NCBI GenBank assembly: GCA_963772165.1
Contig: CAVYWA010000010.1
Location: 45,496 to 109,495, forward strand
Direction: 5' to 3'
Origin: an uncultured Bacteroidota bacterium
GTDB taxonomy: Bacteria > Bacteroidota > Ignavibacteria > UBA10030 > UBA8401
Length of the DNA stretch: 64,000 nt
The notes beneath the pieces are model-generated. The model saw nothing but the letters and a program-made list of their open reading frames with translations, did no database searches and had not been told where the DNA came from. Within the stretch, counting starts at the first letter, position 1. Each line of letters begins with the position of its first letter. The translations under genes and the position numbers were made by a program. Below, piece by piece: positions 1 to 64,000 of the stretch.

Positions 1-2413
1 AGACGTCCTTCGCATACGCCTCAACGAGCCGCAAAAGGCCATCGACCTTTATACCTCATTCCTTGCGCGGTACCCGCAGCATGAAAAGTGTGACGACGCA
101 GTCTTCGCAATCGGATTATCGTACGAAGCTCTTCAAGAAACCGGTGAGGCAATGAAAACGTACACCAATCTCATGAATACGTATCCGGCAAGTCCGTTCG
201 CGCCTGTGGCCATGGAGAGGAAGAATTTTCTCCAGAATCATGAAGCTCCCGACAAAGAGCAGACGGTGAAGCAGTTGGCGCTCCTCATCGGCGATCTCAT
301 TCTGGAGAAGGAGAAATCGGAGCTTGCCATGAGACTCGGGGATATTTATCTCAATGTTTTGCAAGATTTTCCGCAGGCGGCGCTGCAATACGAGAAAGCG
401 GAATCGGTCGGCAAAGATTCACTGGTACGAGAGGAAGCCGCATTCAAACATACTGTGGCGTTGTACCGGCAAACCGAGGTAGATTCCTCGTCCGCCCAGA
501 CATCGGTCAATGCCCTGACGTCATTCCTGAAAAATTATCCGTCCGGTCGCTTCAGCGACGAAGCGGCGTTTAACCGGTTTCTCCTCCAAACAAAAAAAGC
601 GAACGCAGATACGAAAGCCGGATTGGCCGAGCAATTCTTGAAAGACAGGCCCGCCTCGCGGTTCACGCCAAGAGTTCTGTTGACGTTGGGCAATGCACAA
701 AAGGAAAAGGGACGGTTGCATGAATCGATTGAAACGTATGGGCGGATCGCAAACGGATATCCAACCCGGCCCGAATCCGACGAAGCCACGGCACAACTCG
801 GTATTCAACTCGCTCACCTGGGCAGAAGCGATACGGCATCTGTTGTATTCAGCAATTATCTTCGGGCGTATCCGAATGGATTTTTTAGCGCAGAGGTCCT
901 CTATGAAAACGGCATGCTTTCGGCACGCGAAGATAAACCGTTGATGGCCGCAACCTCATTTGAACAGCTTCGAACAAAATATTTCTATTCAACACGTGCC
1001 CTCGATTGCATCGGCACCCTTGCAGAGAGCTATCAAAAAACAAATCAATTTGACAAAGCGATTGCATTGTATGTTCAGCAGCTCAACAGGCTCTCCTCTC
1101 CACTGCAGACAAATTCAAAAGGCAAACTCCAGATTGTCTTCCAGCTCGGGAAAACCTACGATGCTGCCCACGACACGGCCAACGCACGAAAAGAGTATCT
1201 CGACCTCGTCAACGAAGACGCTCATTCGGCGGATGCCTCGGAAGCATATGCCCGGCTGGCGGCATTTGAGAAGCACGACGGCAGAAACGAGGCATCCATT
1301 CAGTTCTTTGAAAAGTCCATTGCAGCCAAGCGCACAGCCGCCAACACCGCAGAACTTGCATCGCTCTATTTTGCCAATAGCGACTATCAAAAAGCGATTG
1401 ACGAATATGAGTCACTGGTCGAGTTGAAGGGTGCAGATTCATCGATGGTGCGGTCGGGGAGAATGAACGTTATTATTTCCCTCTATCGTTTGGACAAAGA
1501 CAAGGAGACTGACCGTAAAATTTCGGAATTTTTGAAATTATACGGCTCCGACATGAACGACCTTGCAGAGTTTGAATTTGAGAAAGCGATGGCGTTGTAC
1601 CGCGAAGAAGAACCGGACCGCGCCCTCGAAATCTTAAAGACGTTCCCGTCGAAATATGATTCCGCAGAAATACTTCCGCAGGCGTGTTTCTGGGTGGGAA
1701 AAATCCTCGAAACAAAAGAATTACCCGACAGTGCGTTGAAGCAGTATGATCTCGTCATGAGGACGTTCCCGCATTCCGCCATCCTCCCGAAAGTGTACCT
1801 CGCGCTCGGCAACATTTATTTTTTCAAGGAAAATTACGACGAAGCAGTGAAATATTACCGGCTCGTCGTCGACAGGCCGGAACTGTCGCCGGAGATTCTC
1901 CCCTTTGCAATGAGCAACCTTATCGAGACCTACAAAGAGCTGGCGTTATATGACGGCGCTCTTGAGCTCACGCGAAGCTTCATTGAAAAGTACCCGAACG
2001 ACGAGTCGATACTGGACAAGAAAGTCGATCTCGGTGTGTTATATCAAAAGCTCGGGTATTACGACCAGGCGATCGTTCAGCTCCAGGCATTGCTTGAAAC
2101 GACGAACAAAGACTTCGAATCGGAAATCCGGTACTATCTCGGCGAATCATACTTCGACAAAGGCGAATACCAGCAGGCTATCCTCGAATTCCTCAAGGTT
2201 CCGTACCTCATCACCAAGAAGACGAAAATTGATTGGACGCCGAATTCATATTACATGTCGGCCCAGTCGTACGAAAAAATGGGGAAATTCGACCAGGCGC
2301 TGAACATGTACCAGCAGATCATCGACAAGCCGGGCATCGACCCGGCGTTTAAGACGGCCGCCCAAAAAGAAATCAACCGAGTGAAGAGCGCGGTCAAGAA
2401 AGAATCTGATTAA
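1..2413 (+). CDS. TPR-repeat protein, 5'-partial (reading frame open to window start)
   Basis: ORF 152..2413 has no in-frame stop upstream back to nt 2, so gene starts outside window; many TPR-like helical repeats (AxxY/L patterns); followed by intergenic gap. Confidence 0.6.
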   Translation, partial: DVLRIRLNEPQKAIDLYTSFLARYPQHEKCDDAVFAIGLSYEALQETGEAMKTYTNLMNTYPASPFAPVAMERKNFLQNHEAPDKEQTVKQLALLIGDLILEKEKSELAMRLGDIYLNVLQDFPQAALQYEKAESVGKDSLVREEAAFKHTVALYRQTEVDSSSAQTSVNALTSFLKNYPSGRFSDEAAFNRFLLQTKKANADTKAGLAEQFLKDRPASRFTPRVLLTLGNAQKEKGRLHESIETYGRIANGYPTRPESDEATAQLGIQLAHLGRSDTASVVFSNYLRAYPNGFFSAEVLYENGMLSAREDKPLMAATSFEQLRTKYFYSTRALDCIGTLAESYQKTNQFDKAIALYVQQLNRLSSPLQTNSKGKLQIVFQLGKTYDAAHDTANARKEYLDLVNEDAHSADASEAYARLAAFEKHDGRNEASIQFFEKSIAAKRTAANTAELASLYFANSDYQKAIDEYESLVELKGADSSMVRSGRMNVIISLYRLDKDKETDRKISEFLKLYGSDMNDLAEFEFEKAMALYREEEPDRALEILKTFPSKYDSAEILPQACFWVGKILETKELPDSALKQYDLVMRTFPHSAILPKVYLALGNIYFFKENYDEAVKYYRLVVDRPELSPEILPFAMSNLIETYKELALYDGALELTRSFIEKYPNDESILDKKVDLGVLYQKLGYYDQAIVQLQALLETTNKDFESEIRYYLGESYFDKGEYQQAILEFLKVPYLITKKTKIDWTPNSYYMSAQSYEKMGKFDQALNMYQQIIDKPGIDPAFKTAAQKEINRVKSAVKKESD

Positions 2414-2500
2414 CGCATGTTATGCAAAATGAAGTTTTCTTTAAGAAGTCTTTGCGCCTCCGTACCTTGGCGGATAGCCTTTCATCCCAGCGCACCATGA

Positions 2501-3682
2501 GTGACTAATACAATCAGGACCGGTATGTTTGAAAAAGAGACTGAACAACTTATCGCGACGGTCCGTCAGGCAACGATCGGCGAAACCAAAGCCATCGGCT
2601 TGAGGGAGATTTTCGAATCGAATATCCTTTCAAACGTGAAGGTGTTTTTCCGTGCTGAAGTTGAGTGGATGCTCGAGACGGAGCGAAAACCGGAACCGCG
2701 ACCGTCGAAATTCAACTATAATCTCCCCGAGATTGCAATGCTGCGCGAACAAACCAACGCGCTGCTCATCCACAATTTTATTTTTTCAAAAGCTGATTTC
2801 GAAGCAACGCTGGATAAATGCGTCCACTTTTTGCTGAATTATCTCTGCCGTCCCCAGTGGACGTTGAACAGTTTTCTTTTTGAGGAGTCGGCACGGGCTT
2901 CGACGCAGCAAATCCTGTTGAAGCTCCGATATTGCAGGGACTATGCATACTTCCCGGATATCCTCCGCAGCTATCTTCAACAACGCGGCGTTGGAGAGAT
3001 GACGCTGGAGGAAGGAAAAAACCTTATCGCACGAATCGATGCCGAGGTTGTGAAAAACCATTCGAGTATAGAACTCGCCAAGATAACGCTGCCGTTGTTC
3101 GATTTTGTTGCGTATGCGCGGGCACACAACATGAGCGCCACCGCCAAAACAGTTCCGGCCCGGGCATTGATGTACTTTTTCGAAGACAAAAAAATTGGAG
3201 CGATGCACGAGCGGCTATCGCGCGAGCGTGAAGTGAACAATGTCAAAGAATTGAGCTACGGTCAGCTCGTCAACCTTCTCGAAAAAGTCCGGAGCGGCGA
3301 CGAGCACGCTCACGTTTTTGATGAACATGCCGAACCCCTGCCGGCACTTGACGATATTTCTCTCGATATGCCATCGCTCTCCCAGATAGTACAGGAAGAG
3401 GAAATGACCACCCCGAAACCGTCAGAACCGCCGAAACCCACCCCTCCTCTTTTTTCGCTCGAAGAAGAACGCACCATCATCAAACATGTCTTCCACCAGA
3501 ACGAAGAGCAATTCCAAGCTGCGGTAAAAGAAGCGCTGGCCGCTGCAACATGGGAAGACGCGGCGCTTTCGATCGACCATTTCTTTCTGATGAACGATGT
3601 GGAAGCGTTCTCAAAAGAAGCAATCCTTTTTACAAATAGAGTGCAAAGCAGATTTAGCGAAGGAGTAAAGAATAAATCCTAA
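2501..3682 (+). CDS. hypothetical acidic protein (393 aa), no recognised domain
   Basis: long ORF in codirectional gene string; no motif recognised by eye. Confidence 0.4.
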   Translation: MTNTIRTGMFEKETEQLIATVRQATIGETKAIGLREIFESNILSNVKVFFRAEVEWMLETERKPEPRPSKFNYNLPEIAMLREQTNALLIHNFIFSKADFEATLDKCVHFLLNYLCRPQWTLNSFLFEESARASTQQILLKLRYCRDYAYFPDILRSYLQQRGVGEMTLEEGKNLIARIDAEVVKNHSSIELAKITLPLFDFVAYARAHNMSATAKTVPARALMYFFEDKKIGAMHERLSREREVNNVKELSYGQLVNLLEKVRSGDEHAHVFDEHAEPLPALDDISLDMPSLSQIVQEEEMTTPKPSEPPKPTPPLFSLEEERTIIKHVFHQNEEQFQAAVKEALAAATWEDAALSIDHFFLMNDVEAFSKEAILFTNRVQSRFSEGVKNKS

Positions 3683-3701
3683 ACTCTAATGTCTAAATCC
3701 T
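3677..3701. repeat. left arm of 25-bp inverted repeat (tcctaaactctaatgtctaaatcct) bracketing the four-helix-bundle gene
   Basis: reverse complement of 4102..4126 matches 24/25. Confidence 0.55.
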
Positions 3702-3721
3702 CATTCTTTACGGGGGGGCGG

Positions 3722-4084
3722 ATGAAAAAATACGATTTGGAAGATCGGACGTTAGGGTTTGCAAAAGAGGTCATTCGTTTGGTCAACAAGGTATCAAAAA
3801 CACTACCGAACGTGGAAATCGCAAGACAGCTTGTTCGCCCATCGGGGTCCGTGGGCGCCAATGACATAGAAGCAAATGAATCTCTCGGAGAAAAAGATTT
3901 TGCAATGAGAATTAAGATATGTCGAAAAGAAGTCAAGGAGAGCCGCTATTGGCTTCAACTTCTCGAAAGCACTCCGGATTTAAGTGACAGCCAAGCTCAT
4001 CTCATTCAGGAATCTACAGAGCTAATGAAAATATTTGGAGCGATTTTAGAAAAAATAAAACAAAGGCAGCAACCAAATGAGTAA
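3722..4084 (+). CDS. four-helix-bundle protein (23S rRNA intervening-sequence protein family, PF05635-like)
   Basis: ~120 aa; motifs LxFAKEVIRL...ARQLVRPSGSVGANDIEANES...SRYWLQL typical of the family; start taken at MKKYDLEDRTLGF. Confidence 0.6.
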   Translation: MKKYDLEDRTLGFAKEVIRLVNKVSKTLPNVEIARQLVRPSGSVGANDIEANESLGEKDFAMRIKICRKEVKESRYWLQLLESTPDLSDSQAHLIQESTELMKIFGAILEKIKQRQQPNE

Positions 4085-4101
4085 TCTGTCTTTGTGATTT
4101 T

Positions 4102-4126
4102 AGGATTTAGACATTAGAATTTAGGA
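4102..4126. repeat. right arm of 25-bp inverted repeat (aggatttagacattagaatttagga)
   Basis: pairs with 3677..3701. Confidence 0.55.
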
Positions 4127-4137
4127 TTTTAACATTT

Positions 4138-5127
4138 ATGTTTATCGATTCGGCAAAAATTTTTGTTCGATCCGGCAGCGGGGGCAACGGCATTATTCAT
4201 TGGCGTCGCGAAAAATACGTCCCGAAAGGCGGCCCTGACGGGGGAAACGGCGGCAAAGGAGGCAATGTCATTATCCGGGCAGAGAAGCAACTTACGACAC
4301 TTCTCGATTTCCGTTACAAGCGGCGATACATTGCACAAAACGGCAATCCGGGAGAAGGTTCAAATATGGAGGGACGATCAGCCCAGGATATTTTGATAAA
4401 GGTTCCGTGCGGAACGATCGTGAAAAACAGTATCACCGGCGATCTCATCGGCGACTTGGTCGACCACGGCACTGAAATTGTCGTTGCCAAAGGAGGACGC
4501 GGCGGAAAAGGAAATTCAGAATTCGCGACGTCGACCAACCAGGCACCGCGCATCTGTACTCCGGGCGAAGAAGGAAAAGAATTTAATCTTGATCTGGAGC
4601 TGAAACTTCTTGCAGATGTCGGATTGGTAGGGTTTCCGAATGCCGGAAAGTCGACTCTGATCTCTAAAATTTCGGCGGCAAAGCCGAAGATCGCCGATTA
4701 CCCTTTCACAACGCTTGTGCCGAACCTTGGGATGGTCTATTTTCAGGAAGGAAAAAGTTTTGTTGTCGCGGATATTCCGGGCCTCATCAAAGGCGCGCAC
4801 GAAGGCAAAGGACTTGGAACGCAATTTCTCCGGCACATCGAACGAACAAAAGTGCTCGTGTATCTGGTTGAATGTACCAGCCCTGACCCGAAAAAAGATT
4901 TCGCGACATTAGCGGGCGAACTGAAATCGTTCAACAAAGACTTACCGAAGAAGCCGACGCTTGTGGCGTTTACCAAGCTCGACATCGCCGACACAGCACT
5001 CCGCAAAGCTCTCAGAAAAATCAAGTTCCGCAAAGGAATTTCCGTGCATTTGATTTCTGCCGTAACAGGCGAAGGACTCGACGGACTGGTTGCCGCCATG
5101 TGGAAAGCACTGGAAAAGAAGAAGTAA
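4138..5127 (+). CDS. obg: GTPase Obg/CgtA
   Basis: N-terminal FIDSAKIFVRSGSGGNG...GGPDGGNGGKGG glycine-rich Obg fold, G-motifs GFPNAGKST, DIPGLI. Confidence 0.9.
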   Translation: MFIDSAKIFVRSGSGGNGIIHWRREKYVPKGGPDGGNGGKGGNVIIRAEKQLTTLLDFRYKRRYIAQNGNPGEGSNMEGRSAQDILIKVPCGTIVKNSITGDLIGDLVDHGTEIVVAKGGRGGKGNSEFATSTNQAPRICTPGEEGKEFNLDLELKLLADVGLVGFPNAGKSTLISKISAAKPKIADYPFTTLVPNLGMVYFQEGKSFVVADIPGLIKGAHEGKGLGTQFLRHIERTKVLVYLVECTSPDPKKDFATLAGELKSFNKDLPKKPTLVAFTKLDIADTALRKALRKIKFRKGISVHLISAVTGEGLDGLVAAMWKALEKKK

Positions 5128-5160
5128 TTGTTTGCGAAGGTCGTTTTTGGGGGGGGAAAA

Positions 5161-5310
5161 GTCATTGCGAGTCCTCGCCGAGTCGAGTCTTCGACCGATG
5201 TTCCTTATCGGGCCGAAGTCCCGAAGGGATCCCGTACAGCGGGACAATCCCCCCGTTAAATAAAGGATTGCTTCGCTCCGATCCTCGCAATGACTTTATT
5301 CTTCAAAAGA
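5161..5310. repeat. MITE/REP-like hairpin-rich intergenic element, copy E1 (TIRs gtcattgcgag / ctcgcaatgac)
   Basis: shares ordered blocks gaagtcccgaagggatcccgtacagcgggacaatcc ... ggattgcttcg ... ctcgcaatgactttattcttcaaaag with copies at 37.3 kb, 47.7 kb (inverted) and 48.6 kb. Confidence 0.6.
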
Positions 5311-5371
5311 TTCCATACCCTGAAGCGCAGCACATTGAAATTCACTCCGTTTCTTTGTAGATTCATCCTCA

Positions 5372-6424
5372 ATGAAATCAACCAAACGCGATTCGGACTT
5401 CACGGCGCCGGAACGGCTTGATAATGAGACCGAGTTCGATCATGCACTCCGTCCCTCGGCTTTTCGTGAATTCGTCGGACAGAAAAACATTGTCGATAAT
5501 CTGAAGATTTTCATCGCTGCGGCGAAGCAACGGAACGAATCGCTTGACCACGTGCTTCTCACCGGTCCCCCGGGGCTGGGAAAAACCACGCTCGCCTACA
5601 TCATCGCCAATGAAATGGCTGCGGATATTAAAATTACGTCCGGGCCGGTTCTTAATAAGCCCGCTGACCTCGCCGGCGTATTGACGAATCTCCAGGAAGG
5701 CGATGTCCTCTTCATCGACGAAATCCACAGGCTCAATTCTGTTGTGGAGGAATATTTGTACTCGGCGATGGAAGAATTCCGCCTGGACATCATTATTGAT
5801 GCGGGGCCAAGCGCCCGCAGCATCCAGCTCTCTCTTCCGAAATTTACCCTCGTCGGTGCAACAACGCGTGCAGGCCTTCTGACAGCGCCGCTTCGTGCAC
5901 GATTCGGTGTTACAAACAGACTCGACTATTATTTGCCCGACCAGCTCTCTACGATTATCAAACGCTCCGCTGACATCCTAAAAATTGAGACCGAAGAAGG
6001 GGGCGTTGCAGAAATTGCCAAGCGATCGCGCGGAACACCCCGCATCGCCAACCGCCTGCTGAGGAGGTGCCGGGATTTTGCGGCGGCCGACAAAAGGCTT
6101 GCTCACTATCATAACATCGTCACCAAGGAAGTCTCCGAACACTCGCTTCGCGCCCTGGAAGTGGACGACCTCGGCCTCGACGAGATGGACAAACGCATTC
6201 TGCGGACCATTATCGAGAAATACGACGGCGGTCCGGTGGGTGTGAGTTCCCTTGCTGTCGCCGTCGGCGAAGAACCGGGAACTATTGAAGAAGTGTACGA
6301 GCCGTTCCTGATCCAGGAAGGGTTCATTAAAAGAACACCGCGCGGGAGAGAAGCGACCGCGATCGCGTATAAACATTTTGGCATAACGAGAAAAAAAATC
6401 GTCCAGGAAAATCTCGGTTTATGA
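5372..6424 (+). CDS. ruvB: Holliday junction branch-migration ATPase RuvB
   Basis: Walker [21 protein letters not shown]-terminal winged helix; 350 aa. Confidence 0.9.
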
Positions 6425-8094
6425 ACCAACCAATGCGTAAGGGTGGCGTTATGTCTCTTGACAGCGATTTACAGTCAATTCAGGAAGTCCGGGAGCTTCT
6501 TACGAAAGCGAAGGAAGCGCAGCTTGCATTTCGCGCATATTCCCAGGAACAAGTCGACCGAATTGTGCAATCGATGGCAGATGCAGGCTTCGCCGAGGCC
6601 GAGCGTCTTGGACAAATGGCACACGAGGAAACGGGATTCGGCAAACCCGAGGATAAAAAAAAGAAGAATGAATTTGCAACGAAGCGAGTCTATGAATCGA
6701 TAAAAGATCTCAAGACCGTCGGCGTCATACGCGAAGACAAAGAAAAACAGATTGTCGAGATCGGTGAACCGATGGGTGTTGTCGCAGCATTAATCCCTTC
6801 CACCAATCCGACGTCGACAGCAATGTTTAAGGCGATTATTTCGGTGAAAGGCCGCAACGGGTTCGTCGCAAGCCCGCACCCCCGCGCAGCAAAATCAACG
6901 CTTGAAGCCGTACGGATTGTCTCGGAGGCTGCCGAGCGGGCTGGGGCGCCGCACGGATTGATCGCATGCATGTCGCTTCCTTCAATCGAGGGCACAAACG
7001 AATTAATGAGGCACAGGCTCACTGCGGTAATTCTCGCCACGGGGAGCAATCCGATGGTGCGCGCTGCCTACAGCTCGGGCAAGCCCGCACTCGGCGTCGG
7101 ATCCGGAAATGTTCCCGCGTTCATCGAACGCACGGCAAACATAAAAAAGGCCGTTGCAGATATTGTCTCCGGAAAAATGTTCGACTGGGGAGTCCTTTGT
7201 TCAACCGAATCGGGAGTCATCATCGATTCTCCGGTCAAACTCCAGGTGGTCGATGAGTTCAAAAAACTGAAAGGCTATTTTGTCAATCCCGATGAGAAGG
7301 AAAAACTCAGCCGGACAATGTTCGACCCGAAAGGTGCAATCAATCCGGATATCGTTGGTAAATCCCCTGCATTCATCGCGCACAAAGCCGGGTTTGAAGT
7401 CCCCGCGGAGACCTCGTGTTTAATTGTTGAGTTGCCCGACGTCGGAAAGGAGTACCCTCTTTCCCGTGAAAAATTATCACCGGTCCTTGCGCTGTTTACC
7501 GCAGACGGATGGCGCGAAGGCTGCGAACGATGTATCGAGATGCTGGAGTTCGGAGGATTAGGGCACACAATGGCGATTCATTCGTCGGACCGTGACATCA
7601 TTATGAAATTCGCCCTCGAAAAACCTGCATGCCGGATCCTCGTCAACACCCAAGCCGCGCTCGGCGCAGTCGGATATACCAATGAACTCCTTCCGTCGAT
7701 GACCTTAGGCCCGGGTACATTTGGGAAGTCGATCATTTCAGAAAACGTCTCCGCAAAGCATCTCATCAACATCAAACGGCTTGCTTTTGAGACGAGGCCG
7801 ATCAATAAGGAGACGAGAGACGGGACTCAGAACCCAAAACTCAGAACCCAGAACTCAGGACTCAGCACGCAGCACGCAGCACCTGCAATTCATAACGCCG
7901 TACCCGGAACCCCAACTCACAGTTGGATGGAAGAAATAGAGGAACGGATCCGATTGAAGGCTGGAAATCAGCCGCTCCATACCAAGCCTCACGTTGAAGA
8001 AGCAGTTTCTAAAGATGAAAACAAGGAGGCGAAATACGGAAATGGAATGACGATTGACGATGTCGAACGAGTGATGAAAGAATTCCAGAAGTAG
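6421..8094 (+). CDS. CoA-acylating aldehyde dehydrogenase (EutE/PduP-like) with ~100-aa low-complexity C-terminal extension
   Basis: ALDH-family core (~460 aa) with catalytic Cys region VLCSTESGV; start ATG overlaps ruvB stop (ATGA); C-terminal tail encoded by imperfect tandem ACTCAGAACCCA-type repeats. Confidence 0.7.
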
Positions 8095-8096
8095 TT

Positions 8097-8160
8097 AAAA
8101 GTTATAAGTGAAAAGTAAAAAAATAATCAGCACACCACTTTTCGCTTATAACTTTTCACT
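8097..8160 (+). terminator. long hairpin (20-bp stem, 20-nt loop) after aldehyde dehydrogenase, followed by T-rich cacttttaactt x2
   Basis: 8097..8116 aaaagttataagtgaaaagt pairs with 8137..8156 acttttcgcttataactttt (one G-U). Confidence 0.35.
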
Positions 8161-8184
8161 TTTAACTTATCACTTTTAACTTCC

Positions 8185-8772
8185 TTGAAAAAGCTCCCCC
8201 GCTCATTTTACACCCGCCCTGCCCTTCTCGTCGCAAAAAACCTCCTTGGAAAAATCCTTGTACGTAAAAACGGAAAAAAGATTCTCTCCGGAATGATCGT
8301 CGAAGTTGAAGCCTATGGCGGCGCGAAAGATCCGGCAAGCCATGCGTACCACGGAAGAACAAGACGAAACGAAGTCATGTTTCGCGAGGGGGGATATTTG
8401 TACGTTTATTTTACGTATGGCATGCACTTCTGCGCCAATGTTGTAACGGGAAAAAAAGACGCCGGTGAAGCCGTGTTGATCCGAGCCGTTGAACCGGTTG
8501 CCGGAATGGAAGTGATGAAAAAAAACAGGCGCTTTGACAAAAGCGCAGGAACGATGCATACTCTGACCAACGGTCCGGCAAAATTATGCCAGGCGTTTGG
8601 CATTAAAGGAAAAGACAATGGAATCGATTTGCTCGGCCACGAGATTTATTTGACAGCTGGAAAGCCAATTCCAAAATCGAAAATTGGAATTTCAACTCGC
8701 ATTGGAATCTCGCGCGGGAAGGAAATGCAATGGAGGTTTTTCATACTAGAAAACAAGTGGATATCAAAGTAA
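8185..8772 (+). CDS. DNA-3-methyladenine glycosylase (Mpg/AAG family)
   Basis: FYTRPALLVAKNLLGKILVR...VEVEAYGGAKDPASHAYHGRTRRNEVMF...GYLYVYFTYGMH motifs; TTG start. Confidence 0.8.
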   Translation: MKKLPRSFYTRPALLVAKNLLGKILVRKNGKKILSGMIVEVEAYGGAKDPASHAYHGRTRRNEVMFREGGYLYVYFTYGMHFCANVVTGKKDAGEAVLIRAVEPVAGMEVMKKNRRFDKSAGTMHTLTNGPAKLCQAFGIKGKDNGIDLLGHEIYLTAGKPIPKSKIGISTRIGISRGKEMQWRFFILENKWISK

Positions 8773-8884
8773 GGATATAGAACAATTCGAAAGCAAGCCG
8801 CTCACCATCCTTTCTCCAGAATTCCGTTTTTTCCGTTAAAAAAATGCCAATTCGCTGCAGAACCATCCTTTCCCGATCATTCGC

Positions 8885-9565
8885 TCATTTTCCCTTTACA
8901 GATCGAATCCCCGCTTCAAACACCGGCATCACCATGAAAAAGAGTGCAAGGACGAAAAGCGGCCAGTTAAACCGGATAGGAAGTTCCTCAATCCTGACGC
9001 TACCTTTTCCAACAACTTCAATAGAGGGATTCATAAAAACGTACAACGCTATGGAAATCCCGCAGACATAGAAAGACCAGCCCAATTTTCCGAACCGGAA
9101 TGTCACGTTGTTGATTTCGCTGTGAGCCAGAAGGCCCCCTAAAATAATGAGAACGATGGAAATTAATATCGGCGACAACACCGGACCCCACCATGGAAGC
9201 GGCATAAGAAAGAGGATATCCCAGTCAAAGAATGAATGCGGCCAGCCAACTATGATTTTCAAAAAGAGATAGTAGAAAATATCCCAAACACCAAATGCCG
9301 CCATGAAAAACCCGAGCTTGCTTTTCCATGACGTACCCGCGAGCCAGCCGACGGTGAGCAGCATGATAAGCGTCGCAGCTTCACGAACAATCTCCGTTGC
9401 ACCGAAAGAAGAAATAATCGGCAACGGCGTCTGTTGATACGGCTCAATGCGATTCACCAGCGTACGCAAGTATGCGACCGTCGAAGCTTCCATCCACGCC
9501 ATAGCAATCGAAAAAAAAGTGACGGCGGCGATGCACATTGGTAAGCGTTTGGATTGTTCTTTCAC
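8885..9565 (-). CDS. hypothetical polytopic membrane protein
   Basis: 226-aa ORF with multiple hydrophobic segments. Confidence 0.45.
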   Translation of the reverse strand: MKEQSKRLPMCIAAVTFFSIAMAWMEASTVAYLRTLVNRIEPYQQTPLPIISSFGATEIVREAATLIMLLTVGWLAGTSWKSKLGFFMAAFGVWDIFYYLFLKIIVGWPHSFFDWDILFLMPLPWWGPVLSPILISIVLIILGGLLAHSEINNVTFRFGKLGWSFYVCGISIALYVFMNPSIEVVGKGSVRIEELPIRFNWPLFVLALFFMVMPVFEAGIRSVKGK

Positions 9566-9751
9566 ATCAAGACGTATTGTTTATGAACAATTATTTCTGC
9601 CTGGATCATCACCGGACCGATGGCCGAGATTTCTGCAGCAGAACGTGGACGTAATGGAGTGCGATGAGAATAATAATGACAACAGGAATCATAAGGAATT
9701 TCCTCACCAACGGTAAAAACGTCCTTCCACTCAGCATAACAAATCTCCTTT

Positions 9752-10210
9752 TCAGGTGCGGCTTTCTCCGGCGATAAGGCCGTTGACAGAGCCATGCTTC
9801 GCCCGATGAACACGTGCAATCAACTTTCCAAGATATGTTCCTCCGAATGCCGGGATAAACGAAATAAGCGAGCCAGCACCATCGGAAAGGAATAATTCAT
9901 TTTGATGAGTCACACCAATCCAAATGAATTGCGAAAGAGGAACGAAGAGTCCCAGCACAAGAGCCTGCTTCCAAACGCTCCTGGGTGATGTGAATCCCAG
10001 AAAGAAACCGAATGCAAGAAGAAGCAACACGGGGAATTGCGGCTCCGATGTCCCGAGATTGATGAATCCCGTTAGCCACCCGAGAAAGAGCGACGCCATC
10101 ATCCCGAACTGGTTCGGCCGGAAATAAACGACGACAACCACCGCAAGAAATATAACGACGAGCGCATTGAACCCGACGATCGTGAACAAGAGTTTTGCAG
10201 GCATAAGCAT
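9752..10210 (-). CDS. hypothetical membrane protein
   Basis: 152-aa hydrophobic ORF; short overlapping ORF 9562..9819 between it and the next gene is unresolved. Confidence 0.4.
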   Translation of the reverse strand: MLMPAKLLFTIVGFNALVVIFLAVVVVVYFRPNQFGMMASLFLGWLTGFINLGTSEPQFPVLLLLAFGFFLGFTSPRSVWKQALVLGLFVPLSQFIWIGVTHQNELFLSDGAGSLISFIPAFGGTYLGKLIARVHRAKHGSVNGLIAGESRT

Positions 10211-10238
10211 CCTTCGTGGTTGTGATGATGTATAACGA

Positions 10239-10538
10239 TTACTTACACTGTTTGATCAACTTTTCCATCGCATCAATATGTTCTGAAAATGCTTTTCTTC
10301 CAGCATGAGTTGCCGAATACGTTGTCAGGGTTTTCTTTCCTACGAATTCTTTTTCAACTTTGACATATTTTTTCTTTTCAAGCGTTGCAATGTGCGTAGC
10401 GAGGTTTCCATCGGTAAGGGTCAACATCTTCTTCAGTGAATTAAAATCCATCGAATCATTCACGGTGAGAATCGACATCACTGTCAACCGGACGCGGTTG
10501 TCGAAAACTTTGTTCAGATTCTCAAAGATTTCTTTCAC
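10239..10538 (-). CDS. winged-helix transcriptional regulator (HTH_34-like)
   Basis: RVRLTVMSIL...SLKKMLTLTDGNLATHIATLEKKKYVKVEKEFVGKKTLTTYSATHAGRKAF matches HTH_34 pattern; 4-nt overlap with upstream membrane gene. Confidence 0.55.
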   Translation of the reverse strand: MKEIFENLNKVFDNRVRLTVMSILTVNDSMDFNSLKKMLTLTDGNLATHIATLEKKKYVKVEKEFVGKKTLTTYSATHAGRKAFSEHIDAMEKLIKQCK

Positions 10539-11137
10539 TTTTCGTACTTGAAATACATGAGCGTGCCATAGACGATGTGCAATAACCCGAATCCCATTCC
10601 CCAGAAGGCGATCCCGAACTGAAACCAGATCGAAGCCAGCAAACCCAGACAGATTTCGCTCAGGCCCAGATAGCGAATTTCCTTCAACGTATATTTGCTG
10701 GTGTTTAGCAATGCCAGTCCGTAAAAGATCAGCATCGACGGTGCGATTAAAAGAGGAATGGTGTGATACAACAGAATGAGACAGAACAGTCCGCCCGCCA
10801 CCAGCGGAATAAACAAATTCACCAGCAACGACTTTGCAGCAGCACTCCAGAGAGGAAGTTCTTTCTTTCGCGCCATTCGCACCGAAAAAAAAGCCGCGAG
10901 GCTCAATGCGACAAGGAGGGTCAGGGCAGACCCAACCAAAAGAAGGAAAACGTTATTCGAGCCCGAGATCTCAGTTCCGGCTGTGCCGATGAAATACCGG
11001 GCGATGAGTGCCGCAGCGATCCCGACGATACCGGCGCTTATCCCCGAAAGCCCGCTCAAAGAAAGAAATTTTGACGATTGTTCCATCATTATTCGGATTT
11101 CGGAAATATCTTTCAGGCGGTCTTCAATGGTGGCCAT
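10535..11137 (-). CDS. hypothetical membrane protein co-transcribed with the HTH_34 regulator
   Basis: 200-aa, 5-6 predicted TM segments. Confidence 0.5.
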   Translation of the reverse strand: MATIEDRLKDISEIRIMMEQSSKFLSLSGLSGISAGIVGIAAALIARYFIGTAGTEISGSNNVFLLLVGSALTLLVALSLAAFFSVRMARKKELPLWSAAAKSLLVNLFIPLVAGGLFCLILLYHTIPLLIAPSMLIFYGLALLNTSKYTLKEIRYLGLSEICLGLLASIWFQFGIAFWGMGFGLLHIVYGTLMYFKYEK

Positions 11138-11355
11138 AGAAATTAATTCAATAAATGAAAGGTGAAATATTTTTTAAAAAGCACTTTCTACTACAAAGTT
11201 AATAACCACACCGTATAATGTCAAGAAGAATTTCTCATATTCGATGGAAATATTGAGAACAACCTTCTCCCCTCGGGGAATGACAGCCCGGAGCATTGCC
11301 GCGCAGCATCTTAATAATTCTATCAGCGCGCAAAATGCGAACAACCGAGCTTCCT

Positions 11356-12666
11356 CTACACGCTGTGGTCCAGCGCCTTCCGAATGTCGTAAATGATATC
11401 TTCCGGTTTCTCTAATCCTACCGAGAGGCGAATGCCGCCGGGATCGATTCCGCGTTTCAGTTGCTCTTCCGGCGGAATGCTCGAGTGTGTCATTGATCCC
11501 GGATGTTCGACGAGCGTTCTAATCGAACCGAGGCTCACTGCAAGCGTAATGGTGTACGATTGTTTCGCGATGAAATTCACAATCCGGTCTGCACGGCGTT
11601 TCCGTTCTTTCGGCGTTTTTCCTTTCGGTATAAAATAGAGAAGCGTTCCCGGTGCAAAGGTGCCGTCGTACGAAGTCATCTGGGAACGAGCAAGCGACCT
11701 CTGAGGAAATGAATCCAATCCGGGATAACTGACCATGCCGATGCGTTTGTCATGCTCAAGGGCTTCGGCGACTTTTTGGGCAGACAACAGCTGGCGGCTG
11801 AACCGAACGGCAAGCGAGGGCAAACCATAGACGAGAATCGGCCAGGCGCTTTTCGTCGCGAGCACTCCGCCAAAATCTTTTCGATACAGCATCAGACGGT
11901 CATAGCTCCATTGAGGTCCAATGACGACTCCACCCATGTCCGTCCCAAAACCGCACAGTCCTTTCGTTAATGAGTTAACGACAAAATCCACGCCGAGCGA
12001 AATCGGGCGTTGGCAGAACGGGGTCGCGAACGTGTTATCGGCGACGGTAAAAATACGATGGAGTTGAGAGCGATGAATGTTATGCTGCTTGGCAATTCCG
12101 ACGACCTTTTGAATGTCGATGAGCTCCATCGTCGGGTTGACGGGCGTCTCGAAATAGAGCATCCGTGTCTGCGGCGTAATGGCCCTGTTCAAAGCATTCA
12201 GGTCGTTAAAATCGACCCATGTCACTTTAATTTTATACCTCGGGTACCAATTCTTGAACAATGAATAGGTGCATCCATACAGCATTTTGTGCGCAATAAT
12301 TTCGCTCCCCGTGCCCGCAAGAATTCCGCATACAGCGGAGATCGCCGCCATGCCGGTGGAGAACGTAATGGCACATTCCCCTTCTTCGGCCATCGCAAGG
12401 TTCTCTTCCAAAATTTCCTTGTTGGGTTCACCGAGCCTGTCGTAGATATAAATCGGCGCACGCGATTTCACCTCGAAATCTTCTCCATGATGGGCGAACT
12501 CGATAAACCCTTTCGCCCCCCGCTTCGTCGTGTCGAGCCGGTATGTCGATGACGAAGACAAGGGTGGAATCAGATGATGGCTGTAATCCCATTTCGTCGT
12601 GAATGATTTTCCGTAGATGAGCCGGGTTTCGGCTGCATATGTTTTCTTTTTCAATTTCGTTTTCAT
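11356..12666 (-). CDS. PLP-dependent Cys/Met-metabolism enzyme (O-acetylhomoserine sulfhydrylase / methionine gamma-lyase family)
   Basis: NSLTKGLCGFGTDMGGVVIG matches the S-x-T-K PLP-lysine motif of the family; 436 aa. Confidence 0.65.
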   Translation of the reverse strand: MKTKLKKKTYAAETRLIYGKSFTTKWDYSHHLIPPLSSSSTYRLDTTKRGAKGFIEFAHHGEDFEVKSRAPIYIYDRLGEPNKEILEENLAMAEEGECAITFSTGMAAISAVCGILAGTGSEIIAHKMLYGCTYSLFKNWYPRYKIKVTWVDFNDLNALNRAITPQTRMLYFETPVNPTMELIDIQKVVGIAKQHNIHRSQLHRIFTVADNTFATPFCQRPISLGVDFVVNSLTKGLCGFGTDMGGVVIGPQWSYDRLMLYRKDFGGVLATKSAWPILVYGLPSLAVRFSRQLLSAQKVAEALEHDKRIGMVSYPGLDSFPQRSLARSQMTSYDGTFAPGTLLYFIPKGKTPKERKRRADRIVNFIAKQSYTITLAVSLGSIRTLVEHPGSMTHSSIPPEEQLKRGIDPGGIRLSVGLEKPEDIIYDIRKALDHSV

Positions 12667-12717
12667 GGGGAGTTCCTTTCAGGATTCGGACCTCGAAGCA
12701 TTGAAAGAAGTCATTTG

Positions 12718-12894
12718 ATTTCAGGAAAGGTCGGAGAACAAAACGAGGAATGCAAGAGCAAAAACGATTTCTAAAAGGACAAATGCTTTTCCAAATTCAA
12801 TAAGGAATTTAAAGCCACTTTGGGAATCATCATTTTTGCCTTCCGAGAACAGAATTGAGCCATTTTCCGAATCATATCCGGCAGATTTTTTCAT
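12718..12894 (-). CDS. possible small tail-anchored membrane protein (58 aa)
   Basis: ATG-initiated ORF MKKSAGYDSENG...LLEIVFALAFLVLFSDLS in 380-bp intergenic gap; not in supplied ORF track (<60 aa). Confidence 0.2.
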
Positions 12895-12984
12895 GCATTC
12901 CTGATAGCTTCATTCATCCGCCATGAGAGCAAGTTCCGAACCAAGGCTTCAGGCGAAATTCTTTTTGTCTGATGTAAATTAGGC

Positions 12985-13020
12985 AAAAAAAAGCCGCACG
13001 AAGTAAAACTTCGCACGGCC
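12985..13020 (-). terminator. rho-independent terminator of ferritin gene
   Basis: hairpin gccgcacgaagt/acttcgcacggc followed on minus strand by U-run (A8 on plus strand 12985..12992), 30 nt past ftn stop. Confidence 0.45.
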
Positions 13021-13049
13021 TCGTCTTGATTCCCGGCATGTCAATTCAA

Positions 13050-13544
13050 TTATTTATTGCCTCTCGCGGCAAACTGTCGATCCATCATGATCAAACTCAC
13101 CGGCGAGTCGCCGACCATCTTCAATTGCTCGAGAATGTCCCCGGCGCTCTTCTCTTCTTCCAATTGTTCGGTGATAAACCATTCGAGCATGATCTGGGTC
13201 GGATAATCTTTTTCTTTGATGGCAAGCTCGTACAGCTTGTTGATCATTGCCGTTACCTTCTGCTCATGTTCCAGCACCTGTTTGAATACATCCATCGGCG
13301 ATTTAAACTTTGCATGCGGCTTCTCGATCGTTTCCAACTCGACGTGTCCGTTCCGTTCGATCACGTAGCCATAGAATTTCATCGCATGGCCGTACTCTTC
13401 CATGCTCTGCACTTTCATCCAGCTGGCAAAGCCGGACAAGTTGGACTCGGCGCAATAGGTAGACATTGCGAGATACAGATATGATGAATACAATTCCTTG
13501 TTGATCTGGTTGTTGATTGCATCCTGAATTGATTTGCTAAGCAT
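13050..13544 (-). CDS. ftnA: ferritin (Ftn-like, non-heme)
   Basis: ferritin four-helix di-iron motifs [12 protein letters not shown]...[10 protein letters not shown]...EHEQKVT. Confidence 0.8.
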
Positions 13545-13749
13545 AGTACTCCCTTATAAATAGTTGGACAATGAGTTGGCAAATTTCAATGAGCCAATAT
13601 AATCAATTTCGGCATTGAAAACACAACCCACAGTGATGCGGTTGCGTTGCCGCTTGGGCACCCATCGGAAACGTTCCTGATATCCTGTGCCAAATATTTC
13701 AACATTTCACGATGTCTCGGAAAAGGTTTCCGATAGCAATGACACACAT

Positions 13750-16311
13750 CTACGCCCAAAGCACCCATCCCTGCTTGAACGGATTGTCGATGTCCGGGTG
13801 ATGGGGAAGGATGCGAACGGTGTAGCCCTGTCGTCCGCTCGATTCCGATTTGATGGTACTGAAGAATTCGAAGACTCTGCCTTTCGGTTTTCCGGAGGCG
13901 ACCATCGGAAGAACCGTCGGATTCGCAATCTCTCCGGCTAAATTCAGCATGCCGTGGTACAATTCCACTCTGACGTCATCCGGCGTCAGGGCACCGAGGT
14001 CGATGCTCGCATGAACATCGAGGGACTCTCCAACCTTCATTCCTTTCTGCCCGTCCGACTTGATCTCCACGATCTTTATACCTCCCCAGCTTTGTTGTAT
14101 TTTTGCCCGCCATACTGCGAGGGCTTTCGTGGTCTTCAATTTTTCACTGGTGAGAGACGAATAGCGGTTATGAGCCGGAAGATAATATTTCTCCGCGTAT
14201 TCTTTCACCATCCTATTCGTGTTGAAGACCGGACAGATTTCCCGCATCGAAGTTTTCATTTTGCTGATCCATGCACGGGGCAATCCGTCGGCACCGCGAT
14301 TATAGAAGAGGGGAATCAGTTCCTTCTCGAGAAGATTGTACAGTGCGTTCGATTCAACTTCGTCCTGATATTTCTCGTCGCCATACTCTTCTCCCTGTCC
14401 GATCGCCCAGCCGGTGTTGACGTTGCATGCTTCTACCCACCAGCCGTCGAGAACGCTGAGGTTCAGTGCGCCGTTCACCGCTGCTTTCATCCCGCTCGTG
14501 CCGCTTGCCTCGAGAGGACGGCGCGGCGTGTTCAGCCAAACGTCGACGCCCTGAACAAGGTAGCGGGCAACAACCATATCATAATCTTCAATGAAGACCA
14601 TACGGCGCCGTGCTTCGGGCTGCCGGGCAAAATGAATGATCTCCCTGATCAATTCCTTCCCGGGATTATCCATCGGGTGAGCCTTGCCGGCAAAAATAAT
14701 TTGCACGGGTCGATCCTTATCGCTAAGAATGCGGATCAAACGCTCTGCATCGCGCAGCAACAGGGTGGCTCTTTTGTACGTCGCATAGCGGCGGGCAAAA
14801 CCAATTGTGAGGGCATCGGGGTTGAGGAGCTCCGATGCTTGTGCGACTTCATTGCGCAATGCTCCCCGGGATTCAAATTGAGATCGGAGCCGCTGACGCG
14901 CAAATGCAACCAGCCGTTCCCGTCTCCGTTCGTGTGTTCGCCACAATTCTTCGTCCGGGATACGATGCACAAAACTCCACAGCGCGCTCTCGCTCACGTC
15001 GTCCTTCCATCGTGGGCCGAGATATCGTTCAAACAAGCCCACCATATCACGGCTGACCCATGACGGAACGTGAACGCCGTTCGTAATGGCGCCGATCGGC
15101 GTGTCTTGAACCGGAATACCGGGCCACACGTTCTGCCACATCGCCCGCGAGACTTCGCCATGAAGTTTGCTCACGCCGTTGCTGTACGCAGACATTCGCA
15201 ACGCTAGAATCGTCATGCAAAAATCTTCGGCGTCGTTGTTGATATCCCTCCGGCCTAATCCGAGAAATTCTTTCCGGGAAATTCCGAGCGTTCCGTAGAA
15301 CTGCCCAAAATATTTATCCATCAACGCCGGGGTAAAATAATCGTTCCCCGCCGGGACCGGAGTGTGAGTGGTGAAGACCGCACCTGCGGTCGCCGCTTCG
15401 CGGGCTTCCGCGAAGGAAATACTATTCTCTTTCATCAGCTGACGGCATTGCTCGAGTGAAAGAAATGCCGAGTGTCCCTCGTTCATGTGGCAGACCGTCG
15501 GTTTCATCCCCATGGCACACAATGCCCTGTAGCCTCCGATGCCGAGCATGATTTCCTGTTTCATTCTCAATTCACGGTCGCCGGCATATAGTTGATCGGT
15601 GATATCCTGGTCCTCCTGAGAGTTCACCGGGATGTTGGTATCAAGCAGAAAAACAGGAACACGCCCTGCCTGCACGCGCCACACCTGGGCATAGATGTTT
15701 CGCCCCGGGTACTCAACCGACACCGTAATGGGTTGGTCTTCTTTGTCCCTCTCGATTTGGATCGGCTGGGTATAAAAATCATTTTCAGGATTGCGCTCCT
15801 GCTGCCAGCCGTCGACGTTTAAATACTGGCTGAAGTACCCTTTTTGATAAAGCAATCCGACGCCAACGAGCGGAATTCCCAGGTCGCTCGCCGACTTGAT
15901 GTGGTCTCCGGAAAGAATTCCCAGACCGCCTGAATAGTTCGGCAAACATTCCGTCAATCCAAACTCCGCGGAAAAATATGCGATAGCCGGAGTGCTCTCC
16001 TTGCCATACTTTTTTTGAAACCAACTCGAGCTTACATCGAGGTATTGTGCGTAACGGTCCCACGCCCGGTCAAGCTCGCCGAGAAACGCTTCATCATGCG
16101 CCAGCGAGTTCAGCCTTTGCTGCTTGATTGCGCCGAGCATCTGAACGGGATTGTGATGAGATTCCTCCCAAAGATCGGTGTCGAGACGCATAAATACTTC
16201 CAGCAATTCATGGTCCCAGACCCAAATAAGATTGTATGCAAGTGCATAGAGGCGTTGAAGGGGTTGAGGAAGAGACGGTGCAACAGAATAGGTAAAAATC
16301 GGACGAGTCAT
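13750..16311 (-). CDS. glgP: alpha-glucan (glycogen/maltodextrin) phosphorylase, GT35 with DUF3417-type N-terminus
   Basis: 853 aa; [25 protein letters not shown] (PLP-Lys region) and other GT35 motifs. Confidence 0.85.
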   Translation of the reverse strand: [853 protein letters not shown]

Positions 16312-16361
16312 AAATCCTCCATCGTCAGCATTGAAAGGAACGAAGAATCGCGGAACCGATG

Positions 16362-17975
16362 TTATTTGAATTCTTCCATCGGCATGCCATCGACAGTACG
16401 GGGGTAGTCTATGTTGAGAATACGAGCAAGTGTCGGAGCGATGTCGACTGTGTGGACTTCACGTTGGATATGAATTGCTTCCATCCCGGGGTACAAGAAT
16501 ATTATCGGCACATGCGTGTCATAACTATATACCGAACCATGAGTCGTCCCGGTGGAATGGGACGCCACCAGGCAATATTCACAATACCGAACTTGAAAAT
16601 CTTCTCCGCGCGGCGGATAGTAACTGCGCCTGAATTGCGCAAGATATGGACGGTCGAGCGTCTGCGCATCCATCAGCTCACGGCGAAAGTATACATCGGC
16701 GATGCCGTCGATATGACGCAGCGCTTCGCCGGCACGATGTTCGAGCTGGACACTATCTTTCCCGGCACGAGCGGCAGCCGCATAATTCAAAAATCCGCCT
16801 GCTTCAAAAATTGGATCCGTTATCGTCCATTCCTTCCGGATGGCGCGGTCGATCGAATCAATTTTTACTTTGATTTGCGTCGAATATAAAATTCGGCGTG
16901 CTTCTTGATGCTTGAATTGAACGAGAAATTCCGGCAGAGGCATGACCCCGTGATCTGCACTCAGCACCACGACGACGTTGGAGGAACCGACAACCGAATC
17001 CACGTGGGAAAAGAATGAGCCAAGCGCCCGGTCCAGCCGGAACAAATGGTCCATCATCTCGTGGCTGTTCGGACCGAATGCGTGGCCGACATAATCACAA
17101 TCGGACAAACCTAAACAGAGAAGGTCGGTAACCCCTCGCTGGCCAAGCTTCTCCGCCTCGACCGCTTTTTGCGCGAAATCCAGGACCAGCATATCGCCGT
17201 ACGGCGACGTCAGGATTTGCTCATTTTTTCTCGACGGCGAAAACGCATGGGGAAACGATGAAGAAGAATCCCATTTTGCTTCGGCGCTGAACTCGTCGGG
17301 GCCTTCGTGCGTGTAAATGCTGTCCGGCAAAAGTTTTGTCCATGATGCCGGGACATTTTTTTCTATCCACTGTGATCCGTTGAAATCGCGTACCCACTCC
17401 GGCCAATGTCGAGTATAATATTCTGACGTTACCATGTGGCCGGTCTTTTTGCTATACCAAAATGCGTAATCGGGATGTTTTCCCCCCATTAAAATCGCCG
17501 CCCGGTCTTTTCCCGAAGCTGCTATGACTTTCGACTGCGGTGATGAGGCCTTCAGCCAATCGCCGATCCCCGTGACAAGAAGGTTGTTCGGTGAAGAGCC
17601 TCCTCCTTCGTCATCAACAGGAGCCGCAGCCGTATCCTCGACACAGTAGACCGACTTTCGCGTGAGGGGATTGATCCATTCATTCTCGATCATACCGCTT
17701 TTCATCGGGTATGTACCGGTGCTGAGCGTTGCATGACCAAGGCACGTTACGCTCGAAGCGTAATTGAGATTCGCATTCGAGAAGAACACTCCGTCGGTGT
17801 AGAGTTGTTTGAGTCCGCCCGTGAAATAAGGGGCAAAACGGTCAAAATAATCTTCCCTCATCTGGTCGACCGAAATAAAAATGATCAACCGCGGCGGTAC
17901 CGCCGCAAACAATTGCCATGCTGCCGTTGTCAGCACCAACCCCATCAACAGAACCCTTCTTCGCAAGCTTTTCAT
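16362..17975 (-). CDS. alkaline-phosphatase-superfamily phosphodiesterase / nucleotide pyrophosphatase (ENPP-like), secreted
   Basis: signal peptide; FISVDQMREDYFDRF and SADHG metal-site motifs of PF01663. Confidence 0.7.
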   Translation of the reverse strand: MKSLRRRVLLMGLVLTTAAWQLFAAVPPRLIIFISVDQMREDYFDRFAPYFTGGLKQLYTDGVFFSNANLNYASSVTCLGHATLSTGTYPMKSGMIENEWINPLTRKSVYCVEDTAAAPVDDEGGGSSPNNLLVTGIGDWLKASSPQSKVIAASGKDRAAILMGGKHPDYAFWYSKKTGHMVTSEYYTRHWPEWVRDFNGSQWIEKNVPASWTKLLPDSIYTHEGPDEFSAEAKWDSSSSFPHAFSPSRKNEQILTSPYGDMLVLDFAQKAVEAEKLGQRGVTDLLCLGLSDCDYVGHAFGPNSHEMMDHLFRLDRALGSFFSHVDSVVGSSNVVVVLSADHGVMPLPEFLVQFKHQEARRILYSTQIKVKIDSIDRAIRKEWTITDPIFEAGGFLNYAAAARAGKDSVQLEHRAGEALRHIDGIADVYFRRELMDAQTLDRPYLAQFRRSYYPPRGEDFQVRYCEYCLVASHSTGTTHGSVYSYDTHVPIIFLYPGMEAIHIQREVHTVDIAPTLARILNIDYPRTVDGMPMEEFK

Positions 17976-18135
17976 ACGGGATGTTTTCTCTCGTTTAGTC
18001 CGATGATCACTTTTCTACACCGATGAAAGATACGACAAAGTTAGAAAGATAGAAAGAGCTATTCCAAAAAACTATTTTATTTCGTATCTTGAAACAATAA
18101 CTGTTAACAATTTCTTAACCTATCATCTACGTCTT

Positions 18136-19644
18136 ATGCGCACGCACATGATCAAAGCTTTTTCTCTTGCCGGCTGCCTCTGGCTTCTGTTCGTTTTCCC
18201 GTTAGCCTCCCAGCCGAAGTCCATTACCATCCTTCATACCAACGATATTCATGCAAATTTTATTCCGCATGAAGCAACGTGGATCAGGGAAACCCCGAAG
18301 CCGATGGTAGGAGGAATAAACGAACTCTCGTTTGCACTCGACAGTATCCGGAAGATAAACAATGCGACATTGTACCTCGACGCGGGAGACATCATGACGG
18401 GAAACCCGATTACCGAATACGAGTACAAAGGCGCCCTCGGCGGAGCCCTTTTTGAAATGATGAACATGATAGGATGTGAAGCGTGGTGTCTTGGAAACCA
18501 TGACTTCGACCTTGGCCAGCAAAATCTTCTGAAGCTGACGGCCATTGCAAAATTTCCGACACTCTCGGCGAATGTCGTGAACGACAAGAACGAATACCCG
18601 GTGAACAACAAGCCGTACGTCATCATTGAGAAGAACGGATTGAAGATCGGCATCATCGGCGTCATGTCGCAGGGATTGTACAACTTAGTGAATCAAACGA
18701 TGCTCGTCGGAATCAAAGTCCTTTCACCGGTGGAAACGACTCAAAAATTTATCGATGAGCTGCAGACCAAAACGGATCTGATTATTGCCTTAACCCATGA
18801 AGGCGTGGATGACGACTCCGTGCTCGCGATGAATGTCCACGGCCTGAACATTATTGTCGGCGGGCATTCACACACGCGATTGAAAAAGCCGAAATTCATC
18901 AACGGCGTGATCATCGTGCAGACCGGCTCGTACTGCGAAAACCTCGGCGTGCTTGACGTGACAGTTGAAAACAAAAAAGTGACCCAGTATAACGGCCAGC
19001 TTATTCAGCTATGGTACAACAGCGGCCGGCCGAAGACGGAAGTATCGACGTTCATCGACTCGGTGCAGCATGGCATTGAAAAAGACTACAGCCAGGTGAT
19101 CGGCACGCTGAAGGGAGACTGGATGCGCAACGACAACGGAGAATCCGGAATCGGCGATTTTCTTGCGGACGCACAGCGCGAAGCCGCTCATGCCGATATC
19201 GGTTTTATGAACAACGCCGGTATCAGGAAAAACCTTTCAGCCGGACCGATAACCAAACGCGACATCTTTGAAATACTCCCTTTTAGAAATATCTTGACGA
19301 CCTTCCAGCTGAGCGGGACTGAAGTAAAAACGATCGTCCTTAATTATATTGAGAAGCATGCGAGAATTCAGACATCGGGAATCCGGTGCGAGTGGAAACA
19401 CGGAGCGGACGGCAACACTGAGATCGTGAAGCTAGAGATCAACGGGAAGCCGTTCGATGAAAACGCAACGTATACCGGAGCGGCGAGCGACTATATGGTC
19501 GGCGAGGCAAAACGTTATCTCGGCGTCGAGATCCTCCATCCTATCTATCTCCAGCAGACAGTCTTCGAGTCGATAGAAAAGAAAGTGCAGGATGAAAAAG
19601 AAATCGAGTCAAAGATAGAGAATCGTTTTAAAGAAGATAAATAA
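18136..19644 (+). CDS. 5'-nucleotidase / UDP-sugar hydrolase-like metallophosphoesterase (UshA family), secreted
   Basis: signal peptide; ILHTNDIHA, GNHDFD, GGHSH calcineurin-like motifs plus C-terminal 5'-nucleotidase domain. Confidence 0.8.
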   Translation: MRTHMIKAFSLAGCLWLLFVFPLASQPKSITILHTNDIHANFIPHEATWIRETPKPMVGGINELSFALDSIRKINNATLYLDAGDIMTGNPITEYEYKGALGGALFEMMNMIGCEAWCLGNHDFDLGQQNLLKLTAIAKFPTLSANVVNDKNEYPVNNKPYVIIEKNGLKIGIIGVMSQGLYNLVNQTMLVGIKVLSPVETTQKFIDELQTKTDLIIALTHEGVDDDSVLAMNVHGLNIIVGGHSHTRLKKPKFINGVIIVQTGSYCENLGVLDVTVENKKVTQYNGQLIQLWYNSGRPKTEVSTFIDSVQHGIEKDYSQVIGTLKGDWMRNDNGESGIGDFLADAQREAAHADIGFMNNAGIRKNLSAGPITKRDIFEILPFRNILTTFQLSGTEVKTIVLNYIEKHARIQTSGIRCEWKHGADGNTEIVKLEINGKPFDENATYTGAASDYMVGEAKRYLGVEILHPIYLQQTVFESIEKKVQDEKEIESKIENRFKEDK

Positions 19645-19769
19645 ATCACGTCATCTGAAACAATGTGTCTCGCCAAGCCGCAGAGACGGGAAACTCTCAA
19701 TTTGCGACTTTGCGCGGGCTTCACTTCTGGGTTTATTCAGAAATCTCAAATCATACATACAGCTCTCTT

Positions 19770-20484
19770 ATGAACAGCACACACTTTCCAATCCTCATCA
19801 TCACCGGACGACCGGCCGCAGGAAAATCGGAGGTCATCGATTTTCTTAAAAAAACCAACGCAAAAGAACGGCTCGAGCGATTTCATATTGCCGACTTCGA
19901 GGAACTCAACGATTTTTTTGTACGTGTGGGAATCGTTTGAGATTGACGACATCCTGAGCAGGAACGGCAAGCCGCGTGTCTGGTCGGACGAAAAATATTG
20001 GTTCAAAGACCATTTCACCTGGAATCTGTACATCGAACGCATCGGCCTCGAGTACCGGAAGAAGCTGGCGCGAAACCCGAAGTATCACGACACCATGACG
20101 ACGTTAGTGGAATTCGCCCGCGGCGGCGATCATGGCATCTACGAAGCGTTGACATACATGCACGAGGAAATTCTGAAACGCGCTGCCCTGATGTATATCC
20201 GCGTCTCGTACGAGGAGTCGTTGCGTAAGAACCACCGGCGGGCGCGAAAGGGACAAGAAGATTCGATTCTCTACCATTCACTTCCCGATGAAAAGATGGA
20301 ATTTTACTACAAGACAAACGACTGGGAGAAACTCGAAAAAAAGGACCCGAACTACATCGAGGTCAAAGGGTTCAAAATCCCTTACGCGTCATTTGAAAAT
20401 GAGCCGGAGAAAACGCTGGATCCGTCACTGATCGGGAAAGAATTGGAGCGGGCGACGACTACACTGTGGGAGATGAAGAAGTGA
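19770..20484 (+). pseudogene. P-loop NTPase/kinase-like protein interrupted by a frameshift in a T7 run (~19912..19918)
   Basis: ORF 19665..19940 (Walker A ITGRPAAGKSEV) continues in +1 frame as 19888..20484; junction at gattttttt homopolymer. Confidence 0.45.
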
Positions 20485-20491
20485 ACCCATA

Positions 20492-21185
20492 GATGACCGT
20501 CACCTTAAAGGTGACGGTCATCTATCATTGAACAAAACCGTTTTGATTTTCTCCCTTTCTTGTGGCACGTAATCTTCAACAAAACTCTTATAATTTTTTA
20601 AACCTCCAAACTGATGTAAAACTATCTGCAACGTGATAATGGGATCCAGCCGCAAACCGAAATATGTCCGGCAGCTGCTGTGCGGCCATTCTTCTGGTAA
20701 ATCGACCAAGCAAGCTCGAACGGGATTCAGGTGGATATAACGGGACAGATGAACCAAGTACAAGTCGTTATCGATATGCTTCATCTTGTATTTCCCTTCA
20801 AACAAATGTCCGCTTCGAGAACGTTCTTTGTTGATTGCTTTCGCATAACCATCGCATACATTTCTCATGAAACCTGAAATTCCGAAAGGTTCAAGCTGAT
20901 AGATAATGAAGTGAAAATGGTTCGGCATCAGGCAATATGCGATAATTTCTATTGAAGAAGGATTGTTTGCTTCCAACATTCGCTGCCGAAAATAGAGAAA
21001 GTTACGCTCATTAAAAAAGATTTCGTTCTTGTTAACGCCCCGATTATACACATGGAAAAATTCATCCGCCGATTGTAGATCCTTTGTTTTCGTTGACATG
21101 AATACTTCCCCCGAGTTAATTCAAAGCGACCATCGTTTTACGATGTGAAATCCAGATGACCGTCACCTTAAAGGTGACGGTCATC
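20492..21185. mobile_element. IS200/IS605-like element: Y1 transposase bounded by identical 31-bp perfect palindromes
   Basis: gatgaccgtcaccttaaaggtgacggtcatc at 20492..20522 and again at 21155..21185. Confidence 0.75.
20518..21099 (-). CDS. tnpA: IS200/IS605-family (RAYT-like) Y1 HUH transposase
   Basis: HVYNRG ... CLMPNHFHFII (HuH) ... RYIHLNPVRA (catalytic Tyr region); 193 aa. Confidence 0.8.
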   Translation of the reverse strand: MSTKTKDLQSADEFFHVYNRGVNKNEIFFNERNFLYFRQRMLEANNPSSIEIIAYCLMPNHFHFIIYQLEPFGISGFMRNVCDGYAKAINKERSRSGHLFEGKYKMKHIDNDLYLVHLSRYIHLNPVRACLVDLPEEWPHSSCRTYFGLRLDPIITLQIVLHQFGGLKNYKSFVEDYVPQEREKIKTVLFNDR

Positions 21186-21201
21186 TTATGGTAACGGCAA
21201 G

Positions 21202-22276
21202 TTAAAAAGCTTCTGTAATCGTAAAATACAATCCGGAAGAATTGCTGCCAAAACCAGCATCGAACCGGAGCGCGATGCGTTCCTGAGTGTTCAAAACAAA
21301 ACGAATCCCTGCGCCTCCCGAAAATTTGAATTCATCGAGACTCCAGCGGGACATTTTGTCTGCCACTTGAGCAACCCCGGCAAATCCAACGACTCCGAAC
21401 CGCCACCACACCGGAATTCTGTATTCAACCTGCCCGCCGACCTCGGTCTTATCCCGGGTACTGTCCGTCAAAATAACCGCGAAGAAAATCCTGCCCCCCA
21501 AAATGAGCTAAGTCTTGAAACGGCGCTGTGCCGTCAATGATTTGCGCGGTTACTTGTAATGCAAGAATCTGTGAGGGAAACATCTCAAAAAAATTACGCG
21601 CGTCGACTTCCACATCGTTGTAATTAAAATCGCTCCCCAACGATTTGCCGTTCACAACCGCCGTTACCTGATAAAAGCTCCCTGAATGAGCGGCAAAGGT
21701 ATTGTCGCGTGAATCCCAATTTGCTACGACGCCGGCCCCCGCCACGTTCCCGCCTTTGCTCCCGGGAATCGTTCCGGACTCGAGAAGCCCTCCCGGCTTG
21801 GTCTCGATAATCGATGCGGACTCGAACTGGAGTTGCGGCCCAAGATTAAACCTCGAATAGATTTCCCGATAGAGAACGATTTTCCCGAACAATGACTTCG
21901 AGGTATAGCTTTCCCGCGCACTGGACGGAACGTTATTGCCGATCCCATAAAAACTGTTCGGAAAATTTTTATACCACGTGTCAGCCAATAATCGGTACGC
22001 GCCGTCATCAAAATATAAATCACCGTTGAATTCGACAATAACCTGTTTTTTCTCCGTGTAAATGACATCTCCGGTGATATCGGATGCTCTGCTCTCCCGA
22101 AAAGCGGTATCACGGTAAAGATAGATTGCGGCAGCACCGCCGGCAAAGCCGGTTTCAGGAGTGTAATAAAATATCGGTAGAGGATAGATTCCCGTCCGCT
22201 TTATGCCGAGAGTATCGTTTTCAAAATTTTGCGCGAACGACGGAAGCGATAACAGCACATCGATGATAATGGACAA
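21202..22276 (-). pseudogene. Omp85/D15-family outer-membrane beta-barrel protein split by frameshift in a C6 run (~21490)
   Basis: N-part 21449..22276 ends ...FGGQDFLRGYFDGQY; C-part 21202..21501 ends with beta-barrel signature GLYFTITEAF. Confidence 0.5.
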
Positions 22277-22467
22277 AACAATAAATGATCACGCGGGTTA
22301 TCGTTTTCATTATCCACTATGTGAAAATTCTTCGCTTACCATGAAGGGGTCCGGCATCTTGTAAAAACGAACACTACATTTTTTTGTTGGATGTATTGCG
22401 TGGTGGGGGTACTCTCCAAGCAGCCTCTATCAGAAGTGTCCAGTTCAATACCACAGCGCGCCGGCCA

Positions 22468-23874
22468 TCAATGTACCGCCTTCCCTTTCGGCAGTTCATT
22501 CCACAATCGCGACATCACGTATGCGCCGATCAGCGCAAACGGAATCGGCGCCCAATGCCATGCCCCCCATCCCCAATTTGTGGTGATATACCCGACGCCC
22601 ATTCCGACAAACGCACCGGCAAGGTATTGCATTCCGTCAAAAAGCCCGGCAGCGGAAGCGGCGGCACGTTTTCCGCCAAAGTCCATCGATGCCGCACCGC
22701 CGATCATTCCGTGTGCGCCGTTGACAAAGAATGAGAGGAGAACGAGACAGCATGCGGCAACGATCGGCCCAAAATCAAGTATGTCGGAAACTCCGAACAA
22801 TGCAAGGACAACGGCCATCCCGATAAACCCAACTGTTATCACCGGCGCACGCCGTCCCCCGAAGGTCCTATCGGATGCGATGCCAAAAGCAAATCCGCCT
22901 GCGATCCCGGCCAGCGCAATGCCCCATGTCGCAATCACATACGGAAGATACGTCGCGAACGCCGATTTGTTCGCGCCGTGAAAATCAACAAAATATTTCG
23001 GCCACCATGCATCGACGACACTCCGGCGAACGAAGCCGATCATCATCGAGCCGAGAGCGATCATCCACATCAGACGGGAGGCGAAAACTTTTTTAATGAC
23101 AAACGTAAGAGACGAGGGCTGGCTTTCGTCCCCTTCGATCTCATCACCGGTGTTAAAGTCTCCCAGACCTGCATCCTTTGGAGAATTGTACATGAAGAAA
23201 TAATTGATCACGAAAAGCACCAAGACGCACGCACCGGGTATCCAGAAAGCGTATTGCCACGGCAGCACGAGAAGGATGAGCGGCACACCCTGAAACGCGA
23301 GCAGCAATCCCATGCGGATCAACACGCCGAAAATTCCGGCGAACGTTCCGCGCTCGCGAACGTGGAACCACTGTGCGTTCACTTTGACAATCGAAAGTGC
23401 ACCGAAGGATTGGAAGTATCCGTTCAATCCCCACACGATGGCCATCAACGTAAGGATCATTCCGCCCGACAAGCCAAACCTGAGAGATGCCGGAGTTACG
23501 ACATGCCGCGCAAGGCCGGCTCCTTCCCACACTGCGGGGCCGGAAACGGCGAAGCTCGCCATGCCGAAAAGAAAATTCATGAGAGCAACTCCTACAGCAC
23601 CGAAGAGAAACGCTTTCTTCCCCCCTGTCCGATCGGCAAACGGGCCGTTTAAGACCACCGAAAGCCCGTACACCAGGGGCATCAGCGTTTCAAAGATACC
23701 GAGGTCGGTGTTTTTCCATCCGAGCAAATCCGCCAGCGTTGGCGCAACAGCGGTATAATTGTAGCGAGTCATGTAGAAGAAGGCATACAGTAAACCGAGC
23801 GACATCCAATTGATGACGCGCTGCCTTCGGAACTCAGGTGTGATTGTGGGGCGGTCTAACGTGAACGTTTCCAT
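22468..23874 (-). CDS. MFS transporter (organophosphate:Pi antiporter/GlpT-UhpC-like)
   Basis: 12-TM 468-aa ORF, N-terminal NWMSLGLLYAFFYMTRYN; 25 nt downstream of tkt. Confidence 0.7.
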   Translation of the reverse strand: METFTLDRPTITPEFRRQRVINWMSLGLLYAFFYMTRYNYTAVAPTLADLLGWKNTDLGIFETLMPLVYGLSVVLNGPFADRTGGKKAFLFGAVGVALMNFLFGMASFAVSGPAVWEGAGLARHVVTPASLRFGLSGGMILTLMAIVWGLNGYFQSFGALSIVKVNAQWFHVRERGTFAGIFGVLIRMGLLLAFQGVPLILLVLPWQYAFWIPGACVLVLFVINYFFMYNSPKDAGLGDFNTGDEIEGDESQPSSLTFVIKKVFASRLMWMIALGSMMIGFVRRSVVDAWWPKYFVDFHGANKSAFATYLPYVIATWGIALAGIAGGFAFGIASDRTFGGRRAPVITVGFIGMAVVLALFGVSDILDFGPIVAACCLVLLSFFVNGAHGMIGGAASMDFGGKRAAASAAGLFDGMQYLAGAFVGMGVGYITTNWGWGAWHWAPIPFALIGAYVMSRLWNELPKGKAVH

Positions 23875-23899
23875 TTTTTTTGCCAGCCTGATGAACGAT

Positions 23900-25903
23900 C
23901 TACACGAGCATCTCTTCGGCTCTCTTTATAACATTCTCTACGGTAAAACCGTATTCCTTGTAGAGAATTTCAAACGGAGCCGATGCGCCAAATTTCGTAA
24001 TACCGAGAACTATTCCCTCATCCCCAACATACTTGTTCCACCCCATCGGAACACCCGCTTCCACCGCGATTCGTTTTTTTATTGACGGAGTAAGAACGCT
24101 TTCGCGGTATTCTTTCGTTTGCCGTTCAAACAATTCCCATGACGGCATGCTGACTACGCGCACCGCATACCCCTTTTCCGAAAGCTGCTCGTATGCACCG
24201 ATAACAAATTGGACTTCCGAGCCGGTGCCGATTAAAAGAATGTCCGGCTTCGATGAGCTTTCAGCGAGCGTGTAGGCACCCTTCCAGAAATTATCAGCCG
24301 GCGCATACACCGTCCGGTCGATCGTCGGCACTTTTTGCCGTGTCAGTGCGATCGCGACCGGCCCGCTGCGATGTTCGACGGCGTACTTCCAGGCTTCCGC
24401 CGTTTCGTTGGCGTCCGCCGGGCGAAGCACGGTGATGTTTGGAATGGCGCGGAGCGATGCAAGCTGCTCAATCGGCTGGTGCGTCGGCCCATCTTCTCCC
24501 AGGCCGATGCTGTCGTGTGTGAAGACATAAATCGGACGGATGCCCATGAGCGCGGCAAGCCGGATCGGCGGACGCATATATTCCGAAAAAATCAAAAACG
24601 TCCCGCCGTACGGAATGATACCGTCGGTGAGAACCATCCCGTTGAGAACGGAACCCATCGCATGCTCTCTCACGCCAAAATGGAAATTCCTCCCGTCATA
24701 GCTTCCCGGCTGAAATTCGGCATAATTTTTCAAGAACGTATTATTCGACGGACGTAAGTCCGCGGAGCCGCCGACCAGTCCGGGTAGATAAGGCGCGATC
24801 GCATTCAGAACTTTGCCGGATGCCTCACGAGTCGCCATGGATACAATTTCAGATCCGAATGTGGGAAGTGCATCCTTCCATGCATCGCCCAGTTTTCCCT
24901 GACGCACATTTTCCAACTCAGCGGCAACTTCGGGGTACGCGTTTTTGTACTCTGAGAACTTCTTTTTCCACTCCTCTTCCGCGACCTTCCCATTCTCGAC
25001 CGCTTTCCTAAAATGGTCGAGAGCCGCAGGGGGAATAAAAAACTGCTTTTCCGGATCCCAACCGTACGCTTTTTTTGTCAGCTTCACTTCCTCCGCGCCA
25101 AGGGCTGTGCCGTGAACTTCTCCGGTGTCGTGCTTGTTAGGACTGCCGTAGCCAATATGAGTTCTCACGGCGATGATCGAAGGACGGTCCGTTACTCTCT
25201 GTGCAGCCCGAATCGCCGCGTCGATTGCTTCGACATCGTTCCCGTCGGCCACGGATTGCACATGCCATCCATAAGCTTCGAAGCGCTTCATCCGGTCTTC
25301 GGTAAACGCAAAGTCAGTAGTTCCGTCGATGCTGATGTGATTGTCGTCGTATAAATAAATGATGTTCCCCAGCTTCAAATGGCCGGCGAGCGATGCCGCT
25401 TCCGACGAAACGCCTTCCATCAGATCGCCGTCGCCCACGATACTATAAATACGATAATCCACGACGTCAAAACCCGGCCGGTTATACCGTGCAGCCATGT
25501 ATCGCTCGCCAATCGCCATACCGACGCCGTTGGCGAAGCCCTGGCCGAGCGGACCGGTCGTTGTTTCGACTCCTGCCGTCAAATGATATTCCGGATGCCC
25601 GGGAGTTTTGCTTCCGAACTGCCGGAAACTTTTCAAGTCATCGAGTGAAACGTCGTAGCCGGTAAGGTGAAGAAGGCTGTAGAGCAACATCGAGCCGTGT
25701 CCTGCCGACAACACGAACCGGTCTCGATTGTGCCAATGCGGATTGGCGGGATGATGTTTCAGAAATCGCGACCAGAGAACATAGGCCATCGGAGCGGCGC
25801 CCATCGGCATCCCGGGGTGGCCGCAATTTGCTTTTTGCACGCCGTCTATGGCGAGCGTCCTGATCGTATTGATGCACAATTGATCTAATGCGCTATTTTC
25901 CAC
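23900..25903 (-). CDS. tkt: transketolase
   Basis: 667 aa; ThDP motif [27 protein letters not shown]. Confidence 0.9.
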
Positions 25904-26077
25904 GTAACACTCCTGATGTAATTTTAATAGTAAGCACCGCGAAAGATAAACCTTCCTGCGAAGGATTCCCGGAGAGAAGGCTTCACGAAAAGAGTAGGCT
26001 TTTTTTCAGAAGAAAGATAGGGAAAAAAAATAAAAAGTAAAAGGAGACAGCGGAAGAATCATCGCATCGACGAATAG

Positions 26078-26572
26078 CTACTCCATCCTATACCCCGCCC
26101 GCTCAACCGCCCTGTGTGTTGCCTCCAATACCTTGGGGTCGGGGTTATGCGGGAGGACCGGGACATCGGTAGCGTTCTGCATCATCGTCAAAAGCTCATC
26201 AATGGTTTTGCCGATTGCATACTCTGATGCCTCATACAGCCCATCGACTTCTTCTTCGAGTCTGTTATGAACCGTAAGAATGGAACGGATTGTCGAGACA
26301 AGCGTCCTCGTTGGCGGAGGGACCATGAGCGCAACCAGCGCTCCATGGTCGAGGCGAATCCTGGCCGCAATCGGCAACGGCGTACCGCCGCTCAGCCGCT
26401 GGGCTGCGGGAAGCAATATCTTTTCTTCGATGCTGATGTGTTTTAAGAGGCCGGTGCGAAACTCGGCATACGCGTTATCGTCAATTTTTTCCGGATCGGC
26501 AAGGGCGCGATCGAGCAAAGCATCGAGCCGCTCGTGGTCATGTGCTAAAAAGCTATAAACGGGGCCGGCCAC
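26078..26572 (-). CDS. hemerythrin-like (HHE cation-binding) domain protein
   Basis: H..HERLDALL ... HISIEEKILLP ... LDH pattern. Confidence 0.6.
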   Translation of the reverse strand: MAGPVYSFLAHDHERLDALLDRALADPEKIDDNAYAEFRTGLLKHISIEEKILLPAAQRLSGGTPLPIAARIRLDHGALVALMVPPPTRTLVSTIRSILTVHNRLEEEVDGLYEASEYAIGKTIDELLTMMQNATDVPVLPHNPDPKVLEATHRAVERAGYRME

Positions 26573-26623
26573 TGCGAATCCTTTCGAGCAAATGTCGTGC
26601 GTACAGGAGGGTCAACAAAAAAA

Positions 26624-27289
26624 TTATTCTTTATCTTTTATCAGCTCATGTTCGATCGCGTAGCGTACCAGATGTGCAACATCATGGACGCCGATCTTGT
26701 GCATAATATTTGTCCGATGCGTGTCGATCGTCCTGGAGCTGATAAAGAGTTTTTGCGCAATTTGCTGGTTGGTGAGTCCTCGTGAAACAAGCTCGAGGAT
26801 TTCCGTCTCGCGGGCCGTCAGCAACACTGACGGGGGCTGTGATGTTTTCGGCTGTTCCCGCCTGCTCAGGAATCCTTTTACGATGACTTCATTGACGCGT
26901 GGGCTAAAAGCTTTTTCGCCTTTTAAGACAGACCGTATGGCCGAAATAAGTTCTTCCTTTTCAGCGCTCTTCAGCAGGTATCCTTCCGCTCCGAACTCGA
27001 GCGCCTGGTGCAAGTATTCTTCCTGCTCGTACGCCGTTAGAATAAGAACGTGTGTAGCGGGAAAATCTTTACGGACAAGTTTTGCAACCTCGAACCCGGA
27101 GATGAGCGGGATGAAAAGGTCAAGAATCATCACATCGGGACGGAGTTCTTTCGCTTTGAGCAATGCTTCCTCGCCGTCCTCCGCCTCTCCGACAACGACA
27201 AAATCATCCACTTCTTTCAGCTGGTTCCGTATCCCAAATCTCGCAAGAGGATGATCGTCAACGATCAAAATTTGTATCTTCTTCATCAC
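26624..27289 (-). CDS. NarL/FixJ-family response regulator (REC + LuxR HTH), orphan
   Basis: ILIVDDHPL ... DLFIP ... LTARETEILELVSRGLTNQQIAQKLFISSRTIDTHRTNIMHKIGVH. Confidence 0.85.
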   Translation of the reverse strand: MMKKIQILIVDDHPLARFGIRNQLKEVDDFVVVGEAEDGEEALLKAKELRPDVMILDLFIPLISGFEVAKLVRKDFPATHVLILTAYEQEEYLHQALEFGAEGYLLKSAEKEELISAIRSVLKGEKAFSPRVNEVIVKGFLSRREQPKTSQPPSVLLTARETEILELVSRGLTNQQIAQKLFISSRTIDTHRTNIMHKIGVHDVAHLVRYAIEHELIKDKE

Positions 27290-27359
27290 CGGTACTATCT
27301 GCTAAGACCGTAATTGTTGAAGGATATGATAGAGATTTTTTCGTTAATGCCGGTCGGCG

Positions 27360-28022
27360 TCATTCTTTTGATTGTACGAGGCCTTTGTCGATGGCATAGC
27401 GGACAAGGTTTGCGACATCGTGGATATTCAATTTTTGCATGATGTTCGTGCGATGGGTATCGACCGTTCGTGCGCTGATAAACAGTTTCTCTGCAATTTG
27501 CTGATTTGTCAGCCCGTCCGCAACAAGGATAAGAATTTCTTTTTCCCGCTTTGTCAGAATTTCGTCGTCGGAAAGGGGCTGGATTCGTTGCCCCTCCGCT
27601 TTCCGGATGAAGTTTTCGACGATGAGTTTTGAAATACCTGGGCTGAAGAATTTCTCTCCCTTCATCACGGCACGAACAGCTTCAATCAGCTGCTCTTTCT
27701 CTACGCTTTTAAGAACATAGCCCCCGGCTCCGGAGCGAATAATCTGGTACACGTAATCTTCGTTCTCAAATCCAGTCAGGATCAGCACGCGGGTAGACGG
27801 GTATTTCTTTTTTAAGAGCTTCGTCGCCTCTATGCCGGAAATTCCCGGCATAAAAATATCCATGATGACAAGGTCGGGCCCCAACGCCTTCGTCTTCGCA
27901 ATAGCGTCTTCACCGTCTTCCGCCTCTCCAACAACGACGAATTCGTCGTAGGATTTTAATTGGTTGATGACACCAAATCGTACAAGCGGATGGTCATCGA
28001 CAACGAGGATTTTGATTTTCTT
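27360..28022 (-). CDS. NarL/FixJ-family response regulator, tandem paralogue, orphan
   Basis: same architecture as 26624..27289; start taken at MKKIKILVVDDHP. Confidence 0.85.
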   Translation of the reverse strand, partial: KKIKILVVDDHPLVRFGVINQLKSYDEFVVVGEAEDGEDAIAKTKALGPDLVIMDIFMPGISGIEATKLLKKKYPSTRVLILTGFENEDYVYQIIRSGAGGYVLKSVEKEQLIEAVRAVMKGEKFFSPGISKLIVENFIRKAEGQRIQPLSDDEILTKREKEILILVADGLTNQQIAEKLFISARTVDTHRTNIMQKLNIHDVANLVRYAIDKGLVQSKE

Positions 28023-28208
28023 CATGGAATGTTGGCCGGACATAGGAAATGGCAGAATTCCTTCCCGCTCTTGCTCGATCTCTCGTCGTAAATGTATGAA
28101 CTATAACTGGAATTGTCAATCACAGCCGAGTGATGCCATTACCTTCTGGCGTGGGCGTAGTGCTCTGCCGGGGCATGGCAAAAATTCAACAGATACAGCA
28201 GGGGGTTA

Positions 28209-28967
28209 TCAGATACTTTCGCAGTCATCCTCGGGGATCCAGCCGACCTTCCCGTCGGCAAGGCGGATTTTGCGCCAATGATTCACGCTGTCCAGGACCT
28301 GGACACGAAGGCCTTTGTGAAGAACGAAAAGGTCGTTTCCTTTGCTATCGGGTGCGGCTTTGATGTTTGCGACATCGCTCATGACGATCGCGAATTCAGT
28401 ATTCGATTCCTTGTACGATTGTACGCCGTACCCGATCATTGTCAGAATGAGCGCCGCCGAAAAAACGAGACCACCAAACATCGAAAGTCTTTTTTGCGTG
28501 TATGTTCGAGCGTAAAGAAAAGTTCCAAATGCTGCGAGGGTCAGGAGGAAGAATGAATACACAATCCATCCCATCGTTGACAGCGAAAAGAGCGCGAGCA
28601 TCGAATCGGCCCAGCGGAAAACAAAAAGCCGCGGCACCGCGTCGATCTTATCGACGACTTGAAGGTTTGCGAGCTGGAGGTTAAATTGCACATCCTCGTC
28701 GCGGGGAAGCAGTTGCCTGGCGCGCTCGTAATTCAGAATTGCTTTTTGGATGCTGCCGCTTTTGTAGTACGCATTTCCCAGGTTAAAATACAACTCGCCG
28801 CTTTCGAAGCCGCTCTGCAAAATTTTCTCGTACTGTGCGATCGCGTCAGGATATTTTGCTTGAAGGTAAAGCTGATTCGCCTGTTCGAACGTCTGTGCCG
28901 CCTCATCTGCAGAGGAAATGCCCGCGATAACAAGCGAGAGAACGAACACTGTGAACATTCGTTTCAC
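28209..28967 (-). CDS. batE: BatE (TPR + C-terminal SH3b)
   Basis: lipoprotein-like N-term, TPR repeats, C-terminal HWRKIRLADGKVGWIPEDD SH3-like; last gene of bat string. Confidence 0.7.
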   Translation of the reverse strand: MKRMFTVFVLSLVIAGISSADEAAQTFEQANQLYLQAKYPDAIAQYEKILQSGFESGELYFNLGNAYYKSGSIQKAILNYERARQLLPRDEDVQFNLQLANLQVVDKIDAVPRLFVFRWADSMLALFSLSTMGWIVYSFFLLTLAAFGTFLYARTYTQKRLSMFGGLVFSAALILTMIGYGVQSYKESNTEFAIVMSDVANIKAAPDSKGNDLFVLHKGLRVQVLDSVNHWRKIRLADGKVGWIPEDDCESI

Positions 28968-30817
28968 TTATTCAACTCCTTCTCCGTCGAAATAATGACG
29001 TTGCTCGCCATTTCATAGATCTTGCTCTTTTCTTCCTGCCTGGAACTTGCCGGAGCGAATCGGGCAAACTCGCATGCTTCAAGGCATTCCTTTAAACGTG
29101 TAACAACGTCTTGCGAGATGGGTTTTCCTTCCAGCTGTTTCATGACATTTTCGATGGAAAGCTCCGCCCTGTCGATAAAGAGTTTGTCCGAAACGTAGGC
29201 CCAGAGCGCGCGAGAGATTTCCGCATAAAACGCTTCAGCGTTCTCCGAGCTTAACAGGACTTTTGCTTCCTTTAACTTTTTTGATGCGGTCTTCATCGCT
29301 TTACGGGATCGAAACGATGCAACGTCCGATAATTCCTTTAAAGTCTTTTGCCGGTACGTTGCGAGTCCGACGAAAGCCAGCAGCGGCACTATCGTGATGA
29401 TTGCCAGCGTCGCGAGCGGAATAACGTCTCCTCCTTTTCTGCGGAACGACCCGGCGTTCGTCTTGATGAAGCGAATATCCTGGTTTAACAGCTTGACATC
29501 CTCTTTCGAAATCCCGGAGACAATTTGCGGCGCCTCAGCACTTCCCTTCTCAACCGTGAGGTCGATGGCTCCCGATTTAAGAGCGACGTACTTTTCTTTC
29601 GCGGGGTCGAAGTATGAAAATTCAAGAGGCGGGATTCTTTTTTGTCCCGGGTAACGGGGGACCAGCAGCCACTCGAAGGTCTTAGAACCATTTACGACGC
29701 TCGTACTCCGGTCGATCGTCTCATTAACTTTTGGGTCGTATTTTTCAAAATCGTTGGAGACTTCAAGGTTCGGCGCTTCGAGAATCTTAATATTGCCGGT
29801 GCCGCCGATCGTCGCTTTCAGCGACAACGGCTCGTTTGTTTTTACCGTTGCGCTGCTGACACTCGTGTTGAGATTAAATTTTCCCACCGCCCCTTTGAAA
29901 GAAGCGGGGACATTATTTTTCGGCAGCGGGAGCACCGTAATTTTTACGGCAGGGCTTTTAATATTGATATTCGACGTTGCGACATTATTGAAGAATGGGT
30001 CATTGAAAAACTGGTCGAAGAAATCGTTCGTACGTTTACGGTTCTGCATTTGCACTTGGCAAATAATTTCCAGCGGATTAATTTCGAGCGTTCCCGACTG
30101 CGTCGGAAATAATGCGACCTTCTTCAGTAAGCCGGCCTGGTACTGCTTCCCGTTCACGACCTCCGTCGTCAATGATACTTGTTGCGGCACTGCAAGCTCT
30201 TCTCCCCAAAATCCCGTCATCGCAGGAAGTTTTTCGATCGTATAGTTCGTGATACGAACCCTGGTGTAGACCTTAAACGTGACAGTGACTTGCTCTCCGA
30301 GAAACACGCGCGAACGGTCGACGGTCGCGCGCAGAAAAAGATTGTCGCCGACCTGAACATTGGAGTCGGCATTCTGGCCCGCTGCCGCAGATTGCTTCGG
30401 CTTGGCTGCGGCTTTGACGACAGTGATTTCTATCGGCTGCGAAGAATACCGTTTCCCGCCCCTTTCAATGGTCGCCGCGCCGAGAGTAAGCTTTCCCGCT
30501 TCGCGAGGCTGCAGGACATAACTGTACGTCACCGAAGATGAGACAGAGCCGTTGACAATTTGAACGCTCGAAGACTGGTTGGGGCCGGAAAGCACCATGA
30601 ACTTGCCAAGGTCGGGCAGCTGGGGAATACTTCCACCCCCCATGCCGCCGCCGTTCAACGTCAATTCCAACGTAAACTGCTCATCCACAGCAACAGTGTT
30701 CTTATCGACCGATGCCGTAAACGAAACGTTCTGCGCAGCGAGCAATAAAGGAAGGGTCAACACCATCAGCCCGATCATCGACGAATAGCTTTTCACTTTT
30801 AACTTTTCACTTTTCAC
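28964..30817 (-). CDS. batD: BatD (oxygen-tolerance protein)
   Basis: 617 aa, signal peptide, single C-terminal TM near ...VIPLATLAIITIVPLLAFVGL; position in operon. Confidence 0.7.
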   Translation of the reverse strand: MKSEKLKVKSYSSMIGLMVLTLPLLLAAQNVSFTASVDKNTVAVDEQFTLELTLNGGGMGGGSIPQLPDLGKFMVLSGPNQSSSVQIVNGSVSSSVTYSYVLQPREAGKLTLGAATIERGGKRYSSQPIEITVVKAAAKPKQSAAAGQNADSNVQVGDNLFLRATVDRSRVFLGEQVTVTFKVYTRVRITNYTIEKLPAMTGFWGEELAVPQQVSLTTEVVNGKQYQAGLLKKVALFPTQSGTLEINPLEIICQVQMQNRKRTNDFFDQFFNDPFFNNVATSNINIKSPAVKITVLPLPKNNVPASFKGAVGKFNLNTSVSSATVKTNEPLSLKATIGGTGNIKILEAPNLEVSNDFEKYDPKVNETIDRSTSVVNGSKTFEWLLVPRYPGQKRIPPLEFSYFDPAKEKYVALKSGAIDLTVEKGSAEAPQIVSGISKEDVKLLNQDIRFIKTNAGSFRRKGGDVIPLATLAIITIVPLLAFVGLATYRQKTLKELSDVASFRSRKAMKTASKKLKEAKVLLSSENAEAFYAEISRALWAYVSDKLFIDRAELSIENVMKQLEGKPISQDVVTRLKECLEACEFARFAPASSRQEEKSKIYEMASNVIISTEKELNK

Positions 30818-30824
30818 TTGTCTA

Positions 30825-31550
30825 CTACCAGTCTTTTTCTACATTGCCCTTCACAACCTGTTTCTTGTGAAGTTGTTTCTGAACGTTCTTCTCGTCGTTC
30901 TTCAACGCATCGAGAATTCGTTCAGCATCCGCACGAGACATCTGTTTCTCCTGTTGCTGTTGCTGCTGCTTCTGCTGCTGTTGGTCTTGCTTTTGCTGAT
31001 CTTGTTTGTTTTGATTCTGCTTATCTTTGTCCTGCTGTTTCTTCTGCTGATCCTTCTGCTGGTTCTTATCGTTTTTGTTTTGCTTGTTCTGCTGTTGTTT
31101 CTGCTGCTGTTGCTGCTGCTTTAACATCTTCTCGGCGTAGGCGAGATTGTACTTCGTTTCTTCGTCGTCGGGGCTCAGCTTCAACGAGCGTTTGTAATCA
31201 TTGATGCTTTCCTGATAATTCTTTTGTTCAAGATGCACGTTGCCAATGTTGTGTTGAAGCTGGGCCTGAATTTTTGGCACGTTTGTCTTTGTAAGAGCGG
31301 TCTGGTAATTTTGCACCGCCTCATCATACCGCTGTTGTTTATACAATGCGTCGCCGAGGTCAAAGTATCCCTGCATCACCCGGTTGTCTTTCTCCAGCGA
31401 TTTCCGGTATTCAGCTTCGGCATCGGCAAATTTTTGATCTTTGTACAGGGCATTCCCGTCGCTGATGTGCGACCGGACGGTCTGGGCGGCGGCGAGCGAG
31501 CTCACGCATACAGCCAAAAGAAGCAATTTATTGAAAGACCCGGATTTCAT
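30825..31550 (-). CDS. batC: BatC (TPR protein) with long Q/K-rich low-complexity tail
   Basis: signal peptide + TPRs; C-terminal (QQQK)n encoded by CTG/CAG-rich tract. Confidence 0.65.
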   Translation of the reverse strand: MKSGSFNKLLLLAVCVSSLAAAQTVRSHISDGNALYKDQKFADAEAEYRKSLEKDNRVMQGYFDLGDALYKQQRYDEAVQNYQTALTKTNVPKIQAQLQHNIGNVHLEQKNYQESINDYKRSLKLSPDDEETKYNLAYAEKMLKQQQQQQKQQQNKQNKNDKNQQKDQQKKQQDKDKQNQNKQDQQKQDQQQQKQQQQQQEKQMSRADAERILDALKNDEKNVQKQLHKKQVVKGNVEKDW

Positions 31551-31595
31551 TGAAGCCCGTGCGAGAGTCGTGGTTCCAAGTTCATTGTTAATTGC

Positions 31596-32651
31596 TCATT
31601 GTTCTTTATCGACAGCTATTCCTCGAAATGGATTAATCTTTTCCAGCCATGGAATCTTTTTGTCGGACAAAAACACTTCGACCAGCAGCAACACCAGTGC
31701 TACTCCTATAAAATACTGAAATTGGTCCTCAAAATCAGTGAATTGTTTTGTCCCAAATTCAGTCTTCTGCAGCGCATTGACTTCCTTATAAATCGCATCC
31801 AGTTCATCCTGGTTGTTCGTTGCCCGAAAATACTTCCCGTTCCCGAGCGTCGCAATTTTTTCAAGCGTCGTTTCATCCAACTTTGTGAGAACAACGTTGC
31901 CGGCACGGTCCCGTTTGAAATCGACCTGATGCCCGTTTGCATCATAGATCGGAATCGGCGCGCCTGCGGGCGAACCCATGCCGATCGTATAAATGAGAAC
32001 ACCTTTTTTGCCCGCTTCTTCCGCCTTTGGAATGACGTCTCCCTGGTTATCCTCTCCGTCGGTGATGATGATGAGGACCTTTTTCGTCGGGGTGTCCCAA
32101 TTAAACGATTTCACCGCCTGATCCACCGCGGTCCCGATCGCTGTTCCCGGAGTCGGCACCGATTCGACATCGACGACATCTAAAAACAGACTGGCCGCGC
32201 TGTAATCTGTCGTCAACGGAAACTGCACGTAACTCTCGCCGGAGAAAATGATCAACCCGATCCTGTCGCCGCCAAGCCGGTCGATGAGATTGCCGATTTC
32301 ATATTTAGCTTTTGCGAGGCGGTTCGGTTTGACATCTTCCGCCTTCATCGAAAGAGAAACATCAAGCGCAATGAAAATATCGACCCCTTCCTGCTTCACT
32401 TCCTCCTGGCGTACGCCAAGCTGAGGGTTCGCCAGACCCACAACGATGAACGAGATTGCCGTCACCAACAACACAGACTTCATGACGCGTTTCACGCCGC
32501 TTGAATCCTCGGCAAGCCGCACAAACATCTCCGATGAGGAAAATTTTTTCCTTGCCTCTCTCCGCTTCCGGCCGACAAACCATAGGAATGCGGCGGTCAG
32601 CGGCACAAGCGCAAGCCAGTACAAATATTCAGGGTGAGCAAAACGGATCAT
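31596..32651 (-). CDS. batB: BatB (vWA domain, membrane-anchored)
   Basis: two N-terminal TMs then vWA: DIFIALDVSLSM (MIDAS DxSxS), TDGEDN. Confidence 0.75.
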   Translation of the reverse strand: MIRFAHPEYLYWLALVPLTAAFLWFVGRKRREARKKFSSSEMFVRLAEDSSGVKRVMKSVLLVTAISFIVVGLANPQLGVRQEEVKQEGVDIFIALDVSLSMKAEDVKPNRLAKAKYEIGNLIDRLGGDRIGLIIFSGESYVQFPLTTDYSAASLFLDVVDVESVPTPGTAIGTAVDQAVKSFNWDTPTKKVLIIITDGEDNQGDVIPKAEEAGKKGVLIYTIGMGSPAGAPIPIYDANGHQVDFKRDRAGNVVLTKLDETTLEKIATLGNGKYFRATNNQDELDAIYKEVNALQKTEFGTKQFTDFEDQFQYFIGVALVLLLVEVFLSDKKIPWLEKINPFRGIAVDKEQ

Positions 32652-32727
32652 GAGTTCTTAGTCCGGCGTCCGTGGTCCTTCATCTTTTGCATGTGTATTT
32701 CTCGACAATAACTCATTAACGGCATAG

Positions 32728-33720
32728 TTATGGCAGCTTTCGCAACCATGTTTTCGATATCCCGACATCAACCATCAGCAGAAACAACGCAAGCCCGGCG
32801 TAGGAGTAAAACAACTCCGTGAATCGTCGGTAAGAATGAACTTCAATCCGAGTCTTTTCAAGCCGGTCAATTTCCTTATAGATTTTCTCCAGCGTGGCAT
32901 TATCGGTGGCGCGAAAATATTTTCCATCCGTGATCTCTGCGATTTTCATCAGGGCATTCTCATCAAGGTCGACCGGCATCATTTGGTACCGGATCCCAAA
33001 CGGGGTTTGCGTAGGATATGGCGCCTCGCCGATCGTTCCCATGCCCACGGTGTAGACGCGAATTCCGTACGACGCAGCGATTTGCGCTGCCGTGGTCGGG
33101 TCGATTTCGCCGCGATTGTTCACGCCGTCGGTCAGCAGGATAATGACTTTGCTTTTTGACTTGCTGTCTTTCAAGCGGTTCACCGCGTTTGCGATGCCGA
33201 GGCCGATAGCAGTACCATCTTCAATCATTCCGGGTTTGACCGGCTTAAGGAGATTCTTTAGCACCGCATAATCGACGGTGAGAGGGCATTGCGTGAAACT
33301 TTCGGACGAAAAAATGACGAGCCCGATTCGGTCATTCGTCCGCCCGTCGATAAACTCCTGCGCTACGGCTTTCGCAGCTTCAACACGGTTCGGATGAAAA
33401 TCTTCAGCAATCATGCTGCCGGAAATGTCAAGTGCCAGAACGATATCGATCCCTTCACTGTAGACATTTTCTCCGTGTGAAGCCGACTGTGGACGGGCAA
33501 GCGCGAAGATTAACAGCGTGAGCGCAGCCATGCGAAGAATGAACGGCAGATGCCGGGCGCGTTCCTTCCGCGTGGAGGATGCTTCGGAAAAAGGCATAAG
33601 GCTCGAGAACCGCACATCGCTTTCACGGTATTTCTGGCGAAAGTAATACCATACCGACAGCGCGGGAATCAACAGCAGCAGGAAGAGGAACCCTTTGTTC
33701 GCAAAGGTCACATCAAACAT
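32728..33720 (-). CDS. batA: BatA (vWA domain, membrane-anchored)
   Basis: DIVLALDISGSM MIDAS, LLTDGVNN; start taken at internal MFDVTFANKGFLFLLL. Confidence 0.75.
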   Translation of the reverse strand: MFDVTFANKGFLFLLLLIPALSVWYYFRQKYRESDVRFSSLMPFSEASSTRKERARHLPFILRMAALTLLIFALARPQSASHGENVYSEGIDIVLALDISGSMIAEDFHPNRVEAAKAVAQEFIDGRTNDRIGLVIFSSESFTQCPLTVDYAVLKNLLKPVKPGMIEDGTAIGLGIANAVNRLKDSKSKSKVIILLTDGVNNRGEIDPTTAAQIAASYGIRVYTVGMGTIGEAPYPTQTPFGIRYQMMPVDLDENALMKIAEITDGKYFRATDNATLEKIYKEIDRLEKTRIEVHSYRRFTELFYSYAGLALFLLMVDVGISKTWLRKLP

Positions 33721-34675
33721 GCTCAGGCACCTCCTCTTGAGGCTTCGTCCGTTCGACAATGTCCAACGCTTGCGGAATGACGGCTTCGTTTTCCGAAGGA
33801 ACGGGCGTGTATTTTGCAAATTTTACAAGGTCGGCATTAATGAAGAATACTTCAATCAACTTTGTAACGTCCGCTGCCAAAGTAAACCTCCTGAGCTGGA
33901 CAAAAACTTCATCCGATGTCAGCTCCAGTGCCATAATTCCGTACCGTCCCTCAAAATACTGCCGGATAATTTCCGTCGCTTCCGAGTAAAAAGCTTTTAC
34001 GTCTCCCTGCTGCCAGAGTCGCTTTTCTTTCAATTCCTTCAAACTGATCATCGCCTGGATGTGCGGCAGAATCTTCGGCGCATTCTCTTCGACAATTTCT
34101 CCGGCTTTTCTTTTTCTCTTTCTATAGTAAGAGTATCCGCCATAGACAAGCGCTGCAATCGCAAGGAGAACTCCTGTATAAAGAGCGATCTCCTTCCATG
34201 TCAGCGGAACACCGAGCGGCGGTTTGATGTCTTTGATGGCCTTTGCAGTATCAACTTCAACCGTAGAAACCTGGACCGTCAGCGGATCTGATTGAACATA
34301 GTGCCGTGTTGTGTCGTTTGGATGCATGTATGCAATACGGATCGGCGGAATAACAAACGAACCGGAATCATACGCCGAAAGTGTGACCTTCCGGCCTTCC
34401 GTCACTGATCCGCCCGACCCTGCGGCTGGCACCGTGTCGAGGTGAACAATTTCAAAAACGCCGAGCGTGTCCTTCATCTCGCTCCACAGCACCTTCACCG
34501 AATCGGCATGCTTCACTTGCACCGTCAAGTTCAACCAGTCGCCGACCGTGATATGTGTCGAATCGACGCTCGCGGCGACCGAAACTTCCTGGCTGAAGAG
34601 ACACGTAGCGTGAACGGCAAAAAGAACGACAACAACCCCAATGTGCGTTAATACCTTCTTCAATTGAATTCTCAT
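33713..34675 (-). CDS. hypothetical membrane protein of the bat/moxR operon (DUF4381-like position)
   Basis: 320 aa, signal peptide + one internal TM; sits between DUF58 and batA as in Bacteroides bat operons. Confidence 0.5.
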   Translation of the reverse strand: MRIQLKKVLTHIGVVVVLFAVHATCLFSQEVSVAASVDSTHITVGDWLNLTVQVKHADSVKVLWSEMKDTLGVFEIVHLDTVPAAGSGGSVTEGRKVTLSAYDSGSFVIPPIRIAYMHPNDTTRHYVQSDPLTVQVSTVEVDTAKAIKDIKPPLGVPLTWKEIALYTGVLLAIAALVYGGYSYYRKRKRKAGEIVEENAPKILPHIQAMISLKELKEKRLWQQGDVKAFYSEATEIIRQYFEGRYGIMALELTSDEVFVQLRRFTLAADVTKLIEVFFINADLVKFAKYTPVPSENEAVIPQALDIVERTKPQEEVPEHV

Positions 34676-34704
34676 TACGTCCCGGCTTATTCCCTTTACA
34701 CTTG

Positions 34705-35580
34705 TTACAACCGCTGTTCTCGAATCTTAAAGAAATCAATCAGCGGCTTGATGTACGGATTTTGAATATGGATATCGATTCTGTCGACTTTGGTCGACAG
34801 GAATAATTTCTTTAACCGTTCTTCGTGCTGCTGCCAATAGTAACGAAACGCTTGCTGGATGTACATGTTGCTTGTGTCGACCCATCGTTCGCGTCCCGAT
34901 TCAGCGTCGTGCATTTTTACAAGGCCGATTCTCGGCATTTCCCGCTCGCGGGGATCCTGCATCGTAATGGCGATAACGTCGTGTTTTTTGCTCACGATGC
35001 GGAGCGCCGCGTCGTAGCCCTCGTCGATAAAGTCGGAGATCAAAAACGTTATCGAACGTTTCTTGATAACAGAATTCAAATACTGAAGCGCTCCTTTGAT
35101 GTCGGTGCCGCCCCCTTCGGGCGCAAACGAAAGGAGGTCGCGCACGATGCGGAGGATGTGTGCCTTCCCTTTTTTCGGCGGAATAAACTTTTCGATTCTG
35201 TCGGTGAACAGGATCAGCCCGACTTTGTCGTTGTTACGGATCGCCGAGAATGCGAGGACCGCGCAGATTTCGGTCGCGATTTCATTTTTCATCGCCGCAA
35301 CCGTCCCAAAATTTTCAGAGCGGCTCAGATCGACGAGCAGCATCACCGTTAACTCGCGCTCTTCCTCAAAAATTTTGATAAACGGATGATTGAACCGGGC
35401 CGAGACGTTCCAATCGATCGAGCGGATATCGTCTCCGTACTGATACTCGCGAACTTCGGAGAATTCCATGCCGCGCCCCTTAAAGACAGAGTGGTACTCG
35501 CCGGAGAAGACATGGTTCACCAGCCCCCGCGTCTTGATTTCAATCTGCCGTACTTTTTTAAGAAGTTCTTGTGTGGTCAT
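34705..35580 (-). CDS. DUF58 protein (MoxR partner, vWA-like)
   Basis: IDWNVSARFNHP... and LLVDLSRSENFG motifs; start taken at ATG 35578..35580. Confidence 0.75.
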   Translation of the reverse strand: MTTQELLKKVRQIEIKTRGLVNHVFSGEYHSVFKGRGMEFSEVREYQYGDDIRSIDWNVSARFNHPFIKIFEEERELTVMLLVDLSRSENFGTVAAMKNEIATEICAVLAFSAIRNNDKVGLILFTDRIEKFIPPKKGKAHILRIVRDLLSFAPEGGGTDIKGALQYLNSVIKKRSITFLISDFIDEGYDAALRIVSKKHDVIAITMQDPREREMPRIGLVKMHDAESGRERWVDTSNMYIQQAFRYYWQQHEERLKKLFLSTKVDRIDIHIQNPYIKPLIDFFKIREQRL

Positions 35581-35586
35581 TTTTTT

Positions 35587-35706
35587 CAATGAACAATCAT
35601 CAATGAACAATGATCAATGATCAATGGATGAAATGCTTTTCTTGTGTTGATTGTTCATTGATGATTGTTAATTGTTCATTGATGATTGTTAATTGTTCAT
35701 TGATCA
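35587..35706. repeat. imperfect long inverted repeat with internal 21-bp tandem repeat (ttgttcattgatgattgttaa x2) at moxR-DUF58 junction
   Basis: left arm 35587..35627 caatgaacaatcatcaatgaacaatgatcaatgatcaatgg; right arm 35648..35706; overlaps moxR stop codon. Confidence 0.6.
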
Positions 35707-36693
35707 TGGTACTTCGATTTTATTGAGAATCTCCTGCACAATATTCTCCGACGTCACTTCTTCCGCTTCCGCTTCGTATGTGACGGCAACGCGGTGGCGC
35801 AGCACGTCGAGGCTGACGGCGCGAACGTCTTCCGGGATCACATAGCCGCGCCGTTTGATAAAAGCGTATGCCTTTGCTCCCAGCGCAAGATTAATCGTTG
35901 CACGCGGCGACGCGCCGTAGCTGATTAATTGCGCGATGCCGGGAATCCCGTACTCCTTCGGGTTCCGTGTCGCAAAAACGATCTCGAGAATATACCGTTC
36001 AATTTTTTCGTCCATATAAATTTCCCCCATCACTCCCCGTGCCTTCATAATATCTTTCGGCGATATGACGGGTTTGACGTTCGGTTCTGTTCCGTTGACG
36101 TTTTGCCTCATGATTTGAAGCTCTTCTTCTTTCGTCGGGTAGTCGATCCTCACTTTGAGCATGAAACGATCGACCTGGGCTTCCGGCAGGGGATATGTCC
36201 CTTCCTGCTCGATCGGGTTTTGCGTCGCCAGCACAAGGAACGGTTCTTCAAGTTTGAACGTTTCTTCTCCTATGGTGACTTGCCGTTCCTGCATTGCTTC
36301 GAGCAACGCGCTCTGCACTTTTGCCGGTGAGCGGTTGATTTCATCGGCTAAAATGAAATTGGCAAAAATCGGCCCTTTCTTTGTTTGGAATTTCGAGTCC
36401 TTTTGATTGTAGATAAGGGTTCCGACCAGGTCGGCAGGGAGCAAATCGGGAGTAAACTGAATACGTTGGAATTTCGCCTGAATTGCTCCCGCGAGGGTTT
36501 TCACGGCCATCGTTTTCGCGAGACCGGGAACTCCTTCGAGAAGGATGTGCCCGTTGGCAAGCAAGCCGATGAGCAATCGCTCCACCATATTTTTCTGTCC
36601 AACAATAACTTTCCCGACTTCCAAAGTGAGCAGGTCGACAAACGCACTTTCGCGCTGGATCTTCTCGTTGATAGCCTTAATATCGTGCTCCAT
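35704..36693 (-). CDS. moxR: MoxR-family AAA+ ATPase
   Basis: Walker A GVPGLAKT, Walker B ILADEINR, 329 aa. Confidence 0.9.
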   Translation of the reverse strand: MEHDIKAINEKIQRESAFVDLLTLEVGKVIVGQKNMVERLLIGLLANGHILLEGVPGLAKTMAVKTLAGAIQAKFQRIQFTPDLLPADLVGTLIYNQKDSKFQTKKGPIFANFILADEINRSPAKVQSALLEAMQERQVTIGEETFKLEEPFLVLATQNPIEQEGTYPLPEAQVDRFMLKVRIDYPTKEEELQIMRQNVNGTEPNVKPVISPKDIMKARGVMGEIYMDEKIERYILEIVFATRNPKEYGIPGIAQLISYGASPRATINLALGAKAYAFIKRRGYVIPEDVRAVSLDVLRHRVAVTYEAEAEEVTSENIVQEILNKIEVP

Positions 36694-36875
36694 TCAACCT
36701 CCGAACATGAATAAACAAGCGTAATTATTTGGCAATTTTGCAGTTAGACTGCTTCTAATTTAAAAATGTTCCGCTTAAAACCAAATATGGCAAACGAATT
36801 TGGTTTCGATGAAAATAATTTGTAATTTTTTACTTGCCATTTTAAAATCACCCCAATAATTCAAAGGCTTTTTTT

Positions 36876-37262
36876 ATGACAAAAAAGTTGCTGGCGTTTT
36901 CTATCCTGTCGATGCTTTTTGCCGCAGGCTGCGGCGAAAAAAAGGCCGATCCGGCGAAGATCGACGAAGCTACGAAATTGATTGACAATAAAGATTTTGA
37001 AAAAGGCATCGCCATGATCGACGACATTGGCAAGGCAAGCCCGAGCGATGAACTGGTCAAGAAAGCGCAGGTCGATGCACACATGAAGTACGCGAATTTT
37101 CTCATGTACGAATCACTGCTGCCTCCGAAAGAAAAATATCCGTCAGCGCTGCGCCAATACCGGCTTGTCGCCACGATCGACCCCGATAACGCCGAAGCAA
37201 AGCAGAATATTAATTTGATTGAAGGTATCTACAATCAGATGGGGCGCCCGATTCCGCAGTAA
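36876..37262 (+). CDS. small lipoprotein with TPR-like helices
   Basis: lipobox LFAAGC; 128 aa. Confidence 0.5.
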   Translation: MTKKLLAFSILSMLFAAGCGEKKADPAKIDEATKLIDNKDFEKGIAMIDDIGKASPSDELVKKAQVDAHMKYANFLMYESLLPPKEKYPSALRQYRLVATIDPDNAEAKQNINLIEGIYNQMGRPIPQ

Positions 37263-37279
37263 TGAATTTGATCGGCAGC

Positions 37280-37500
37280 AGGTATTTTAGAATAAAGTTA
37301 TTGCAAGAAGAGAAGCAACAAAGTCCCCAAAGGATTCCTTACAGCGGGACAATCCCTTTATTCTTCAAAAGACCCCAGGTCGTGGGATCTTTTGAATCAA
37401 CGGTCATTGCGAGGCGTTTTTTGCCGAAGCAATCCCCATTAAACAAAAGGATTGCTTCGTCGCTCCGCTCCTCGCAATGACTTTATTCTTCAAAAGACCC
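37280..37500. repeat. mosaic of MITE/REP-like element fragments (copies E2a/E2b plus an inverted degenerate TIR piece) upstream of tRNA-Val
   Basis: 37321..37372 truncated copy; 37402..37500 near-complete copy ggtcattgcgagg ... ctcgcaatgactttattcttcaaaag. Confidence 0.6.
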
Positions 37501-37621
37501 CACGACCATTTGATTCTTTCTATAGCGGCGGATTTGTATCTTTGATAAATCACTGGCGCTTAGCCAGTCCCCGCCAAAAAGCGGCGGGACTTCGCTGGAG
37601 CTGCCTTCAAGATTTAAAAGC

Positions 37622-37696
37622 GGGCGCTTAGCTCAGCTGGTTCAGAGCGTACGCCTCACACGCGTAAGGTCGCAGGTTCGATCCCCGCAGCGCCCA
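37622..37696 (+). tRNA. tRNA-Val (anticodon CAC)
   Basis: cloverleaf folded by eye: acceptor GGGCGCT/AGCGCCC, D-arm GCTC/GAGC, anticodon stem TACGC/GCGTA loop CTCACAC, T-loop TTCGATC (one A-C mismatch in T-stem), discriminator A, no encoded CCA. Confidence 0.85.
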
Positions 37697-37785
37697 CAAG
37701 AAGGGAAGAGGAAACTCTTCCCTTTCTTTTTTAAGAATCCGGTCGACTGCTTCGCAGATGGCCCCGCTTCTTCGGGCGCGGGTCA

Positions 37786-40700
37786 TCATTCTTCGTTGCC
37801 ATCCTCTCGCCCGCGGCTTTTCTTTTGATCATAGTGGTGAGTCATCTCATATTCCAGCTCAGGGTCGATTTTCTGCTGTTCTATTTTCTTTTCCCGTTCC
37901 ATCAGTTCCTCGTGATGAGCCTGGAGATAGTCGAGCTCCTTCTTACCGTATGAAAGTCGGGTGATGATGACAAACAGTACCGGGAACAATTAATATCGCA
38001 AGCGTCGATGCGGCAAGCATGCCGCCGAGAACCGTAAACCCGATCGTATTTCGTGCAACAGCCCCTGCCCCTGTTGCGAAAGCGAGCGGCATGACACCCA
38101 GAATAAAAGCCATGGATGTCATCGTGATGGGGCGTAACCGCAGCTTGACGGCTTCTAACGTGGATTGGATAAGCTCCTCTCCGCGGTCGACCCTCACCTT
38201 CGCAAATTCCACAATCAAAATGGCATTCTTTGCAGAGAGCCCAATCAAGGTGATGAGTCCTATCTGCGCATATACATTGTTGGTGAGACGCGGGGTACAC
38301 ATCAGCATCAGGATGGCGCCAAACGCACTGATGGGGACCGGAAGTAACACGGTAAGAGGTACAGACCAACTTTCGTAGAGTGCGGCGAGAAAAAGAAATA
38401 CGAATGTGATAGAGAAAATGAAAATATAGATCGTGGCCGACCCCGCTTTTATCTCTTCATAACTCAACCCAGAAAATTCATACGTGTATCCATGCGGTAA
38501 AGCTTTCTCTGCGGTTGCTTTCAGAGCCTCTATTCCCTCCCCGGTGCTGTAGCCTGGCGGTGTGGAACCATCCACTTCTGCAGAACGAAAAATATTAAAA
38601 TGTGTTATCAGCGGCGGCGCTTCGGACGCTTCGTAGCTGACCAACGTGCTGAGCGGCACCATCTCCCCATTCTGGTTGCGCACATAATATTTATTGAGGT
38701 CCGATATCAATGCACGATACGTCGTATCTGCCTGCACCACGACATGGTAGGTGCGGTCGTAGAGCGTAAAGTTATTCACAAACAAACTTCCCATGTACGC
38801 CTGCAATGTTGTAAAGACATCTGCAATATTCACCCCCAGCTTTTCACACTTCTCACGATCCAATGCCAGGTCATAGCTGGGCGTATGTGCACCGTAATAA
38901 CTAAACGCGGTCGAGATTGCCGGATTCCTACGCGCCTCGGCGACGAACTTTTTCACGACTCCTTCAAATGCATGTACATCATCGCTCGTGCTGCCCTGTT
39001 CGATCTGCATACTGAATCCCGCAGCCTGCCCTATACCGCGGATCGGAGGAGGTGGAATGACAACGATATTGGCATTGTCAATGCCGGCGCCGGCAATCTC
39101 TTTTCTCAGTACATCCATAATGCCTGGTATTTGTTCTTCCGGCTTCGTCCGCTCCTCCCACGGTTTAAGCATGCAAAAGATACTGCCGGCATTAGATGTA
39201 GCCCCGAAATTCAATATGTTCAGACCGGAGATAGCCGAGTAGTGGTTCACACCGGGAGTAGAACCGACGATCTCCATGAGTTTCGTAATGACCGCTACGG
39301 ATTGAGTGGTAGAGGTTCCTTCCGGCATTTGATATGTTACGTACAAACGCCCATCGTCTTCGGCGGGGATAAAGCCGGATGGTTTTTTCTTGAACAAGAA
39401 AAAAGCGGCAATACAAATACACAAAAGCAGAATGATTACATACCTTGATGCATTGATCCCGCGCCGTACAGTTCCAACATAGTCCCTCGTCAACGCTTCA
39501 AACCAACGATTGAAAGGAGCGAAGAATTTCTCACTCCATCGGAGCTTGCTGCTTCCATGCGGCCTAAGAAGAAGGCTGCAAAGCGCAGGGGTTAACGATA
39601 ATGCAATGAACGCGGACAACATCACCGATATCGCGATGGTGATGGCAAATTGCTGATACAACCGTCCTACAATGCCCGGGATGAAACCGACGGGAACAAA
39701 CACTGCTGCAAGGATAAGCGCAATGGTGACAACCGGCGCCGAGATATCTTTCATGGCCCGGTACGTGGCCTCTTTCGCGGACAAGTGATACTCGTCGATA
39801 TAATGCTGGACGGCTTCCACCACGATAATAGCATCGTCCACAACAATGCCGATGGCAAGAACAAATCCGAACATGGTGAGGGTGTTGATCGTAAATCCGA
39901 GCGGGATGAATGCGCAGAAGGTGCCTAAAATCGAAACCGGAATAGCGAGAATCGGGATAATCGTTGAACGAAGGTTCTGAAGAAACAGGAAGACCACGAG
40001 TGCGACAAGGCCCAACGCTTTCAATAACGTCTCAATGACTTCCTGCATGGAGACTTTGATGATTGTAATTGACTCAAAGGGGACGGTATAATCGACATCG
40101 GCTGGAAACGATTTTTTCAGCTGCTCCAACGTGGCGTAGACATTATTTGCAGTTTCAAGAGCGTTGCTTCCCGGCGTCTGATAAATAAAAATGATCGAAG
40201 CCCGCTTTCCGTCAACAAAGGAGTTGCTGGAAAAAGTGAACTTACCCAATTCTACCCTTGCTACATCTTTAAGATGAACAAGCTCGCCTGTGGATGGAAT
40301 GGTTTTGACGACCACATTTTCAAAGTCAGGAACTTTACTTAACGGTCCATTGACGAGAATGCCCAATTCAAACGGTTGTGTGTTTTGTTGAGGTGGAGCA
40401 CCAGCCGCCCCGGCTGCTGTCTGCACATTTTGCGCGTTCAATGCGGAAATGATATCCTGTGGAACCAAACCATACGCCGCCATTTTCTCCGGATTCATCC
40501 AGACACGCATGCTAAAGTTGTCCGTTCGTGTGTAGACGTCGCCGACACCCGGCACACGCAGCAGGGCATCTTCTATGAAGACGTTGGTATAATTATCAAG
40601 GAACGTAATGTTGTGAGTTCCCTTCGGCGAAAAAACGGCTACCTGCATGAGCATGCTGGGATTGCGTGCACGGACCGTCAAGCCAAGGCGGCTCACCACA

Positions 40701-41062
40701 GACGGCAACAGCGGGGTCGCGATCCCCACCCGATTTTGGACATTTAATGCGGCAATATGAACGTTGGTGCCGACGTTAAAAGTGACGGTGATGCCCATCG
40801 ACCCGGTGTTGGTGTTTGTACTCTGCATGTACTCCATGCCCGGAGTACCATTGACCTGCTCTTCAATAGGAGTGGCTACCGTTTGTTCCACCGTTTGCGC
40901 ATCAGCGCCGGTATACTGTCCGCTAATTGAGACGGCGGGGGGGGTGATGTTCGGATATTGATCAACAGCCAGGTTCGCTATACAAATAATACCCGATATC
41001 ATTAACACGAGAGAGATAACGATAGCGGTAACCGGACGTTTGATAAATGTATTAGCGATCAT
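37786..41062 (-). CDS. RND efflux transporter (AcrB/MdtC-like), C-terminal ~60 aa displaced by a 1-nt indel in a CCC run near 37985
   Basis: 1039-aa ORF 37943..41062 with 12-TM RND architecture; ORF 37786..37989 encodes the expected C-terminal tail FPVLFVIITRLSYGKKELDYLQ in +1 frame. Confidence 0.8.
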
Positions 41063-44000
41063 TCCTGGTCAAGATTATAGATATCGCGCGACCTTTGTAA
41101 ATCATACTCCAATTCCGGGTCGATATTTTGTTGCTCCACTCTCTTCGTTTTTTCCATGAGCTCTTCATGATGAGCGTGGAGATAGTCGAGCTTTGCCTGG
41201 CCATACGACAGCCGTGTGATGATGACGAAAAGCACCGGCACGATGAAAATAGCAATTGTCGTAGCCGCCAGCATGCCGCCGAGAACGGTAAACCCGATAG
41301 TTCTGCGCGCTATCGCTCCGGCTCCTGTTGCAAACACCAACGGCAAGACACCAAGGATGAATGCCATAGAGGTCATCACGATAGGCCGCAAACGGAGCCG
41401 CACCGCTTCCATGGTGGATTGGATAAGCTCTTCCCCCCGGTCAACACGCACCTTTGCAAACTCTACGATCAGGATCGCGTTCTTGGCGGCCAGCCCGATG
41501 AGCGTGATGAGTCCTATTTGCGCATACACATTATTCGAGATGCTCGGCAGCAAAGTAAGCGTAAGGATGGCGCCAAAAGCCCCGATCGGTACCGCCAGCA
41601 AGACCGAGAAAGGAACGGACCAGCTTTCGTAAAGCGCCGCGAGAAAAAGAAAAACGAAGGTGATCGAGAAAACAAAAATATAGATCGTCGTTGAACCTTC
41701 CTTGATTTCTTCGTAGCTCAACCCCGAGTATTCGTAGTCATACCCCTCCGGCAACACCTTCTTCGCCACCTCTTTCAAGGCATTCAGTGTTTGAATACTG
41801 CTGTACCCCGGAGGAGATGCCCCCTCAATTTCTGCGGACCGAAAAATATTAAAATGCGATATCAGCGGTGCAGCTTCTACAGGCTCGTAACTAACCAGCG
41901 TTCCAAGGGGAACCATTGCTCCCGCCTGATTACGGACGTAATATTTGTCGATGTCCGATACTGTCGCACGGGCCATGGTATCTGCCTGAATCACCACATG
42001 AAAAGTTCGGTTGTATGTCGTAAAATCGTTGACATAAATACTCCCCATATACGCCTGGATCGTCGTGAAGACATCTGCAATATTCACTCCCAGCATTTCA
42101 CATTTTTCCCGATTGACTGTGAGGTTATAGTTGGGAGTGTGGGCAGAATAAAAACTGTAGGCATGAGAGATCGCCGGATTTTTATTTGCCTCACTAATAA
42201 AGTTATTAACGACTTTTTCAAATGCATGAATATCATCGTTGGTATTGCGCTGTTCTATCTGGAAGCTGAAACCGACCACCGACCCTACACCCGGAATTGG
42301 CGAAGGCTGAATGACCTGAACGTTGGCGTTGGCAAGACCGGCATCGATGATGCGCTGTTGCATGACATGGATGATACCCGGGACTTGCTCACTTGATTTG
42401 GAACGGTCATCCCATGGTTTGAGCTGGCAATAAATGGTACCGCAGTTTGAATTGGTTGCATTGGTCACAACATTCAAACCGGACAATGCTGCGTAATGCC
42501 CTTCGCCCGGAGTTGACGCTACCACCGCCATCAGCTTCGTCATCACTGCAACAGATTGGGCTGTAGAAGATGCTGGAGGCAATTGAAACGTTATGTAGAG
42601 GTTTCCATCGTCTTCGGAAGGGATGAATCCTGTTGATTTGTTTTGAAATAAGAATACCGCTCCGATACAAATGCAAAGAAGGAGGATGACAACATACTTC
42701 GATCCCTTGATGCTGCGTTTTACGCCCTCGGAGTATTTATCGGTGAGTTTATCGAACCAGCTGTTGAAAACAGCGAAAAACCGGCCTATTCCCCGGGGAG
42801 CCACGCCTTTCTGCGGCGGCTTGAGAAGAAGGCTGCAGAGTGCCGGCGTCAACGATAAAGCGATAAAAGCGGAAAGCATTACCGAGATCGCAATGGTGAT
42901 CGCGAACTGTTGATACAAGCGCCCTACGATTCCCGGTATAAATCCAACAGGGACGAAAACGGCTGCCAGGATCAATGCAATAGCTACAACGGGGGCCGAA
43001 ATGTCTTTCATCGCCTGGTACGTGGCCTCTTTTGCCGAGAGGTGATGTTCGTCCATATAATGCTCCACCGCTTCGACGACAATAATAGCGTCGTCCACCA
43101 CGATGCCGATCGCCAGAACAAAACCGAACATGGTGAGCGTGTTGATCGTAAAGCCGAGCGGGATGAAAAAACAGAACGTTCCCAAGATCGAGACGGGAAT
43201 TGCAAGTACAGGGATGAGCGTGGTGCGAAGGTTCTCAAGGAACAAATAGACGACGAGGGCGACAAGGGCCAGCGCGAGAAGAAGCGTGACAACAACCTCA
43301 CTCATGGAAACTCTGACAACCGTCACTGATTCAAAGGGGACACTGTAGTCAACGTCCGTGGGAAAAGAGTTTTTCAATTGGGCGAGTACTTATAAACACC
43401 CGTTGCCGTTTCAAGGGCATTGCTTCCCGGAGCCTGGTAAATGAGAAGACAGGAAGCCCGATGTCCATCCACAAATGAGTTGCTCGAAAAAGTGAACTTG
43501 CCCAGCTCTACCCTTGCGACGTCCTTCAGATAGACCAGCTCACCGGTTGACGGCTTTGTTTTGACGATAACATTTTCAAAATCCGACACCTTGCTCAAGC
43601 GTCCGTTGACAAGAATTCCTAATTCAAATGTCTGCGTCTTTTGTTGAGGCGGTACACCCGCTGAGCCCGCTGCCACCTGTACATTTTGCGCGTTCAACGC
43701 AGAAATAACATCCGTAGGAGTCAAACCGTAGCTTGCCATTTTTTCCGGATCCATCCAGATGCGCATACTGAAATCGTCCGTGAATCTACTGATGCTGCCG
43801 ACGCCGGGCACCCGGAGTAACGCATCCTGCACAAAGATATTCGTATAATTATCGAGGAACGTGATGTCATGTGTTCCCTGCGGTGCGAAGATGGCAACCA
43901 TCATGAGCATGCTGGGATTCAACGCCCGCACCGTAAGTCCGAGACGGCTCACTGCCGCAGGCAATAACGGCGTGGCAATGCTGACACGGTTTTGAACATC

Positions 44001-44318
44001 CAGCGTTGCAATATTGATGTCCGTTCCGATGTCAAACGTTACGTTCATCGACATCAAACCGTTATTGGTGTTATTGCTTTGCATGTACTCCATGCCCGGA
44101 GTACCGTTCACCTGCTGTTCGATGGGAGTGGCTACCGTTTGTTCAACGGTCAGCGCATCGGCACCCGTAAATTGACCGTTCACTTGAACGACGGGGGGCG
44201 TGATTTGAGGATACTGCTCGACAGGCGAGTTAAAGATACAGATGATACCGGTGATCACTAATATGATCGAGATAACGATTGCAGTGACCGGTCTTTTGAT
44301 AAAGATATTAGCGATCAT
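41059..44318 (-). pseudogene. second RND efflux transporter (MdtB-like paralogue) split by 1-nt deletion in an A run at ~43378
   Basis: ORFs 43374..44318 (N-terminal 314 aa) and 41059..43377 (772 aa) align end-to-end with the intact paralogue across ...ETATGVY/VLAQLKNSFPTDVDY. Confidence 0.7.
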
Positions 44319-44512
44319 AGTTTATTCTTGCACGCTGATGGTACGCAGAATTGAAAAACTTTGCCATATCGCCGCAAAGACACGAAGGCGCGAAACATCA
44401 ATGTCTTGGCGACTTTCTGCCTTCGTAGCAATACGATGACGATTTTGCTGCAAATGAATTACCCAATCGGAAAGAGGTGTATTTCGCGACACGCGAGAAT
44501 CTCTTGTGAATT

Positions 44513-45712
44513 CTATCTGCTTCCGGTCCCTTTTCCCGCTTGGGCAGATGATCGGTCTCCAGAAGGTGCTATGGGTGAGCCATTACGCAAAGATTGTATG
44601 CCATCGGAGACGACGTTGTCACCCTCGCTGATTCCGTCTTTTATAATCACATTCGCCCCAAGGATCGCCCCAAGATGCACCTTCTTTTGAAATGCAAATA
44701 GACGGGGGGCCCCTGTCGCTGCCTGGAGGTTTCCGGCTTTATCGCCGACATTCATCACACTATCCTTTGCCACATAGACAAAATATTCGCCCATTTCTTC
44801 CACGACGGCTCTATACGGTATCACCAGTTGAGCGGTTGAATCCTGATTATGAACCCGTACCACACAGCTCATGCCTACCCGTAAAAAATATTGCGGATTA
44901 GGAAAAAGGAGCCTGATCCTGATGGAACCCGTCTGAGGATTCACCGCCCGGTCGATAACGGAAAGTGTTCCCGTATACGTATAGAGAGAATTGTTGGGCA
45001 GTATAAGCGTGAACAAGGAATCAATCGGCGGATTGCCGGTATTTTGCAGATTGTTAAAGAAGGATAACTGCTTTTCGTTGATTAAAAAATCAACTGCCAT
45101 CGGGTCATCGGTAGAGATGGTGATGAGAACCGTCTGGCCTACTGTGACCAAATCTCCGAGTTTCACCTGGCTGAATCCTATCGTTCCGTCGAATGGAGCG
45201 GTGATGACAGAATACGCCAAATTCGTCTTGGCGATTTTTAAGGCCTCTAATGCCGATTGGTATGCACTTTGCGAATTCTCCAACGCAATCGCCGCGTGAT
45301 CATAAATCTGTTTTGCCACGGCTTTATTTTTATTCAGGTACTGGTAACGGTCGGCATCCTGCCGCGCCAGCTTTAAATTCCCCTCCGCAACTTTGACGTT
45401 AGCGAGAGCCGTATTGTAATTATCTTCGTAAATGCGTCTATCAATATCGTACAACTTCTGCCCTGCTTTCACGTGGCTGCCTTCCTTAAAAAATATCCCC
45501 GTGATATAACCCTGCACTTCGGGAAGAAGGTTGACCTGGTTCAACGCTACGGTTGTAGCCGTATACCTGTCATAATAGGTAACCGGCTGCGCCTTCACGG
45601 CAAACAAATTCACCGGCACAGCAGGGGGAGGAGGCGGCTGCTGTTGTTTACATGAACAAAGAACCAGGCAGCCGATGAATGCTATGAAAAAGAATGCTCT
45701 ATTCACCATCAT
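44513..45712 (-). CDS. RND periplasmic adaptor (membrane fusion protein, HlyD/AcrA family)
   Basis: signal/lipobox, coiled-coil hairpin, beta-barrel domain; 399 aa. Confidence 0.8.
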   Translation of the reverse strand: MMVNRAFFFIAFIGCLVLCSCKQQQPPPPPAVPVNLFAVKAQPVTYYDRYTATTVALNQVNLLPEVQGYITGIFFKEGSHVKAGQKLYDIDRRIYEDNYNTALANVKVAEGNLKLARQDADRYQYLNKNKAVAKQIYDHAAIALENSQSAYQSALEALKIAKTNLAYSVITAPFDGTIGFSQVKLGDLVTVGQTVLITISTDDPMAVDFLINEKQLSFFNNLQNTGNPPIDSLFTLILPNNSLYTYTGTLSVIDRAVNPQTGSIRIRLLFPNPQYFLRVGMSCVVRVHNQDSTAQLVIPYRAVVEEMGEYFVYVAKDSVMNVGDKAGNLQAATGAPRLFAFQKKVHLGAILGANVIIKDGISEGDNVVSDGIQSLRNGSPIAPSGDRSSAQAGKGTGSR

Positions 45713-45733
45713 AATACTATCCGTTAATGTGCA

Positions 45734-47092
45734 TTAATAATGAGAAGGAATTTCGCCCATCGCTTTCTCCAAATCTATTTTGCTTGACAGAAGCTGGAAG
45801 AGGGCGTCGATATAACCTATTTCCGCGGTTATCAAGTTTGATTCGGCCACAAGGAGATTCAGATAAGCAACGACTCCCTGATTGTACTGGAGCGAGACAA
45901 CACGGTAAACATTTTGCGCCCGCGATTTATTATCATCTAACAATCGCAAGTTGTACAGGTTGCTTTTGTAGTTGGCCAACGCGGAAGTGTACTCTGTGTA
46001 AATCTGCGATTTCAAATTCATCTCTTCCCAATTCACATTCTCTTCCTCAAGCTCCGACCGTTGCACGTTTTCAATACGCGAAAAGCCGGTGAAGATGGGG
46101 AAATTTAGGGACACTCCAAAATATGAATAGGGGTACGTGGTTTTAAAAAGGGTTGAGGATGAGGGACTTTCGTATTCATAATAATAATCGTAAAAAACGG
46201 AGACAGTCGGAAGAAATGAAAGTTTGCTGTACAGCGTCTGCTGACGCTGCAGTTCTTTTACTGTCTGAAGCTGTTGATATTCGATCCGGTTCTCGTACCG
46301 TAATTGCCTCGTGGTGTCGGCATATATTTCCTTCATCATTTGCGTCGTATCAAACGTCACATTAAAATCTTTTTCCGGCGGATACCCCATGAGCTGCTTT
46401 AAGGCGGCGTACTCCGGTACGACGTTTTCAATTTGCTGCTTCAATTGCGCTTTTGAATTATTGAGAGTGATCACTGCTTGTTGATAATCCGTCTCATCGA
46501 CGATTCCGCCTACGTACTGGTGGTATGTATCGGTAATATTTCTGCCGAGACGCGCGGTATCTTCTTTCAGGATATTGATCTCCTCAAGCGTCAGTAAGAG
46601 GTTGTAGAATGTCTTGCTGACAGATGAGACAATAAATATTTTCACGCTGTCCGAAATTTGTTCGGCCTGCTTCGTCAACAGCGGAGCACTCGTTGCCGCA
46701 TAGAAAAGCTGGGGTTCGAATAGTGTTTGCGAAGCGGACAGCTGGGGGATGGCGGTGTTCGCCACGCCCGTGCGCGTTGGAATCGGCGCCCCTCCAGGCA
46801 GTGGATTTGGAGAGAGCGTCGTAGGCAATTGGCTGTAATGGACCATGTTGCCGGAGAGATTCAATTGGGGGAACCAACCGGACAAGTTAATAGCATTGGT
46901 CGCCTTAGCAATAGCCGTATTCACGAAGGACTGATTCACGCCGGGCTGGTATTGCAGCGCATAGCGAATGCACTGTTCGAGCGTAAAGAATTGGGTTGAA
47001 TCAGCTCTGTGATGATTTTGGGAATAGCTGCAAAGCGGTATAGTTAGAACAACGGCAATGAATAGAAAAAGTCGATTTATTTTATCCTTCAT
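45734..47092 (-). CDS. TolC-like outer membrane efflux protein
   Basis: two-repeat OEP architecture; start taken at MKDKINRLFLFIAVVLT signal peptide. Confidence 0.75.
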   Translation of the reverse strand: MKDKINRLFLFIAVVLTIPLCSYSQNHHRADSTQFFTLEQCIRYALQYQPGVNQSFVNTAIAKATNAINLSGWFPQLNLSGNMVHYSQLPTTLSPNPLPGGAPIPTRTGVANTAIPQLSASQTLFEPQLFYAATSAPLLTKQAEQISDSVKIFIVSSVSKTFYNLLLTLEEINILKEDTARLGRNITDTYHQYVGGIVDETDYQQAVITLNNSKAQLKQQIENVVPEYAALKQLMGYPPEKDFNVTFDTTQMMKEIYADTTRQLRYENRIEYQQLQTVKELQRQQTLYSKLSFLPTVSVFYDYYYEYESPSSSTLFKTTYPYSYFGVSLNFPIFTGFSRIENVQRSELEEENVNWEEMNLKSQIYTEYTSALANYKSNLYNLRLLDDNKSRAQNVYRVVSLQYNQGVVAYLNLLVAESNLITAEIGYIDALFQLLSSKIDLEKAMGEIPSHY

Positions 47093-47687
47093 TTCAATGA
47101 TATTTTTTGCACAAAAGTAATTTTCTGCTTTCCGATGCTTTTTACGCCAACCCGATGGCGGGCAATCGCTTGTACCTGTCTGTGATTTCACAACTGGTAT
47201 TTCCACGCATTTGTTATCCATTGTAAGAACACTTTAGACAAAAGATATTAAGAGATGGTTGAATGGTTGTGCTTGATAGCTCATATAAATTTTGCAGCTC
47301 CAGCATGTAGTGTTTTGGCTGCGCTCGCCAAGCGATAAAACTGTAAGTAAAGCGGCAAGATTGTGATAAGAGTTTTCGTAATGGGAATTAAAAAATGTTT
47401 GATGTAAATTGGGGGAATCGCGATAATGCAACCAACTTTGAAAGCTGGTACTCTCTTTCGACGAACCTCTAACCCCTCGGGCCGAGGCTCCCGTAAGGAA
47501 CCGAAGACCACGAAACAACCGAATATCCTGCCGATGCGAGATCCTGCATCGGTTGCCTTCCCAAAGAGTTCCTTTGGAAAGGCATCACTTCGCCATTTGC
47601 AGGATTGACCCACGGGCGTAAAGTATTGTCAATAATATAGCAAAAAAAAAATCTATCTCAAGCTCCCTCGAATTATGGCCGCGGGCT

Positions 47688-47793
47688 ACTTTGAAGAATA
47701 AAGTCATTGCTTCTCCCGCTCGAAGAGCGGGAGAAGCAATCCCCATTTAAAAAATGGATTGTGCCACTGTACGGGATCCCTTTGGGACTTCTG
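47688..47793. repeat. MITE/REP-like element copy E3 (inverted orientation)
   Basis: reverse complement reads gaagtcccaaagggatcccgtacagtggcacaatcc...ggggattgcttc...gcaatgactttattcttcaaag. Confidence 0.55.
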
Positions 47794-48020
47794 CAAAAAA
47801 CAACCAGGAACGACCTTTGATTTAAAATGATCCGCTACCCGCATTTTGGTAGTCCGTTTATTGCAGGCTATTGAATATCTTGTTAATTTCACTTGGCAAA
47901 TTTTTCAGGAAACATTTTTCTCCGGGTAGTGCCCAATCTTGCCGATCTTAATTGTTATAAGAAAATAAATCACAAAATGGTTAATGAATAAAATCAAAAC
48001 AACGTAGGAGGGTTCATATC

Positions 48021-48362
48021 ATGGAGGAATTTGCATTAATTATGAGACACGAAGATGGCCATAAAGTGGCTTCACCGGAACAAAGAGAAATTTGGATGAA
48101 GCAGACAACGGCCTGGATCGACGGTATTGTGGCACAAAACAAATTTAGCAGCGGCACAGGATTGCCTTTTGAAGATGCCAGGGTCGTAAGACCTAATAAT
48201 GTCGTTACGAATGGGCCTTTTGGAGGGAGCAAAGAAACAATTGGCGGATTCATTATTGTTAAGGCAAATTCCGTTGATGAAGCGGTTGAATTCACAAAGG
48301 GGTGCCCTGTGTTACAGGGAGAGGGAAATAGTGTTGAAGTACGAAGAATTGCAAAAAAATAA
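48021..48362 (+). CDS. YciI-like (DGPF/YCII-related) small protein
   Basis: VTNGPFGGSKETIGGFIIVKANSVDEAVEF...VEVRRI matches YCII-related fold motif. Confidence 0.7.
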   Translation: MEEFALIMRHEDGHKVASPEQREIWMKQTTAWIDGIVAQNKFSSGTGLPFEDARVVRPNNVVTNGPFGGSKETIGGFIIVKANSVDEAVEFTKGCPVLQGEGNSVEVRRIAKK

Positions 48363-48683
48363 ATTTTTGTAAAATATAAAAGCATCGGCAAAAAACAGAG
48401 GTTGCTTTTTCATGGATGATTGAGAACTGATTCCTCATTTATTCAGGACAAAATACAGAAACACAGCCCCCGTTCCTTTGCAGGCGTTTTGGGTTTGACC
48501 AAACAGGAATTGCCAGGTGGTGAATCAATTTGAGAAGACTGAATCAAAAACGGATGTCATGCCCATGAAAGTGGGCATCCCTTGCGTGGTAAAAAATGAA
48601 TATTTGGATTCTCGCCGAGTCCCTACGGGTCTATCGACCCGAAGGGTCGTTGACGAGTCTTCGACCCGCTTTCGCGAGACCTT

Positions 48684-48986
48684 ATGTTTAAAAATGAGTC
48701 ACTACCTAAAACTCCGATCACGGGAGACCTGAAATTTAAGAACATTTCGACGAGTTATGTTGAGCGGCAAAATCTTACCATGCGGATGAACATGAGGCGA
48801 TTTGAGCGGTTGACAAATGCGTTTTCAAAGAAGGTTAAGAATCACGCTCACGCCGTAGCTTTACACTTCATGTATTACAATTATTGCCGAATTCATAAGA
48901 CGTTAAGGGTGTCTCCGGCTATGGCGGCGGGTATCGAAAAGCATCTATGGTCTATTGAGGACTTGGCGAGATTGCTTCAGGCGTAA
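48684..48986 (+). pseudogene. IS1-like transposase remnant (C-terminal ~100 aa only)
   Basis: VERQNLTMRMNMRRFERLTNAFSKKVKNH...YNYCRIHKTLRVSPAMAAGIEKHLWSIEDL pattern parallels IS1 InsB C-terminus; no N-terminal DDE region present; degenerate MITE piece (48608..48685) abuts it. Confidence 0.55.
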
Positions 48987-49358
48987 GGGTAAGCTAAATT
49001 CTTTTATTGGAGAGTTCTTCAATATATTAGAAAACAAAGAGTACATTTTCTCATAAAGCAAATCTTTGCCAATCGTTTTTGCTAATAACTTTATCGATTT
49101 CGATTCATCAAGCCTTTTAAATATCCCTATCATAACAGCTTCAAAATAGATTCTTGGTTTATGGGATCTATTCTTTTTAGCAATGGACGTTACATTTAAT
49201 TTTAGTGCAAAGTTATTTTTGTTATCTTTTCTTAAATAAAGAGTCACGATTGCCGAAAACTCCACACCCAATTCCTCTCCCTTTGCTTCTCCTGGAAATT
49301 GTGGAAAAGCGCTTTTGAAACTCTCGACAAAATATCCCTGTAGTTTAAGCTGGTTCAT
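48945..49358 (-). CDS. SecB-like chaperone candidate (third gene of toxin-antitoxin-chaperone module)
   Basis: 137 aa; block-wise parallels to SecB by eye: LQGYFVESFKSAF ~ QIQRIYTKDISFEA; PRIYFEAVMIGIF ~ AFLCEVQQGGIF; KDLLYEKMYSLFSNILKNSPIKEFSLPL ~ [29 protein letters not shown]; 14-nt overlap with antitoxin gene. Confidence 0.5.
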   Translation of the reverse strand: MNQLKLQGYFVESFKSAFPQFPGEAKGEELGVEFSAIVTLYLRKDNKNNFALKLNVTSIAKKNRSHKPRIYFEAVMIGIFKRLDESKSIKLLAKTIGKDLLYEKMYSLFSNILKNSPIKEFSLPLRLKQSRQVLNRP

Positions 49359-49761
49359 ATTCTTTTTGGCTAACCTTGTTTTCTACTATTATTGTGGTGA
49401 TAATTGATTCTTTAAAATTCAATTTGAGATTTTTGCCCTTCTCAAAATTCTTGTAGATTTCAAAGTCTTGATATTCGTACTTGATGTATGGTTTAATGCC
49501 TAATGAAAATAAAATCTTAACTAACGTTCCGAGCCTTATATTTGCGCTTCCATCCAATACCTGTGTTACGTATGATCTCGAACAACCTAAAGTCTTGGCT
49601 AATTCTGCCCTACTGATAATCTTTTGATTCATTCTTTCTGCAATTATCTCTCTTATGTCTAATAATAATTTTTCCGTATAGAGAGACCAATCCTTTTCAA
49701 TAAATTCCATTGAATCATTAAACTCATCTTCAATTTGTTTGTTTTTAATAAATTGAGGCAT
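49345..49761 (-). CDS. HigA-like XRE-family antitoxin with aromatic-rich C-terminal extension (possible chaperone-addiction segment)
   Basis: HTH ISRAELAKTLGCSRSYVTQVLDGSANIRLGTLVKILFSLG; C-terminal KPYIKYEYQDFEIYKNF...; 138 aa vs ~95 aa typical. Confidence 0.75.
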   Translation of the reverse strand: MPQFIKNKQIEDEFNDSMEFIEKDWSLYTEKLLLDIREIIAERMNQKIISRAELAKTLGCSRSYVTQVLDGSANIRLGTLVKILFSLGIKPYIKYEYQDFEIYKNFEKGKNLKLNFKESIITTIIVENKVSQKEYEPA

Positions 49762-49765
49762 ACAA

Positions 49766-50137
49766 TTACTCCATTTCTTTAATACAGCCGTCCCTTAGCG
49801 TAATTGCCCTTTCTATCTCCTGAATATCGGTCTTATTTTTCTTTTTAACATATCCGTGGGTAATTATCGCATCATTTCCAAACATGAAGAAGAATAATCG
49901 AACGGGCTTCGGTTTAAGTTCATATAAATTACCGTGGCCCTTTAGTTTTTCCGAAATAGAAGTATTTTCAACGGGGAATTTTCGATCAGAGAGAAATTTT
50001 ATGTGAAGATTAATCTTGTGCTTCAATTTCTCGTTAATATGCGGAAAAAGCTCTTCTTGGTAAATAGGAATATCTTTTCCTATTCCCATCGCCCTCACCT
50101 TTCTTTCCTCTCCTGAATGTATGAGTATAATGCGCAC
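49766..50137 (-). CDS. Gp49-like (DUF891, RelE/HigB-superfamily) toxin
   Basis: LKGHGNLYELKPKPVRLFFFMFGNDAIITHGYVKKKNKTDIQEIERA matches phage Gp49-like toxin motif; toxin-first order as in HigBA. Confidence 0.75.
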   Translation of the reverse strand: MRIILIHSGEERKVRAMGIGKDIPIYQEELFPHINEKLKHKINLHIKFLSDRKFPVENTSISEKLKGHGNLYELKPKPVRLFFFMFGNDAIITHGYVKKKNKTDIQEIERAITLRDGCIKEME

Positions 50138-50369
50138 TACTAAGTTAAGTAATTAATTAACATTTGTCAATAAAAAAAATGAGAATTTTTCATGAATGTA
50201 TTAATGAAAACGATCTAAGTTACTTGTAGAATTCACATTTGTCAAGTTTTAATTTAATTAAGCCAAATTCATTTTTTTTAAGCCTTGTTTGGCCACGTCT
50301 TATGTTTAAAAATTCAAACTGAGACACTACCAATTGCCGGCCTACCTTTATTGATTGATTCTAAAATAG

Positions 50370-50377
50370 TATATTTG
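50370..50377 (+). promoter_or_regulatory. Bacteroidetes-type -7 promoter box TAtaTTTG upstream of beta-galactosidase
   Basis: matches TAnnTTTG consensus, 65 nt upstream of ATG at 50442. Confidence 0.3.
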
Positions 50378-50441
50378 CAGTGCTGTTTCGGTATCATTCA
50401 TGATGAACTAGGATGACAACGATCAATAAGGAAACCTGCCA

Positions 50442-52895
50442 ATGAAAACAACAACGCTCAAATGTAGGAACGCCCGCTTGGTAGTCTCTCTTGTCACTAT
50501 GGCTGTCCTTTTCTTAACCCCACACACCATGTACTCCGGAACCATCCGGCACACCGAGGATTTCAGTAAGAATTGGAAGTTTCATCTTGGCGATGTCACG
50601 AACGCACAGAAAATCAACCTCAACGATTCTGACTGGCGAATTCTCGACCTGCCGCACGACTGGAGCATCGAAGGAGAATTCAAGAAGGACAATCCGGCGA
50701 CGCCGGGCGGCGGAGCTTTGCCGGGAGGCGTCGGCTGGTATCGCAAAACATTTTCCATCGCGGAATCCGAAAATAAGAAATTAGCCTATGTGGAATTTGA
50801 TGGAGTGTACCGGAATAGCGAAGTGTGGATCAACGGCTATTACCTTGGCAAGCGGCCATACGGCTATAGCTCTTTTCAGTACCAGCTGACTCCGTTCCTG
50901 AAATACGGCAACGAACAAAATATTCTGGCAGTGAGAGTCGATAACTCACAGCAGCCTAATTCGCGCTGGTATTCCGGTTCGGGAATTTATCGCAACGTCC
51001 GGCTTATAACGACAGAAACAATTCATGTCGATCATTGGGGGACGTATATCACAACACCGGAAGTATCGGAGCAATCGGCGACAGTTTCCGTCCGCACAAA
51101 AGTGAAGAATAGCACCGAGAAAGAACAAGCCGTGAAGGTCAAAACAACTGTCCTGGATGAGGACGGCAATGCCGTGGCAGAGATAGAATCCGGAAATGCC
51201 GTACCGAAAAATTCCGTCTCTGAAGTCTCCCAGGAAATTGCGGTCAAGACCCCGCATCTCTGGACGCTTGAAAGCCCGCACCTATACAAGGCCGTGACGA
51301 CAATCAAATGCGATGGGAAGGTATGCGATGACTACGAAACGACGTTCGGCATTCGGACGTTTGTTTTCGATGCCGACAAAGGATTTTTCCTGAACGGAAA
51401 GCATGTGAAGGTCAACGGCGTCTGCGACCACCACGACCTTGGCTGTCTTGGTTCGGCGGTCAACAAACGCGCGCTCGAACGCCAGCTCGAGATTCTGAAA
51501 GCAATGGGGTGCAACGCCATCCGCACCTCGCATAACCCTCCAGCTCCAGAACTCCTCGATCTGTGCGACGCAATGGGCTTTATCGTTATGGATGAAGCGT
51601 TCGACATGTGGAAAAAGAAAAAAACCGATTTCGATTATTCCTTAGACTGGGACACGTGGCACAGGCAGGATCTCACAGATATGATCCTTCGCGACCGAAA
51701 TCATCCCAGCGTTTTCATCTGGAGCATCGGAAACGAAATCGTAGAACAGTGGGATATGCAGGACAGCAGCGGTACGACCATCGCACAAGAGCTTGCATCG
51801 CTTGTAAAATCTCTCGACTCGACCCGGCCTATTACCTCCGCATGCAATAATCCGGTTCCCCTCAATCCTCTTATCCGGTCGGGCGCTCTCGATCTCATCG
51901 GACACAACTACAGCATTGATAAGTATCCCGACTTTCCGAAAACTTTTCCCGGAAAAAAATTCATCGCAACCGAAACGGTTTCCGCTCTGGCTACCCGAGG
52001 CCACTATGACATGCCGTCGGACACCATCAGGCGATGGCCTATACGCTGGGACATCCCTTTCAATACCGGAAACCCTGACAACACATGTTCCGCGTACGAT
52101 AACTGCAGCGCTCCCTGGGGATCAACCCACGAAGAGACGTGGAAGATCATAAAGAAATATGATTTCCTTTCCGGCATGTTCATCTGGACCGGTTTTGATT
52201 ATCTCGGAGAGCCAACTCCCTACGGCTGGCCTTCACGCAGTTCCTACTTTGGCATCATCGATCTGGCCGGTTTTCCGAAAGACGTCTATTATATGTACCA
52301 AAGCGAATGGACGGACAAGCCGGTGCTGCATCTTTTCCCCCACTGGAATTGGAAAAAAGGAGACACGGTCGACGTGTGGGCGTACACCAATTGTCAAGAG
52401 GTGGAATTATTCCTGAACGGGCAATCACTGGGGACAAAGAAGAAAACCGGCGATGCTCTCCACGTCATGTGGAAAGTTCCTTTTGCACCGGGCACGTTGA
52501 AAGCCGTCGGGCGCAGCGGCGGGAAGGAGATTCTGACACAGGAAATCAAGACAGCCGGGGAACCGGCAAAGATCGTTTTGGAGGCAGATCGGAACGCAAT
52601 CTCTGCGGACGGTAAAGATCTTTCATTTGTCACGGTCAAAGTGCTGGATGAAGCCGGCACGCTCGTGCCGAATGCAGATAATCTCATTCACTTTAGTGTG
52701 TCAAGTGAAGGGAGAATTGTCGGAGTAGACAACGGCCTGCAGACGAGCCATGAATCGTTTAAGGCGCACGACCGGAGGGCATTCAACGGCCTCTGCCTCT
52801 CGGTGATTCAATCGACGGAAAAAGCCGGCCGCATTACGTTAGAAGCACGCTCGGACGGTTTGAAAGGGTCTTCGATTATCATTGACTCAAAATAA
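50442..52895 (+). CDS. beta-galactosidase, glycoside hydrolase family 2, secreted
   Basis: signal peptide; GH2 sugar-binding, Ig-like and TIM-barrel motifs (WSIGNE acid/base region, FIWTGFDYLGEP). Confidence 0.85.
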   Translation: MKTTTLKCRNARLVVSLVTMAVLFLTPHTMYSGTIRHTEDFSKNWKFHLGDVTNAQKINLNDSDWRILDLPHDWSIEGEFKKDNPATPGGGALPGGVGWYRKTFSIAESENKKLAYVEFDGVYRNSEVWINGYYLGKRPYGYSSFQYQLTPFLKYGNEQNILAVRVDNSQQPNSRWYSGSGIYRNVRLITTETIHVDHWGTYITTPEVSEQSATVSVRTKVKNSTEKEQAVKVKTTVLDEDGNAVAEIESGNAVPKNSVSEVSQEIAVKTPHLWTLESPHLYKAVTTIKCDGKVCDDYETTFGIRTFVFDADKGFFLNGKHVKVNGVCDHHDLGCLGSAVNKRALERQLEILKAMGCNAIRTSHNPPAPELLDLCDAMGFIVMDEAFDMWKKKKTDFDYSLDWDTWHRQDLTDMILRDRNHPSVFIWSIGNEIVEQWDMQDSSGTTIAQELASLVKSLDSTRPITSACNNPVPLNPLIRSGALDLIGHNYSIDKYPDFPKTFPGKKFIATETVSALATRGHYDMPSDTIRRWPIRWDIPFNTGNPDNTCSAYDNCSAPWGSTHEETWKIIKKYDFLSGMFIWTGFDYLGEPTPYGWPSRSSYFGIIDLAGFPKDVYYMYQSEWTDKPVLHLFPHWNWKKGDTVDVWAYTNCQEVELFLNGQSLGTKKKTGDALHVMWKVPFAPGTLKAVGRSGGKEILTQEIKTAGEPAKIVLEADRNAISADGKDLSFVTVKVLDEAGTLVPNADNLIHFSVSSEGRIVGVDNGLQTSHESFKAHDRRAFNGLCLSVIQSTEKAGRITLEARSDGLKGSSIIIDSK

Positions 52896-52917
52896 AGAGG
52901 AGCGTAAAGGGCAAAGA

Positions 52918-53146
52918 TATTTTTTTCATCTCGTTCCCGATGCCCTGTTGGGAACGAGATGAAAACTTTCGCGTCTTTTCGTGAGCTTAGTGGATTGTTT
53001 GCCGTTCTGCATATATCTCGTTCCCAATCTCCGATGGGGAACGAGATAAATAACTATGCATACGAAAACACCCGAATGTTTTTTAGGGGCAGCGATCTGC
53101 AGAAATACAATTTTTCCGTGCACTTCGTGAGCTTAGTAGATTGCTT
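52918..53146. repeat. structured repeat block: two hairpins with conserved 11-bp stems (A 52918..52950, A' 53005..53037) interleaved with two 33-bp direct repeats (B 52968..53000, B' 53114..53146)
   Basis: stems atctcgttccc/gggaacgagat identical, loops differ; B units ttcgtgagcttagtRgattgYttgcYgttctgc. Confidence 0.55.
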
Positions 53147-53190
53147 GCTGTTCTGCGAAAAACCAGTCAAGTACTCGAAGCACATTTCCA

Positions 53191-54663
53191 TCATACCTTT
53201 TTAAAATCGATGTATCCCCGGTCGACATCCGTGTAGACAAGCTCTACGCGGACACGGTGGCCTACCTCCAGCCCGTCAAAACCGTTCACAAGCTTTCCTT
53301 CCACGGGAGGATGCAGAAGACGGACCCACGTCCCTTTGGCCGAAGCGCCGGTAACAATCGCATCGAATTGTTCCCCGATTCTCGACTCAAGCAACATGGC
53401 CGCCGCAGACTTCTCAACCTGCCGCTCCACTTTTTTTGCCTCGTCCTCCTCTTCGGTGCAGTGCGCAGCGAGCGTCTCCAATTCGTCAGTCGTATAGGGC
53501 TGGCCCTCTCCCGCCATCGCCGACTTCAACAAACGCTGAGTAATAATGTCCGGGTAACGCCGATTCGGTGCCGTGGAATGAGAATAGTCTTTGACCGCGA
53601 GGCCGAAGTGCCCAACCGCCGCGTCCGCCGGGAGTTCAACAATGTATTCGCCCGGTCCCATTAATTTGATAACGCTGAGACAGAGGTCCGGAAAACGAAG
53701 AGGGTCGGCGGCTTGCTCGGCGTTTAAAAACTGCTCCAATGATTTTGAGTCGGGCTTTTCCGGAAGAGTGAAACTCCGCTCTAAAGCGAGTTGGACGATC
53801 CGGTTCCAATTCTTCGGCGTACGCACAATCCGCCGCAGTGACGGATATTTCTTTTGTGCAAGGTATCGTGCGGTGACACCGTTCGCAGCAATCATGAAAT
53901 CTTCTATAATGTCTTTTGCCCTGTTTTTTCTTTCAACATCAAGACGAGTGATTTCGTCATTGTCAAAAACCGGACGGGCTTCAATCGTTTCGAAGTTGAG
54001 CGCACCGTGCACAGACCGAAGCGCTTTCATCTTTTGAGCAGTGCGATCCTGAAGCCTGATGTTGTCGTCGAGGCCGGCGACGATGCCGATCTCTTCCGGC
54101 ATCGGACCGTTCCCCTCAAGCCATTCGGCGACGCCGTTATAGGCCAGCTTTGCACGGTTGCGAACCGCCGCTCTGTAAATATCCGACCCCTGAAGCGATC
54201 CATCCTCGCCGATGACCATTTCAACGACGACGGCAAAGCGGTCCGAATCAAAATTGAGCGAAGTCAGGTCGGTTGAAAGTTTTTCAGGGAGCATCGGAAA
54301 TATTTCTGCCGCAGTGTATACCGAAGTAGTATTATGCCGGGCATGTTCATCAAGCGCTGAATGGTTCTTGACGATAGCGTCCACGTCGGCGATGGCGACA
54401 AGGATCTTCACGGCTCCGTCAGGCATACTTTCTGCGACGGTGAGTTGATCGAGGTCGCGCGAATCATCGTTGTCGATTGAACACCAGAGAAGCTCTCGCA
54501 AATCCCGAGCCGACGCATCACCATCTGTCCCCTGCTCGTGGATGCCGTCAAGTTCTGCCAGGGCTTGACGAGAAAAATCCGGAAGAAGTCCTCTCTCAAG
54601 CATCACGCGGCGGGCAATTTTTTGCAGCAAAACGCGGTGTTTTTTATTGTTTGTATCGGTCAT
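53191..54663 (-). CDS. RNB-domain exoribonuclease (RNase II/R family, short form) with C-terminal S1
   Basis: DDSRDLDQL and HFGLAVKDYSHSTAPNRRYPD RNB catalytic motifs. Confidence 0.8.
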   Translation of the reverse strand: MTDTNNKKHRVLLQKIARRVMLERGLLPDFSRQALAELDGIHEQGTDGDASARDLRELLWCSIDNDDSRDLDQLTVAESMPDGAVKILVAIADVDAIVKNHSALDEHARHNTTSVYTAAEIFPMLPEKLSTDLTSLNFDSDRFAVVVEMVIGEDGSLQGSDIYRAAVRNRAKLAYNGVAEWLEGNGPMPEEIGIVAGLDDNIRLQDRTAQKMKALRSVHGALNFETIEARPVFDNDEITRLDVERKNRAKDIIEDFMIAANGVTARYLAQKKYPSLRRIVRTPKNWNRIVQLALERSFTLPEKPDSKSLEQFLNAEQAADPLRFPDLCLSVIKLMGPGEYIVELPADAAVGHFGLAVKDYSHSTAPNRRYPDIITQRLLKSAMAGEGQPYTTDELETLAAHCTEEEDEAKKVERQVEKSAAAMLLESRIGEQFDAIVTGASAKGTWVRLLHPPVEGKLVNGFDGLEVGHRVRVELVYTDVDRGYIDFKKV

Positions 54664-54784
54664 TAGTCAGTGTGATATTATTTTAGGCGTAGCTCACAAT
54701 TTTTCCGCAAGAGATTGCGAACAGTATCGGATAAACGGGTCGCGTTGTCAACCGCCAAAATTGCGGTGAGCATCGCGCAAGGTA

Positions 54785-56671
54785 TTACTTTCCCATCGTG
54801 TCAAGAATCTTTTCCATCTCATCCATCACGCGGTTCATTTTTTTCATCGTCAGATCAAACGGTGCAGAAGTGGTCATATCTACTCCCGCCTTCTTCAACA
54901 GGTTGATCGGGTAGTCCGACCCGCCGGCGGAGAGAAATTCCAGGTATCGTTTCGTCTCCGCCTTGTCTCCGCCCAACACTTGTTCCGAAAGCGCACAGGA
55001 GGCGGTGAATGCCGTCGCGTATTGGTAGACGTAAAAATTATAGTAGAAATGAGGGATATAACTCCACTCAGACTGAATTTCGTCGTCGACAATGCATATT
55101 CCCTTGTCGTGCCCGTAATATTTTTTCGTGATTTCCATGTAGACTTCGTTGAGCTTGTCGCCCGTCAAAGCGGTGCCCTGTTCAGCAAGGTCATGGATGC
55201 GGAGTTCAAATTCGGCAAACTGCGTTTGGCGGAAGACCGTGCCTTTGATTCCCTCCAGGTACTTTCCGAGCAGCGAGAGCTTCACCGTGTCATTCTGAAT
55301 GGTTTTTAACATATGATCGATCAACAAGGCTTCGTTGAACGTCGATGCAACTTCTGCGACAAAGATCGGGTAGTCGGCCGTCGGGTAGGGCTGCGTTTTG
55401 TTTGAAAAATAACTTTGCATCGTATGCCCGAGTTCATGGGCAAGCGTACTCATGTCGTCGTACTTGCCGTTGAAGTTGAGAAGCATGTACGGATGAACGC
55501 CATACGCGGAGCCGTTGGAGTAGGCGCCGCTCCGTTTTCCCTCGGTCGGAAAAACGTCGATCCAACGGTCGGAAAAAGCTCTCTTCGTGACGGAAAGGTA
55601 TTCGTTGCCGAGCGGCGCGAGCGACGCAAGAACATTTTGTTTTGACTCCTCGACCGAATAGTTCAGATCAACGCCGCGAAGAAGCGGTGCATACAGGTCG
55701 TAATAATGGAGCGTGTCCACCCCGAGAATCCTCTTTCTCAACTTCAGGTAACGATGGAACGTCGCGAGGTTTGCGTTGACGTTATCAACAAGGCTGTGAT
55801 AGACCTGCACCGGAATATTGTTGGCATCGAGCGCGCTTTGCAGAGACGATTCGTACTTCCGCGCTTTCATGTAAAAAATATCTTTGTTCACGTTTGCCGA
55901 AAGCTCCGCCCCGTACGTTCTGCGGTATTGGTTCATCGCTCCGAAATACGCCGCAAAGACTTTTTTCCGGTCGTCGCGATTGGTGGATGCCCGGTGGAGG
56001 CTGAAGGCCGCCTGGTCCAGCTTCACTGTGCTTCCATCGCTCAAAACAAGTTCCGGATACGGAAAATCGGCATTCGAGAAGACATTGAAGATGCTTTCCG
56101 GGCCATCGGCCATCAAGCCGGCATCGGCAATAATTTTTTCTTCTCCCCCGCTCCCTGTATGCGCCTGGCGCCGCAGGATGTCGTCGAGATAATGACGGTA
56201 TACTTCCAACTTTTTTTCCTGCTTGAGAAACGAGTCGACCGTTGCCCGGTCAATCTTGAGAATCTCGGGCTCGATGAATGATGCTGCCGCACCGATCGTC
56301 GAGCTGACCTGACTCATTTCCTGCTTCATCGCCAGATACTTTGATTCCCGCGTATCCTGGTCCGAGCTCATGCTTGCGTACGAGGAGAGTCGAGAATATT
56401 CTTTGGCAAGCCGGCTGCTGAACTCCAAGCACCCCAGCAGCTTTTCGGGTGAAGAACTCAGCGTCCCTTGAAATTTTTTTACCTCCGGAATTTCGGCAAC
56501 GAGCGCCTCCTTTGCTTTCTTCCATGCGTCGTCGGAAGGGTACAGTTCGCTGAGATCCCATGTATCTTTCTCCGGGATTTTTGCCCTGTCCCGTTCCTGG
56601 GCAATCGCAGCGTGAGATTCCGCAGCCAAAATACCAAAAAGAGAAATGGCTGCTATTGTCAATGGGTGCAT
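54785..56671 (-). CDS. M3-family oligoendopeptidase F-like metallopeptidase, secreted
   Basis: HELGHTMQSY zinc motif (HExxH) plus downstream E; start taken at MHPLTIAAISLFGIL signal peptide. Confidence 0.8.
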   Translation of the reverse strand: MHPLTIAAISLFGILAAESHAAIAQERDRAKIPEKDTWDLSELYPSDDAWKKAKEALVAEIPEVKKFQGTLSSSPEKLLGCLEFSSRLAKEYSRLSSYASMSSDQDTRESKYLAMKQEMSQVSSTIGAAASFIEPEILKIDRATVDSFLKQEKKLEVYRHYLDDILRRQAHTGSGGEEKIIADAGLMADGPESIFNVFSNADFPYPELVLSDGSTVKLDQAAFSLHRASTNRDDRKKVFAAYFGAMNQYRRTYGAELSANVNKDIFYMKARKYESSLQSALDANNIPVQVYHSLVDNVNANLATFHRYLKLRKRILGVDTLHYYDLYAPLLRGVDLNYSVEESKQNVLASLAPLGNEYLSVTKRAFSDRWIDVFPTEGKRSGAYSNGSAYGVHPYMLLNFNGKYDDMSTLAHELGHTMQSYFSNKTQPYPTADYPIFVAEVASTFNEALLIDHMLKTIQNDTVKLSLLGKYLEGIKGTVFRQTQFAEFELRIHDLAEQGTALTGDKLNEVYMEITKKYYGHDKGICIVDDEIQSEWSYIPHFYYNFYVYQYATAFTASCALSEQVLGGDKAETKRYLEFLSAGGSDYPINLLKKAGVDMTTSAPFDLTMKKMNRVMDEMEKILDTMGK

Positions 56672-57164
56672 AGAAAAGCCTTTCGTGCAATAATGGAAGA
56701 ATCTTTCGGGGATATGAAAAATTATAACGATTGTTTTGACCGTAGGTTTCAATCTATAGTAACAATGCTCGTGCTTAAAATCAATTGTCTTCAGTGCGAA
56801 ATCGGGCGCGGTGCGTGCCATACTATTAAAAACAGCGCTTTGCATCAAGCCATCGCAATAGATTGGAATGTTGCAACACGCCCCCTTCCCCTCTCTCCGA
56901 CGCACACGCCCTCGCCGCAGAGGGGAGTTTTAAGGAGAGAAGTTCAGACATCCTCCGGTGCCGACAGGAATAATAAAATGGATGTCATCCTACTGAGCAT
57001 TACGCTTTAAATTATGTCATAGAGAAAAATTGTGAATTTGTGACGTGGTCCTGTTATATTCCCCTCTCTGCGTAGGCCTGCGGGGCAAGAGAGAGGGGTT
57101 AGGGGTGTGTCAGAAACCTGGGTAATCATGACACGAAAAATCATTCCATATAATCCAACATTAA

Positions 57165-57497
57165 AAAAAAGTAACCCGTGATCTGCGCAACAACAGTATT
57201 ATTGGGGAAGTGTTGCTCCGGAAAAAATTGCGTCATAAACAAATGCTCGGCTACGACTTCCACCGGCAAAAGCCGATCGACCAATTCATCGTTGATTTCT
57301 TTCGCATTGAATTAAACCTTGCAATTGAGATTGACGGCGGTTCCCATGAGGGGGCTGAAGCGCAGGTGAAGGACGCTGCGCGGCAAGAACGATGAGAATC
57401 CCTAGGTGTAAAGTTTTTGAGGTTCAAAGGATCCAACACCAGAAAAAATATTCGAGATGTATTGGATATCATTGAGCAGTGGATAAAAACGAACGCA
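57165..57497 (+). pseudogene. DUF559 (very-short-patch-repair-like endonuclease fold) gene with in-frame TGA at 57393..57395
   Basis: YDFHRQKPIDQFIVDFF...LAIEIDGGSHE...RQER*ESLGVKFLRFKGSN...VLDIIEQWI follows DUF559 consensus through the stop in the same frame. Confidence 0.5.
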
Positions 57498-57561
57498 CTA
57501 TAACACACCCTCGCCGCAGAGGAGAGTAGACGATATGCGGGTTCGTTTGGAAGCATCAAAA

Positions 57562-57600
57562 CAAAAAAAATGCGATGCACTTTTTATTGCACCGCATTTT
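57562..57600 (-). terminator. rho-independent terminator downstream of pilin-like gene
   Basis: hairpin aatgcgatgcac/ttgcaccgcatt followed on minus strand by U8. Confidence 0.4.
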
Positions 57601-57626
57601 CAGTAAAACGTTACTGTGTGAAACTC

Positions 57627-58040
57627 TTAGCTCAATCTGGAATATTCAGCAGCGTCCGGTTGCTGGTATACGCGTTGGAGCGTCCACTTCACTCCGTTAT
57701 ACTGCAGGATTGCAATCATCGTCACCTGGAATCCGTTGTAGGTTCCGGTCGATGTTATCCGCATTTGAGTCCCCGAAAGCCCCGTCGGCCGGTCTGCAAC
57801 ATACGACGCGCTTCCGCCGTTCACACTTACCGTGCTTGAAGGGAGGCTGGCCGAGGAGTTGCCCCCAACATCGCCTATGGCAAACTTTACGCCTGCATTG
57901 GAAATCTGTCGTGCCTGATCGTGGAAGGCTTGGGACTGTGCAACATTGTAGATAGCCTGGTCCGTCGTCGTAAACAACAACGCAAAAGCCCCGATCATGA
58001 CATACGCCCCGAGACCGATAATGACTTTTGAAGTTCCCAT
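57627..58040 (-). CDS. N-terminally anchored small protein, candidate atypical (pseudo)pilin
   Basis: MGTSKVIIGLG|AYVMIGAFALLF: Gly followed by ~20 hydrophobic residues, no Glu+5; last gene of pilB-pilC operon. Confidence 0.35.
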   Translation of the reverse strand: MGTSKVIIGLGAYVMIGAFALLFTTTDQAIYNVAQSQAFHDQARQISNAGVKFAIGDVGGNSSASLPSSTVSVNGGSASYVADRPTGLSGTQMRITSTGTYNGFQVTMIAILQYNGVKWTLQRVYQQPDAAEYSRLS

Positions 58041-58200
58041 ACTCTCCTCGTTAATGTGGCCGATCTACACTCAAAAGCTTCTTCCGAAGCCCGTCTTTCT
58101 TGTCTTTTGTCTATGTTAAAAATAACATCTCCACGTGCAATAACAATACGGGCGGGGGCGTATACTCACAAATACGGTGCGCGCAGGATGCCTCTATTTC

Positions 58201-58836
58201 CTAAAGATTCTGTGGAAAAACAGTCCTCTCCCAATAGGCCCTGACGTATTTTGTAGGAAAATTGTTGACAGCGGTATCAGTGCTCTTTTCGTGCGAATAC
58301 AAACCCGACGCCGCAGGGGCTGTCGTAATTTCATCTCCTACCTGACCGCTCGATTCCATGACAAGGCTCACTTTAATGGATTTAATTCCGGAAACGTTGG
58401 TGCTATAAGCCTTTGTGTTCCCTAAAGAATCGTAATATGTAAAGCATAGTGAATCGACGTCACGCGCCAACTCGAAAGCCGCCCCTCCGTTAATGCAACT
58501 GACCATTCTGTACAAACTTCGGTGAGTACCGGAGTACGTAGGACCGAGATAATATCGAACGAAATCGGCGACGCCGTCATTGTTAATATCTGCTGTAAAT
58601 GCCATCGCCTGGGCCATGGCTGTGTCAAATGTCTTCGTCGTCCCGGTTGGTCCATACCCCGCAAGCCGAATATCATCGGTCAGCACTTGTGCCGGTACTA
58701 CTGTCTTTTGCTTAACTATGTAAAGCGTACTCTTATAGGTATAGGCGCTTTGCAAACCGACGCTTAAATAGAGAGTCATGAGTACGATGGCGCCACGAAT
58801 GACCATCGAACCGATGATGTCCAGCATTGTGCTCAT
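58201..58836 (-). CDS. N-terminally anchored protein, candidate atypical (pseudo)pilin
   Basis: single N-terminal hydrophobic helix; start codon overlaps stop of upstream gene (ATGA at 58836). Confidence 0.35.
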   Translation of the reverse strand: MSTMLDIIGSMVIRGAIVLMTLYLSVGLQSAYTYKSTLYIVKQKTVVPAQVLTDDIRLAGYGPTGTTKTFDTAMAQAMAFTADINNDGVADFVRYYLGPTYSGTHRSLYRMVSCINGGAAFELARDVDSLCFTYYDSLGNTKAYSTNVSGIKSIKVSLVMESSGQVGDEITTAPAASGLYSHEKSTDTAVNNFPTKYVRAYWERTVFPQNL

Positions 58837-59438
58837 TAGTACGTCGCAATAGCGCTAAATGTAAGAGGTTTTGTCAAATAAATCGGATGAGTCACAGTCA
58901 CATCGATTCGCTTCCACCAAGTCTGAACGCTCGCAGATGCATTTGTGTTACTCTTTGTAACATAATAAACGTTCACTGTTAACTTGTATCCCGAAATGTC
59001 GGCAGAGTTCGCCGTCCTCACATATCCTTTATAGTCGTCTACATCGTCAAACCAACTCGGACTGTCCCCCCGAATTGATTTATACGGCACCACATCTGGA
59101 TTTCCCCCCGGCATTACATTGTTTTCCGTCGCTGCTGAAGTCCCCATTGCACTTGGAGGGTCAAAAAGTGTTGGTCTACCTGTTGAATCCGGCCATGGCA
59201 AATTGTACTGATTGTAAGGGCCTGTAACTTTTCCCGATCCATCAAGCGTCACCTGCGAATCAAATTTCTTCGTCAAAATTTCTCCGATTAAAGCATTGGC
59301 AAAATTTGATGCCTGTTCTATTGCCTCTTCCTGGAGATAGTATTTCGTATTCTCGAGGATCATCTTATTGGCACTCAGAACTGCCAGGGTCAGCAGTACA
59401 AAAAATGCCGCTGAAATCATCGTCTGCCCGAGGCTCAT
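58836..59438 (-). CDS. N-terminally anchored protein, candidate atypical (pseudo)pilin
   Basis: MSLG|QTMISAAFFVLLTLAVLSA resembles a degenerate class-III signal lacking Glu+5. Confidence 0.35.
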   Translation of the reverse strand: MSLGQTMISAAFFVLLTLAVLSANKMILENTKYYLQEEAIEQASNFANALIGEILTKKFDSQVTLDGSGKVTGPYNQYNLPWPDSTGRPTLFDPPSAMGTSAATENNVMPGGNPDVVPYKSIRGDSPSWFDDVDDYKGYVRTANSADISGYKLTVNVYYVTKSNTNASASVQTWWKRIDVTVTHPIYLTKPLTFSAIATY

Positions 59439-59771
59439 CGTGGACCCTTTTCGGATGAGCGTTTAAGAAAAAACATTACGTTACGATGTGCCAATATACC
59501 GAACCCCTCAAAATGTGCAGTGAGATTTGTCACACGAGTAAAAGATTGCATCGCATGCCAGCCAGTGTCACAATAGCCTCTAATGAGAAATCTTTTGCTG
59601 CGGCCCATCTTCCTCGCCGTTCTTCCGAACATTTTCGGGAATTTTCTTGAGATGACATTCGCCACGGAGTGGAAGAGCATTACTTCCTCCTTCCAGAAAA
59701 GATGCCTTCGACAAGGAGGAATTGAAAAGGGGTCGCAAAAACACAGAACTTATTTTTTGCTGGAGCAGAAA

Positions 59772-61562
59772 CTAATCATCGTCGGCAGTGACGTTTGCGA
59801 CCTCTTCGACGGTCGTAATCCCCCTCTTGAGAAGCTCGAGGGCGTTCACTCGCAGAGTGCGCATTCCGTTTTTCAACGCAGCTTGCCGAACCGCCTCTTC
59901 GTTAACGGATGCGCCGGCGTCAAGAATCAACTGGCGAATTTCTTTCGTGAAGTACAGCGCCTCGTGGATTGCAGTACGTCCCTTGTAGCCTTTGATGCAT
60001 TCGCTGCAGCCGATTGGTTGATAAAAAGTCGTGGAGCGGATTTCTTCTTCGCTCATGCCCAGCTTCCGCAGCAGCGGGGCGTCCGGTTCGCTGATCGGGC
60101 TTTTGCACCGTTCACACAATTTCCGGATCAACCTCTGGGCGACGATGATGTTGATGCTGTACGCGATGAGGAACGGCTCGATGCCCATTTTATACAGCCT
60201 GGAAACCGCACTCGGCGCATCGTTCGTATGAAGCGTCGACAGCGTGAGATGTCCGGTGTTCGCGAGCTTCACTGCAATCTCGGCGGTCAGTTTATCGCGA
60301 ATCTCGCCCACCATCACAATGTCGGGGTCGTGACGAAGGATGGCGCGAAGCGCTCCTTCGAAATCGAGCTTTGAATTCAGCTTCACTTGCCGCGCGCCGT
60401 CGATAAAGTACTCGACCGGGTCTTCCACGGTGATGATGTTGAGCGACGAGTCCATCACTGTGCGGAGCGCTGCGACCAGTGTCGTGCTCTTTCCACTCCC
60501 CGTCGGGCCGGTGATGATGATGATCCCGAACGGCTTCGCAATGGCTTTGCGCATCACGCTTTCGCTGTACGGGTCGAACCCGAGGTCCTCGATGCTGCCG
60601 CCGATCACGGGTTCCATCAACACGCGGATGACGATCGATTCAAATTTATTCTTCAGCTCTTTTCCGATCAGGGGGATAACGGAAACGCGGAAGCGGACGG
60701 TCCTTTTATCGATGGTCAATTGTGCAAAACCGTCCTGGGCCATGTTGCGCTCGAACCGGTCCAGGTTCTTGGCTCTGTCTTTGACCACGGCCGATACCGC
60801 TTCGGCACGGGTCTCATTATTCGTGTACCACCGCGACAGCTTCCCGTCAACACGGAAGTGAAATTCCGTAATCTTGTCCCCGCGGGGGATCACGTGAATA
60901 TCGCTCGCGCCGACCCGGACGGCATCGACAAAAATGCTTTCGACAAGGTCGACCAGTCCGCTCTTGCTGATTTCCTCTTCGAGCGCTTGTTCGTAATTCT
61001 CGGAGTCTTCTTCCCCTTCGTCAACAAAGGATTCCCCTCGCAGCATCGATTCCTTGTCTTTGTAGACCGCTTTGTCGAGGCTTACTCTTTTCCATAAGGC
61101 GGTCCACTGGCTCAGCGGAACATAACAAATTTCAAATTTTTGGTAATGGAATGTCCGCGCAATTTTGTAAACTTCGGGCTTGGTCGGATCGGGTGTTATC
61201 ACGAGCAGCCTTCCCGGCCGTTCGGGATCGATCGAATACGGCAGAACATTATTTTCCTGCACCATCTCGCGAATCGACTCGGGGAGCGAAGTCAGTTCTT
61301 TTCGGATGAATCCAAGAACGCCGTCGTCGATCGTCTCCATAGAAATATCGAGGGTGCGGAAGGCGTAGTAATCGGCGACTTCACGGTACACAAGGTCCCG
61401 ATCCATTTTGAACTGGTCGACAAGAATCTGCGGCAATTTGCGGCGGCCTTTATTTTCTTCTTTGTTGAGGACCTCAAGAGCGCGTTCAAGCACATCCGGC
61501 TGGATGATGCCCTTGTCGATAAGGATATCGCCGAGTTCTTTTTTTGCACTGCGTGTTTGCAT
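59772..61562 (-). CDS. PilB/GspE-family secretion ATPase
   Basis: N-terminal GspE_N domain, Walker A GPTGSGKST, Asp box, His box, tetracysteine CxxC...CxxC motif; 596 aa. Confidence 0.9.
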   Translation of the reverse strand: MQTRSAKKELGDILIDKGIIQPDVLERALEVLNKEENKGRRKLPQILVDQFKMDRDLVYREVADYYAFRTLDISMETIDDGVLGFIRKELTSLPESIREMVQENNVLPYSIDPERPGRLLVITPDPTKPEVYKIARTFHYQKFEICYVPLSQWTALWKRVSLDKAVYKDKESMLRGESFVDEGEEDSENYEQALEEEISKSGLVDLVESIFVDAVRVGASDIHVIPRGDKITEFHFRVDGKLSRWYTNNETRAEAVSAVVKDRAKNLDRFERNMAQDGFAQLTIDKRTVRFRVSVIPLIGKELKNKFESIVIRVLMEPVIGGSIEDLGFDPYSESVMRKAIAKPFGIIIITGPTGSGKSTTLVAALRTVMDSSLNIITVEDPVEYFIDGARQVKLNSKLDFEGALRAILRHDPDIVMVGEIRDKLTAEIAVKLANTGHLTLSTLHTNDAPSAVSRLYKMGIEPFLIAYSINIIVAQRLIRKLCERCKSPISEPDAPLLRKLGMSEEEIRSTTFYQPIGCSECIKGYKGRTAIHEALYFTKEIRQLILDAGASVNEEAVRQAALKNGMRTLRVNALELLKRGITTVEEVANVTADDD

Positions 61563-61621
61563 TGTGCGGCCTGTTTACACCATTGACTGTGAAGATACCG
61601 TATCCATACCAAACCGGCTGC

Positions 61622-62974
61622 CTACATCGACCTGATATTCATCGACGCCGTCTCCGAGGAGAGAAGGGTCAGAAAAATCATTGCGACCATAATGATGACG
61701 GAGATAAAGACTTCAATAAAATTTATCAGGTTCTTCATCGCATAATGATTTTCCATCTGATAAAAATCCGCCAGCTGGTTTGCCGTATCTTTTACTGCGC
61801 CGGTCTCTGCGGCGGTTTTGAACCGGGAGATGAACATTTCAGGAAAAAAGTTCACCGCTTCGAGGGCTTTTGCCAATTCCGTCCCGTACTTCAGCATCGT
61901 CGGAATCGCAACGGTCTTGATCTGGAGCGAAAGGTATCGATTACCGCTTGATTCGCCCGCAAGCTGAATCGCCTCGATGTTTTCGCCGGCCGATGCGTAC
62001 ATGATCCCGAGCACGCGGCAAAAAATTTCCGTGCTCGTGTTCCGAAGGATGTTGCCGACGTACGGGATTTTGACAATATACTTGTGCATTTGGAGGCGGC
62101 CTTTCGGAGAGATGATGTACGCGTAAAAACCGCCTATGATAAGCACGAACAGGATGATGATCATCGCGAGGTTGCCTTGAAGCGCATCGCTAAAACCCAA
62201 AGTGAATTTCGTCAGCGGCGGCACCTCGTCAATGAGCGGCCCCATAAGCTTCATCATTTTCGGGAGCAGGAATAAAACATAGAATGCAATTGCCCCGACA
62301 AGAGTGAGCGATGTTACCGCGGGTAAAATCAACGCGCTCGTCAACCCTTTCTTGAACTCCGCCTGCCGCTCGACAAGTGCAGCAACGCTCTTGAAAATCG
62401 TCGTCATGTCTCCGCTCTTTGAAGCGATGCCGAGCATGAGAGCGGTGTGCTCTCCGAAAACCTTCCCCTGCTTCATAAAAGCCTCGCGCGAATCCATGCC
62501 GTTTTTCAAGTCAAGAATGATGTCGCGCAGCGCCACTTTCATATTCTTATCCTTGACGCTGTTCACCATCACCTGCAGGACTTCGGTGTACGGGAGTTTC
62601 TGCTCCAGCAGCCGCGCGCTTGTCCCGACAAACGATACGATCTCATTCGATGCTGCTTTAAAACGAATATCGTAGTGCCGGCGCACCCATCGCACGTCGA
62701 ACCCAATGCGCTCCAGCGCCGCGACGACTTCCTGGCGGGTGTATGCGCTCTGAAATCCGTCGATGGTTTTTGCCCCATGGCGTACGCGGTAAGCAAAATT
62801 CTTTTTCCTCCGAACCGATACAACAATCGTATCGCGAAAACGAGGATGAAGTTTTGCCCTTCGTTTTGCGTCGGAGGATGAGCTTGCAGAGATGAAGCCC
62901 TGAACGGGTTTTCCGGAAGCTTCTTTTGCTACAATTTGATATGAAGTTGTTTCTGCCAATCTCTTCTCAGCCAA
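61622..62974 (-). CDS. PilC/GspF-family inner-membrane platform protein
   Basis: two GspF repeats with 3 TMs; 450 aa. Confidence 0.8.
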   Translation of the reverse strand: MAEKRLAETTSYQIVAKEASGKPVQGFISASSSSDAKRRAKLHPRFRDTIVVSVRRKKNFAYRVRHGAKTIDGFQSAYTRQEVVAALERIGFDVRWVRRHYDIRFKAASNEIVSFVGTSARLLEQKLPYTEVLQVMVNSVKDKNMKVALRDIILDLKNGMDSREAFMKQGKVFGEHTALMLGIASKSGDMTTIFKSVAALVERQAEFKKGLTSALILPAVTSLTLVGAIAFYVLFLLPKMMKLMGPLIDEVPPLTKFTLGFSDALQGNLAMIIILFVLIIGGFYAYIISPKGRLQMHKYIVKIPYVGNILRNTSTEIFCRVLGIMYASAGENIEAIQLAGESSGNRYLSLQIKTVAIPTMLKYGTELAKALEAVNFFPEMFISRFKTAAETGAVKDTANQLADFYQMENHYAMKNLINFIEVFISVIIMVAMIFLTLLSSETASMNIRSM

Positions 62975-63161
62975 TAATCACAGACGTCTTCTTCCCGGCA
63001 CAGCCGGACGGCGCTGGTACGAGCAGAAGAAAGCGCATCGCTAAAAGCACTTTCATGAATGGGAATAGGGTTTTACTGAAGTTTGTGTAAAAATACGTAA
63101 ACAATCAAGTCTCCACTATCGGGGCGAATACGGATATTCATTGTCGGGTAATGTACGGATA

Positions 63162-63821
63162 TTAATCCAGCTTGACAATTCCCTTCGTCAAAGCGTACCG
63201 GGTCAGGCCGGCCACGGTGTGGATGTTCAACTTGCGGATGATTCGTTCCCGGTGCGTTTCAACGGTACGAACGCTCACAAACAACCGGCCGGCAATTTCT
63301 TTGTTGCCCAGTCCTTCGGCGATCAACGCAAGAACTTCCGATTCACGGTGCGATAGCTCGACACTCCCCTTTTTCCCTTTCGTCCTGGAATTCCTTATGT
63401 AGTCGTTCATCACCGCCTGGGAAATCTTCGGGCTGAAGTATGTCTCCCCGCGGTGCACAGCCTCGATGGCCGCGATCAATGCTGACGGTGAAGAGTCCTT
63501 AAGCACGTAGCCCTGTACTCCGGTAGAAATCATCCTGCTGACGTACTCTTTGGTATCGTGCATCGTGAGAATAAGTATTTTACTTTTGGGGACTGTCTTT
63601 TTGAGCAGCCGCGCAGTTTCCAGGCCGTTCATACCGGGCATGTTGATATCCAGAAGGATGATGTGCGGATGGAGTTCCATCGCAAGCCGGAGCGCCTCCT
63701 GGCCGTCGACCGCCTCGCCGACAATTTCAAACGCTTTTTCCTGAGCGAAGTACGATCGGAGGCCTTCCCTCACAAGCGGGTGATCGTCCACAAGCAGCAA
63801 TGTTATTTTCGATTTTTTCAT
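63162..63821 (-). CDS. NarL/FixJ-family response regulator (REC + LuxR HTH)
   Basis: ITLLLVDDHPLVREG...DINMPG...LSHRESEVLALIAEGLGNKEIAGRLFVSVRTVETHR; start taken at MKKSKITLLL, 25 nt after upstream kinase stop. Confidence 0.85.
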   Translation of the reverse strand: MKKSKITLLLVDDHPLVREGLRSYFAQEKAFEIVGEAVDGQEALRLAMELHPHIILLDINMPGMNGLETARLLKKTVPKSKILILTMHDTKEYVSRMISTGVQGYVLKDSSPSALIAAIEAVHRGETYFSPKISQAVMNDYIRNSRTKGKKGSVELSHRESEVLALIAEGLGNKEIAGRLFVSVRTVETHRERIIRKLNIHTVAGLTRYALTKGIVKLD

Positions 63822-63846
63822 GCGTTCTGTTCCTTCACTGTCCGAT

Positions 63847-64000
63847 TCAAAGGGGTAACTGCACGCTGATTTCCATCCCTCCTTTTGGAGAGGAATGAAC
63901 TGAAACCGTTCCGCCGACATAGGCTGCCCGTTCCTTCATATTCAACAAACCCATGCCGGAATTTTTGGAAGGATGTGCCGTAAGATCCTGCTGGTCGGAG
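63847..64000 (-). CDS. sensor histidine kinase, 3'-terminal HATPase fragment (5' end outside window)
   Basis: reverse strand reads ...GLLNMKERAAYVGGTVSVHSSPKGGMEISVQLPL* (G2 box); partnered with the RR. Confidence 0.6.
   Translation of the reverse strand, partial: SDQQDLTAHPSKNSGMGLLNMKERAAYVGGTVSVHSSPKGGMEISVQLPL

Follow-up and report, generated by a model that had tools for sequence, protein, structure and literature searches.

A four-helix-bundle protein gene enclosed by inverted heptamer arrays between hyp385 and obg of an uncultured Bacteroidota bacterium

RESULTS

Anatomy of the cassette

The window analysed is the whole 64-kb stretch of DNA. It carries, between a gene for a 385-aa protein (hyp385) and obg, a cassette whose neighbouring genes are TPR, hyp385, obg, ruvB and aldDH. 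The features of the cassette and its two flanking genes are as follows.

2525..3682, + strand: upstream flanking gene (hyp385), encoding a 385-aa lineage-specific protein without a Pfam family; bounds the insertion site on the left
3674..3701, + strand: left arm, heptamers AAATCCT AAACTCT AATGTCT AAATCCT, each a core CTAA plus a 3-nt variable spacer
3702..3721, + strand: 5' spacer from the left arm to the start codon, CATTCTTTACGGGGGGGCGG
3722..4084, + strand: four-helix-bundle protein gene, 120 aa plus stop; PF05635 / TIGR02436
4085..4101, + strand: 3' spacer from the stop codon to the right arm, p-distance 0.31 among orthologues
4102..4129, + strand: right arm, inverted heptamers AGGATTT AGACATT AGAATTT AGGATTT, core TTAG
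4138..5127, + strand: downstream flanking gene obg (GTP1_OBG + MMR_HSR1); bounds the insertion site on the right

The 25-bp inverted repeat described in the sequence-only reading of this DNA was real and proved slightly longer, with arms of 28 nt each (3674–3701 and 4102–4129) that were complementary at 27/28 positions and lay 400 nt apart, giving a whole cassette of 456 nt (3674–4129). With up to three mismatches allowed, the 28-nt arm matched just these two sites in the 64-kb window, and in 100 shuffles a pair of matches never occurred. The cassette occurred only once in the window and had a GC content of 40%, against 49% for the window. The overlap of the left arm with the stop codon of the upstream gene (TAA at 3680–3682) was also as first described, as was the distance of 11 bp between a right arm ending at 4126 and the obg start (ATG at 4138); the extended right arm, ending at 4129, stops 8 bp short of the same ATG.

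The most informative feature of the locus, the heptamer substructure of the arms, was absent from that reading. Each arm consisted of four tandem heptamers (TRF period 7 at 4099–4129; direct-repeat families D1 and D3), and the right array, at 4099–4129, was continued by degenerate units on to 4136. The 5' spacer (3702..3721) stood in place of the heptamer-periodic segment containing the start codon that is typical of most family members.

Folding of a 486-nt transcript gave the stem that had been expected: the MFE and the centroid structure each had a closed terminal stem (z = −3.5). From the upstream gene to obg, the + strand showed no terminator-like site. A sigma-70 promoter scan returned weak matches inside the right arm, which were given no weight as Bacteroidota promoters differ from the sigma-70 consensus.

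The arms enclosed a single family ORF of the expected length (~120 aa). It matched PF05635 as its sole Pfam family (E 2e-11, 44.5 bits against a gathering cut-off of 33.8) and TIGR02436, 'four helix bundle protein' (E 7.5e-17, 61.5 bits against a cut-off of 24), and was homologous to PDB 2RLD (E 9e-12; 5e-18 by profile), an entry that holds five chains. The Xanthomonas homologue is a homopentamer (PMC4990558). The conserved start was the ATG at 3722 (120 aa), an alternative ATG at 3689 within the left arm (131 aa) being missing from relatives. Residue 48 was Asp in the window copy and Tyr in at least 90% of 33 homologues. The ORF had no match among the PADLOC anti-phage defence families.

Insertion site and descent

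The hyp385 protein served as the handle for finding empty sites in relatives. The cassette, together with its arms, occupied the same hyp/obg site in all relatives whose upstream protein was at least 81% identical, except L017, and the TPR–hyp–IVP–obg–ruvB–aldDH synteny, arms included, was found in L003, L007, L008–L013, L014–L016, L018, L024 and L026. A gene without repeats in conserved synteny had been named as the observation that would speak against the sequence-only reading; here the gene came with its repeats. The cassette was missing from L019–L023 and L025. In 6/12 fetched species genomes hyp was followed directly by obg, in support of the proposed insertion between these two genes, and L017 was a seventh genome without the gene.

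In L017 the gene was gone and the right arm was kept at 41/48 positions; the distant L022, which has no gene, carried right-arm-like heptamers upstream of obg (20/22). When the spacers of L017 and L022 were aligned with the cassette by a gapped local method, scattered spurious blocks appeared, and contiguous right-arm blocks alone were used for these counts. Since its clade otherwise has the full cassette, the simplest reading of L017 is a deletion derivative, not a pristine empty allele. The absence of the cassette in more distant relatives marks the insertion as old: the cassette was inserted exactly at the hyp385/obg stop-to-start junction in the common ancestor of one group of uncultured Bacteroidota, and its descent from then on has been vertical. 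Given the heptamers of L022, a heptamer array at the hyp/obg site may predate the gene.

Both the ORF and the arm cores have been under purifying selection. Values of dN/dS among orthologues were mostly 0.05–0.16, with 0.35 in the closest pair (window and L007). The p-distance among orthologues was 0.13–0.15 for the arms (left arm 0.13) and 0.07 for the CTAA/TTAG cores, compared with 0.36 for third codon positions, and with 0.31–0.41 for the internal spacers (0.41 for the fast-evolving 5' and 0.31 for the 3' spacer).

A cross-phylum family of heptamer-armed cassettes

From 80 metagenome loci fetched, ~70 homologous cassettes with inverted repeats were obtained. They shared termini of the form AAATC-(CKAAnnn)x4 ... 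(nnnTTMG)x4-GATTT over ~460 bp. The termini were recognised as shared through the failure of a cross-locus null for the repeat score, which was unusable as a chance control as the arms of different loci resemble one another. The 58 metagenome cassettes with aligned termini mostly had 4 + 4 cores, with a median length of 463 bp and unrelated flanks, and self-identity in the metagenome loci peaked at lags 7, 14 and 21, confined to the two flanks. The choice of T or G in the core covaried between the arms (r = 0.82; 52 concordant and 5 discordant of 69). The same arms, with proteins 63–66% identical, were found in MAGs labelled Nitrospirota and KSB1, and with a protein 68% identical in one labelled Euryarchaeota, which, together with the lower GC content of the window cassette, supports horizontal spread of the cassettes.

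The same layout built from unrelated heptamers surrounded other PF05635 subfamilies (Nostoc, Planktothrix, Chloroflexota, Bacillota), including a cassette of this type in Bacteroides thetaiotaomicron around the crystallised protein 2RLD. The gene for that protein, BT_0352, lies between araD and araA, and its arms are 4 x AATTGAC. The design common to the subfamilies was a period of 7, about four inverted units and arms ~400–430 nt apart; the window cassette has this layout, with about four inverted 7-nt units per side. PF05635 genes in plasmids of Nostocales, Planktothrix and Euhalothece were flanked by tandem heptanucleotide repeats, and the heptamer-armed layout was seen in 12/15 plasmid loci. 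Nearest-neighbour proteins always shared their heptamer, and heptamer identity tracked the protein clade, not the host; proteins 70–77% identical could have unrelated heptamers (GTCGGAA vs AATTCGT). Tandem or truncated series of cassettes were present in L032 and L108, and gene-less hairpins of the same heptamer family adjoined the cassettes in L047 and L059. Inverted repeats were thus found around the orthologues, the ~70 metagenome homologues and the other subfamilies when further copies, as envisaged in the sequence-only reading, were checked for them. With the architecture seen in well over 80 independent loci, the cassettes constitute a very large cross-phylum family with conserved termini, spanning at least five named bacterial phyla.

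Placement in host operons

In the window, the cassette fills the spacer between a stop and a start codon and has the orientation of both neighbouring genes. Across the family, co-orientation with the cassette was seen for 52/60 upstream and 50/63 downstream neighbours, and where the neighbours formed a co-directional pair the cassette pointed the same way in 33/34 cases. The upstream stop codon preceded the left terminus by a median of 5 nt and was located within this terminus in 11/42 loci; a median of 20 nt separated the right terminus from the downstream ATG. Cassettes were wedged between fabA/fabF, etfB/etfA, araD/araA, an RND adaptor and permease, hsdS/hsdR, and also cas2/cas1. No target-site duplication was visible at the 58 aligned junctions.

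Tests of pairing between the arms

Terminal stems of at least 20 base pairs were predicted in 56/59 metagenome cassettes. Only the count of closed stems was used, as a reversed 3' end was a poor folding control, the low-complexity arms remaining quasi-complementary. Among eight orthologues 85% of cells paired; covariation was no better than in shuffles, and most arm substitutions broke pairs. In 33 metagenome cassettes the complementarity of the variable triplets was 0.42 within a locus and 0.48 between loci, and duplexes of a cassette's own arms were no more stable than those of swapped arms of the same class (p = 0.74 and 0.06). G·U-type mismatches, examined as a test of an RNA against a DNA stem, showed no strand bias (71 vs 77). 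None of these tests thus provided positive evidence of selection on pairing itself, as opposed to selection on the repeat motif.

DISCUSSION

Comparison with known systems

The closest known relatives of the window cassette are the intervening sequences (IVS) in 23S rRNA of Leptospira, Coxiella burnetii and Xanthomonas, whose 'S23p' ORF likewise belongs to PF05635. The Coxiella IVS is 428 nt long with a 28-bp stem containing one mismatch and a bulge, and it carries tandem GACAGAT heptamers in variable number, the first of which is the site of RNase III cutting (PMC4990558). The window cassette resembles it in size class (456 nt), in a terminal 28-bp stem with one mismatch and in tandem heptamers in the 5' arm beside the start codon, and IVS ORFs are prone to decay in some lineages (PMC4990558). 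This close match in size, stem and heptamers supports the IVS-like stem-loop organisation first suggested from the sequence. The host site differs: an IVS lies in helix 45 or 25 of 23S rRNA, whereas the cassette lies in a spacer between the stop and start codons of protein-coding genes. Rfam detected one tRNA and no rRNA in the window, and a conserved 23S motif was found at 0/105 loci checked. A further difference is that the Coxiella ORF is thought by its authors to be untranslated (PMC4990558), whereas the window ORF is under purifying selection. Taken together, these comparisons support the view that 3674–4129 is a discrete element akin to the ORF-bearing 23S rRNA IVS, residing in a protein-coding operon spacer.

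Tandem 7-nt repeats are known from other settings. The cyanobacterial STRR, among them the hairpins between hupS and hupL, are intergenic and hairpin-forming (PMC2670836), and marine Beggiatoaceae have TAACTGA heptanucleotide repeats (PMC4679880). Like these, the arms are 7-nt tandem repeats in intergenic spacers beside stop and start codons; their tandem heptanucleotide character (TRF period 7) is a likeness of form to STRR and not membership of STRR1–3, the host being a Bacteroidota relative. Unlike the cassette, both are described as gene-less repeats, and no paper was found that ties them to PF05635 genes or to inverted arrays enclosing an ORF. When the literature was searched for work connecting PF05635 with heptamer arrays, the Coxiella IVS paper was the sole relevant result; a match to BT0352 turned out to be an unrelated accession number.

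Several mobile systems share part of this layout. The window itself holds a RAYT, a Y1_Tnp ORF (20518–21099) between two 33-nt palindromes. REP/BIME elements with RAYT (REPtrons) resemble the cassettes in having a single small gene within inverted structured repeats that are also found gene-less in spacers, but the RAYT is an HUH/Y1 nuclease, whereas no catalytic motif is known in the four-helix-bundle protein, and a REP is one palindrome instead of an array with period 7. Integron cassettes, too, are promoter-less single co-oriented ORFs with read-through expression and imperfect inverted repeats, sometimes tandem or truncated; they have one attC at the 3' end, whereas the window repeat spans the ORF, and they are gathered on one platform, whereas heptamer cassettes sit in scattered operon spacers. 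A reading as an integron cassette was rejected, as the repeat brackets the ORF, there is no integrase among the neighbouring genes and no attI lies nearby. MITEs and other non-autonomous TIR elements are likewise discrete and short, with conserved terminal inverted sequences, many unrelated sites and gene-less derivatives; the cassettes differ in their heptamer-array termini, in an ORF that is conserved, under selection and does not encode a transposase, and in the lack of a visible target-site duplication. Avd of diversity-generating retroelements is a pentameric, nucleic-acid-binding protein. It belongs to the same or a closely related four-helix-bundle family (PMC10053308 cites PF05635); a diversity-generating retroelement was rejected here because no reverse transcriptase gene adjoins (TPR, hyp385, obg, ruvB, aldDH).

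Alternative explanations

That the arms are a chance match or an ordinary intrinsic terminator or attenuator, and the ORF an unremarkable resident gene, is so improbable that we regard it as refuted. The AT-rich, low-complexity region does raise the background of short matches, and the 10-mer TTTAGGATTT, with one mismatch allowed, is no commoner in the window than in shuffles, but the 28-mer never matched twice in a shuffle. A distance of 400 nt, instead of a short loop, lies between the arms, at a place where no + strand terminator-like site was called; the arms are far better conserved than synonymous sites, and the shared termini, the other subfamilies and the many independent loci repeat the architecture.

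A more serious, if still unlikely, alternative is that the arms act as DNA. They would be inverted arrays of a protein-binding motif, comparable with the sub-terminal repeat arrays of transposon ends or with REP around RAYT genes, and what binds them would be either the ring-forming product of the cassette gene or a host factor responsible for moving, copying or maintaining the cassette; self-complementarity would be a by-product. Such arms would fit the conservation of the 4-nt cores (p-distance 0.07) alongside uncompensated drift of the 3-nt spacers, the interchangeability of same-class arms between loci, the wobble-type mismatches without strand bias, the covarying T/G choice (r = 0.82) and the heptamer always shared by nearest-neighbour proteins. 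The 4–5 repeat units per arm also compare with the five chains of 2RLD and the Xanthomonas homopentamer (PMC4990558), and the palindromes around the RAYT gene give the window an analogous layout. However, unrelated heptamers beside proteins 70–77% identical (GTCGGAA vs AATTCGT) argue against tight sequence-specific recognition, an explanation at the level of the transcript accounts more readily for the co-orientation in 33/34 pairs and for cassettes that fit stop-to-start spacers exactly, and RNase III cleavage has been demonstrated for the Coxiella relative (PMC4990558). Moreover, a 120-aa helical bundle matching PF05635 only, with no PADLOC match, has no recognisable catalytic domain, and no target-site duplication was seen.

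We also consider it rather improbable that the hairpin is a host operon-spacer element, comparable with the gene-less 7-bp repeat hairpins of cyanobacterial STRR, affecting the stability or translational coupling of the obg mRNA, with the gene as a passenger that entered the hairpin loop by recombination between arrays, so that the arms would not have been brought by the gene. Gene-less heptamer hairpins or arrays do occupy other stop-to-start spacers of the window (8093–8181, 35586–35707, 30789–30819 and 31580–31604), right-arm heptamers stand directly upstream of obg in the gene-less L017 and in the distant L022, same-family gene-less hairpins lie beside the cassettes of L047 and L059, and STRR hairpins are known between cyanobacterial hupS and hupL (PMC2670836). 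Against this, the other arrays in the window are built of different units, and L017 is most simply a deletion derivative of a clade that otherwise has the full cassette. The same termini also accompany the gene in dozens of unrelated contexts in several phyla, with heptamer identity going with the protein clade, not the host.

Proposed mechanism

We favour, with a probability of roughly 0.6, an IVS-type cassette outside rRNA that is read through with its host operon and whose arms form a stem of the RNase III type, cleavage and movement being the inferred parts. Its layout is four heptamers, a PF05635 gene that is probably promoter-less, and the same four heptamers inverted. With neither promoter nor terminator of its own, the cassette would be transcribed by read-through from the host operon, and in the transcript the two arrays would pair into a stem of at least 28 bp around the ORF. 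By analogy with the Coxiella and Leptospira IVS, RNase III may cut this stem, which would free the cassette RNA and leave the flanking cistrons usable; such release would explain why an insertion between tightly coupled genes is tolerated. No transposase was seen in the cassette, and the simplest candidate route to new copies is recombination with resident gene-less heptamer hairpins.

A broader proposal, which we put forward as doubtful, is that PF05635 proteins and heptamer arrays form a two-part system like RAYT and REP, in which a pentameric ring binds, measures or templates 4–5 units and from which the gene-less hairpins, STRR and the ORF-bearing 23S IVS have a common origin. If so, the sequence of the unit would be free, and its period, number and inversion fixed.

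Implications

The origin of the ORF-bearing rRNA IVS and the role of their ORF are a question dating from the early 1990s, and the 7-bp STRR of cyanobacteria have been unexplained since 1990. The rRNA IVS now appear as just one habitat of a much larger class of ~450-bp PF05635 hairpin cassettes, for which the heptamer arms provide a simple annotation rule. This class may also explain the spurious CRISPR-linked listing of the protein family. The cassette of Bacteroides thetaiotaomicron makes RNase III release, repeat recognition and the origin of the arms testable in a tractable organism.

Anatomy of the obg-proximal cassette

The inverted repeat around the IVP gene, first described from the sequence alone, was real and slightly longer than noted there: 28 nt, complementary at 27/28 positions.

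Features of the cassette
3674-3701: left arm, pairs with 4102-4129 at a spacing of 400 nt
3680-3682: TAA stop codon of hyp385 (upstream 385-aa protein gene), inside the left arm
3689: ATG used as the start in one gene call, within the left arm and missing in relatives
3722: ATG, conserved start of the IVP gene
4102-4129: right arm, pairs with 3674-3701
4138: start of obg, 8 bp past the end of the extended right arm

The claimed overlap of the left arm with the upstream stop was thus confirmed, as was the family of the single enclosed ORF, which matched PF05635, TIGR02436 and the crystallised Bacteroides protein 2RLD. Each arm consisted of four tandem heptamers, overlooked previously: AAATCCT, AAACTCT, AATGTCT and AAATCCT on the left, and AGGATTT, AGACATT, AGAATTT and AGGATTT on the right, made up of a constant 4-nt core (CTAA or TTAG respectively) and a variable triplet. 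The GC content was 40% in the cassette against 49% in the window. Folding of the 486-nt transcript, which had been proposed as a check, gave a closed terminal stem (z = -3.5).

History and selection at the hyp385/obg spacer

Where IVP-like proteins were 80-97% identical, the gene order TPR-hyp385-IVP-obg-ruvB-aldDH was found with the arms always present. A scan with the upstream protein, using one genome per species, gave 12 loci, all in MAGs labelled Bacteroidota, Bacteroidetes or Chitinophagaceae.

State of the spacer in fetched loci of relatives (identity of the upstream protein in brackets)
L014, L015, L016, L018, L024 (81-89%): cassette in the hyp385/obg spacer
L017 (82%): gene deleted, right arm kept at 41/48
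L019-L023, L025 (49-73%): obg directly after hyp385
L022, among the latter (67%): 20/22 of the right-arm heptamers 5' of obg

Judged from these spacer sequences, the cassette entered long ago and has since passed down vertically, with occasional loss. The sequence-only reading had suggested insertion and proposed looking for the empty site in relatives; the cassette-bearing and cassette-less spacers bear out the former, and L019-L023 and L025 provide spacers without the cassette. The IVP ORF is under purifying selection (dN/dS mostly 0.05-0.16; 0.35 in the closest pair); it is broken in L014 by a frameshift with loss of the start and in L016/L026 by an in-frame stop. At a position that is Tyr in at least 90% of homologues, the window IVP carries Asp. 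Third codon positions evolved 2.5 times as fast as the arms and 5 times as fast as the arm cores; the internal cassette spacers kept pace with third positions. Within the cassette class, the window locus is typical, if slightly decayed.

Other elements were seen in the same spacer. In L003 (the same locus as L018; chromosome OY970334.1), an IS element (HTH_38 plus rve integrase, 331 aa) lies at 3461-4456 between the right arm and obg. The cassette-less spacers of L019 (4155-4343) and L022 (4149-4379) hold a different inverted-repeat element of ~110 nt, TTGCCAC...heptamer-like CACTAAG/ACTCAAAG units...GTGGCAA. The hyp385/obg spacer seems repeatedly to attract hairpin elements.

A family of cassettes in metagenomes

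A metagenome scan with a query alignment of 33 homologues yielded 80 loci (57-80% identity); inspection of the flanks, which had been suggested earlier, found arms around about 70 metagenome homologues. Self-identity peaked at lags of 7, 14 and 21 in both cassette flanks, with no such peak in the gene or distant flanks. The consensus was 5'-AAATC-(CKAAnnn)x3-4-CKAAACAA...ATG...stop...TTGTTTMG-(nnnTTMG)x3-4-GATTT-3', mostly with four cores per side and a median length of 463 bp; at least 20 terminal pairs formed in the folds of 56/59 distinct cassettes. In most members the start and first codons lie within the heptamer-periodic inner part of the arm, which is replaced in the window's clade. No target-site duplication was visible at the metagenome cassette termini, and sequence beyond the termini was unrelated from locus to locus.

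Cassettes with shared arms, encoding proteins 63-68% identical to the window IVP, extended to MAGs with other labels. Under Nitrospirota the insert separates fabA-like from ketoacyl-synthase genes; under KSB1 it separates etfB from etfA and is accompanied by a truncated tandem copy; a further case is labelled Euryarchaeota. Truncated tandem copies and gene-less left-plus-right array hairpins were present in L108 (2200-2500) and in the upstream flanks of L032, L047, L059 and L112; they immediately adjoin intact cassettes, which suggests that arrays already in place are repeatedly inserted into or recombined with.

Other PF05635 subfamilies

The Bacteroides 2RLD subfamily, which shares about 31-33% identity with the window IVP, occupied araD/araA and aminotransferase/DAHP-synthase gene junctions, with arms of 4 x AATTGAC and 4 x GTCAATT (31 nt, 94-97% complementary, about 420 nt apart). 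Among plasmid-borne homologues of cultured organisms, 12/15 had inverted arms of at least 22 nt with the strongest self-lag at 7.

Arm heptamers of further homologues
AATTCAA: Nostoc flagelliforme, Aulosira
GTCGGAR: N. punctiforme, N. commune
AATTCGT: Nostoc C052, Dolichospermum
AAAAGTA: Anabaena and Nostoc, between cas2 and cas1
AATCCCC and AATCGTA: Planktothrix
GATGAAK: Chlorohelix (Chloroflexota)
ACCAGTK: Euhalothece
Degenerate unit: Monoglobus (Bacillota), between hsdS and hsdR

Nearest-neighbour proteins always had the heptamer in common, and proteins 70-77% identical can carry unrelated heptamers; the constants are therefore the period, unit number and inversion, with the unit sequence free. 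Cassettes between cas2 and cas1, or adjoining cas1, were found on Anabaena, Nostoc and Pseudanabaena plasmids (L121, L125, L129). A large clustering study lists '23S rRNA IVP' among CRISPR-associated proteins (PMC10910872), a listing that such cassettes may explain.

Placement in operons

The cassettes are placed at the level of the transcript. Neighbours lay on the cassette strand in 52/60 survey loci on the upstream side and in 50/63 on the downstream side; between co-directional neighbours, cassette orientation agreed in 33/34. The upstream stop ended short of the left terminus by a median of 5 nt, although in 11/42 loci it fell within the element, and the next ATG followed the right terminus at a median distance of 20 nt. 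Stops inside the survey left arms fell at offsets of 2, 9, 16 and 23 nt from the terminus, corresponding to CTAA cores one after another. Since a 7-nt unit is not a whole number of codons, an array in which at least three units contain TAA or TGA closes all three reading frames. Stop codons occur in many heptamer types, though not in those of the CGAA class, AATTCAA or GTCGGAA.

Other repeats in the window

7828-7883: eight tandem heptamers (CAGAACC/CAGAACT/CAGCACG) in the coding sequence of the 557-aa aldehyde dehydrogenase, translated in a C-terminal linker; orthologue lengths are 548, 554 and 557 aa
8093-8182: gene-less heptamer hairpin (AGTTAAA, AGTTATA, AGTGAAA, AGTAAAA and inverse ACTTTTC/ACTTTTA units) with arms of about 29 nt, 90% complementary, and a 31-nt loop, beginning at the aldehyde dehydrogenase stop
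20489-21188: IS200-like Y1 transposase ORF of 193 aa (20518-21099, minus strand; PF01797, E 2.9e-9) flanked by two copies of the 33-nt palindrome AGATGACCGTCACCTTAAAGGTGACGGTCATCT
30789-30819 and 31580-31604: direct, non-inverted arrays (CTTTTCA x4.4 and GTTCATT x3.6), each in a stop-to-start spacer of co-oriented minus-strand genes
35586-35707: large gene-less heptamer hairpin (TCAATGA/ACAATGA units, 5.9 versus 9 copies; 40-nt arms, 90% complementary) filling the spacer from the stop of minus-strand ORF 35704-36693 to the next minus-strand gene start (around 35581)
37289-37507: long, imperfect inverted-repeat pairs of 35, 33 and 19 nt just upstream of tRNA 37622-37696
52922-53053: long imperfect inverted repeat (39 nt, 77% complementarity)

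The two direct arrays belong to the unit families of the hairpins at 8093 and 35586, and the unit at 8093-8182 resembles the AAAAGTA arms of PF05635 genes on Anabaena/Nostoc plasmids (L121, L125). The Y1 ORF with its palindromes has the classic layout of RAYT/REP, a known analogue of a gene between inverted structured repeats.

Nature of the arms

With up to three mismatches, the arm sequence occurred at only two sites in the window, and 0/100 shuffles had two matches; no terminator-like site was found between hyp385, the cassette and obg. A chance match or a terminator is refuted. Orthologue covariation, triplet, arm-swap and wobble tests gave no evidence that selection keeps the arms paired. 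Across eight orthologues 85% of cells pair, with covariation not above shuffles; the variable triplets were no more complementary within than between loci; arms swapped within a core class paired as well as a locus's own; and wobble-type mismatches had no strand bias. The T/G choice in the core did covary between arms. This pattern fits conserved mobile-element termini and does not discriminate an RNA stem from a role as DNA or in protein binding. Arms acting on DNA as protein-binding arrays are a minority possibility, with about one chance in five. Somewhat less probable again is a spacer hairpin that the host already had, in whose loop the gene came to lie as a passenger.

We favour, at a probability of about 0.6, an IVS-type cassette outside rRNA that is read through with the host operon and whose arms form an RNase III-type stem. 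Read-through would transcribe the cassette, the arms would pair, and the stem would let coupled genes tolerate an insertion between them. The sequence comparisons show the insertion, the family membership, the selection and the placement at transcript level; cutting by RNase III and the way in which cassettes spread are what we infer. The Coxiella 23S IVS (428 nt; 28-bp stem with one mismatch and a bulge) has two to three GACAGAT repeats plus a degenerate one 5' of the S23p start and is cut by RNase III at the first, its origin being stated as unknown (PMC4990558). Hairpins of 7-bp STRR repeats, of unknown function, occupy the cyanobacterial hupS-hupL spacer (PMC2670836), and TAACTGA heptanucleotide repeats lie 5' of start codons in Beggiatoaceae (PMC4679880). 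Beyond the Coxiella IVS, we found no paper in the open-access literature tying PF05635 genes to heptamer arrays; the cassette class appears undescribed, as does the connection it suggests of rRNA IVSs with STRR-type repeats and PF05635 proteins.

Follow-up and report, generated by a model that had tools for sequence, protein, structure and literature searches.

The window, by which we mean the whole stretch of 64,000 nucleotides that was analysed, carries copies of a family of hairpin-rich repeats at four loci, the number of family loci found in about 76 kb of DNA from this species. RuvB from the window is closest to proteins that their sources name as coming from Bacteroidota MAGs, and ENA metagenome contigs match the window at 99.5% identity; the ENA assemblies assigned to the same species are ERZ25039479 (contig_22406), ERZ25039540 (contig_44291) and ERZ25039529 (contig_147133). 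Copy A, which is situated upstream of ruvB, starts 12 nt past the stop codon of obg. Copies B' and B occupy the space between a gene for a 128-aa protein and tRNA-Val, with B' beginning 12 nt past the stop codon of the co-oriented gene at 36876-37262, and copy C is found between a divergent TolC-type/RND efflux operon (minus strand) and a YCII gene (plus strand). Piece D adjoins a 100-aa ORF that is the C-terminal remnant of an IS1-family transposase. A first-pass annotation had placed the repeats between convergent and tandem genes, which does not describe C, as it lies between divergent ones. The parts of the copies and of the neighbouring island are as follows.

5139-5319, plus strand: copy A, the most complete element
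5139-5160, plus strand: degenerate left arm of copy A (GGTCGT...)
5161-5171, plus strand: REP head GTCATTGCGAG of copy A
5174-5196, plus strand: hairpin module of copy A that is common to D
5218-5250, plus strand: module X of copy A
5251-5264: AT-rich loop of copy A
5265-5294, read on the minus strand: inverted REP unit of copy A
5295-5319, plus strand: right arm of copy A with T-rich tail
37266-37273 and 37508-37515: 8-bp flanking direct repeat, ATTTGATC on the left and ATTTGATT on the right, identical at 7 of 8 positions
37274-37377, plus strand: copy B', with a degenerate left arm GGCAGCAGG...TTTAGAATAAAG and a degenerate REP unit TTATTGCAAG..GAAGCAAC
37323-37355, plus strand: module X of copy B'
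37356-37377, plus strand: tail of copy B'
37378-37507, plus strand: copy B, a 130-nt near-perfect palindrome with GGTCGTGGGRTCTTTTGAA at both ends
37403-37435 (plus strand) and 37449-37481 (minus strand): REP units of copy B around a 13-nt AT-rich loop
47677-47815, minus strand: copy C, inverted
47677-47702: right arm and tail of copy C
47703-47742: REP unit of copy C with a fully paired 16-bp stem, followed by a loop
47756-47788: module X of copy C
47789-47815: degenerate left arm of copy C, ending ACGACC
48508-48514 and 50332-50338: 7-bp direct repeat AATTGCC around the island
48515-50331, plus strand: IS1-ended island of 1817 bp
48516-48706, plus strand: sister miniature element of 191 nt that contains piece D, with IS1-type left end GGTGGTGAATCAATTTGAG
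48555-48581: canonical CGTC-type REP in the D-containing element, TGTC ATGCCCAT GAAA GTGGGCAT CCC
48608-48676: hairpins of D, the same two exact blocks as in A, split by a 33-nt hairpin
48688-48706: one-mismatch end copy, at the IS1-type right end (...GAGTCACTACC) of the D-containing element
48684-48986: C-terminal remnant of an IS1-family transposase; the island also contains three small genes, two of them Gp49- and HTH_3-type

The copies have a two-layer anatomy, in which REP-type units are set within outer arms. The core consists of one or two REP-type units, usually an inverted pair around an AT-rich loop, plus small GAA-loop hairpins, and it is flanked by arms of about 27 nt (GGTCGTGGGRTCTTTTGAAGAATAAA) whose ends follow the IS1-family layout GGnnnTG. 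Alignment of the ends placed the limits of the elements about 27 nt beyond the REP heads, at (T)GGTCGTGGGRTCTTTTGAAGAATAAA joined to GTCATTGCGAG. The first-pass annotation regarded GTCATTGCGAG as an 11-bp terminal inverted repeat; the repeat is real, but it is the internal head of the REP-type unit and not the terminus of the mobile unit, and the TTTATTCTTCAAAAG tail, which was taken to lie outside the element, is the inner part of the right arm. Its four loci (5161-5310, 37280-37500, 47688-47793 and 48608-48685) were right and contain every block that it quoted, but the true bounds are wider, at about 5139-5319 for A, 37274-37507 for B' plus B, 47677-47815 for C and 48516-48706 for the element that contains D. 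The elements measure 109-234 nt and are non-coding, in agreement with the earlier statement that no transposase is encoded within them; the open frame through copy A, used as a protein query, gave no homologues in public data, and exact-protein look-ups of three window ORFs found none on record. In copy B the dimer consists of one short and one long unit. In strains L138 and L139, B' joined to one right arm makes a whole element of 109 nt, copy C is identical in L126, and modules of C are present in L135 and L140.

Counts of the repeated blocks bear on whether the copies belong together at all. GTCATTGCGAG has 4 exact matches in the window (5161 and 37403 on the plus strand, 5284 and 37471 on the minus strand) and 5 matches at no more than one mismatch, against 1.4 expected, a number that 0 of 100 shuffles reached. 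The tail CTTTATTCTTCAAA has 4 exact matches, with an expectation of 0.9 even when 2 mismatches are allowed, and CGAAGCAATCC has 8 matches against 2.2 expected. A block of 33-36 nt (GTCCCRAAGGGATCCCGTACAGYGGSACAATCC) is common to A, B' and the inverted C at 82-89% identity, and D is related to A by two colinear exact blocks, CTCGCCGAGTC and GAGTCTTCGACC. Because C-GAA-G-loop hairpins are generally common in the intergenic DNA of this genome, the copies might be thought of as chance or convergent hairpins, or as local segmental duplications, with no family relationship. We find this scarcely credible, since an independent repeat finder paired the copies in both orientations over 21-50 nt at 82-100% identity, with unpaired loops and tails included and at four unlinked loci, and no shuffle reached the observed counts. 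This reading is refuted by the block identities, the shuffle counts and the matches to the pattern GGTNGTG-N6-TTTGAR. The copies also fold as the multi-hairpin structures that had been anticipated: as single-stranded DNA they are predicted to fold far below shuffles (z -5.3 to -6.1), and the full copy B as RNA is predicted to fold end to end at -71 kcal/mol (z -11.8).

Few non-coding repeats in bacteria are as common as REP-type palindromes. By its sequence, GTCATTGCGAG is the head of a predicted REP-type hairpin unit, made up of a GTC tag, then ATTGC-GA-(variable hairpin)-GAA-GCAAT, then CC. A scan of IMG/VR with the gapped pattern GTCATTGCGAG-N(0-30)-GAAGCAATC returned at least 120 contigs, with about 180 units among the matches listed, and an 81-nt consensus dimer matches plasmids or chromids from Novosphingobium, Methylosinus, Methylocystis, Methylobacterium, Halomonas and the cyanobacterium Aulosira, with at least 40 matching places in a single Novosphingobium replicon. 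The unit is spread over several phyla (Alphaproteobacteria, a cyanobacterium, a Halomonas) and is present in phage-like contigs. The record of the Novosphingobium plasmid pSA1 is without annotation.

The units from other sources give a fuller form, (C/T)GTC, then ATTGC-GA-G(hairpin)C-GAA-GCAAT, then CC. Among the matches listed, GTC is preceded by T in 94 of 184 such units, by C in 82, and by G and A in 4 each (C or T in 176/184), whereas the preceding base is A in four and G in one of the window's five GTCATTGC units, with GTC kept. Tails in the same 184 listed units are CTC in 69, CCA in 51 and CCC in 23, the first C being fixed by the search pattern, and those of the window units are CCC or CCT. 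The stem ATTGC...GCAAT is found in all units and starts with A-T pairs. An inverted partner lies within 150 nt of 79 of the 184 units listed, and all 21 strict pairs among these matches have their GTC tags outward, with a median spacer of 25 nt.

The variable part of the unit has 99 distinct fills in 182 copies among the matches listed, and 73 of these fills make hairpins, with or without a second GA/GA internal loop in between. Stem fills are unrelated yet compensating (GCCT-tctt-AGGC versus GCAT-tctt-ATGC, or TCCCGA-taaa-TCGGGA), and none of 2000 shuffles in a permutation test had apical stems as long as those observed, which indicates covariation. The apical hairpin has 2-8 bp; GNA triloops account for 82 of 141 apical loops, mostly within GCGNAGC, and the four commonest fills, GCGAAGC, GCGCAGC, GCGTAGC and GCGGAGC, are forms of the d(GCGNAGC) mini-hairpin (all among the matches listed). 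The DNA form of this mini-hairpin, studied by Hirao and co-workers, is exceptionally stable (PMC13037366). The commonest apical hairpins of the unit are exactly this motif, but what had been described is a biophysical structure from phage origins, ssi signals and N4 promoters and not a repeat family. The locus offers a REP-type unit, known from phage-like contigs and from at least four groups of bacteria, whose stem is interrupted by a GA/GAA internal loop and whose covarying apical hairpin is usually this mini-hairpin.

Unit midpoints fall within crude ORF calls in 29% of cases, against 83% for random positions. The genes around 182 units at IMG/VR loci are phage or GTA structural genes only, with no recurrent enzyme. 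In phage-like contigs the conserved core is often situated directly upstream of ribosome-binding sites. A scan of GTDB representative genomes, IMG/VR and JGI metagenomes with the tail 21-mer GCAATGACTTTATTCTTCAAA gave only four chance matches, in AT-rich Firmicutes-like DNA. Confinement of the element to this window, which had been raised as a possible objection to a mobile family, therefore does not apply to the REP-type unit, which is widespread elsewhere, but the tail-bearing family was not found outside the species in the GTDB representative genomes, JGI metagenomes or IMG/VR. A full-text literature search with the literal sequences yielded unrelated primers or nothing, and the unit sequence is absent from the Nunvar REP papers, the RepRanger paper and the supplements of Di Nocera 2013.

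Among described repeats, the unit is most like the CGTC-tagged REP superfamily, which Di Nocera, De Gregorio and Rocco described in 2013 (BMC Genomics 14:522; PMC3733652) and to which Neisseria dRS3 and Rickettsia RPE-4 and RPE-6 belong. In the textual description given there, CGTC REPs have an unpaired CGTC tag (with variants TGTC and CCTC), an uninterrupted stem of 8-9 bp whose positions 1 and 2 are complementary A-T residues, a 4-5-nt loop and an unpaired tail of 3 nt, mostly CCA; they mainly form inverted dimers, which are often heterodimers and have spacers of tens of bp, are mostly intergenic and near the 3' end of the upstream ORF, and are reported mostly from Alphaproteobacteria but from Bacteroidetes too. 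The same description states that they have no associated transposase and were never found flanking Y1 genes. Measured against that text, our units come close in their tag, which is (C/T)GTC in most of those from other sources, and in a short CCN-like tail, and they share the A-T start of the stem, the prevalence of inverted dimers with short plus long heterodimers, the intergenic position past 3' ends, the lack of a dedicated adjacent transposase and the presence in Alphaproteobacteria and Bacteroidetes among other phyla, and the window unit at 48555-48581 (TGTC, 8-bp stem, GAAA, CCC) fits it exactly. However, in the GTCATTGCGAG units a conserved GA/GAA internal loop separates the 5-bp outer stem from a variable apical hairpin, and they so depart from the uninterrupted stem of the text, and their tag in the window begins with A or G instead of C or T. 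As the comparison is with the textual description and not with the published consensus figure, the interrupted stem, the variable apical hairpin and the A/G tag start allow us to call the unit CGTC-like only, and not a proven member of CGTC-1 to CGTC-4. In the window, copies A, B and C have no transposase gene next to them. Copy D does adjoin the IS1 transposase remnant, but within an island that ends in IS1-type sequence rather than in REP units. A Pfam scan of 40 window ORFs as one alignment gave 25 of 53 families, which falls short of an exhaustive screen for transposases. To our knowledge, no mechanism of spread or mobilising enzyme has become known for the CGTC branch since it was described in 2013.

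The outer arms may point to such an enzyme of the IS1 family, for which GGnnnTG is the end signature (PMC6807381). The pattern GGTNGTG-N6-TTTGAR is matched exactly at only four places in the window, namely both ends of copy B and both ends of the IS1-ended island; the ends of A, the left end of B' and those of C are degenerate. The likeness between arms and IS1 ends extends over 12-13 specified positions and was recognised post hoc. The window, contig_22406 and L140 contain the island, contig_147133 and contig_44291 do not, and the island end GGTAGTGTCTCAGTTTGAA is identical in unrelated contigs, where it surrounds another IS1 remnant. Its transposase remnant belongs to the IS1 family (PF03400), relatives of it are named 'IS1 family transposase' by a source, and the decayed IS1-family element to which it belongs lies 700 bp from copy C. 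When full-length homologues of the remnant were sought, the best 120 matches were all fragments of 70-146 aa, and in about 76 kb of species DNA the remnant was seen but no intact IS1-family transposase with the exact ends GGTCGTGGGRTCTTTTGAAGAATAAAGTCATTGCGAG.

REP dimers in other organisms have a flank complementarity of 7.9 of 30, against 7.5 for random sequence, and no target-site duplication of 4 bp or more. Since these naked dimers lack extended arms and duplications, the arms represent a separate, lineage-specific layer that was added to the unit. REP dimers inside longer palindromes are on record in the text of Di Nocera and co-workers, which gives CGTC-1 dimers of H. neapolitanus in a 41-bp palindrome and GTAG-15 dimers of A. 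variabilis and in that account invokes no IS (PMC3733652). As described there, these cases share with ours a dimer between conserved outer inverted arms and a restriction to one lineage, but here the IS1-type ends of the arms, together with a flanking duplication, suggest that the arms are the shell of a transposon and not a palindromic target.

The flanking duplication is found around B' plus B, where ATTTGATC and ATTTGATT directly abut the ends of the composite and also flank the short 109-nt allele in L138; judged by its sequence and position, this repeat looks like a target-site duplication. Insertion of IS1-family elements produces duplications of 8-9 bp. A clean duplication is present at 1 of 3 testable loci. 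The first-pass annotation had proposed to look at relatives and at target-site duplications: copy A has no counterpart in congeners, and one locus has the 8-bp flanking repeat, with no readable duplication at A or C. The congeners that lack copy A at the same site (L129-L133) have 93-97% RuvB identity to the window; the obg-ruvB site is an 87-nt spacer in L131 and L133 and is occupied by other sequence in L129 and L130, and no family modules were found in 21 kb of syntenic DNA of relatives at this level of identity.

Closer strains also differ. A 125-nt stretch that covers nearly all of B occurs in the window, contig_22406 and contig_147133 but not in contig_44291 or a Logan contig; strains L138 and L139 lack it. 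The strains that differ in this way have 97-99.5% identity to one another. A 22-nt direct repeat of the tail bounds the indel, which is therefore explained equally well by deletion or insertion. Between strains of 99.5% identity, copy A differs by a 17-nt hairpin and by substitutions in loops. The empty orthologous site in congeners and the 125-nt polymorphism among strains support the view that the copies may move or turn over. These population snapshots, which come from five assemblies at 97-99.5% identity and contain hairpin-sized indels within the elements, are among the things that this locus has to offer.

Correia/NEMIS, RUP, ERIC and Nezha are general examples of bacterial MITEs derived from IS elements. 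Our family shares with IS-derived MITEs of the IS1 family a length of 110-180 bp without an ORF, terminal inverted repeats of about 27-38 nt, GGTCGTG ends laid out like those of an IS1-family element from the same genome, insertion polymorphism, a location between genes and a transcript predicted to fold strongly; one locus also has an 8-bp flanking repeat that looks like a duplication. It differs in that its interior is made of REP-type units that occur alone in other phyla, in that only one clean duplication is present, and in that no autonomous partner with identical ends was seen in about 76 kb. With moderate confidence, we consider the repeats to be small, non-coding, non-autonomous mobile elements of about 110-180 bp with two layers per copy, and our preferred reading, held slightly above even odds, is that they are lineage-specific MITEs of IS1 type with a REP-dimer core, mobilised in trans in a Bacteroidota host. 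Both halves of the earlier label, a non-autonomous and intergenic MITE/REP-like repeat, consequently apply, the inner unit being REP-type and the outer arms IS1-MITE-like. The family extends known kinds of selfish bacterial repeat and is neither a new system nor a new category. A lineage in which REP dimers are enclosed by IS1-type arms and a flanking duplication gives a hint of how such dimers may be moved.

In the mechanism that we propose, a DDE transposase of the IS1 family would act on the outer ends, move the copies in trans and make duplications of 8-9 bp. The hairpin-rich interior would then be remodelled by palindrome-driven deletion or insertion and hairpin-driven slippage; possible examples are the 17-nt hairpin by which copies of A differ, the 125-nt indel that affects B and, nested in D, the hairpin of 33 nt. 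Any effects on transcripts, such as termination or protection of 3' ends downstream of obg and of the gene at 36876-37262, would be incidental. If IS1-type miniature transposons carry a CGTC-type REP core, a DDE route for REP dimers would follow, and more broadly the core common to several phyla and phage-like contigs (GTC, then ATTGC-GA...GAA-GCAAT, with its d(GCGNAGC) cap) could be a functional signal in single-stranded DNA, for priming or as a hairpin promoter, and not merely selfish; we regard this whole reading as a long shot.

The main alternative to mobilisation by an IS1-type enzyme is that these are pure REP/REPIN-type elements, whose single-stranded DNA would be handled by an HUH Y1 (RAYT-like) enzyme, the arms being an extended palindrome and their IS1 likeness a coincidence. 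The tagged hairpin, the inverted dimers and the intergenic position are indeed REP architecture, the apical GCGNAGC mini-hairpin has its exceptional stability as DNA (PMC13037366), dimers inside longer palindromes are documented in the text cited above (PMC3733652), and naked dimers elsewhere occur without target-site duplications. Furthermore, a candidate enzyme is encoded in the window at 20518-21099, where a class-2 Y1 transposase gene has the motifs NHFH and YIHLNP. This gene, however, is flanked by an unrelated 33-nt perfect palindrome, AGATGACCGTCACCTTAAAGGTGACGGTCATCT, and not by REP-type units, and CGTC-type REPs were, according to the description quoted above, never found beside Y1 genes (PMC3733652). 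REPINs and their RAYTs, which are GTAG REPs (Bertels and Rainey 2011, PMC3116915), resemble our elements in that two inverted hairpin units and a spacer form a larger hairpin and in being non-autonomous and dispersed between genes, but the tag here is GTC with no GTAG, and the only Y1 gene of the window has that other palindrome around it. The Y1 reading also leaves unexplained both the 8-bp flanking duplication and the exact match of GGTNGTG-N6-TTTGAR to the IS1 ends. We consider it unlikely, though still the strongest competitor of the IS1-type MITE reading.

Functional RNA elements, that is, intrinsic terminators, 3'-end stabilisers or a small RNA kept by selection for that role and not by mobility, are quite improbable as an explanation of the family. 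The position of A and B' 12 nt past the stop codon of a co-oriented gene is what such a role would predict, as are the strong predicted folds and the location of REPs in general after 3' ends, as described for them (PMC3733652), and the unit of C followed by GACTTTATTC scores as terminator-like directly upstream of a promoter-like site. A simple terminator scan nevertheless flags C only, which sits in a divergent promoter region and has no co-oriented gene upstream in strains without the island, and flags neither A nor B; in full copies the T-rich tail is predicted to pair with the left arm. Rfam 15 has no family that matches the window, the copies (scanned at permissive E-values) or 12 related loci at gathering thresholds, with only noise at E of about 0.1-1, and the element is missing from the same site in close relatives, is dispensable among strains and exists in fragmentary and nested copies. 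A primary RNA role is not supported, and although individual copies may act as terminators or stabilisers, this is speculative.

Other readings of the sequence were rejected as well, namely an ncRNA gene and a CRISPR array. The core of an integron attC site is GTTRRRY and the internal loop of a K-turn is 5x2; reading of the sequence found no GTTRRRY core and an internal loop of 2x3, and both candidates were set aside. The elements do create spurious ORFs and intergenic regions that vary among strains, and they may affect the expression of neighbouring genes.

The window also holds a Y1_Tnp transposase gene, further repeats and other features, which are located as follows.

Further features of the window
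3689-4084 (within region 3674-4129): four-helix-bundle '23S rRNA intervening sequence protein' gene
8093-8182, 30785-30833 and 35586-35718: AT-rich repeat arrays of ~7-nt period at gene ends
20518-21099, minus strand: Y1_Tnp gene, 193 aa (PF01797, E 2.9e-9)
20491-20523 and 21154-21186: two identical copies of the perfect 33-nt palindrome AGATGACCGTCACCTTAAAGGTGACGGTCATCT, either side of the Y1_Tnp gene
41059-44318: AcrB-type gene, the second in a tandem pair of paralogues, with 75-79% identity to the first
48515-50331: IS1-ended island, 1817 bp, with the 7-bp duplication AATTGCC
52922-53156: two hairpins with 13-bp stems, TCATCTCGTTCCC...GGGAACGAGATGA, downstream of a GH2 gene

The Y1_Tnp protein carries the motifs NHFH and YIHLNP, and from its sequence it is predicted to be an IS200-like HUH tyrosine transposase of the RAYT type. 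The palindrome had no copies in the window beyond the pair that flanks this gene. Within the IS1-ended island are a remnant of an IS1 transposase and a trio of small genes, of which two are Gp49- and HTH_3-type (toxin-antitoxin-like); three assemblies of the species carry the island and two lack it.

Strains and relatives differ at other sites as well. Where the hairpin repeat lies between obg and ruvB in the window, two congeners have unrelated sequences of ~130-150 nt (L129, 9780-10000; L130, 9829-10000). The ruvB promoter region is conserved and the variable part of the spacer is upstream of it, a position that appears to be a turnover hotspot. The window has 769 nt at 56785-57554, whereas contig_44291 of the same species has 129 nt (L126, 16941-17070), one more strain-level indel. 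Directly upstream of tRNA-Val there is a tandem repeat with a 68-nt unit (window 37556-37632; L136 6676-7297; also L138), each unit opening with the first 11 nt of tRNA-Val itself, GGGCGCTTAGC. Since the number of units differs among strains (~1 in the window, ~5 in L138, 9.1 in L136 and L137), the repeat is a strain-variable VNTR.

The hairpins downstream of the GH2 gene, together with a ~33-nt direct repeat in the same region, TTCGTGAGCTTAGTRGATTGYTTGCYGTTCTGC, constitute another small repeat family, and the AT-rich repeats, of ACTTTTC/ACTTTTA and CAATGAA/CAATGAT types, are arranged as inverted arrays. In phage-like contigs (IMG/VR L008, L011, L020, L034, L041 and L051), single GTCATTGCGAG...GAAGCAATC units occupy successive intergenic gaps, up to six per contig, often directly in front of a ribosome-binding site and ATG, and in both orientations; L051 has four as a tandem array with a 33-nt period.

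The second AcrB-type paralogue is split into two ORFs in the window and broken up further in L126, and is therefore likely a pseudogene or an assembly frameshift. The '23S rRNA intervening sequence protein' gene is bordered on both sides by a 28-nt inverted repeat, AAATCCTAAACTCTAATGTCTAAATCCT, and the length of its product varies by relative (131, 120 or 95 aa).

Follow-up and report, generated by a model that had tools for sequence, protein, structure and literature searches.

In E. coli, the REPtron couples TnpA-REP (RayT; structure 4ER8; Group 2 of Bertels, subclass 2.2 of Quentin), the product of a single-copy HUH/Y1 gene, to cognate REP/BIME hairpins that flank the gene and are dispersed at gene 3' ends. 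An HUH motif together with a catalytic Tyr in the motif Y---NP is the class-2 signature (PMC6006769). The palindromes of E. coli REPs are imperfect: they contain a bulge and require an unpaired 5' GTAG, and their processing is strand-specific; characterised TnpA-REP enzymes rely for this strand specificity on tag and bulge asymmetries (PMC8266576). "Double-foot" REPs are perfect palindromes that flank tnpA-REP genes of subclass 2.4 (Group 4) in Bacteroidetes, for example GTAGAGACAAGGC-att-GCCTTGTCTCTAC (Quentin et al. 2018, Table S1), and Group 4 RAYTs have been reported in Chlorobia and Caldilineae (Bertels). Subclass 2.1 (Bertels Group 1) is the largest RAYT group; its proteins, 238 aa long on average, have an HTH/DnaA_C-like domain at the C-terminus, and REP-like sequences were not found beside the genes (PMC6006769).

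Several other systems combine related parts. TIRtrons (TIRYT) are RAYT-like genes whose flanking repeats are sometimes self-complementary or "double palindromic" and are moderately repeated (Di Nocera et al. 2013). The REPIN-RAYT systems described in Pseudomonas by Bertels and Rainey pair a RAYT, present as a single copy and inherited vertically, with a population of non-autonomous palindromic repeats. The CGTC-tagged REPs of Bacteroidetes and Chlorobi have an unpaired terminal tag, a stem of 8-9 bp, a loop of 4-5 nt and a CCA tail, with no associated transposase (Di Nocera et al. 2013). IS200/IS605 elements (IS608, ISDra2) have the HUH/Y1 fold and act on hairpins in single-stranded DNA, and the Y motif of their class-1 TnpA is Y[IV]ENQ (PMC6006769 Table 1).

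Here, we studied a hairpin-bracketed HUH/Y1 gene in a 64-kb stretch of DNA, the whole of which we call the window (Table 1). The feature is probably a REPtron, that is, a domesticated single-copy RAYT bracketed by two cognate REP copies. The kind of system is already known, and the hairpin-RAYT unit is a further example of it, not a recently inserted jumping gene.

Table 1. Features of the hairpin-RAYT unit (positions in the window)
Feature	Position	Strand	Description
Downstream REP hairpin	20489..20525	.	ATAGATGACCGTCACCT-taa-AGGTGACGGTCATCTAT; perfect 17-bp stem, 3-nt loop
RAYT / TnpA-REP-type HUH-Y1 nuclease gene	20518..21099	-	193 aa, intact
Upstream REP hairpin	21154..21186	.	AGATGACCGTCACCT-taa-AGGTGACGGTCATCT; perfect 15-bp stem, 3-nt loop

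The two flanking hairpins

The sequence-only reading of this locus had pointed to two identical 31-nt palindromes, and GATGACCGTCACCTTAAAGGTGACGGTCATC does occur exactly at 20492-20522 and again at 21155-21185 (0 expected in 100 shuffles), with the loop TTAAA on the + strand in both copies. The 33-nt hairpin discussed below, with its stem of 15-17 bp, is this 31-nt palindrome with an outer A-T pair and a loop-closing T-A pair added. In twenty shuffles of the window no perfect stem reached 12 bp, and both hairpins fold stably as single-stranded DNA (-17.3 to -18.9 kcal/mol, z ~ -9.6). The downstream hairpin begins 4 nt past the stop (20484) of a convergent P-loop gene and contains the RAYT stop codon (20518-20520), and the upstream hairpin lies 54 nt 5' of the RAYT ATG and 15 nt 3' of the stop (21202) of an Omp85-family gene. 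The window holds two copies of the hairpin and one RAYT gene; its only Rfam match at the gathering threshold is a tRNA. The GTCATTGCGAG family differs from the flanking palindrome in sequence, as had been noted.

A class-2 HUH/Y1 protein

The open reading frame between the palindromes was correctly recognised from the letters as HUH/Y1. It contains HFHFII and YIHLNPVRA, in which the HUH motif is H61-F-H63 and the catalytic Tyr is Y121 of YIHLNP, and W138..S141 S142 forms a tail motif. Pfam Y1_Tnp matches residues 23-123 at 37.5 bits against a cut-off of 23; it is the only Pfam match, with none to an HTH. In an alignment of 40 homologues H61, H63, Y121, N125 and P126 are invariant, and the Y motif (Y121-IHL-N125-P126) has the Y---NP form of class 2. 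The best and sole NCBIfam match, REP_Tyr_transpos (NF047646), scores 68.5 bits, below its curated cut-off of 80, and this equivalog model evidently covers a narrower group.

A phmmer search of PDB with the single RAYT sequence gave no match, and matches came only from a profile of the 40 homologues. This profile finds E. coli TnpA-REP (4ER8) at E 7.6e-10 over residues 1-144, and ISDra2 TnpA at E ~3e-3 over ~50 residues. The AF2 model (pLDDT 94.3), which has only short helices at the C-terminus, again has 4ER8 as its top Foldseek match (E 2.3e-7, TM 0.62/0.72, 154 columns); the best-superposing IS608/ISDra2 matches are also significant and extend over 104-105 columns (rmsd 2.5-2.9). Judged by sequence and by modelled fold, the protein is thus nearer to TnpA-REP than to IS200/IS605 TnpA. 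The suggestion in the sequence-only reading that RAYTs and REPs might be relevant was the right frame.

A fixed and long-inherited locus

L120 (93% protein identity), L121 (80%) and L122/L123 (70%) all have the gene order MFS-Omp85-hairpin-RAYT-hairpin-P-loop-5'-nucleotidase, and in a further locus, L082, the alignment spans the RAYT with its two hairpin sites and extends into both neighbour genes. All of these loci have orthologous hairpins on both sides, one after the RAYT stop and one upstream of the RAYT. The flanking hairpin cores of the syntenic orthologues are identical or differ by 1-3 bases, despite dS of up to 1.3-2.0 between the RAYT genes, for which dN/dS is 0.09-0.28, pointing to purifying selection on the gene. 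Over ~105 kb of this lineage (the window, L121 and L122), the only hairpin copies are those that flank the RAYT. The RAYT gene is single-copy and evolves in a housekeeping-like manner, and gene and hairpins are chromosomally fixed and vertically inherited in this lineage. A second synteny group, GH92-RAYT-amylase/MeaB, is found in L204/L206/L207.

An intact and recently active unit had been proposed on the grounds that both hairpins are identical. Because the same site is kept in four related genomes, down to 70% identity and at dS >1, the identity of the two hairpins reflects constraint and not recency. The frameshifts reported in both neighbour genes do exist, as one extra base in a T run at ~19913 in the P-loop gene and one in CCCGGG at ~21456 in the Omp85 gene, each relative to intact orthologues. 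Both are single-base homopolymer insertions and probably sequencing errors. Since the relatives have intact neighbours and the same insert, hairpin-RAYT-hairpin is not their cause.

Dispersed copies in other genomes

A scan of genome contigs found the hairpin core GACCGTCACC-N5-GGTGACGGTC at no fewer than 119 loci, including at least 95 copies in at least 41 non-actinobacterial assemblies. The carriers, at least 41 MAGs, are labelled Ignavibacteriales/Ignavibacteriae, Bacteroidota/Bacteroidetes, Chloroflexi-type groups, Caldithrix and Zixiibacteriota, and the 25-nt core is identical across these assemblies from several phyla. Matches in high-GC actinobacteria were rejected as chance, the outer stem being absent and the match lying inside coding sequence. 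Copy numbers per genome are lower bounds and vary strongly, from at least 13 down to 1 among the matches listed. The genome of the window is absent among these matches. In the MAG JACPGG01, at least 13 dispersed copies accompany a resident RAYT (L204) that has the same arms on either side.

Palindromes apart from the transposase had been named beforehand as an observation that would refute the sequence-only reading, and related genomes supply it: there the palindrome stands mostly without the gene, and only 5 of the 119 core loci listed contain a RAYT homologue. Viewed from the gene, palindromes bracket the RAYT homologue in 27 of the 63 loci with enough flank, and bracketing by copies of a palindromic repeat is seen in the window, L120-L123, L082 and L204-L207. 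By crude ORF calls, the listed copies lie between tandem genes in 47 cases, between convergent genes in 21, between divergent genes in 1 and inside ORFs in 20; tandem or convergent positions thus make up 68 of 69 classified intergenic sites, and the hairpin is almost always just 3' of genes. Some hairpins are in frame within proteins, where they amount to 11 codons, as in an Mpg glycosylase, a methyltransferase and a repeated secreted-protein domain.

A comparison of empty sites had been suggested as a way to define the insertion target. In an all-against-all BLAST of hairpin flanks, every alignment that spanned a hairpin had the hairpin in the partner sequence too, so that no clean filled/empty pair emerged among the flanks compared. 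Where filled and unfilled genes could be paired (Mpg in L047 against window 8197-8769; methyltransferase in L038 against L040), the hairpin replaces a variable linker; these pairs show no clean insertion and therefore leave the target site undefinable. A literature search for the two core 10-mers returned only unrelated primers and the like, and neither GGTGAC nor GTCACC appears in Supplementary Table S1 of Quentin 2018.

Architecture and covariation of the hairpin

The hairpin has the form A-N13-T / 3-nt loop / A-N13-T, 33 nt in all. Outer stem positions 2-3 are variable, yet paired in 93-94% of the listed copies, and the compensation runs between the arms, not within them. This covariation preserves the stem and indicates that the structure is under selection. 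Dispersed copies at orthologous sites have stems that are 100% identical within flanks that are 69-76% identical. RAYT homologues at 37-52% identity have palindromes of other sequence that share the 15-bp/3-nt architecture, and the core itself is common to RAYTs that are only 37% identical (e.g., L038).

Each 15-nt arm is itself near-palindromic: 28 of 34 distinct arms make at least 5 of 7 possible self-pairs, against 1.7% of shuffles. The two strands of the hairpin differ only at the middle loop base. Hairpin units are nearly always paired; among the copies listed, 107 have a spacing of 18 nt and 8 one of 31-32 nt. In 91 copies there was no GTAG-type 5' tag or bulge and no conserved 5' flank motif, only an A at -5 that reaches 52%, and the same copies showed no T-richness at +5 to +12 after the stem.

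Alternative explanations

The locus could be read as an autonomous IS200/IS605-type insertion sequence that was recently inserted and is still active, with the palindromes as its subterminal left and right ends. Such a reading can draw on the HUH/Y1 protein with its Y1_Tnp domain, on an intact gene tightly bracketed by two identical hairpins, and on the presence of IS608 and ISDra2 TnpA structures among the significant fold matches. However, it is largely refuted by synteny, in that relatives as distant as dS 1.3-2.0 have the gene and its two hairpins at an unchanged position, and we regard it as highly improbable. A second unit is absent from the 64-kb window, TnpA-REP is the closest match in both sequence and fold, and most of the hairpins listed in other genomes are without the gene. 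Y[IV]ENQ, distinct imperfect end hairpins and multiple copies at variable locations are all missing; in their place are YIHLNP of class 2, ends that are identical, symmetric and perfect palindromes, and a single copy in fixed synteny, on which the original IS200/IS605 label fails. It is scarcely credible that the hairpins are ordinary terminators or attenuators of the neighbour genes whose identity is incidental to the transposase gene, even though both lie a few bases past gene stops, their stems are stable, and the copies listed across genomes prefer tandem or convergent sites. No T run follows the stems, and a terminator scan of 19600-22400 called neither hairpin. Further, an identical 25-nt core in at least 41 assemblies from several phyla is unlike terminators, homologous RAYT genes with other palindromes are flanked on both sides likewise, and some copies lie in frame inside genes.

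A host-function system that is not mobile deserves more weight, although we consider it unlikely. The 33-mer would then be a conserved cis element, for instance one bound by a protein or one that marks gene ends through RNA or DNA structure. The RAYT would chiefly bind, process or homogenise it, and transposition would now be rare or absent. This would account for stems that stay identical at orthologous sites while their flanks diverge, for a core common to RAYTs just 37% identical, for purifying selection on the RAYT genes and for the lack of clean insertion polymorphism among the compared loci; near-palindromic 15-nt arms (28/34) would also suit a protein that binds double strands as a dimer. 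On the other side, copy number varies strongly among the matches listed, in-frame copies in unrelated genes look like insertion, and between-arm compensation favours a hairpin over a duplex operator. That dispersed copies have been conserved for so long at orthologous sites is as compatible with host function as with slow transposition.

How the unit may work

For the REPtron that we prefer, E. coli TnpA-REP and IS608 TnpA suggest by analogy how the parts might act. The hairpin would extrude when the DNA is single-stranded, for example on the lagging-strand template, and the RAYT would bind its stem. Y121, aided by a metal ion that H61/H63 would hold, could cut single-stranded DNA beside the hairpin through a 5'-phosphotyrosine link and rejoin it. 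Acting in trans on hairpins elsewhere, the enzyme might spread or maintain copies, which would persist chiefly just 3' of genes, where they are presumably harmless and may mark transcript 3' ends.

More tentatively, the 33-mer may be a distinct REP class. It would be a strand-symmetric "palindrome of palindromes" built of four heptamer half-sites (AGRTGAC-S-GTCAYCT twice), without a GTAG or CGTC tag, with a 25-nt core common to several phyla and copies long retained at orthologous sites. A clade of short, ~190-aa RAYTs with subclass 2.1 motifs would serve it; the enzyme, probably dimeric, would recognise the two-fold symmetry of the stem on either strand. Such a system might persist because it serves the host at gene 3' ends and not as a selfish transposon.

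For annotation, the gene is best named RAYT/TnpA-REP with flanking REPs and not an active IS, and it is uninformative on recent mobility or on damage to its neighbours. It belongs to a large, little-described REP/RAYT family of lineages represented almost exclusively by MAGs (Ignavibacteriales, Bacteroidota, Anaerolineae, Caldithrix, Zixiibacteriota), marked by a highly regular 33-nt architecture, pronounced stem covariation, in-frame 11-codon insertions and a cross-phylum core. A 33-nt substrate and a 193-aa enzyme offer a compact model for the handling of a strand-symmetric hairpin by a Y1 nuclease, and the family could reveal whether benefit to the host is what maintains REPs.

Comparison with described systems

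The window system resembles the E. coli REPtron in its HUH/Y1 protein with Y---NP, in having it as best sequence and fold match, and in a single-copy gene with cognate hairpins that flank it and, in related genomes, are dispersed at gene 3' ends. It differs in motifs (NHFH / FE / YIHLNP against DHLH / WE / YIHYNP in E. coli TnpA-REP) and in its hairpin, which is perfect and nearly strand-symmetric, closes its 15-bp stem with a 3-nt loop and lacks any conserved tag on the 5' side; the unpaired 5' GTAG at the hairpin foot that marks GTAG-type REPs (Groups 2/3) has no counterpart in the 91 copies compared. With double-foot REPs it shares perfect palindromes (there with 12-13 bp stems and 3-4 nt loops) around a ~190-aa RAYT and an overlapping host range (Bacteroidetes; Group 4 in Chlorobia and Caldilineae). 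However, in double-foot REPs an initial GTAG pairs with CTAC, and the associated proteins have WQ and YIxNNP, whereas the window system has no GTAG, has FE/FQ and YIHLNP, and has a 15-bp stem with near-palindromic arms.

The homologue alignment shows NH[FY]H, F100-[EQ], Y[IV]HLNP and S141 S142, in agreement with the second motif variant listed for subclass 2.1 / Group 1 (NH[YF]H, FQ, Y[IV]HLNP and a proximal SS tail), an assignment made from motifs only, compared by eye with PMC6006769 Table 1. Unlike that subclass, the window RAYT has 193 aa, no HTH match and canonical flanking hairpins. From IS200/IS605, with which it shares the HUH/Y1 fold and the logic of a hairpin-based single-stranded substrate, the gene is set apart by being class 2 and not class 1, by its fixed position, and by the lack of distinct LE/RE hairpins, tnpB and multicopy behaviour.

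Membership of the CGTC-tagged REPs, which are likewise short palindromes, was rejected: CGTC is present in the window hairpin but is base-paired within its 15-bp stem, a conserved tail is lacking, and the hairpin is accompanied by a RAYT. Among its own traits, three are unusual, namely that each arm is near-palindromic, that the hairpin is without the GTAG tag, and that the core recurs across phyla. Like a REPIN, the hairpin can be seen as a head-to-head pair of short, imperfectly palindromic units that form one long hairpin, and a single-copy, vertically inherited RAYT stands beside non-autonomous repeats in both systems; REPINs are ~100 nt long, have spacers tens of bases in length and number in the hundreds, whereas the window-type pair has 33 nt, a 3-nt spacer and at least about 10-15 copies. 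The TIRtron motif GGGGWSAS and the window's aGGTGAC are alike at 6 of 8 positions.

RAYT gene and flanking hairpins

The feature is best explained as a REPtron: a gene for a REP-associated tyrosine transposase (RAYT) flanked by its own REPs. The 31-nt sequence GATGACCGTCACCTTAAAGGTGACGGTCATC occurs in exact copies at 20492-20522 and 21155-21185, where chance expectation is no match, and the arrangement reported by the sequence-only reading (identical palindromes with an HUH/Y1 ORF between them) was reproduced in its coordinates, ORF and both motifs. The RAYT stop codon falls within the left hairpin, and the upstream hairpin lies 54 nt from the RAYT ATG and 15 nt beyond the stop of the Omp85-family gene. 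Folded as single-stranded DNA, the hairpins of both strands reach -17.3 to -18.9 kcal/mol (z about -9.6), and only one other perfect hairpin of such size is present in the window (47706-47740), from a different repeat family.

The protein matches Pfam Y1_Tnp above the cut-off (37.5 bits; cut-off 23), and its sole NCBIfam match, REP_Tyr_transpos, falls under the cut-off (68.5 bits; cut-off 80). There are more than 5,800 homologues, named "REP element-mobilizing transposase RayT" or "transposase" in their sources, and nearly all homologue clusters lie on one contig each. A profile of 40 aligned homologues, across which H61, H63, Y121, N125, P126, W138, S141 and S142 are invariant, matches E. coli TnpA-REP (4ER8) with E 7.6e-10 over residues 1-144, and IS200/IS605 transposases at about 3e-3 at best over about 50 residues. 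The AlphaFold model is confident (pLDDT 94.3, pTM 0.90), and its top PDB fold match is again 4ER8 (TM 0.62/0.72), with IS608 and ISDra2 TnpA ranking lower. The motif Y---NP marks class 2 (TnpA-REP) and Y[IV]ENQ class 1 (IS200) (Quentin et al. 2018, PMC6006769); because it carries Y---NP, the window protein is, as judged by sequence, class 2 and not class 1. Its motif set (NHFH, F-[EQ], YIHLNP and SS) fits the second variant of Quentin subclass 2.1 (Bertels Group 1), a putative assignment made by motif comparison only, and compared with that subclass the protein is below average length and without the HTH tail.

Positions of the REPtron, its neighbors and selected repeat copies in other loci
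Feature	Locus	Position	Details
Left hairpin	window	20489-20525	17-bp perfect stem, 3-nt loop; outer A-T and loop-closing T-A pairs counted
Upstream hairpin	window	21154-21186	15-bp stem, 3-nt loop; outer A-T and loop-closing T-A pairs counted
RAYT ORF	window	20518-21099	minus strand; 193 aa, HFHFII and YIHLNPVRA; between the two hairpin copies
Split P-loop gene	window	19665-19940 / 19888-20484	
Split Omp85-family gene	window	21449-22276 / 21202-21501	
In-frame copies, repeated domain of secreted protein	L050; L058; L076; L118	5210-5242; 1664-1696; 2575-2607; 2526-2558	same position
In-frame copies, orthologous pair	L021; L067	6619-6651; 3034-3066	
In-frame copy, Mpg-type glycosylase	L047	4772-4804	
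In-frame copy, methyltransferase	L038	182-214	
Long-spacer variant	L204; L206; L207	2930-2985; 2930-2985; 2915-2965 and 3590-3640	upstream of RAYT start, syntenic loci

Dispersal of the hairpin

A scan of one genome per species for the pattern GACCGTCACC-N5-GGTGACGGTC returned at least 119 loci. About 25-30 core matches in high-GC actinobacterial and similar genomes, without the outer stem and in coding DNA, were taken to be chance. The other 95 copies listed, a lower bound, come from at least 41 assemblies labeled Ignavibacteriales/Ignavibacteriae, Bacteroidota/Bacteroidetes, Chitinophagaceae, Anaerolineae, Thermoflexales, Caldilineaceae, Chloroflexia, Caldithrix and Zixiibacteriota, with at least 13 copies in JACPGG01, at least 10 in JACQBK01, and at least five each in JACIWQ01 and JBFMDF01. 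A RAYT homologue lies inside the fetched locus in five of the 119 hairpin-core loci listed; palindromes away from the transposase, which the sequence-only reading had counted as evidence against itself, do occur in other genomes. The JACPGG01 MAG has its own RAYT with the same arms on its flanks, besides its dispersed copies, and enzyme and dispersed repeat are therefore tied within one genome. By crude ORF calls, the listed copies are placed between tandem (47), convergent (21) or divergent (1) genes, within an ORF (20) or at the edge of a locus (16), usually about 2-30 nt from a stop codon. Across about 105 kb of the window's lineage (the window and the related loci L121 and L122) we found RAYT-flanking copies only, which is compatible with the densities elsewhere.

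Anatomy of the 33-mer

The hairpin repeat has the consensus A-N-N-T-GACCGTCACC-T-nnn-A-GGTGACGGTC-A-N'-N'-T. With no pre-selection of the 95 listed copies, pairing at outer stem positions 1-4 is seen in 99, 94, 93 and 87% of them, and the loop-closing T-A pair in 93%. Stem positions 2-3 vary (GA, AG, GG, CG, GT, AT and others), always with the matching complementary change, and orthologous dispersed copies (L014/L032, L024/L106, L006/L086) have 100% stem identity, changed loops and flanks 69-76% identical. At one orthologous site (L059 1571-1603 and L091 700-732; stems identical, flanks 89%) the two loops are exact reverse complements (TCACA vs TGTGA), consistent with between-arm recombination or with excision and reinsertion.

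Metagenome RAYT homologues of 37-52% identity have two-sided palindromes of quite different sequence that are built like the 33-mer, with 15-bp stems, 3-nt loops, and arms that have A first and T last. Palindromes stand on both sides in 27 of the 63 homologue loci with enough flank, and in most of those whose RAYT is about 185-200 aa. The 15-nt arm is itself a near-palindrome (7+1+7), at least five of seven positions self-pairing in 28 of 34 distinct arms vs 1.7% of shuffled arms; the 33-mer therefore comprises four heptamer half-sites, in the window AGATGAC-C-GTCACCT taa AGGTGAC-G-GTCATCT. The two arms complement each other perfectly and are imperfectly self-complementary, which favors the long hairpin as the selected structure. 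With two short imperfect palindromes placed head to head, the 33-mer is akin to a minimal REPIN. Units are nearly always paired, with centers 18 nt apart in 107 cases and 31-32 nt apart in 8, the latter including copies upstream of RAYT in L204 (the JACPGG01 locus), L206 and L207. This long-spacer variant has the same 15-nt arms, AGGTGACCGTCACCT ... AGGTGACGGTCACCT, around a 16-19 nt A/T-rich spacer instead of 3 nt. An unrelated perfect palindrome, ATCCCCGTTTTCT tag AGAAAACGGGGAT, occurs three times in 2.2 kb of L207 (3650-3678, 4584-4618, 5791-5829); it follows the A...T, 3-nt-loop plan, and the neighboring RAYT is flanked by GACCGTCACC arms, which suggests two REP families in that genome.

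Thirty-three nucleotides make 11 codons, open in two of three frames, and in-frame copies read (x)DRHL(E/Q/K)GDGH(L). The four in the secreted-protein domain, from three different MAGs, share the context ..NNYGFEIERRA-[insert]-AWxKIGFVEGNGT..; the two explanations are that the insert was carried along as the domain spread and that this position is a favored target. In the window, the Mpg orthologue at 8197-8769 is without the insert. When unfilled orthologues were compared with filled ones (window Mpg vs L047; L040 vs L038 methyltransferase), the empty-site check proposed earlier yielded no clean junction: because the hairpin substitutes for a variable linker in both, no clean addition, target site or footprint is definable from these pairs.

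Age of the locus

RAYTs 93%, 80% and 70% identical to the window's occupy the same site in the related loci L120, L121 (a 4.2-Mb contig) and L122/L123, in the conserved order MFS transporter, Omp85-family gene, hairpin, RAYT, hairpin, P-loop hypothetical gene, 5'-nucleotidase. In a further relative, L082 (RAYT about 80-85% identical), the alignment covers RAYT together with the two hairpin sites and part of each neighbor gene, and in all these loci both hairpins are at orthologous positions, with 1-3 mismatches in some. RAYT ortholog pairs have dS up to 1.3-2.0 and dN/dS of 0.09-0.28; the hairpin-RAYT-hairpin arrangement has therefore outlasted saturating synonymous divergence, over which purifying selection has, on these substitution patterns, evidently acted on RAYT and the hairpin core has not changed. 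The sequence-only reading had rightly linked the Y1 gene and palindromes to RAYTs and REPs, but its recently active unit, deduced from the identical hairpins, conflicts with synteny in relatives down to 70% protein identity and dS 1.3-2.0: that identity reflects constraint or homogenization, not recency. A second lineage has RAYT (63-56% identity) at another fixed site, GH92-RAYT-amylase/MeaB (L204, L206, L207). At L082 6365-6945, the orthologous RAYT of MAG CAWGZY01 (MFD01689.bin.1.50) is frameshifted into two tblastn segments, and the downstream hairpin has 3 mismatches; either the system is decaying in that genome or this is another long-read error.

The frameshifts noted earlier in both window neighbors are present, each as one extra base vs intact L120 and L121 orthologues: in the P-loop gene within a T run at about 19913 (19905-19920, GATTTTTTTGTA), and in the Omp85 gene at CCCGGG at about 21456 (21450-21460). 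Long-read assemblies typically carry extra single bases in homopolymer runs, and the two here look like such errors, not real pseudogenes. Nothing ties them to the element, because relatives keep the same insert between intact neighbors. The L120 P-loop gene carries a separate frameshift of its own.

Proposed mode of action

We consider it probable that a domesticated RAYT binds the hairpin extruded on single-stranded DNA, cuts and rejoins DNA beside it, and acts in trans on the dispersed copies. Y121 would cut and rejoin, with the metal held by H61/H63, and the flanking pair of copies would represent ancestral ends, serve as a self-binding site, or combine these roles. The chief rival, a present host function with little transposition, draws on the long conservation of hairpins at orthologous sites and on the operator-like symmetry of the arms, and we regard it as rather unlikely beside trans-acting cleavage. 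An active IS, as the identical hairpins had earlier been read, is poorly supported and very improbable. Plain terminators are slightly less probable still: no T run follows the hairpin copies, and a terminator scan does not call those of the window.

Relation to known systems

REPtrons, single-copy vertically inherited RAYTs, and REPs located 3' of genes and sometimes within them are established (PMC2817692, PMC5581495, PMC3733652, PMC6006769, PMC8266576). Perfect-palindrome REPs are already known for Group 3 RAYTs. For subclass 2.4 genes of Bacteroidetes, Quentin et al. 2018 (PMC6006769) list "double-foot" perfect palindromes whose loops measure 3-4 nt. TIRtrons are RAYT-like genes with self-complementary or "double palindromic" flanking repeats, and their motif GGGGWSAS resembles GGTGAC of the 33-mer. 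For subclass 2.1, the authors report no REP-like sequences beside genes, and their Table S1 gives one manually identified REP, from Granulicella (Quentin et al. 2018, PMC6006769). It is a combination that we did not find described in the literature on RAYTs and REPs: the 33-mer sequence, a regular, nested 33-nt layout that bears neither a GTAG nor a CGTC tag, such a hairpin with a short RAYT clade of subclass 2.1-type motifs, and a REP core common to several phyla. Of some interest are the regularity of the nested palindrome, a core found across phyla and the copies that lie in frame as 11 codons. Characterized TnpA-REP enzymes are strand-specific and depend on tag, bulge or loop bases (PMC8266576); because the strands of the 33-mer differ in the middle loop base alone, strand discrimination on the window hairpin would be unlikely.

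A second repeat family

The hairpin at 47706-47740 (perfect 16-bp stem, 3-nt loop, ATTGCTTCTCCCGCTC gaa GAGCGGGAGAAGCAAT, within a GTCATTGC...GCAATCC frame) belongs to the GTCATTGCGAG repeat family, with further sites at 5161-5294, 13462-13472 and 37403-37481. Inverted pairs occur at 5161/5284 and at 37403/37471, the second of them upstream of a tRNA (37622-37696) by about 140 nt, and we saw no transposase of this family within the window. In two Anaerolineales/Chloroflexi MAGs (L006 at about 3545-3590, and L086), GTCATTGCGAG...GCAATC directly adjoins a 33-nt hairpin of the RAYT type at an orthologous site, so the two small repeat families are found together well outside the window's lineage.

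Follow-up and report, generated by a model that had tools for sequence, protein, structure and literature searches.

A three-gene module on the minus strand of the window, by which we mean the whole 64,000-nucleotide stretch of Bacteroidota DNA that was analysed, is very likely a tripartite toxin-antitoxin-chaperone (TAC) operon of the HigBAC type, and it probably sits inside a defective IS1-family element. Four hallmarks of a TAC are present at the locus, namely the gene order, a HigBA-type toxin-antitoxin (TA) pair, an antitoxin that is extended relative to its chaperone-less homologues, and a predicted SecB fold for the product of the third open reading frame (ORF3). HigBA, MqsRA, HicAB, and CmdTA were counted as TAC-forming TA families; HigBA is listed among such families in earlier work (PMC5105189). 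The original prediction had interpreted these genes as a TAC, and that interpretation is supported by the PF05973 match of the toxin, by the SecB-like predicted fold, and by the occurrence of ORF3 in all orthologous modules. TACs are rare but their mechanism is well understood: a chaperone of protein export has taken on the task of controlling a toxin, and recent work has shown that such systems sense phages. The features of the locus are as follows.

50311..50331, minus strand: copy A, GGTAGTGTCTCAGTTTGAATT, of the IS1-family terminal inverted repeat, bounding the conserved mobile unit on its upstream side
50215..50245, minus strand: distal, degenerate copy of the promoter/operator block, repeated directly over 31 nt at 77% identity with the proximal block, which lies 75 nt away
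50140..50170, minus strand: proximal promoter-like block TTGACA-N17-TAACTT with putative operator GTTAA-N8-TTAAC (50144-50161), conserved in L004 and L025
49766..50137, minus strand: toxin of the Gp49/HigB family (RelE superfamily), predicted ribosome-dependent mRNA endonuclease, 123 aa, GTG start; PF05973 and HigB profile matches
49345..49761, minus strand: antitoxin, HigA-like with an XRE helix-turn-helix (HTH), 138 aa, residues 1-91 being N-terminal helices and HTH; PF01381 and HigA 6af3_B matches
49348-49488, minus strand: coding region of the putative ChAD tail, antitoxin residues 92-138, beyond the HTH; AlphaFold2 pLDDT ~30
48945..49358, minus strand: ORF3, predicted SecB-like TAC chaperone, highly divergent and outside PF02556 detection, 137 aa
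48729..48986 (ORF 48684-48986), plus strand: 3' remnant of an IS1-family transposase gene; PF03400 DDE_Tnp_IS1
48665..48706, minus strand: second IS1-type inverted repeat, copy B, aligned to copy A; abuts and truncates the transposase remnant
47798..47839, minus strand: third IS1-type inverted repeat-like sequence, copy C, degenerate and a weaker match

The toxin and antitoxin genes are separated by 4 nt and the antitoxin gene overlaps ORF3 by 14 nt, so that the coordinates, strand, and spacing originally given for the three ORFs were all as claimed; the protein motifs quoted for them are present, and the toxin-antitoxin-chaperone order holds both in the window and across the relatives found. 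All three ORFs are intact. Between the window and its relative L003, pN was 0.10 to 0.14 and pS was 0.55 to 0.77 for all three genes, and since pN lies far below pS, all three are real genes under purifying selection. The triad forms a GC trough of 32 to 33% between flanks of 46 to 52%. The host is an uncultured Bacteroidota bacterium, with a transketolase that shares 75% identity with one Bacteroidota MAG and 70% with a Chitinophagaceae MAG. An Rfam search of positions 47000-50600 returned no known RNAs.

The original prediction had proposed a PF05973 search of the toxin as a check, and the match to this Gp49 model was clearly above the cutoff (39.1 versus 23.9 bits, E=8.1e-10). A profile built from the triad toxins matched Streptococcus pneumoniae HigB (6af3_A, E=2.2e-14) and the TAC toxin HigB1 of Mycobacterium tuberculosis (7nbu, 7awk; E=0.002). 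Residues E73, R80, K98, and K102 are invariant among the triad toxins, and the last three of these align with HigB1 R77, K95, and K99. HigB1 R77 and K95 are the proposed counterparts of RelE catalytic residues, and alanine at R77, K95, or K99 in each case abolishes toxicity (PMC9098466). One gene caller had started the toxin at an internal ATG (50089); this start was rejected and the GTG at 50137 is supported because relatives whose toxin gene begins with ATG conserve the protein sequence of the 16-residue N-terminal extension upstream of the internal ATG. The earlier description of the locus as a TAC with a Gp49-type toxin was thus correct as to the family, with both PF05973 and HigB1 matched. 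As a new combination it did not stand, since HigB1, the archetypal TAC toxin, itself belongs to PF05973: Gerdes lists it as a member (PMC11980606), and Sala et al. noted that the higBA pair of the M. tuberculosis TAC resembles gp49-gp48 of phage N15 (PMC3581621).

The XRE HTH reported for the second gene was confirmed by a match to PF01381 HTH_3 (29.9 bits against a cutoff of 23, E=5.6e-7); against the HigA model TIGR02607 the antitoxin scored 16.6 bits, under the curated cutoff of 47.7. Its top PDB relative was the 97-aa S. pneumoniae HigA (6af3_B), the partner chain in the PDB entry that the toxin profile matched. Because this alignment spans residues 6-89, about 47 residues are extra, in keeping with the original estimate of an antitoxin some 40 aa longer than a typical HigA. 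A two-gene relative on phage contig MT835942.1, consisting of a 120-aa Gp49 toxin followed by a 93-aa HTH antitoxin without a third gene, gives the same picture: its antitoxin stops 8 residues past the conserved LG[ILV]K, whereas the window antitoxin carries 47 residues past LGIKP.

The extension itself is compatible with published ChAD descriptions, including a predicted disorder. The AlphaFold2 model has N-terminal helices and an HTH core with a pLDDT of 71 to 85, and residues 92-138 had a pLDDT of ~30 without regular structure, although a low pLDDT says little about disorder when the alignment is as shallow as 8 sequences. Across all triads the tail is 45 to 48 aa long. The aromatic-rich character claimed for it was borne out (17% aromatic residues versus 8% in the core); the aromatic positions Y95, Y97, F106, and F116 are conserved and Y135 is invariant, and the most distant tail, that of L024, has only 2 aromatic residues. 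The tail also carries a beta-branched hydrophobic patch, IITTIIV, and usually ends in ...EYEPA. Between the window and L003 it is 72% identical, with a dN/dS of ~0.07. ChADs are known to be sequence-variable and 30 to 96 aa long (PMC5105189, 10.1101/2024.02.24.581848) and disordered with aromatic recognition motifs (10.1101/2024.02.24.581848), and their recognition goes through aromatic residues (PMC6377645). Antitoxin residues 27-120 align with PDC-M64B, a candidate family of PADLOC, and because that alignment reaches partly into the tail, a portion of the tail may occur in other HTH proteins.

With thresholds set permissively, ORF3 still had no match in Pfam, NCBIfam, PADLOC, or PHROGs, and it did not match PF02556 (SecB; gathering threshold 26 bits) even at E<=10. 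When ten members of the ORF3 family were scanned with PF02556, only P0024 matched, at 12.6 bits and E=0.13, under the 26-bit threshold. When the family's HMM profile was run against PDB sequences, SecB was not found and the matches were chance ones only (such as nucleoporin and SOD). Direct profile-profile comparison gave a different answer. For this a SecB profile was built from diverse plasmid-collection secB genes, because the homologues of Escherichia coli SecB were all orthologues at least 83% identical and too uniform for a profile. Using hhalign, the ORF3 family aligned to SecB over 112 to 113 collinear columns with a score of 31.6 to 32.2 (P 1.3-1.9e-4, probability 47 to 53%). Shuffled controls scored 11 on average (SD 2, maximum 24.4), and 0 of 400 reached the real score. 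The alignment pairs the G-I-F motif of strand 4 and the L-[FY] motif of helix 1, and the block-wise SecB resemblance first noticed by eye (IGIF/GGIF, LLY/LFPY) was thereby reproduced, while being invisible to the Pfam SecB model.

Comparison of the ORF3 product with the SecB fold, also suggested at the outset, led to the same conclusion. The AlphaFold2 model, made from a 6-sequence alignment, had a pLDDT of 71, and the predicted fold matched SecB and the TAC chaperone Rv1957, with nothing else comparable. Against the housekeeping SecB proteins of E. coli (1QYN) and Haemophilus influenzae (1FX3) the TM score was 0.53 to 0.57, at 8 to 18% sequence identity to SecB structures. ORF3 thus combines a predicted SecB fold with profile-level similarity to SecB, and its dN/dS between the window and L003 was ~0.15.

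Relatives of ORF3 are few. There were 5 among 5.8 billion protein clusters, and a family-profile search yielded 14 representatives among 1.84 billion proteins; peptide patterns found none in 185,579 GTDB species-representative genomes and none in JGI metagenome contigs, and ORF3 had no match among phages. The long antitoxin is just as uncommon, with 8 clusters, each of 137 to 139 aa. Every readable relative contig encodes a Gp49 toxin, an HTH protein of 133 to 141 aa, and an overlapping ORF3 homologue, and the triad is kept even where the ORF3 relatives are only 25 to 29% identical (P0024/L024, P0021, P0019/L025). ORF3, whose absence from orthologous modules the original prediction had named as a point against itself, was present in all of those found. 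The neighbouring genes vary from contig to contig: GH2/YCII/TolC in the window, and mdh/moxR-bat, gamma-glutamyltranspeptidase/TonB receptor, HflX/histidine kinase, Memo/DPP-IV, or VapBC in others. In several relatives the toxin is disrupted with the antitoxin and chaperone kept, by a frameshift in L010 and a split in L008, and these resemble the toxin-less "AC" systems described by Sala et al. (PMC3581621). Searches of plasmids by tblastn with the antitoxin and toxin gave unrelated HTH regulators or no match, and no two-gene relative close to the triad family was found, the two-gene comparators being ~32 to 34% identical.

Identity to the window was calculated separately for the toxin, antitoxin core, tail, and ORF3 in six relatives, and is listed in that order in percent.

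L003: 76 / 82 / 72 / 73
L001: 67 / 70 / 48 / 59
L010: 65 / 68 / 47 / 58
L004: 57 / 59 / 19 / 33
L025: 62 / 58 / 26 / 29
L024: 38 / 36 / 25 / 29

For L004 and L025, identity to the window is still ~60% in the toxin and core and has fallen to 19 to 33% in both the tail and ORF3. Such co-divergence is the pattern expected of a specific, co-evolving ChAD-chaperone pair, and offers indirect support, from six comparisons, for the suggestion that the tail may bind ORF3. Pairs of this kind have been demonstrated by experiment in other TACs (PMC5105189).

Directly upstream of the toxin lies the proximal promoter-like block (50140..50170), which carries TTGACA-N4-GTTAA-N8-TTAAC and ends 2 nt before the toxin start codon. 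It is 89 to 93% identical in L004 and L025, the coding DNA of which is ~66% identical, and the inverted half-sites GTTAA/TTAAC are conserved in 6 of 6 triads, including L024 with its differing spacer. The block is presumably an antitoxin operator overlapping a sigma-70-like promoter (TTGACA-N17-TAACTT). The distal copy is present in L003 as well. Because the start codon is 4 nt past the -10-like hexamer, the toxin mRNA may be leaderless. A DNA probe of the operator/promoter gave one chance match in metagenomes and none in viral contigs.

The surroundings of the triad point to the IS1 family, for which we looked for an IS1-type DDE transposase together with terminal inverted repeats of the GGTARTG... 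type. The transposase remnant runs towards the chaperone gene, the two sharing 42 nt at their 3' ends, and it scored just under the PF03400 cutoff (22.5 against 24.1 bits, E=1.6e-4); a longer version in L001 is 55 to 58% identical to annotated IS1-family transposases. The remnant follows ORF3 in L001 and L003 too, and ~100 nt of it are left in L010. The GGTAGTGTCTCAGTTTGAATT motif of copy A is the right end of intact IS1-family elements on plasmids of Acidiphilium (L110) and Mesorhizobium (L111), and the right repeats have the same orientation relative to the transposase in all three. What differs is the distance. The outer end of the Acidiphilium repeat, GGTAATGTCTCAGTTTGAAATT, is 9 nt past the transposase stop and the Mesorhizobium repeat, GGTAGTGGGTCAGTTTGAAATT, is 280 nt past it; in the window, copy A is 1,345 nt past the stop with the TAC in between. 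Allowing up to 3 mismatches, copy A occurs only once in the window, where chance would give 0 occurrences, and L003 and L010/L011 become homologous to the window at 50328-50334, the outer edge of the repeat. No repeat-like sequence was seen between the transposase stop and ORF3 on reading the window sequence. Copies A and B can be aligned across 44 nt if a deletion of 7 nt is allowed for, and because this second copy truncates the transposase at 48706, the element in the window is defective. An Acidiphilium RES-Xre TA was considered as a second case of TA cargo and rejected, the right end there leaving the TA outside the IS.

Most simply, the TAC can be read as cargo of a now-defective IS1-family element. 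Neither a left end nor an intact transposase was found in any TAC-carrying copy, and since no intact IS1-TAC element was found, this cargo model is probable rather than proven. The position of the module between a transposase remnant and a terminal inverted repeat would account for its low GC content and varied genomic locations. The original prediction of an islet with IS and repeat debris was right that such remains are present and imprecise in that the module probably lies inside the defective element.

If the locus works like M. tuberculosis HigBA1-Rv1957 and E. coli HigBAC, its SecB-like protein would bind the antitoxin tail (ChAD), probably as a tetramer. Without the chaperone the tail would leave the antitoxin aggregation-prone or unstable, and only the chaperone-bound antitoxin would neutralise the toxin and repress the operon through the promoter-overlapping GTTAA-N8-TTAAC. 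Titration of the chaperone by unfolded clients or a phage protein would then cause the antitoxin to fail, and the freed toxin would cleave ribosome-bound mRNA, leading to growth arrest. It is from these analogues that we infer functional chaperone addiction at the locus.

An ordinary two-component HigBA, co-transcribed with a SecB-fold accessory protein that has some role other than antitoxin stabilisation, is an unlikely alternative. ORF3 might then, for example, be dedicated to sensing phages or stress and act on the toxin, neutralise the toxin alongside the antitoxin, or serve as a holdase of general use, and the tail might have another role such as toxin wrapping or oligomerisation. The conservation of the tail (72% identity and a dN/dS of ~0.07 against L003) would suit any binding function, and the PDC-M64B alignment allows part of the tail to occur in other HTH proteins. 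Against this, a SecB-fold gene directly 3' of an extended HigA, MqsA, or HicB has been a TAC in every characterised case (PMC5105189, PMC3581621, 10.1101/2024.02.24.581848), the tail and ORF3 co-diverge, and the antitoxin and chaperone are kept together where the toxin has decayed.

Considerably less probable is that ORF3 is an orphan IS passenger unrelated to SecB, its fold match being an artefact of AlphaFold2 or of convergence on a simple four-strand-plus-helix topology; the lack of matches in Pfam, NCBIfam, PADLOC, and PHROGs, the shallow alignment with its pLDDT of 71, and the 8 to 18% identity to SecB structures are what speak for it. The least credible reading makes the three genes a decayed, non-functional remnant in IS debris. 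Consistent with it are the defective element with its truncated transposase, the disrupted toxins of L010 and L008, and a window toxin whose GTG start directly follows the promoter-like block; yet the three window ORFs are intact with pN far below pS against relatives, and both the operator and the residues aligned to catalytic ones are conserved. A TAC operon remains our preferred reading of the locus.

A broader and tentative scenario, judged less likely than not, is that an IS1-family IS captured a complete TAC between its transposase and right repeat and moved it among chromosomal sites of uncultured Bacteroidota, and that the chaperone represents a previously unrecognised SecB-like clade missed by PF02556. 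If so, such systems escape TAC surveys that rely on PF02556 or PSI-BLAST, and the TAC would serve the IS as an addiction or defence module or would owe its spread to the IS, in line with proposals for Tn3-family TA pairs. An IS1-family element around the module would be an uncomplicated means by which TACs could spread. The main text of a 2013 TAC survey does not mention Bacteroidota (PMC3581621), although a few Pfam-positive SecB sequences are known in that phylum (PMC4361572). Because the ORF3 clade escapes the SecB Pfam model, TAC censuses seeded by SecB sequence similarity probably undercount, notably in Bacteroidota. With tail and chaperone co-diverging and toxin and antitoxin core conserved, the family is also a compact natural data set for ChAD-chaperone specificity. 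The known TAC mechanism is unchanged by the locus.

Several known systems share parts of this arrangement. TA modules ride as passengers in Tn3-family transposons (PMC7157771), where, as in the window, the TA lies inside a transposable element between transposase and terminal repeat; here the carrier is of the IS1 family, the cargo is a tripartite TAC, and all copies observed are of a defective element. The two-component gp49/HigB-HigA systems (S. pneumoniae HigBA 6AF3, phage N15 gp49-gp48) have a homologous toxin and antitoxin core in the same toxin-first order, but their antitoxins, of 93 to 97 aa, end just past the HTH and there is no third gene, whereas the window antitoxin is extended and followed by ORF3. 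Housekeeping SecB (PF02556) shares with ORF3 a predicted fold and a collinear profile alignment; it is 155 aa long as opposed to 137 aa, ORF3 lacks its acidic C-terminal tail, and a genuine secB sits in the context grxC-secB-gpsA rather than in a TA operon.

Compared with M. tuberculosis HigB1 (Rv1955)-HigA1 (Rv1956)-SecB-TA (Rv1957), ORF3 is only ~8 to 13% identical to Rv1957, and the window tail has no sequence similarity to the M. tuberculosis ChAD, which is expected since one TAC's ChAD does not resemble another's in sequence (PMC5105189). The M. tuberculosis host belongs to the Actinobacteria, and the window module lies within an IS1-family element in a Bacteroidota host. HigBAC of E. coli NT1F31 (Mets et al., 10.1101/2024.02.24.581848) shares with the window a toxin of HigB type and a SecB-like chaperone, HigC, and its HigA bears a disordered ChAD patterned with aromatic residues, to which the tail predicted here may correspond. 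It is an antiphage TAC in which the chaperone is the sensor and phage proteins compete with the ChAD (10.1101/2024.02.24.581848), and it is a plausible functional model for the window locus. Its ChAD is 96 aa long with four aromatic motifs ~30 residues apart, against a window tail of 47 aa with about five conserved aromatic positions, and it is prophage-borne where the window module is IS-borne. Overall, the architecture of the window module, the family of its toxin, the extension of its antitoxin, and the predicted fold of its chaperone match the HigBA-SecB TAC class (M. tuberculosis HigBA1-Rv1957, Geobacter lovleyi HigBA-SecB, E. coli HigBAC), and the module differs from that class in three ways: a chaperone divergent beyond PF02556, a Bacteroidota host, and an IS1-family carrier.

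The toxin-antitoxin-chaperone (TAC) unit, and only that unit, lies in a sharp trough of base composition, with a GC content of 32 to 33% at 49100-50300 versus 46 to 52% in the flanking genes, which fits recent horizontal acquisition. On the contig of a relative, L010, the neighbours of the inserted TAC unit are an mdh-like gene and a moxR-batA aerotolerance operon (region 7134-12420), and in the window genome a BatD gene (within 28964-36693) is located about 20 kb from the TAC. The surroundings of the unit carry an IS1-family terminal inverted repeat (GGTAGTG.CTCA...TTTTAAA), which occurs three times in the window, always on the minus strand and in direct orientation:

50311-50331, minus strand, copy A, at the boundary of the TAC unit
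48665-48706, minus strand, copy B, truncating the remnant of an IS1-family transposase gene
47798-47839, minus strand, copy C, degenerate

The three copies suggest IS1-family remnants that are nested or arranged in tandem. A YCII-domain gene (48021-48362, plus strand; PF03795, E=7e-11) is flanked by copies B and C and, because of that position, may be part of another IS-associated fragment. At 47706-47740, in a gene-poor stretch with a TolC-like gene on one side and the YCII gene on the other, two perfectly complementary 16-bp arms (ATTGCTTCTCCCGCTC/GAGCGGGAGAAGCAAT) enclose a 3-nt loop; Rfam gave no match for this inverted repeat.

Intact IS1-family elements are present on two plasmids. The element on the Acidiphilium multivorum plasmid NZ_CP041717.1 (1542-2380) is of the same subfamily as that in the window. 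It has inserted next to a RES-Xre toxin-antitoxin pair, with its right end reaching into the 3' end of the RES toxin gene. The convergent geometry is common to both loci, but the toxin-antitoxin pair on the plasmid lies outside the IS. On the Mesorhizobium loti plasmid CP050295.1, 280 nt (1526-1806) separate the transposase stop codon from the right terminal repeat, so additional DNA is tolerated in this subfamily at the place where the window TAC sits.

Elsewhere in the window, the coding sequence of an AcrB-type RND transporter is divided between two minus-strand ORFs with a 4-nt overlap: 43374-44318, whose 314-aa product matches profile positions 1-301, and 41059-43377, whose 772-aa product matches 306-1020. 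A frameshift, a pseudogene or an error of assembly could each account for the break.

Upstream of the toxin gene, a promoter-like block is present twice:

50140-50170, block with inverted half-sites GTTAA-N8-TTAAC (putative operator, 50144-50161)
50215-50245, degenerate duplicate, 75 nt upstream

Across distant triads the block has diverged less than the coding sequence. Since the toxin start codon falls only 4 nt past its -10-like hexamer, the toxin mRNA may be leaderless, judging from this spacing.

Among the PADLOC profiles, the antitoxin (49345-49761) matched PDC-M64B, a candidate defence family, over residues 27-120 (E=5e-7); the match spans most of the profile and extends into the antitoxin tail. 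Neither the toxin nor the SecB-like ORF matched the other PDC-M64 components in PADLOC. In several relatives the toxin gene has decayed, with the antitoxin and SecB-like genes intact:

L010, 5624-5944, toxin C-terminus frameshifted
L008, 218-608, toxin split into two ORFs
L025, 2279-2611, toxin N-terminal extension lost
L026, no toxin called

With this gene content, these relatives resemble the published toxin-less 'AC' systems.
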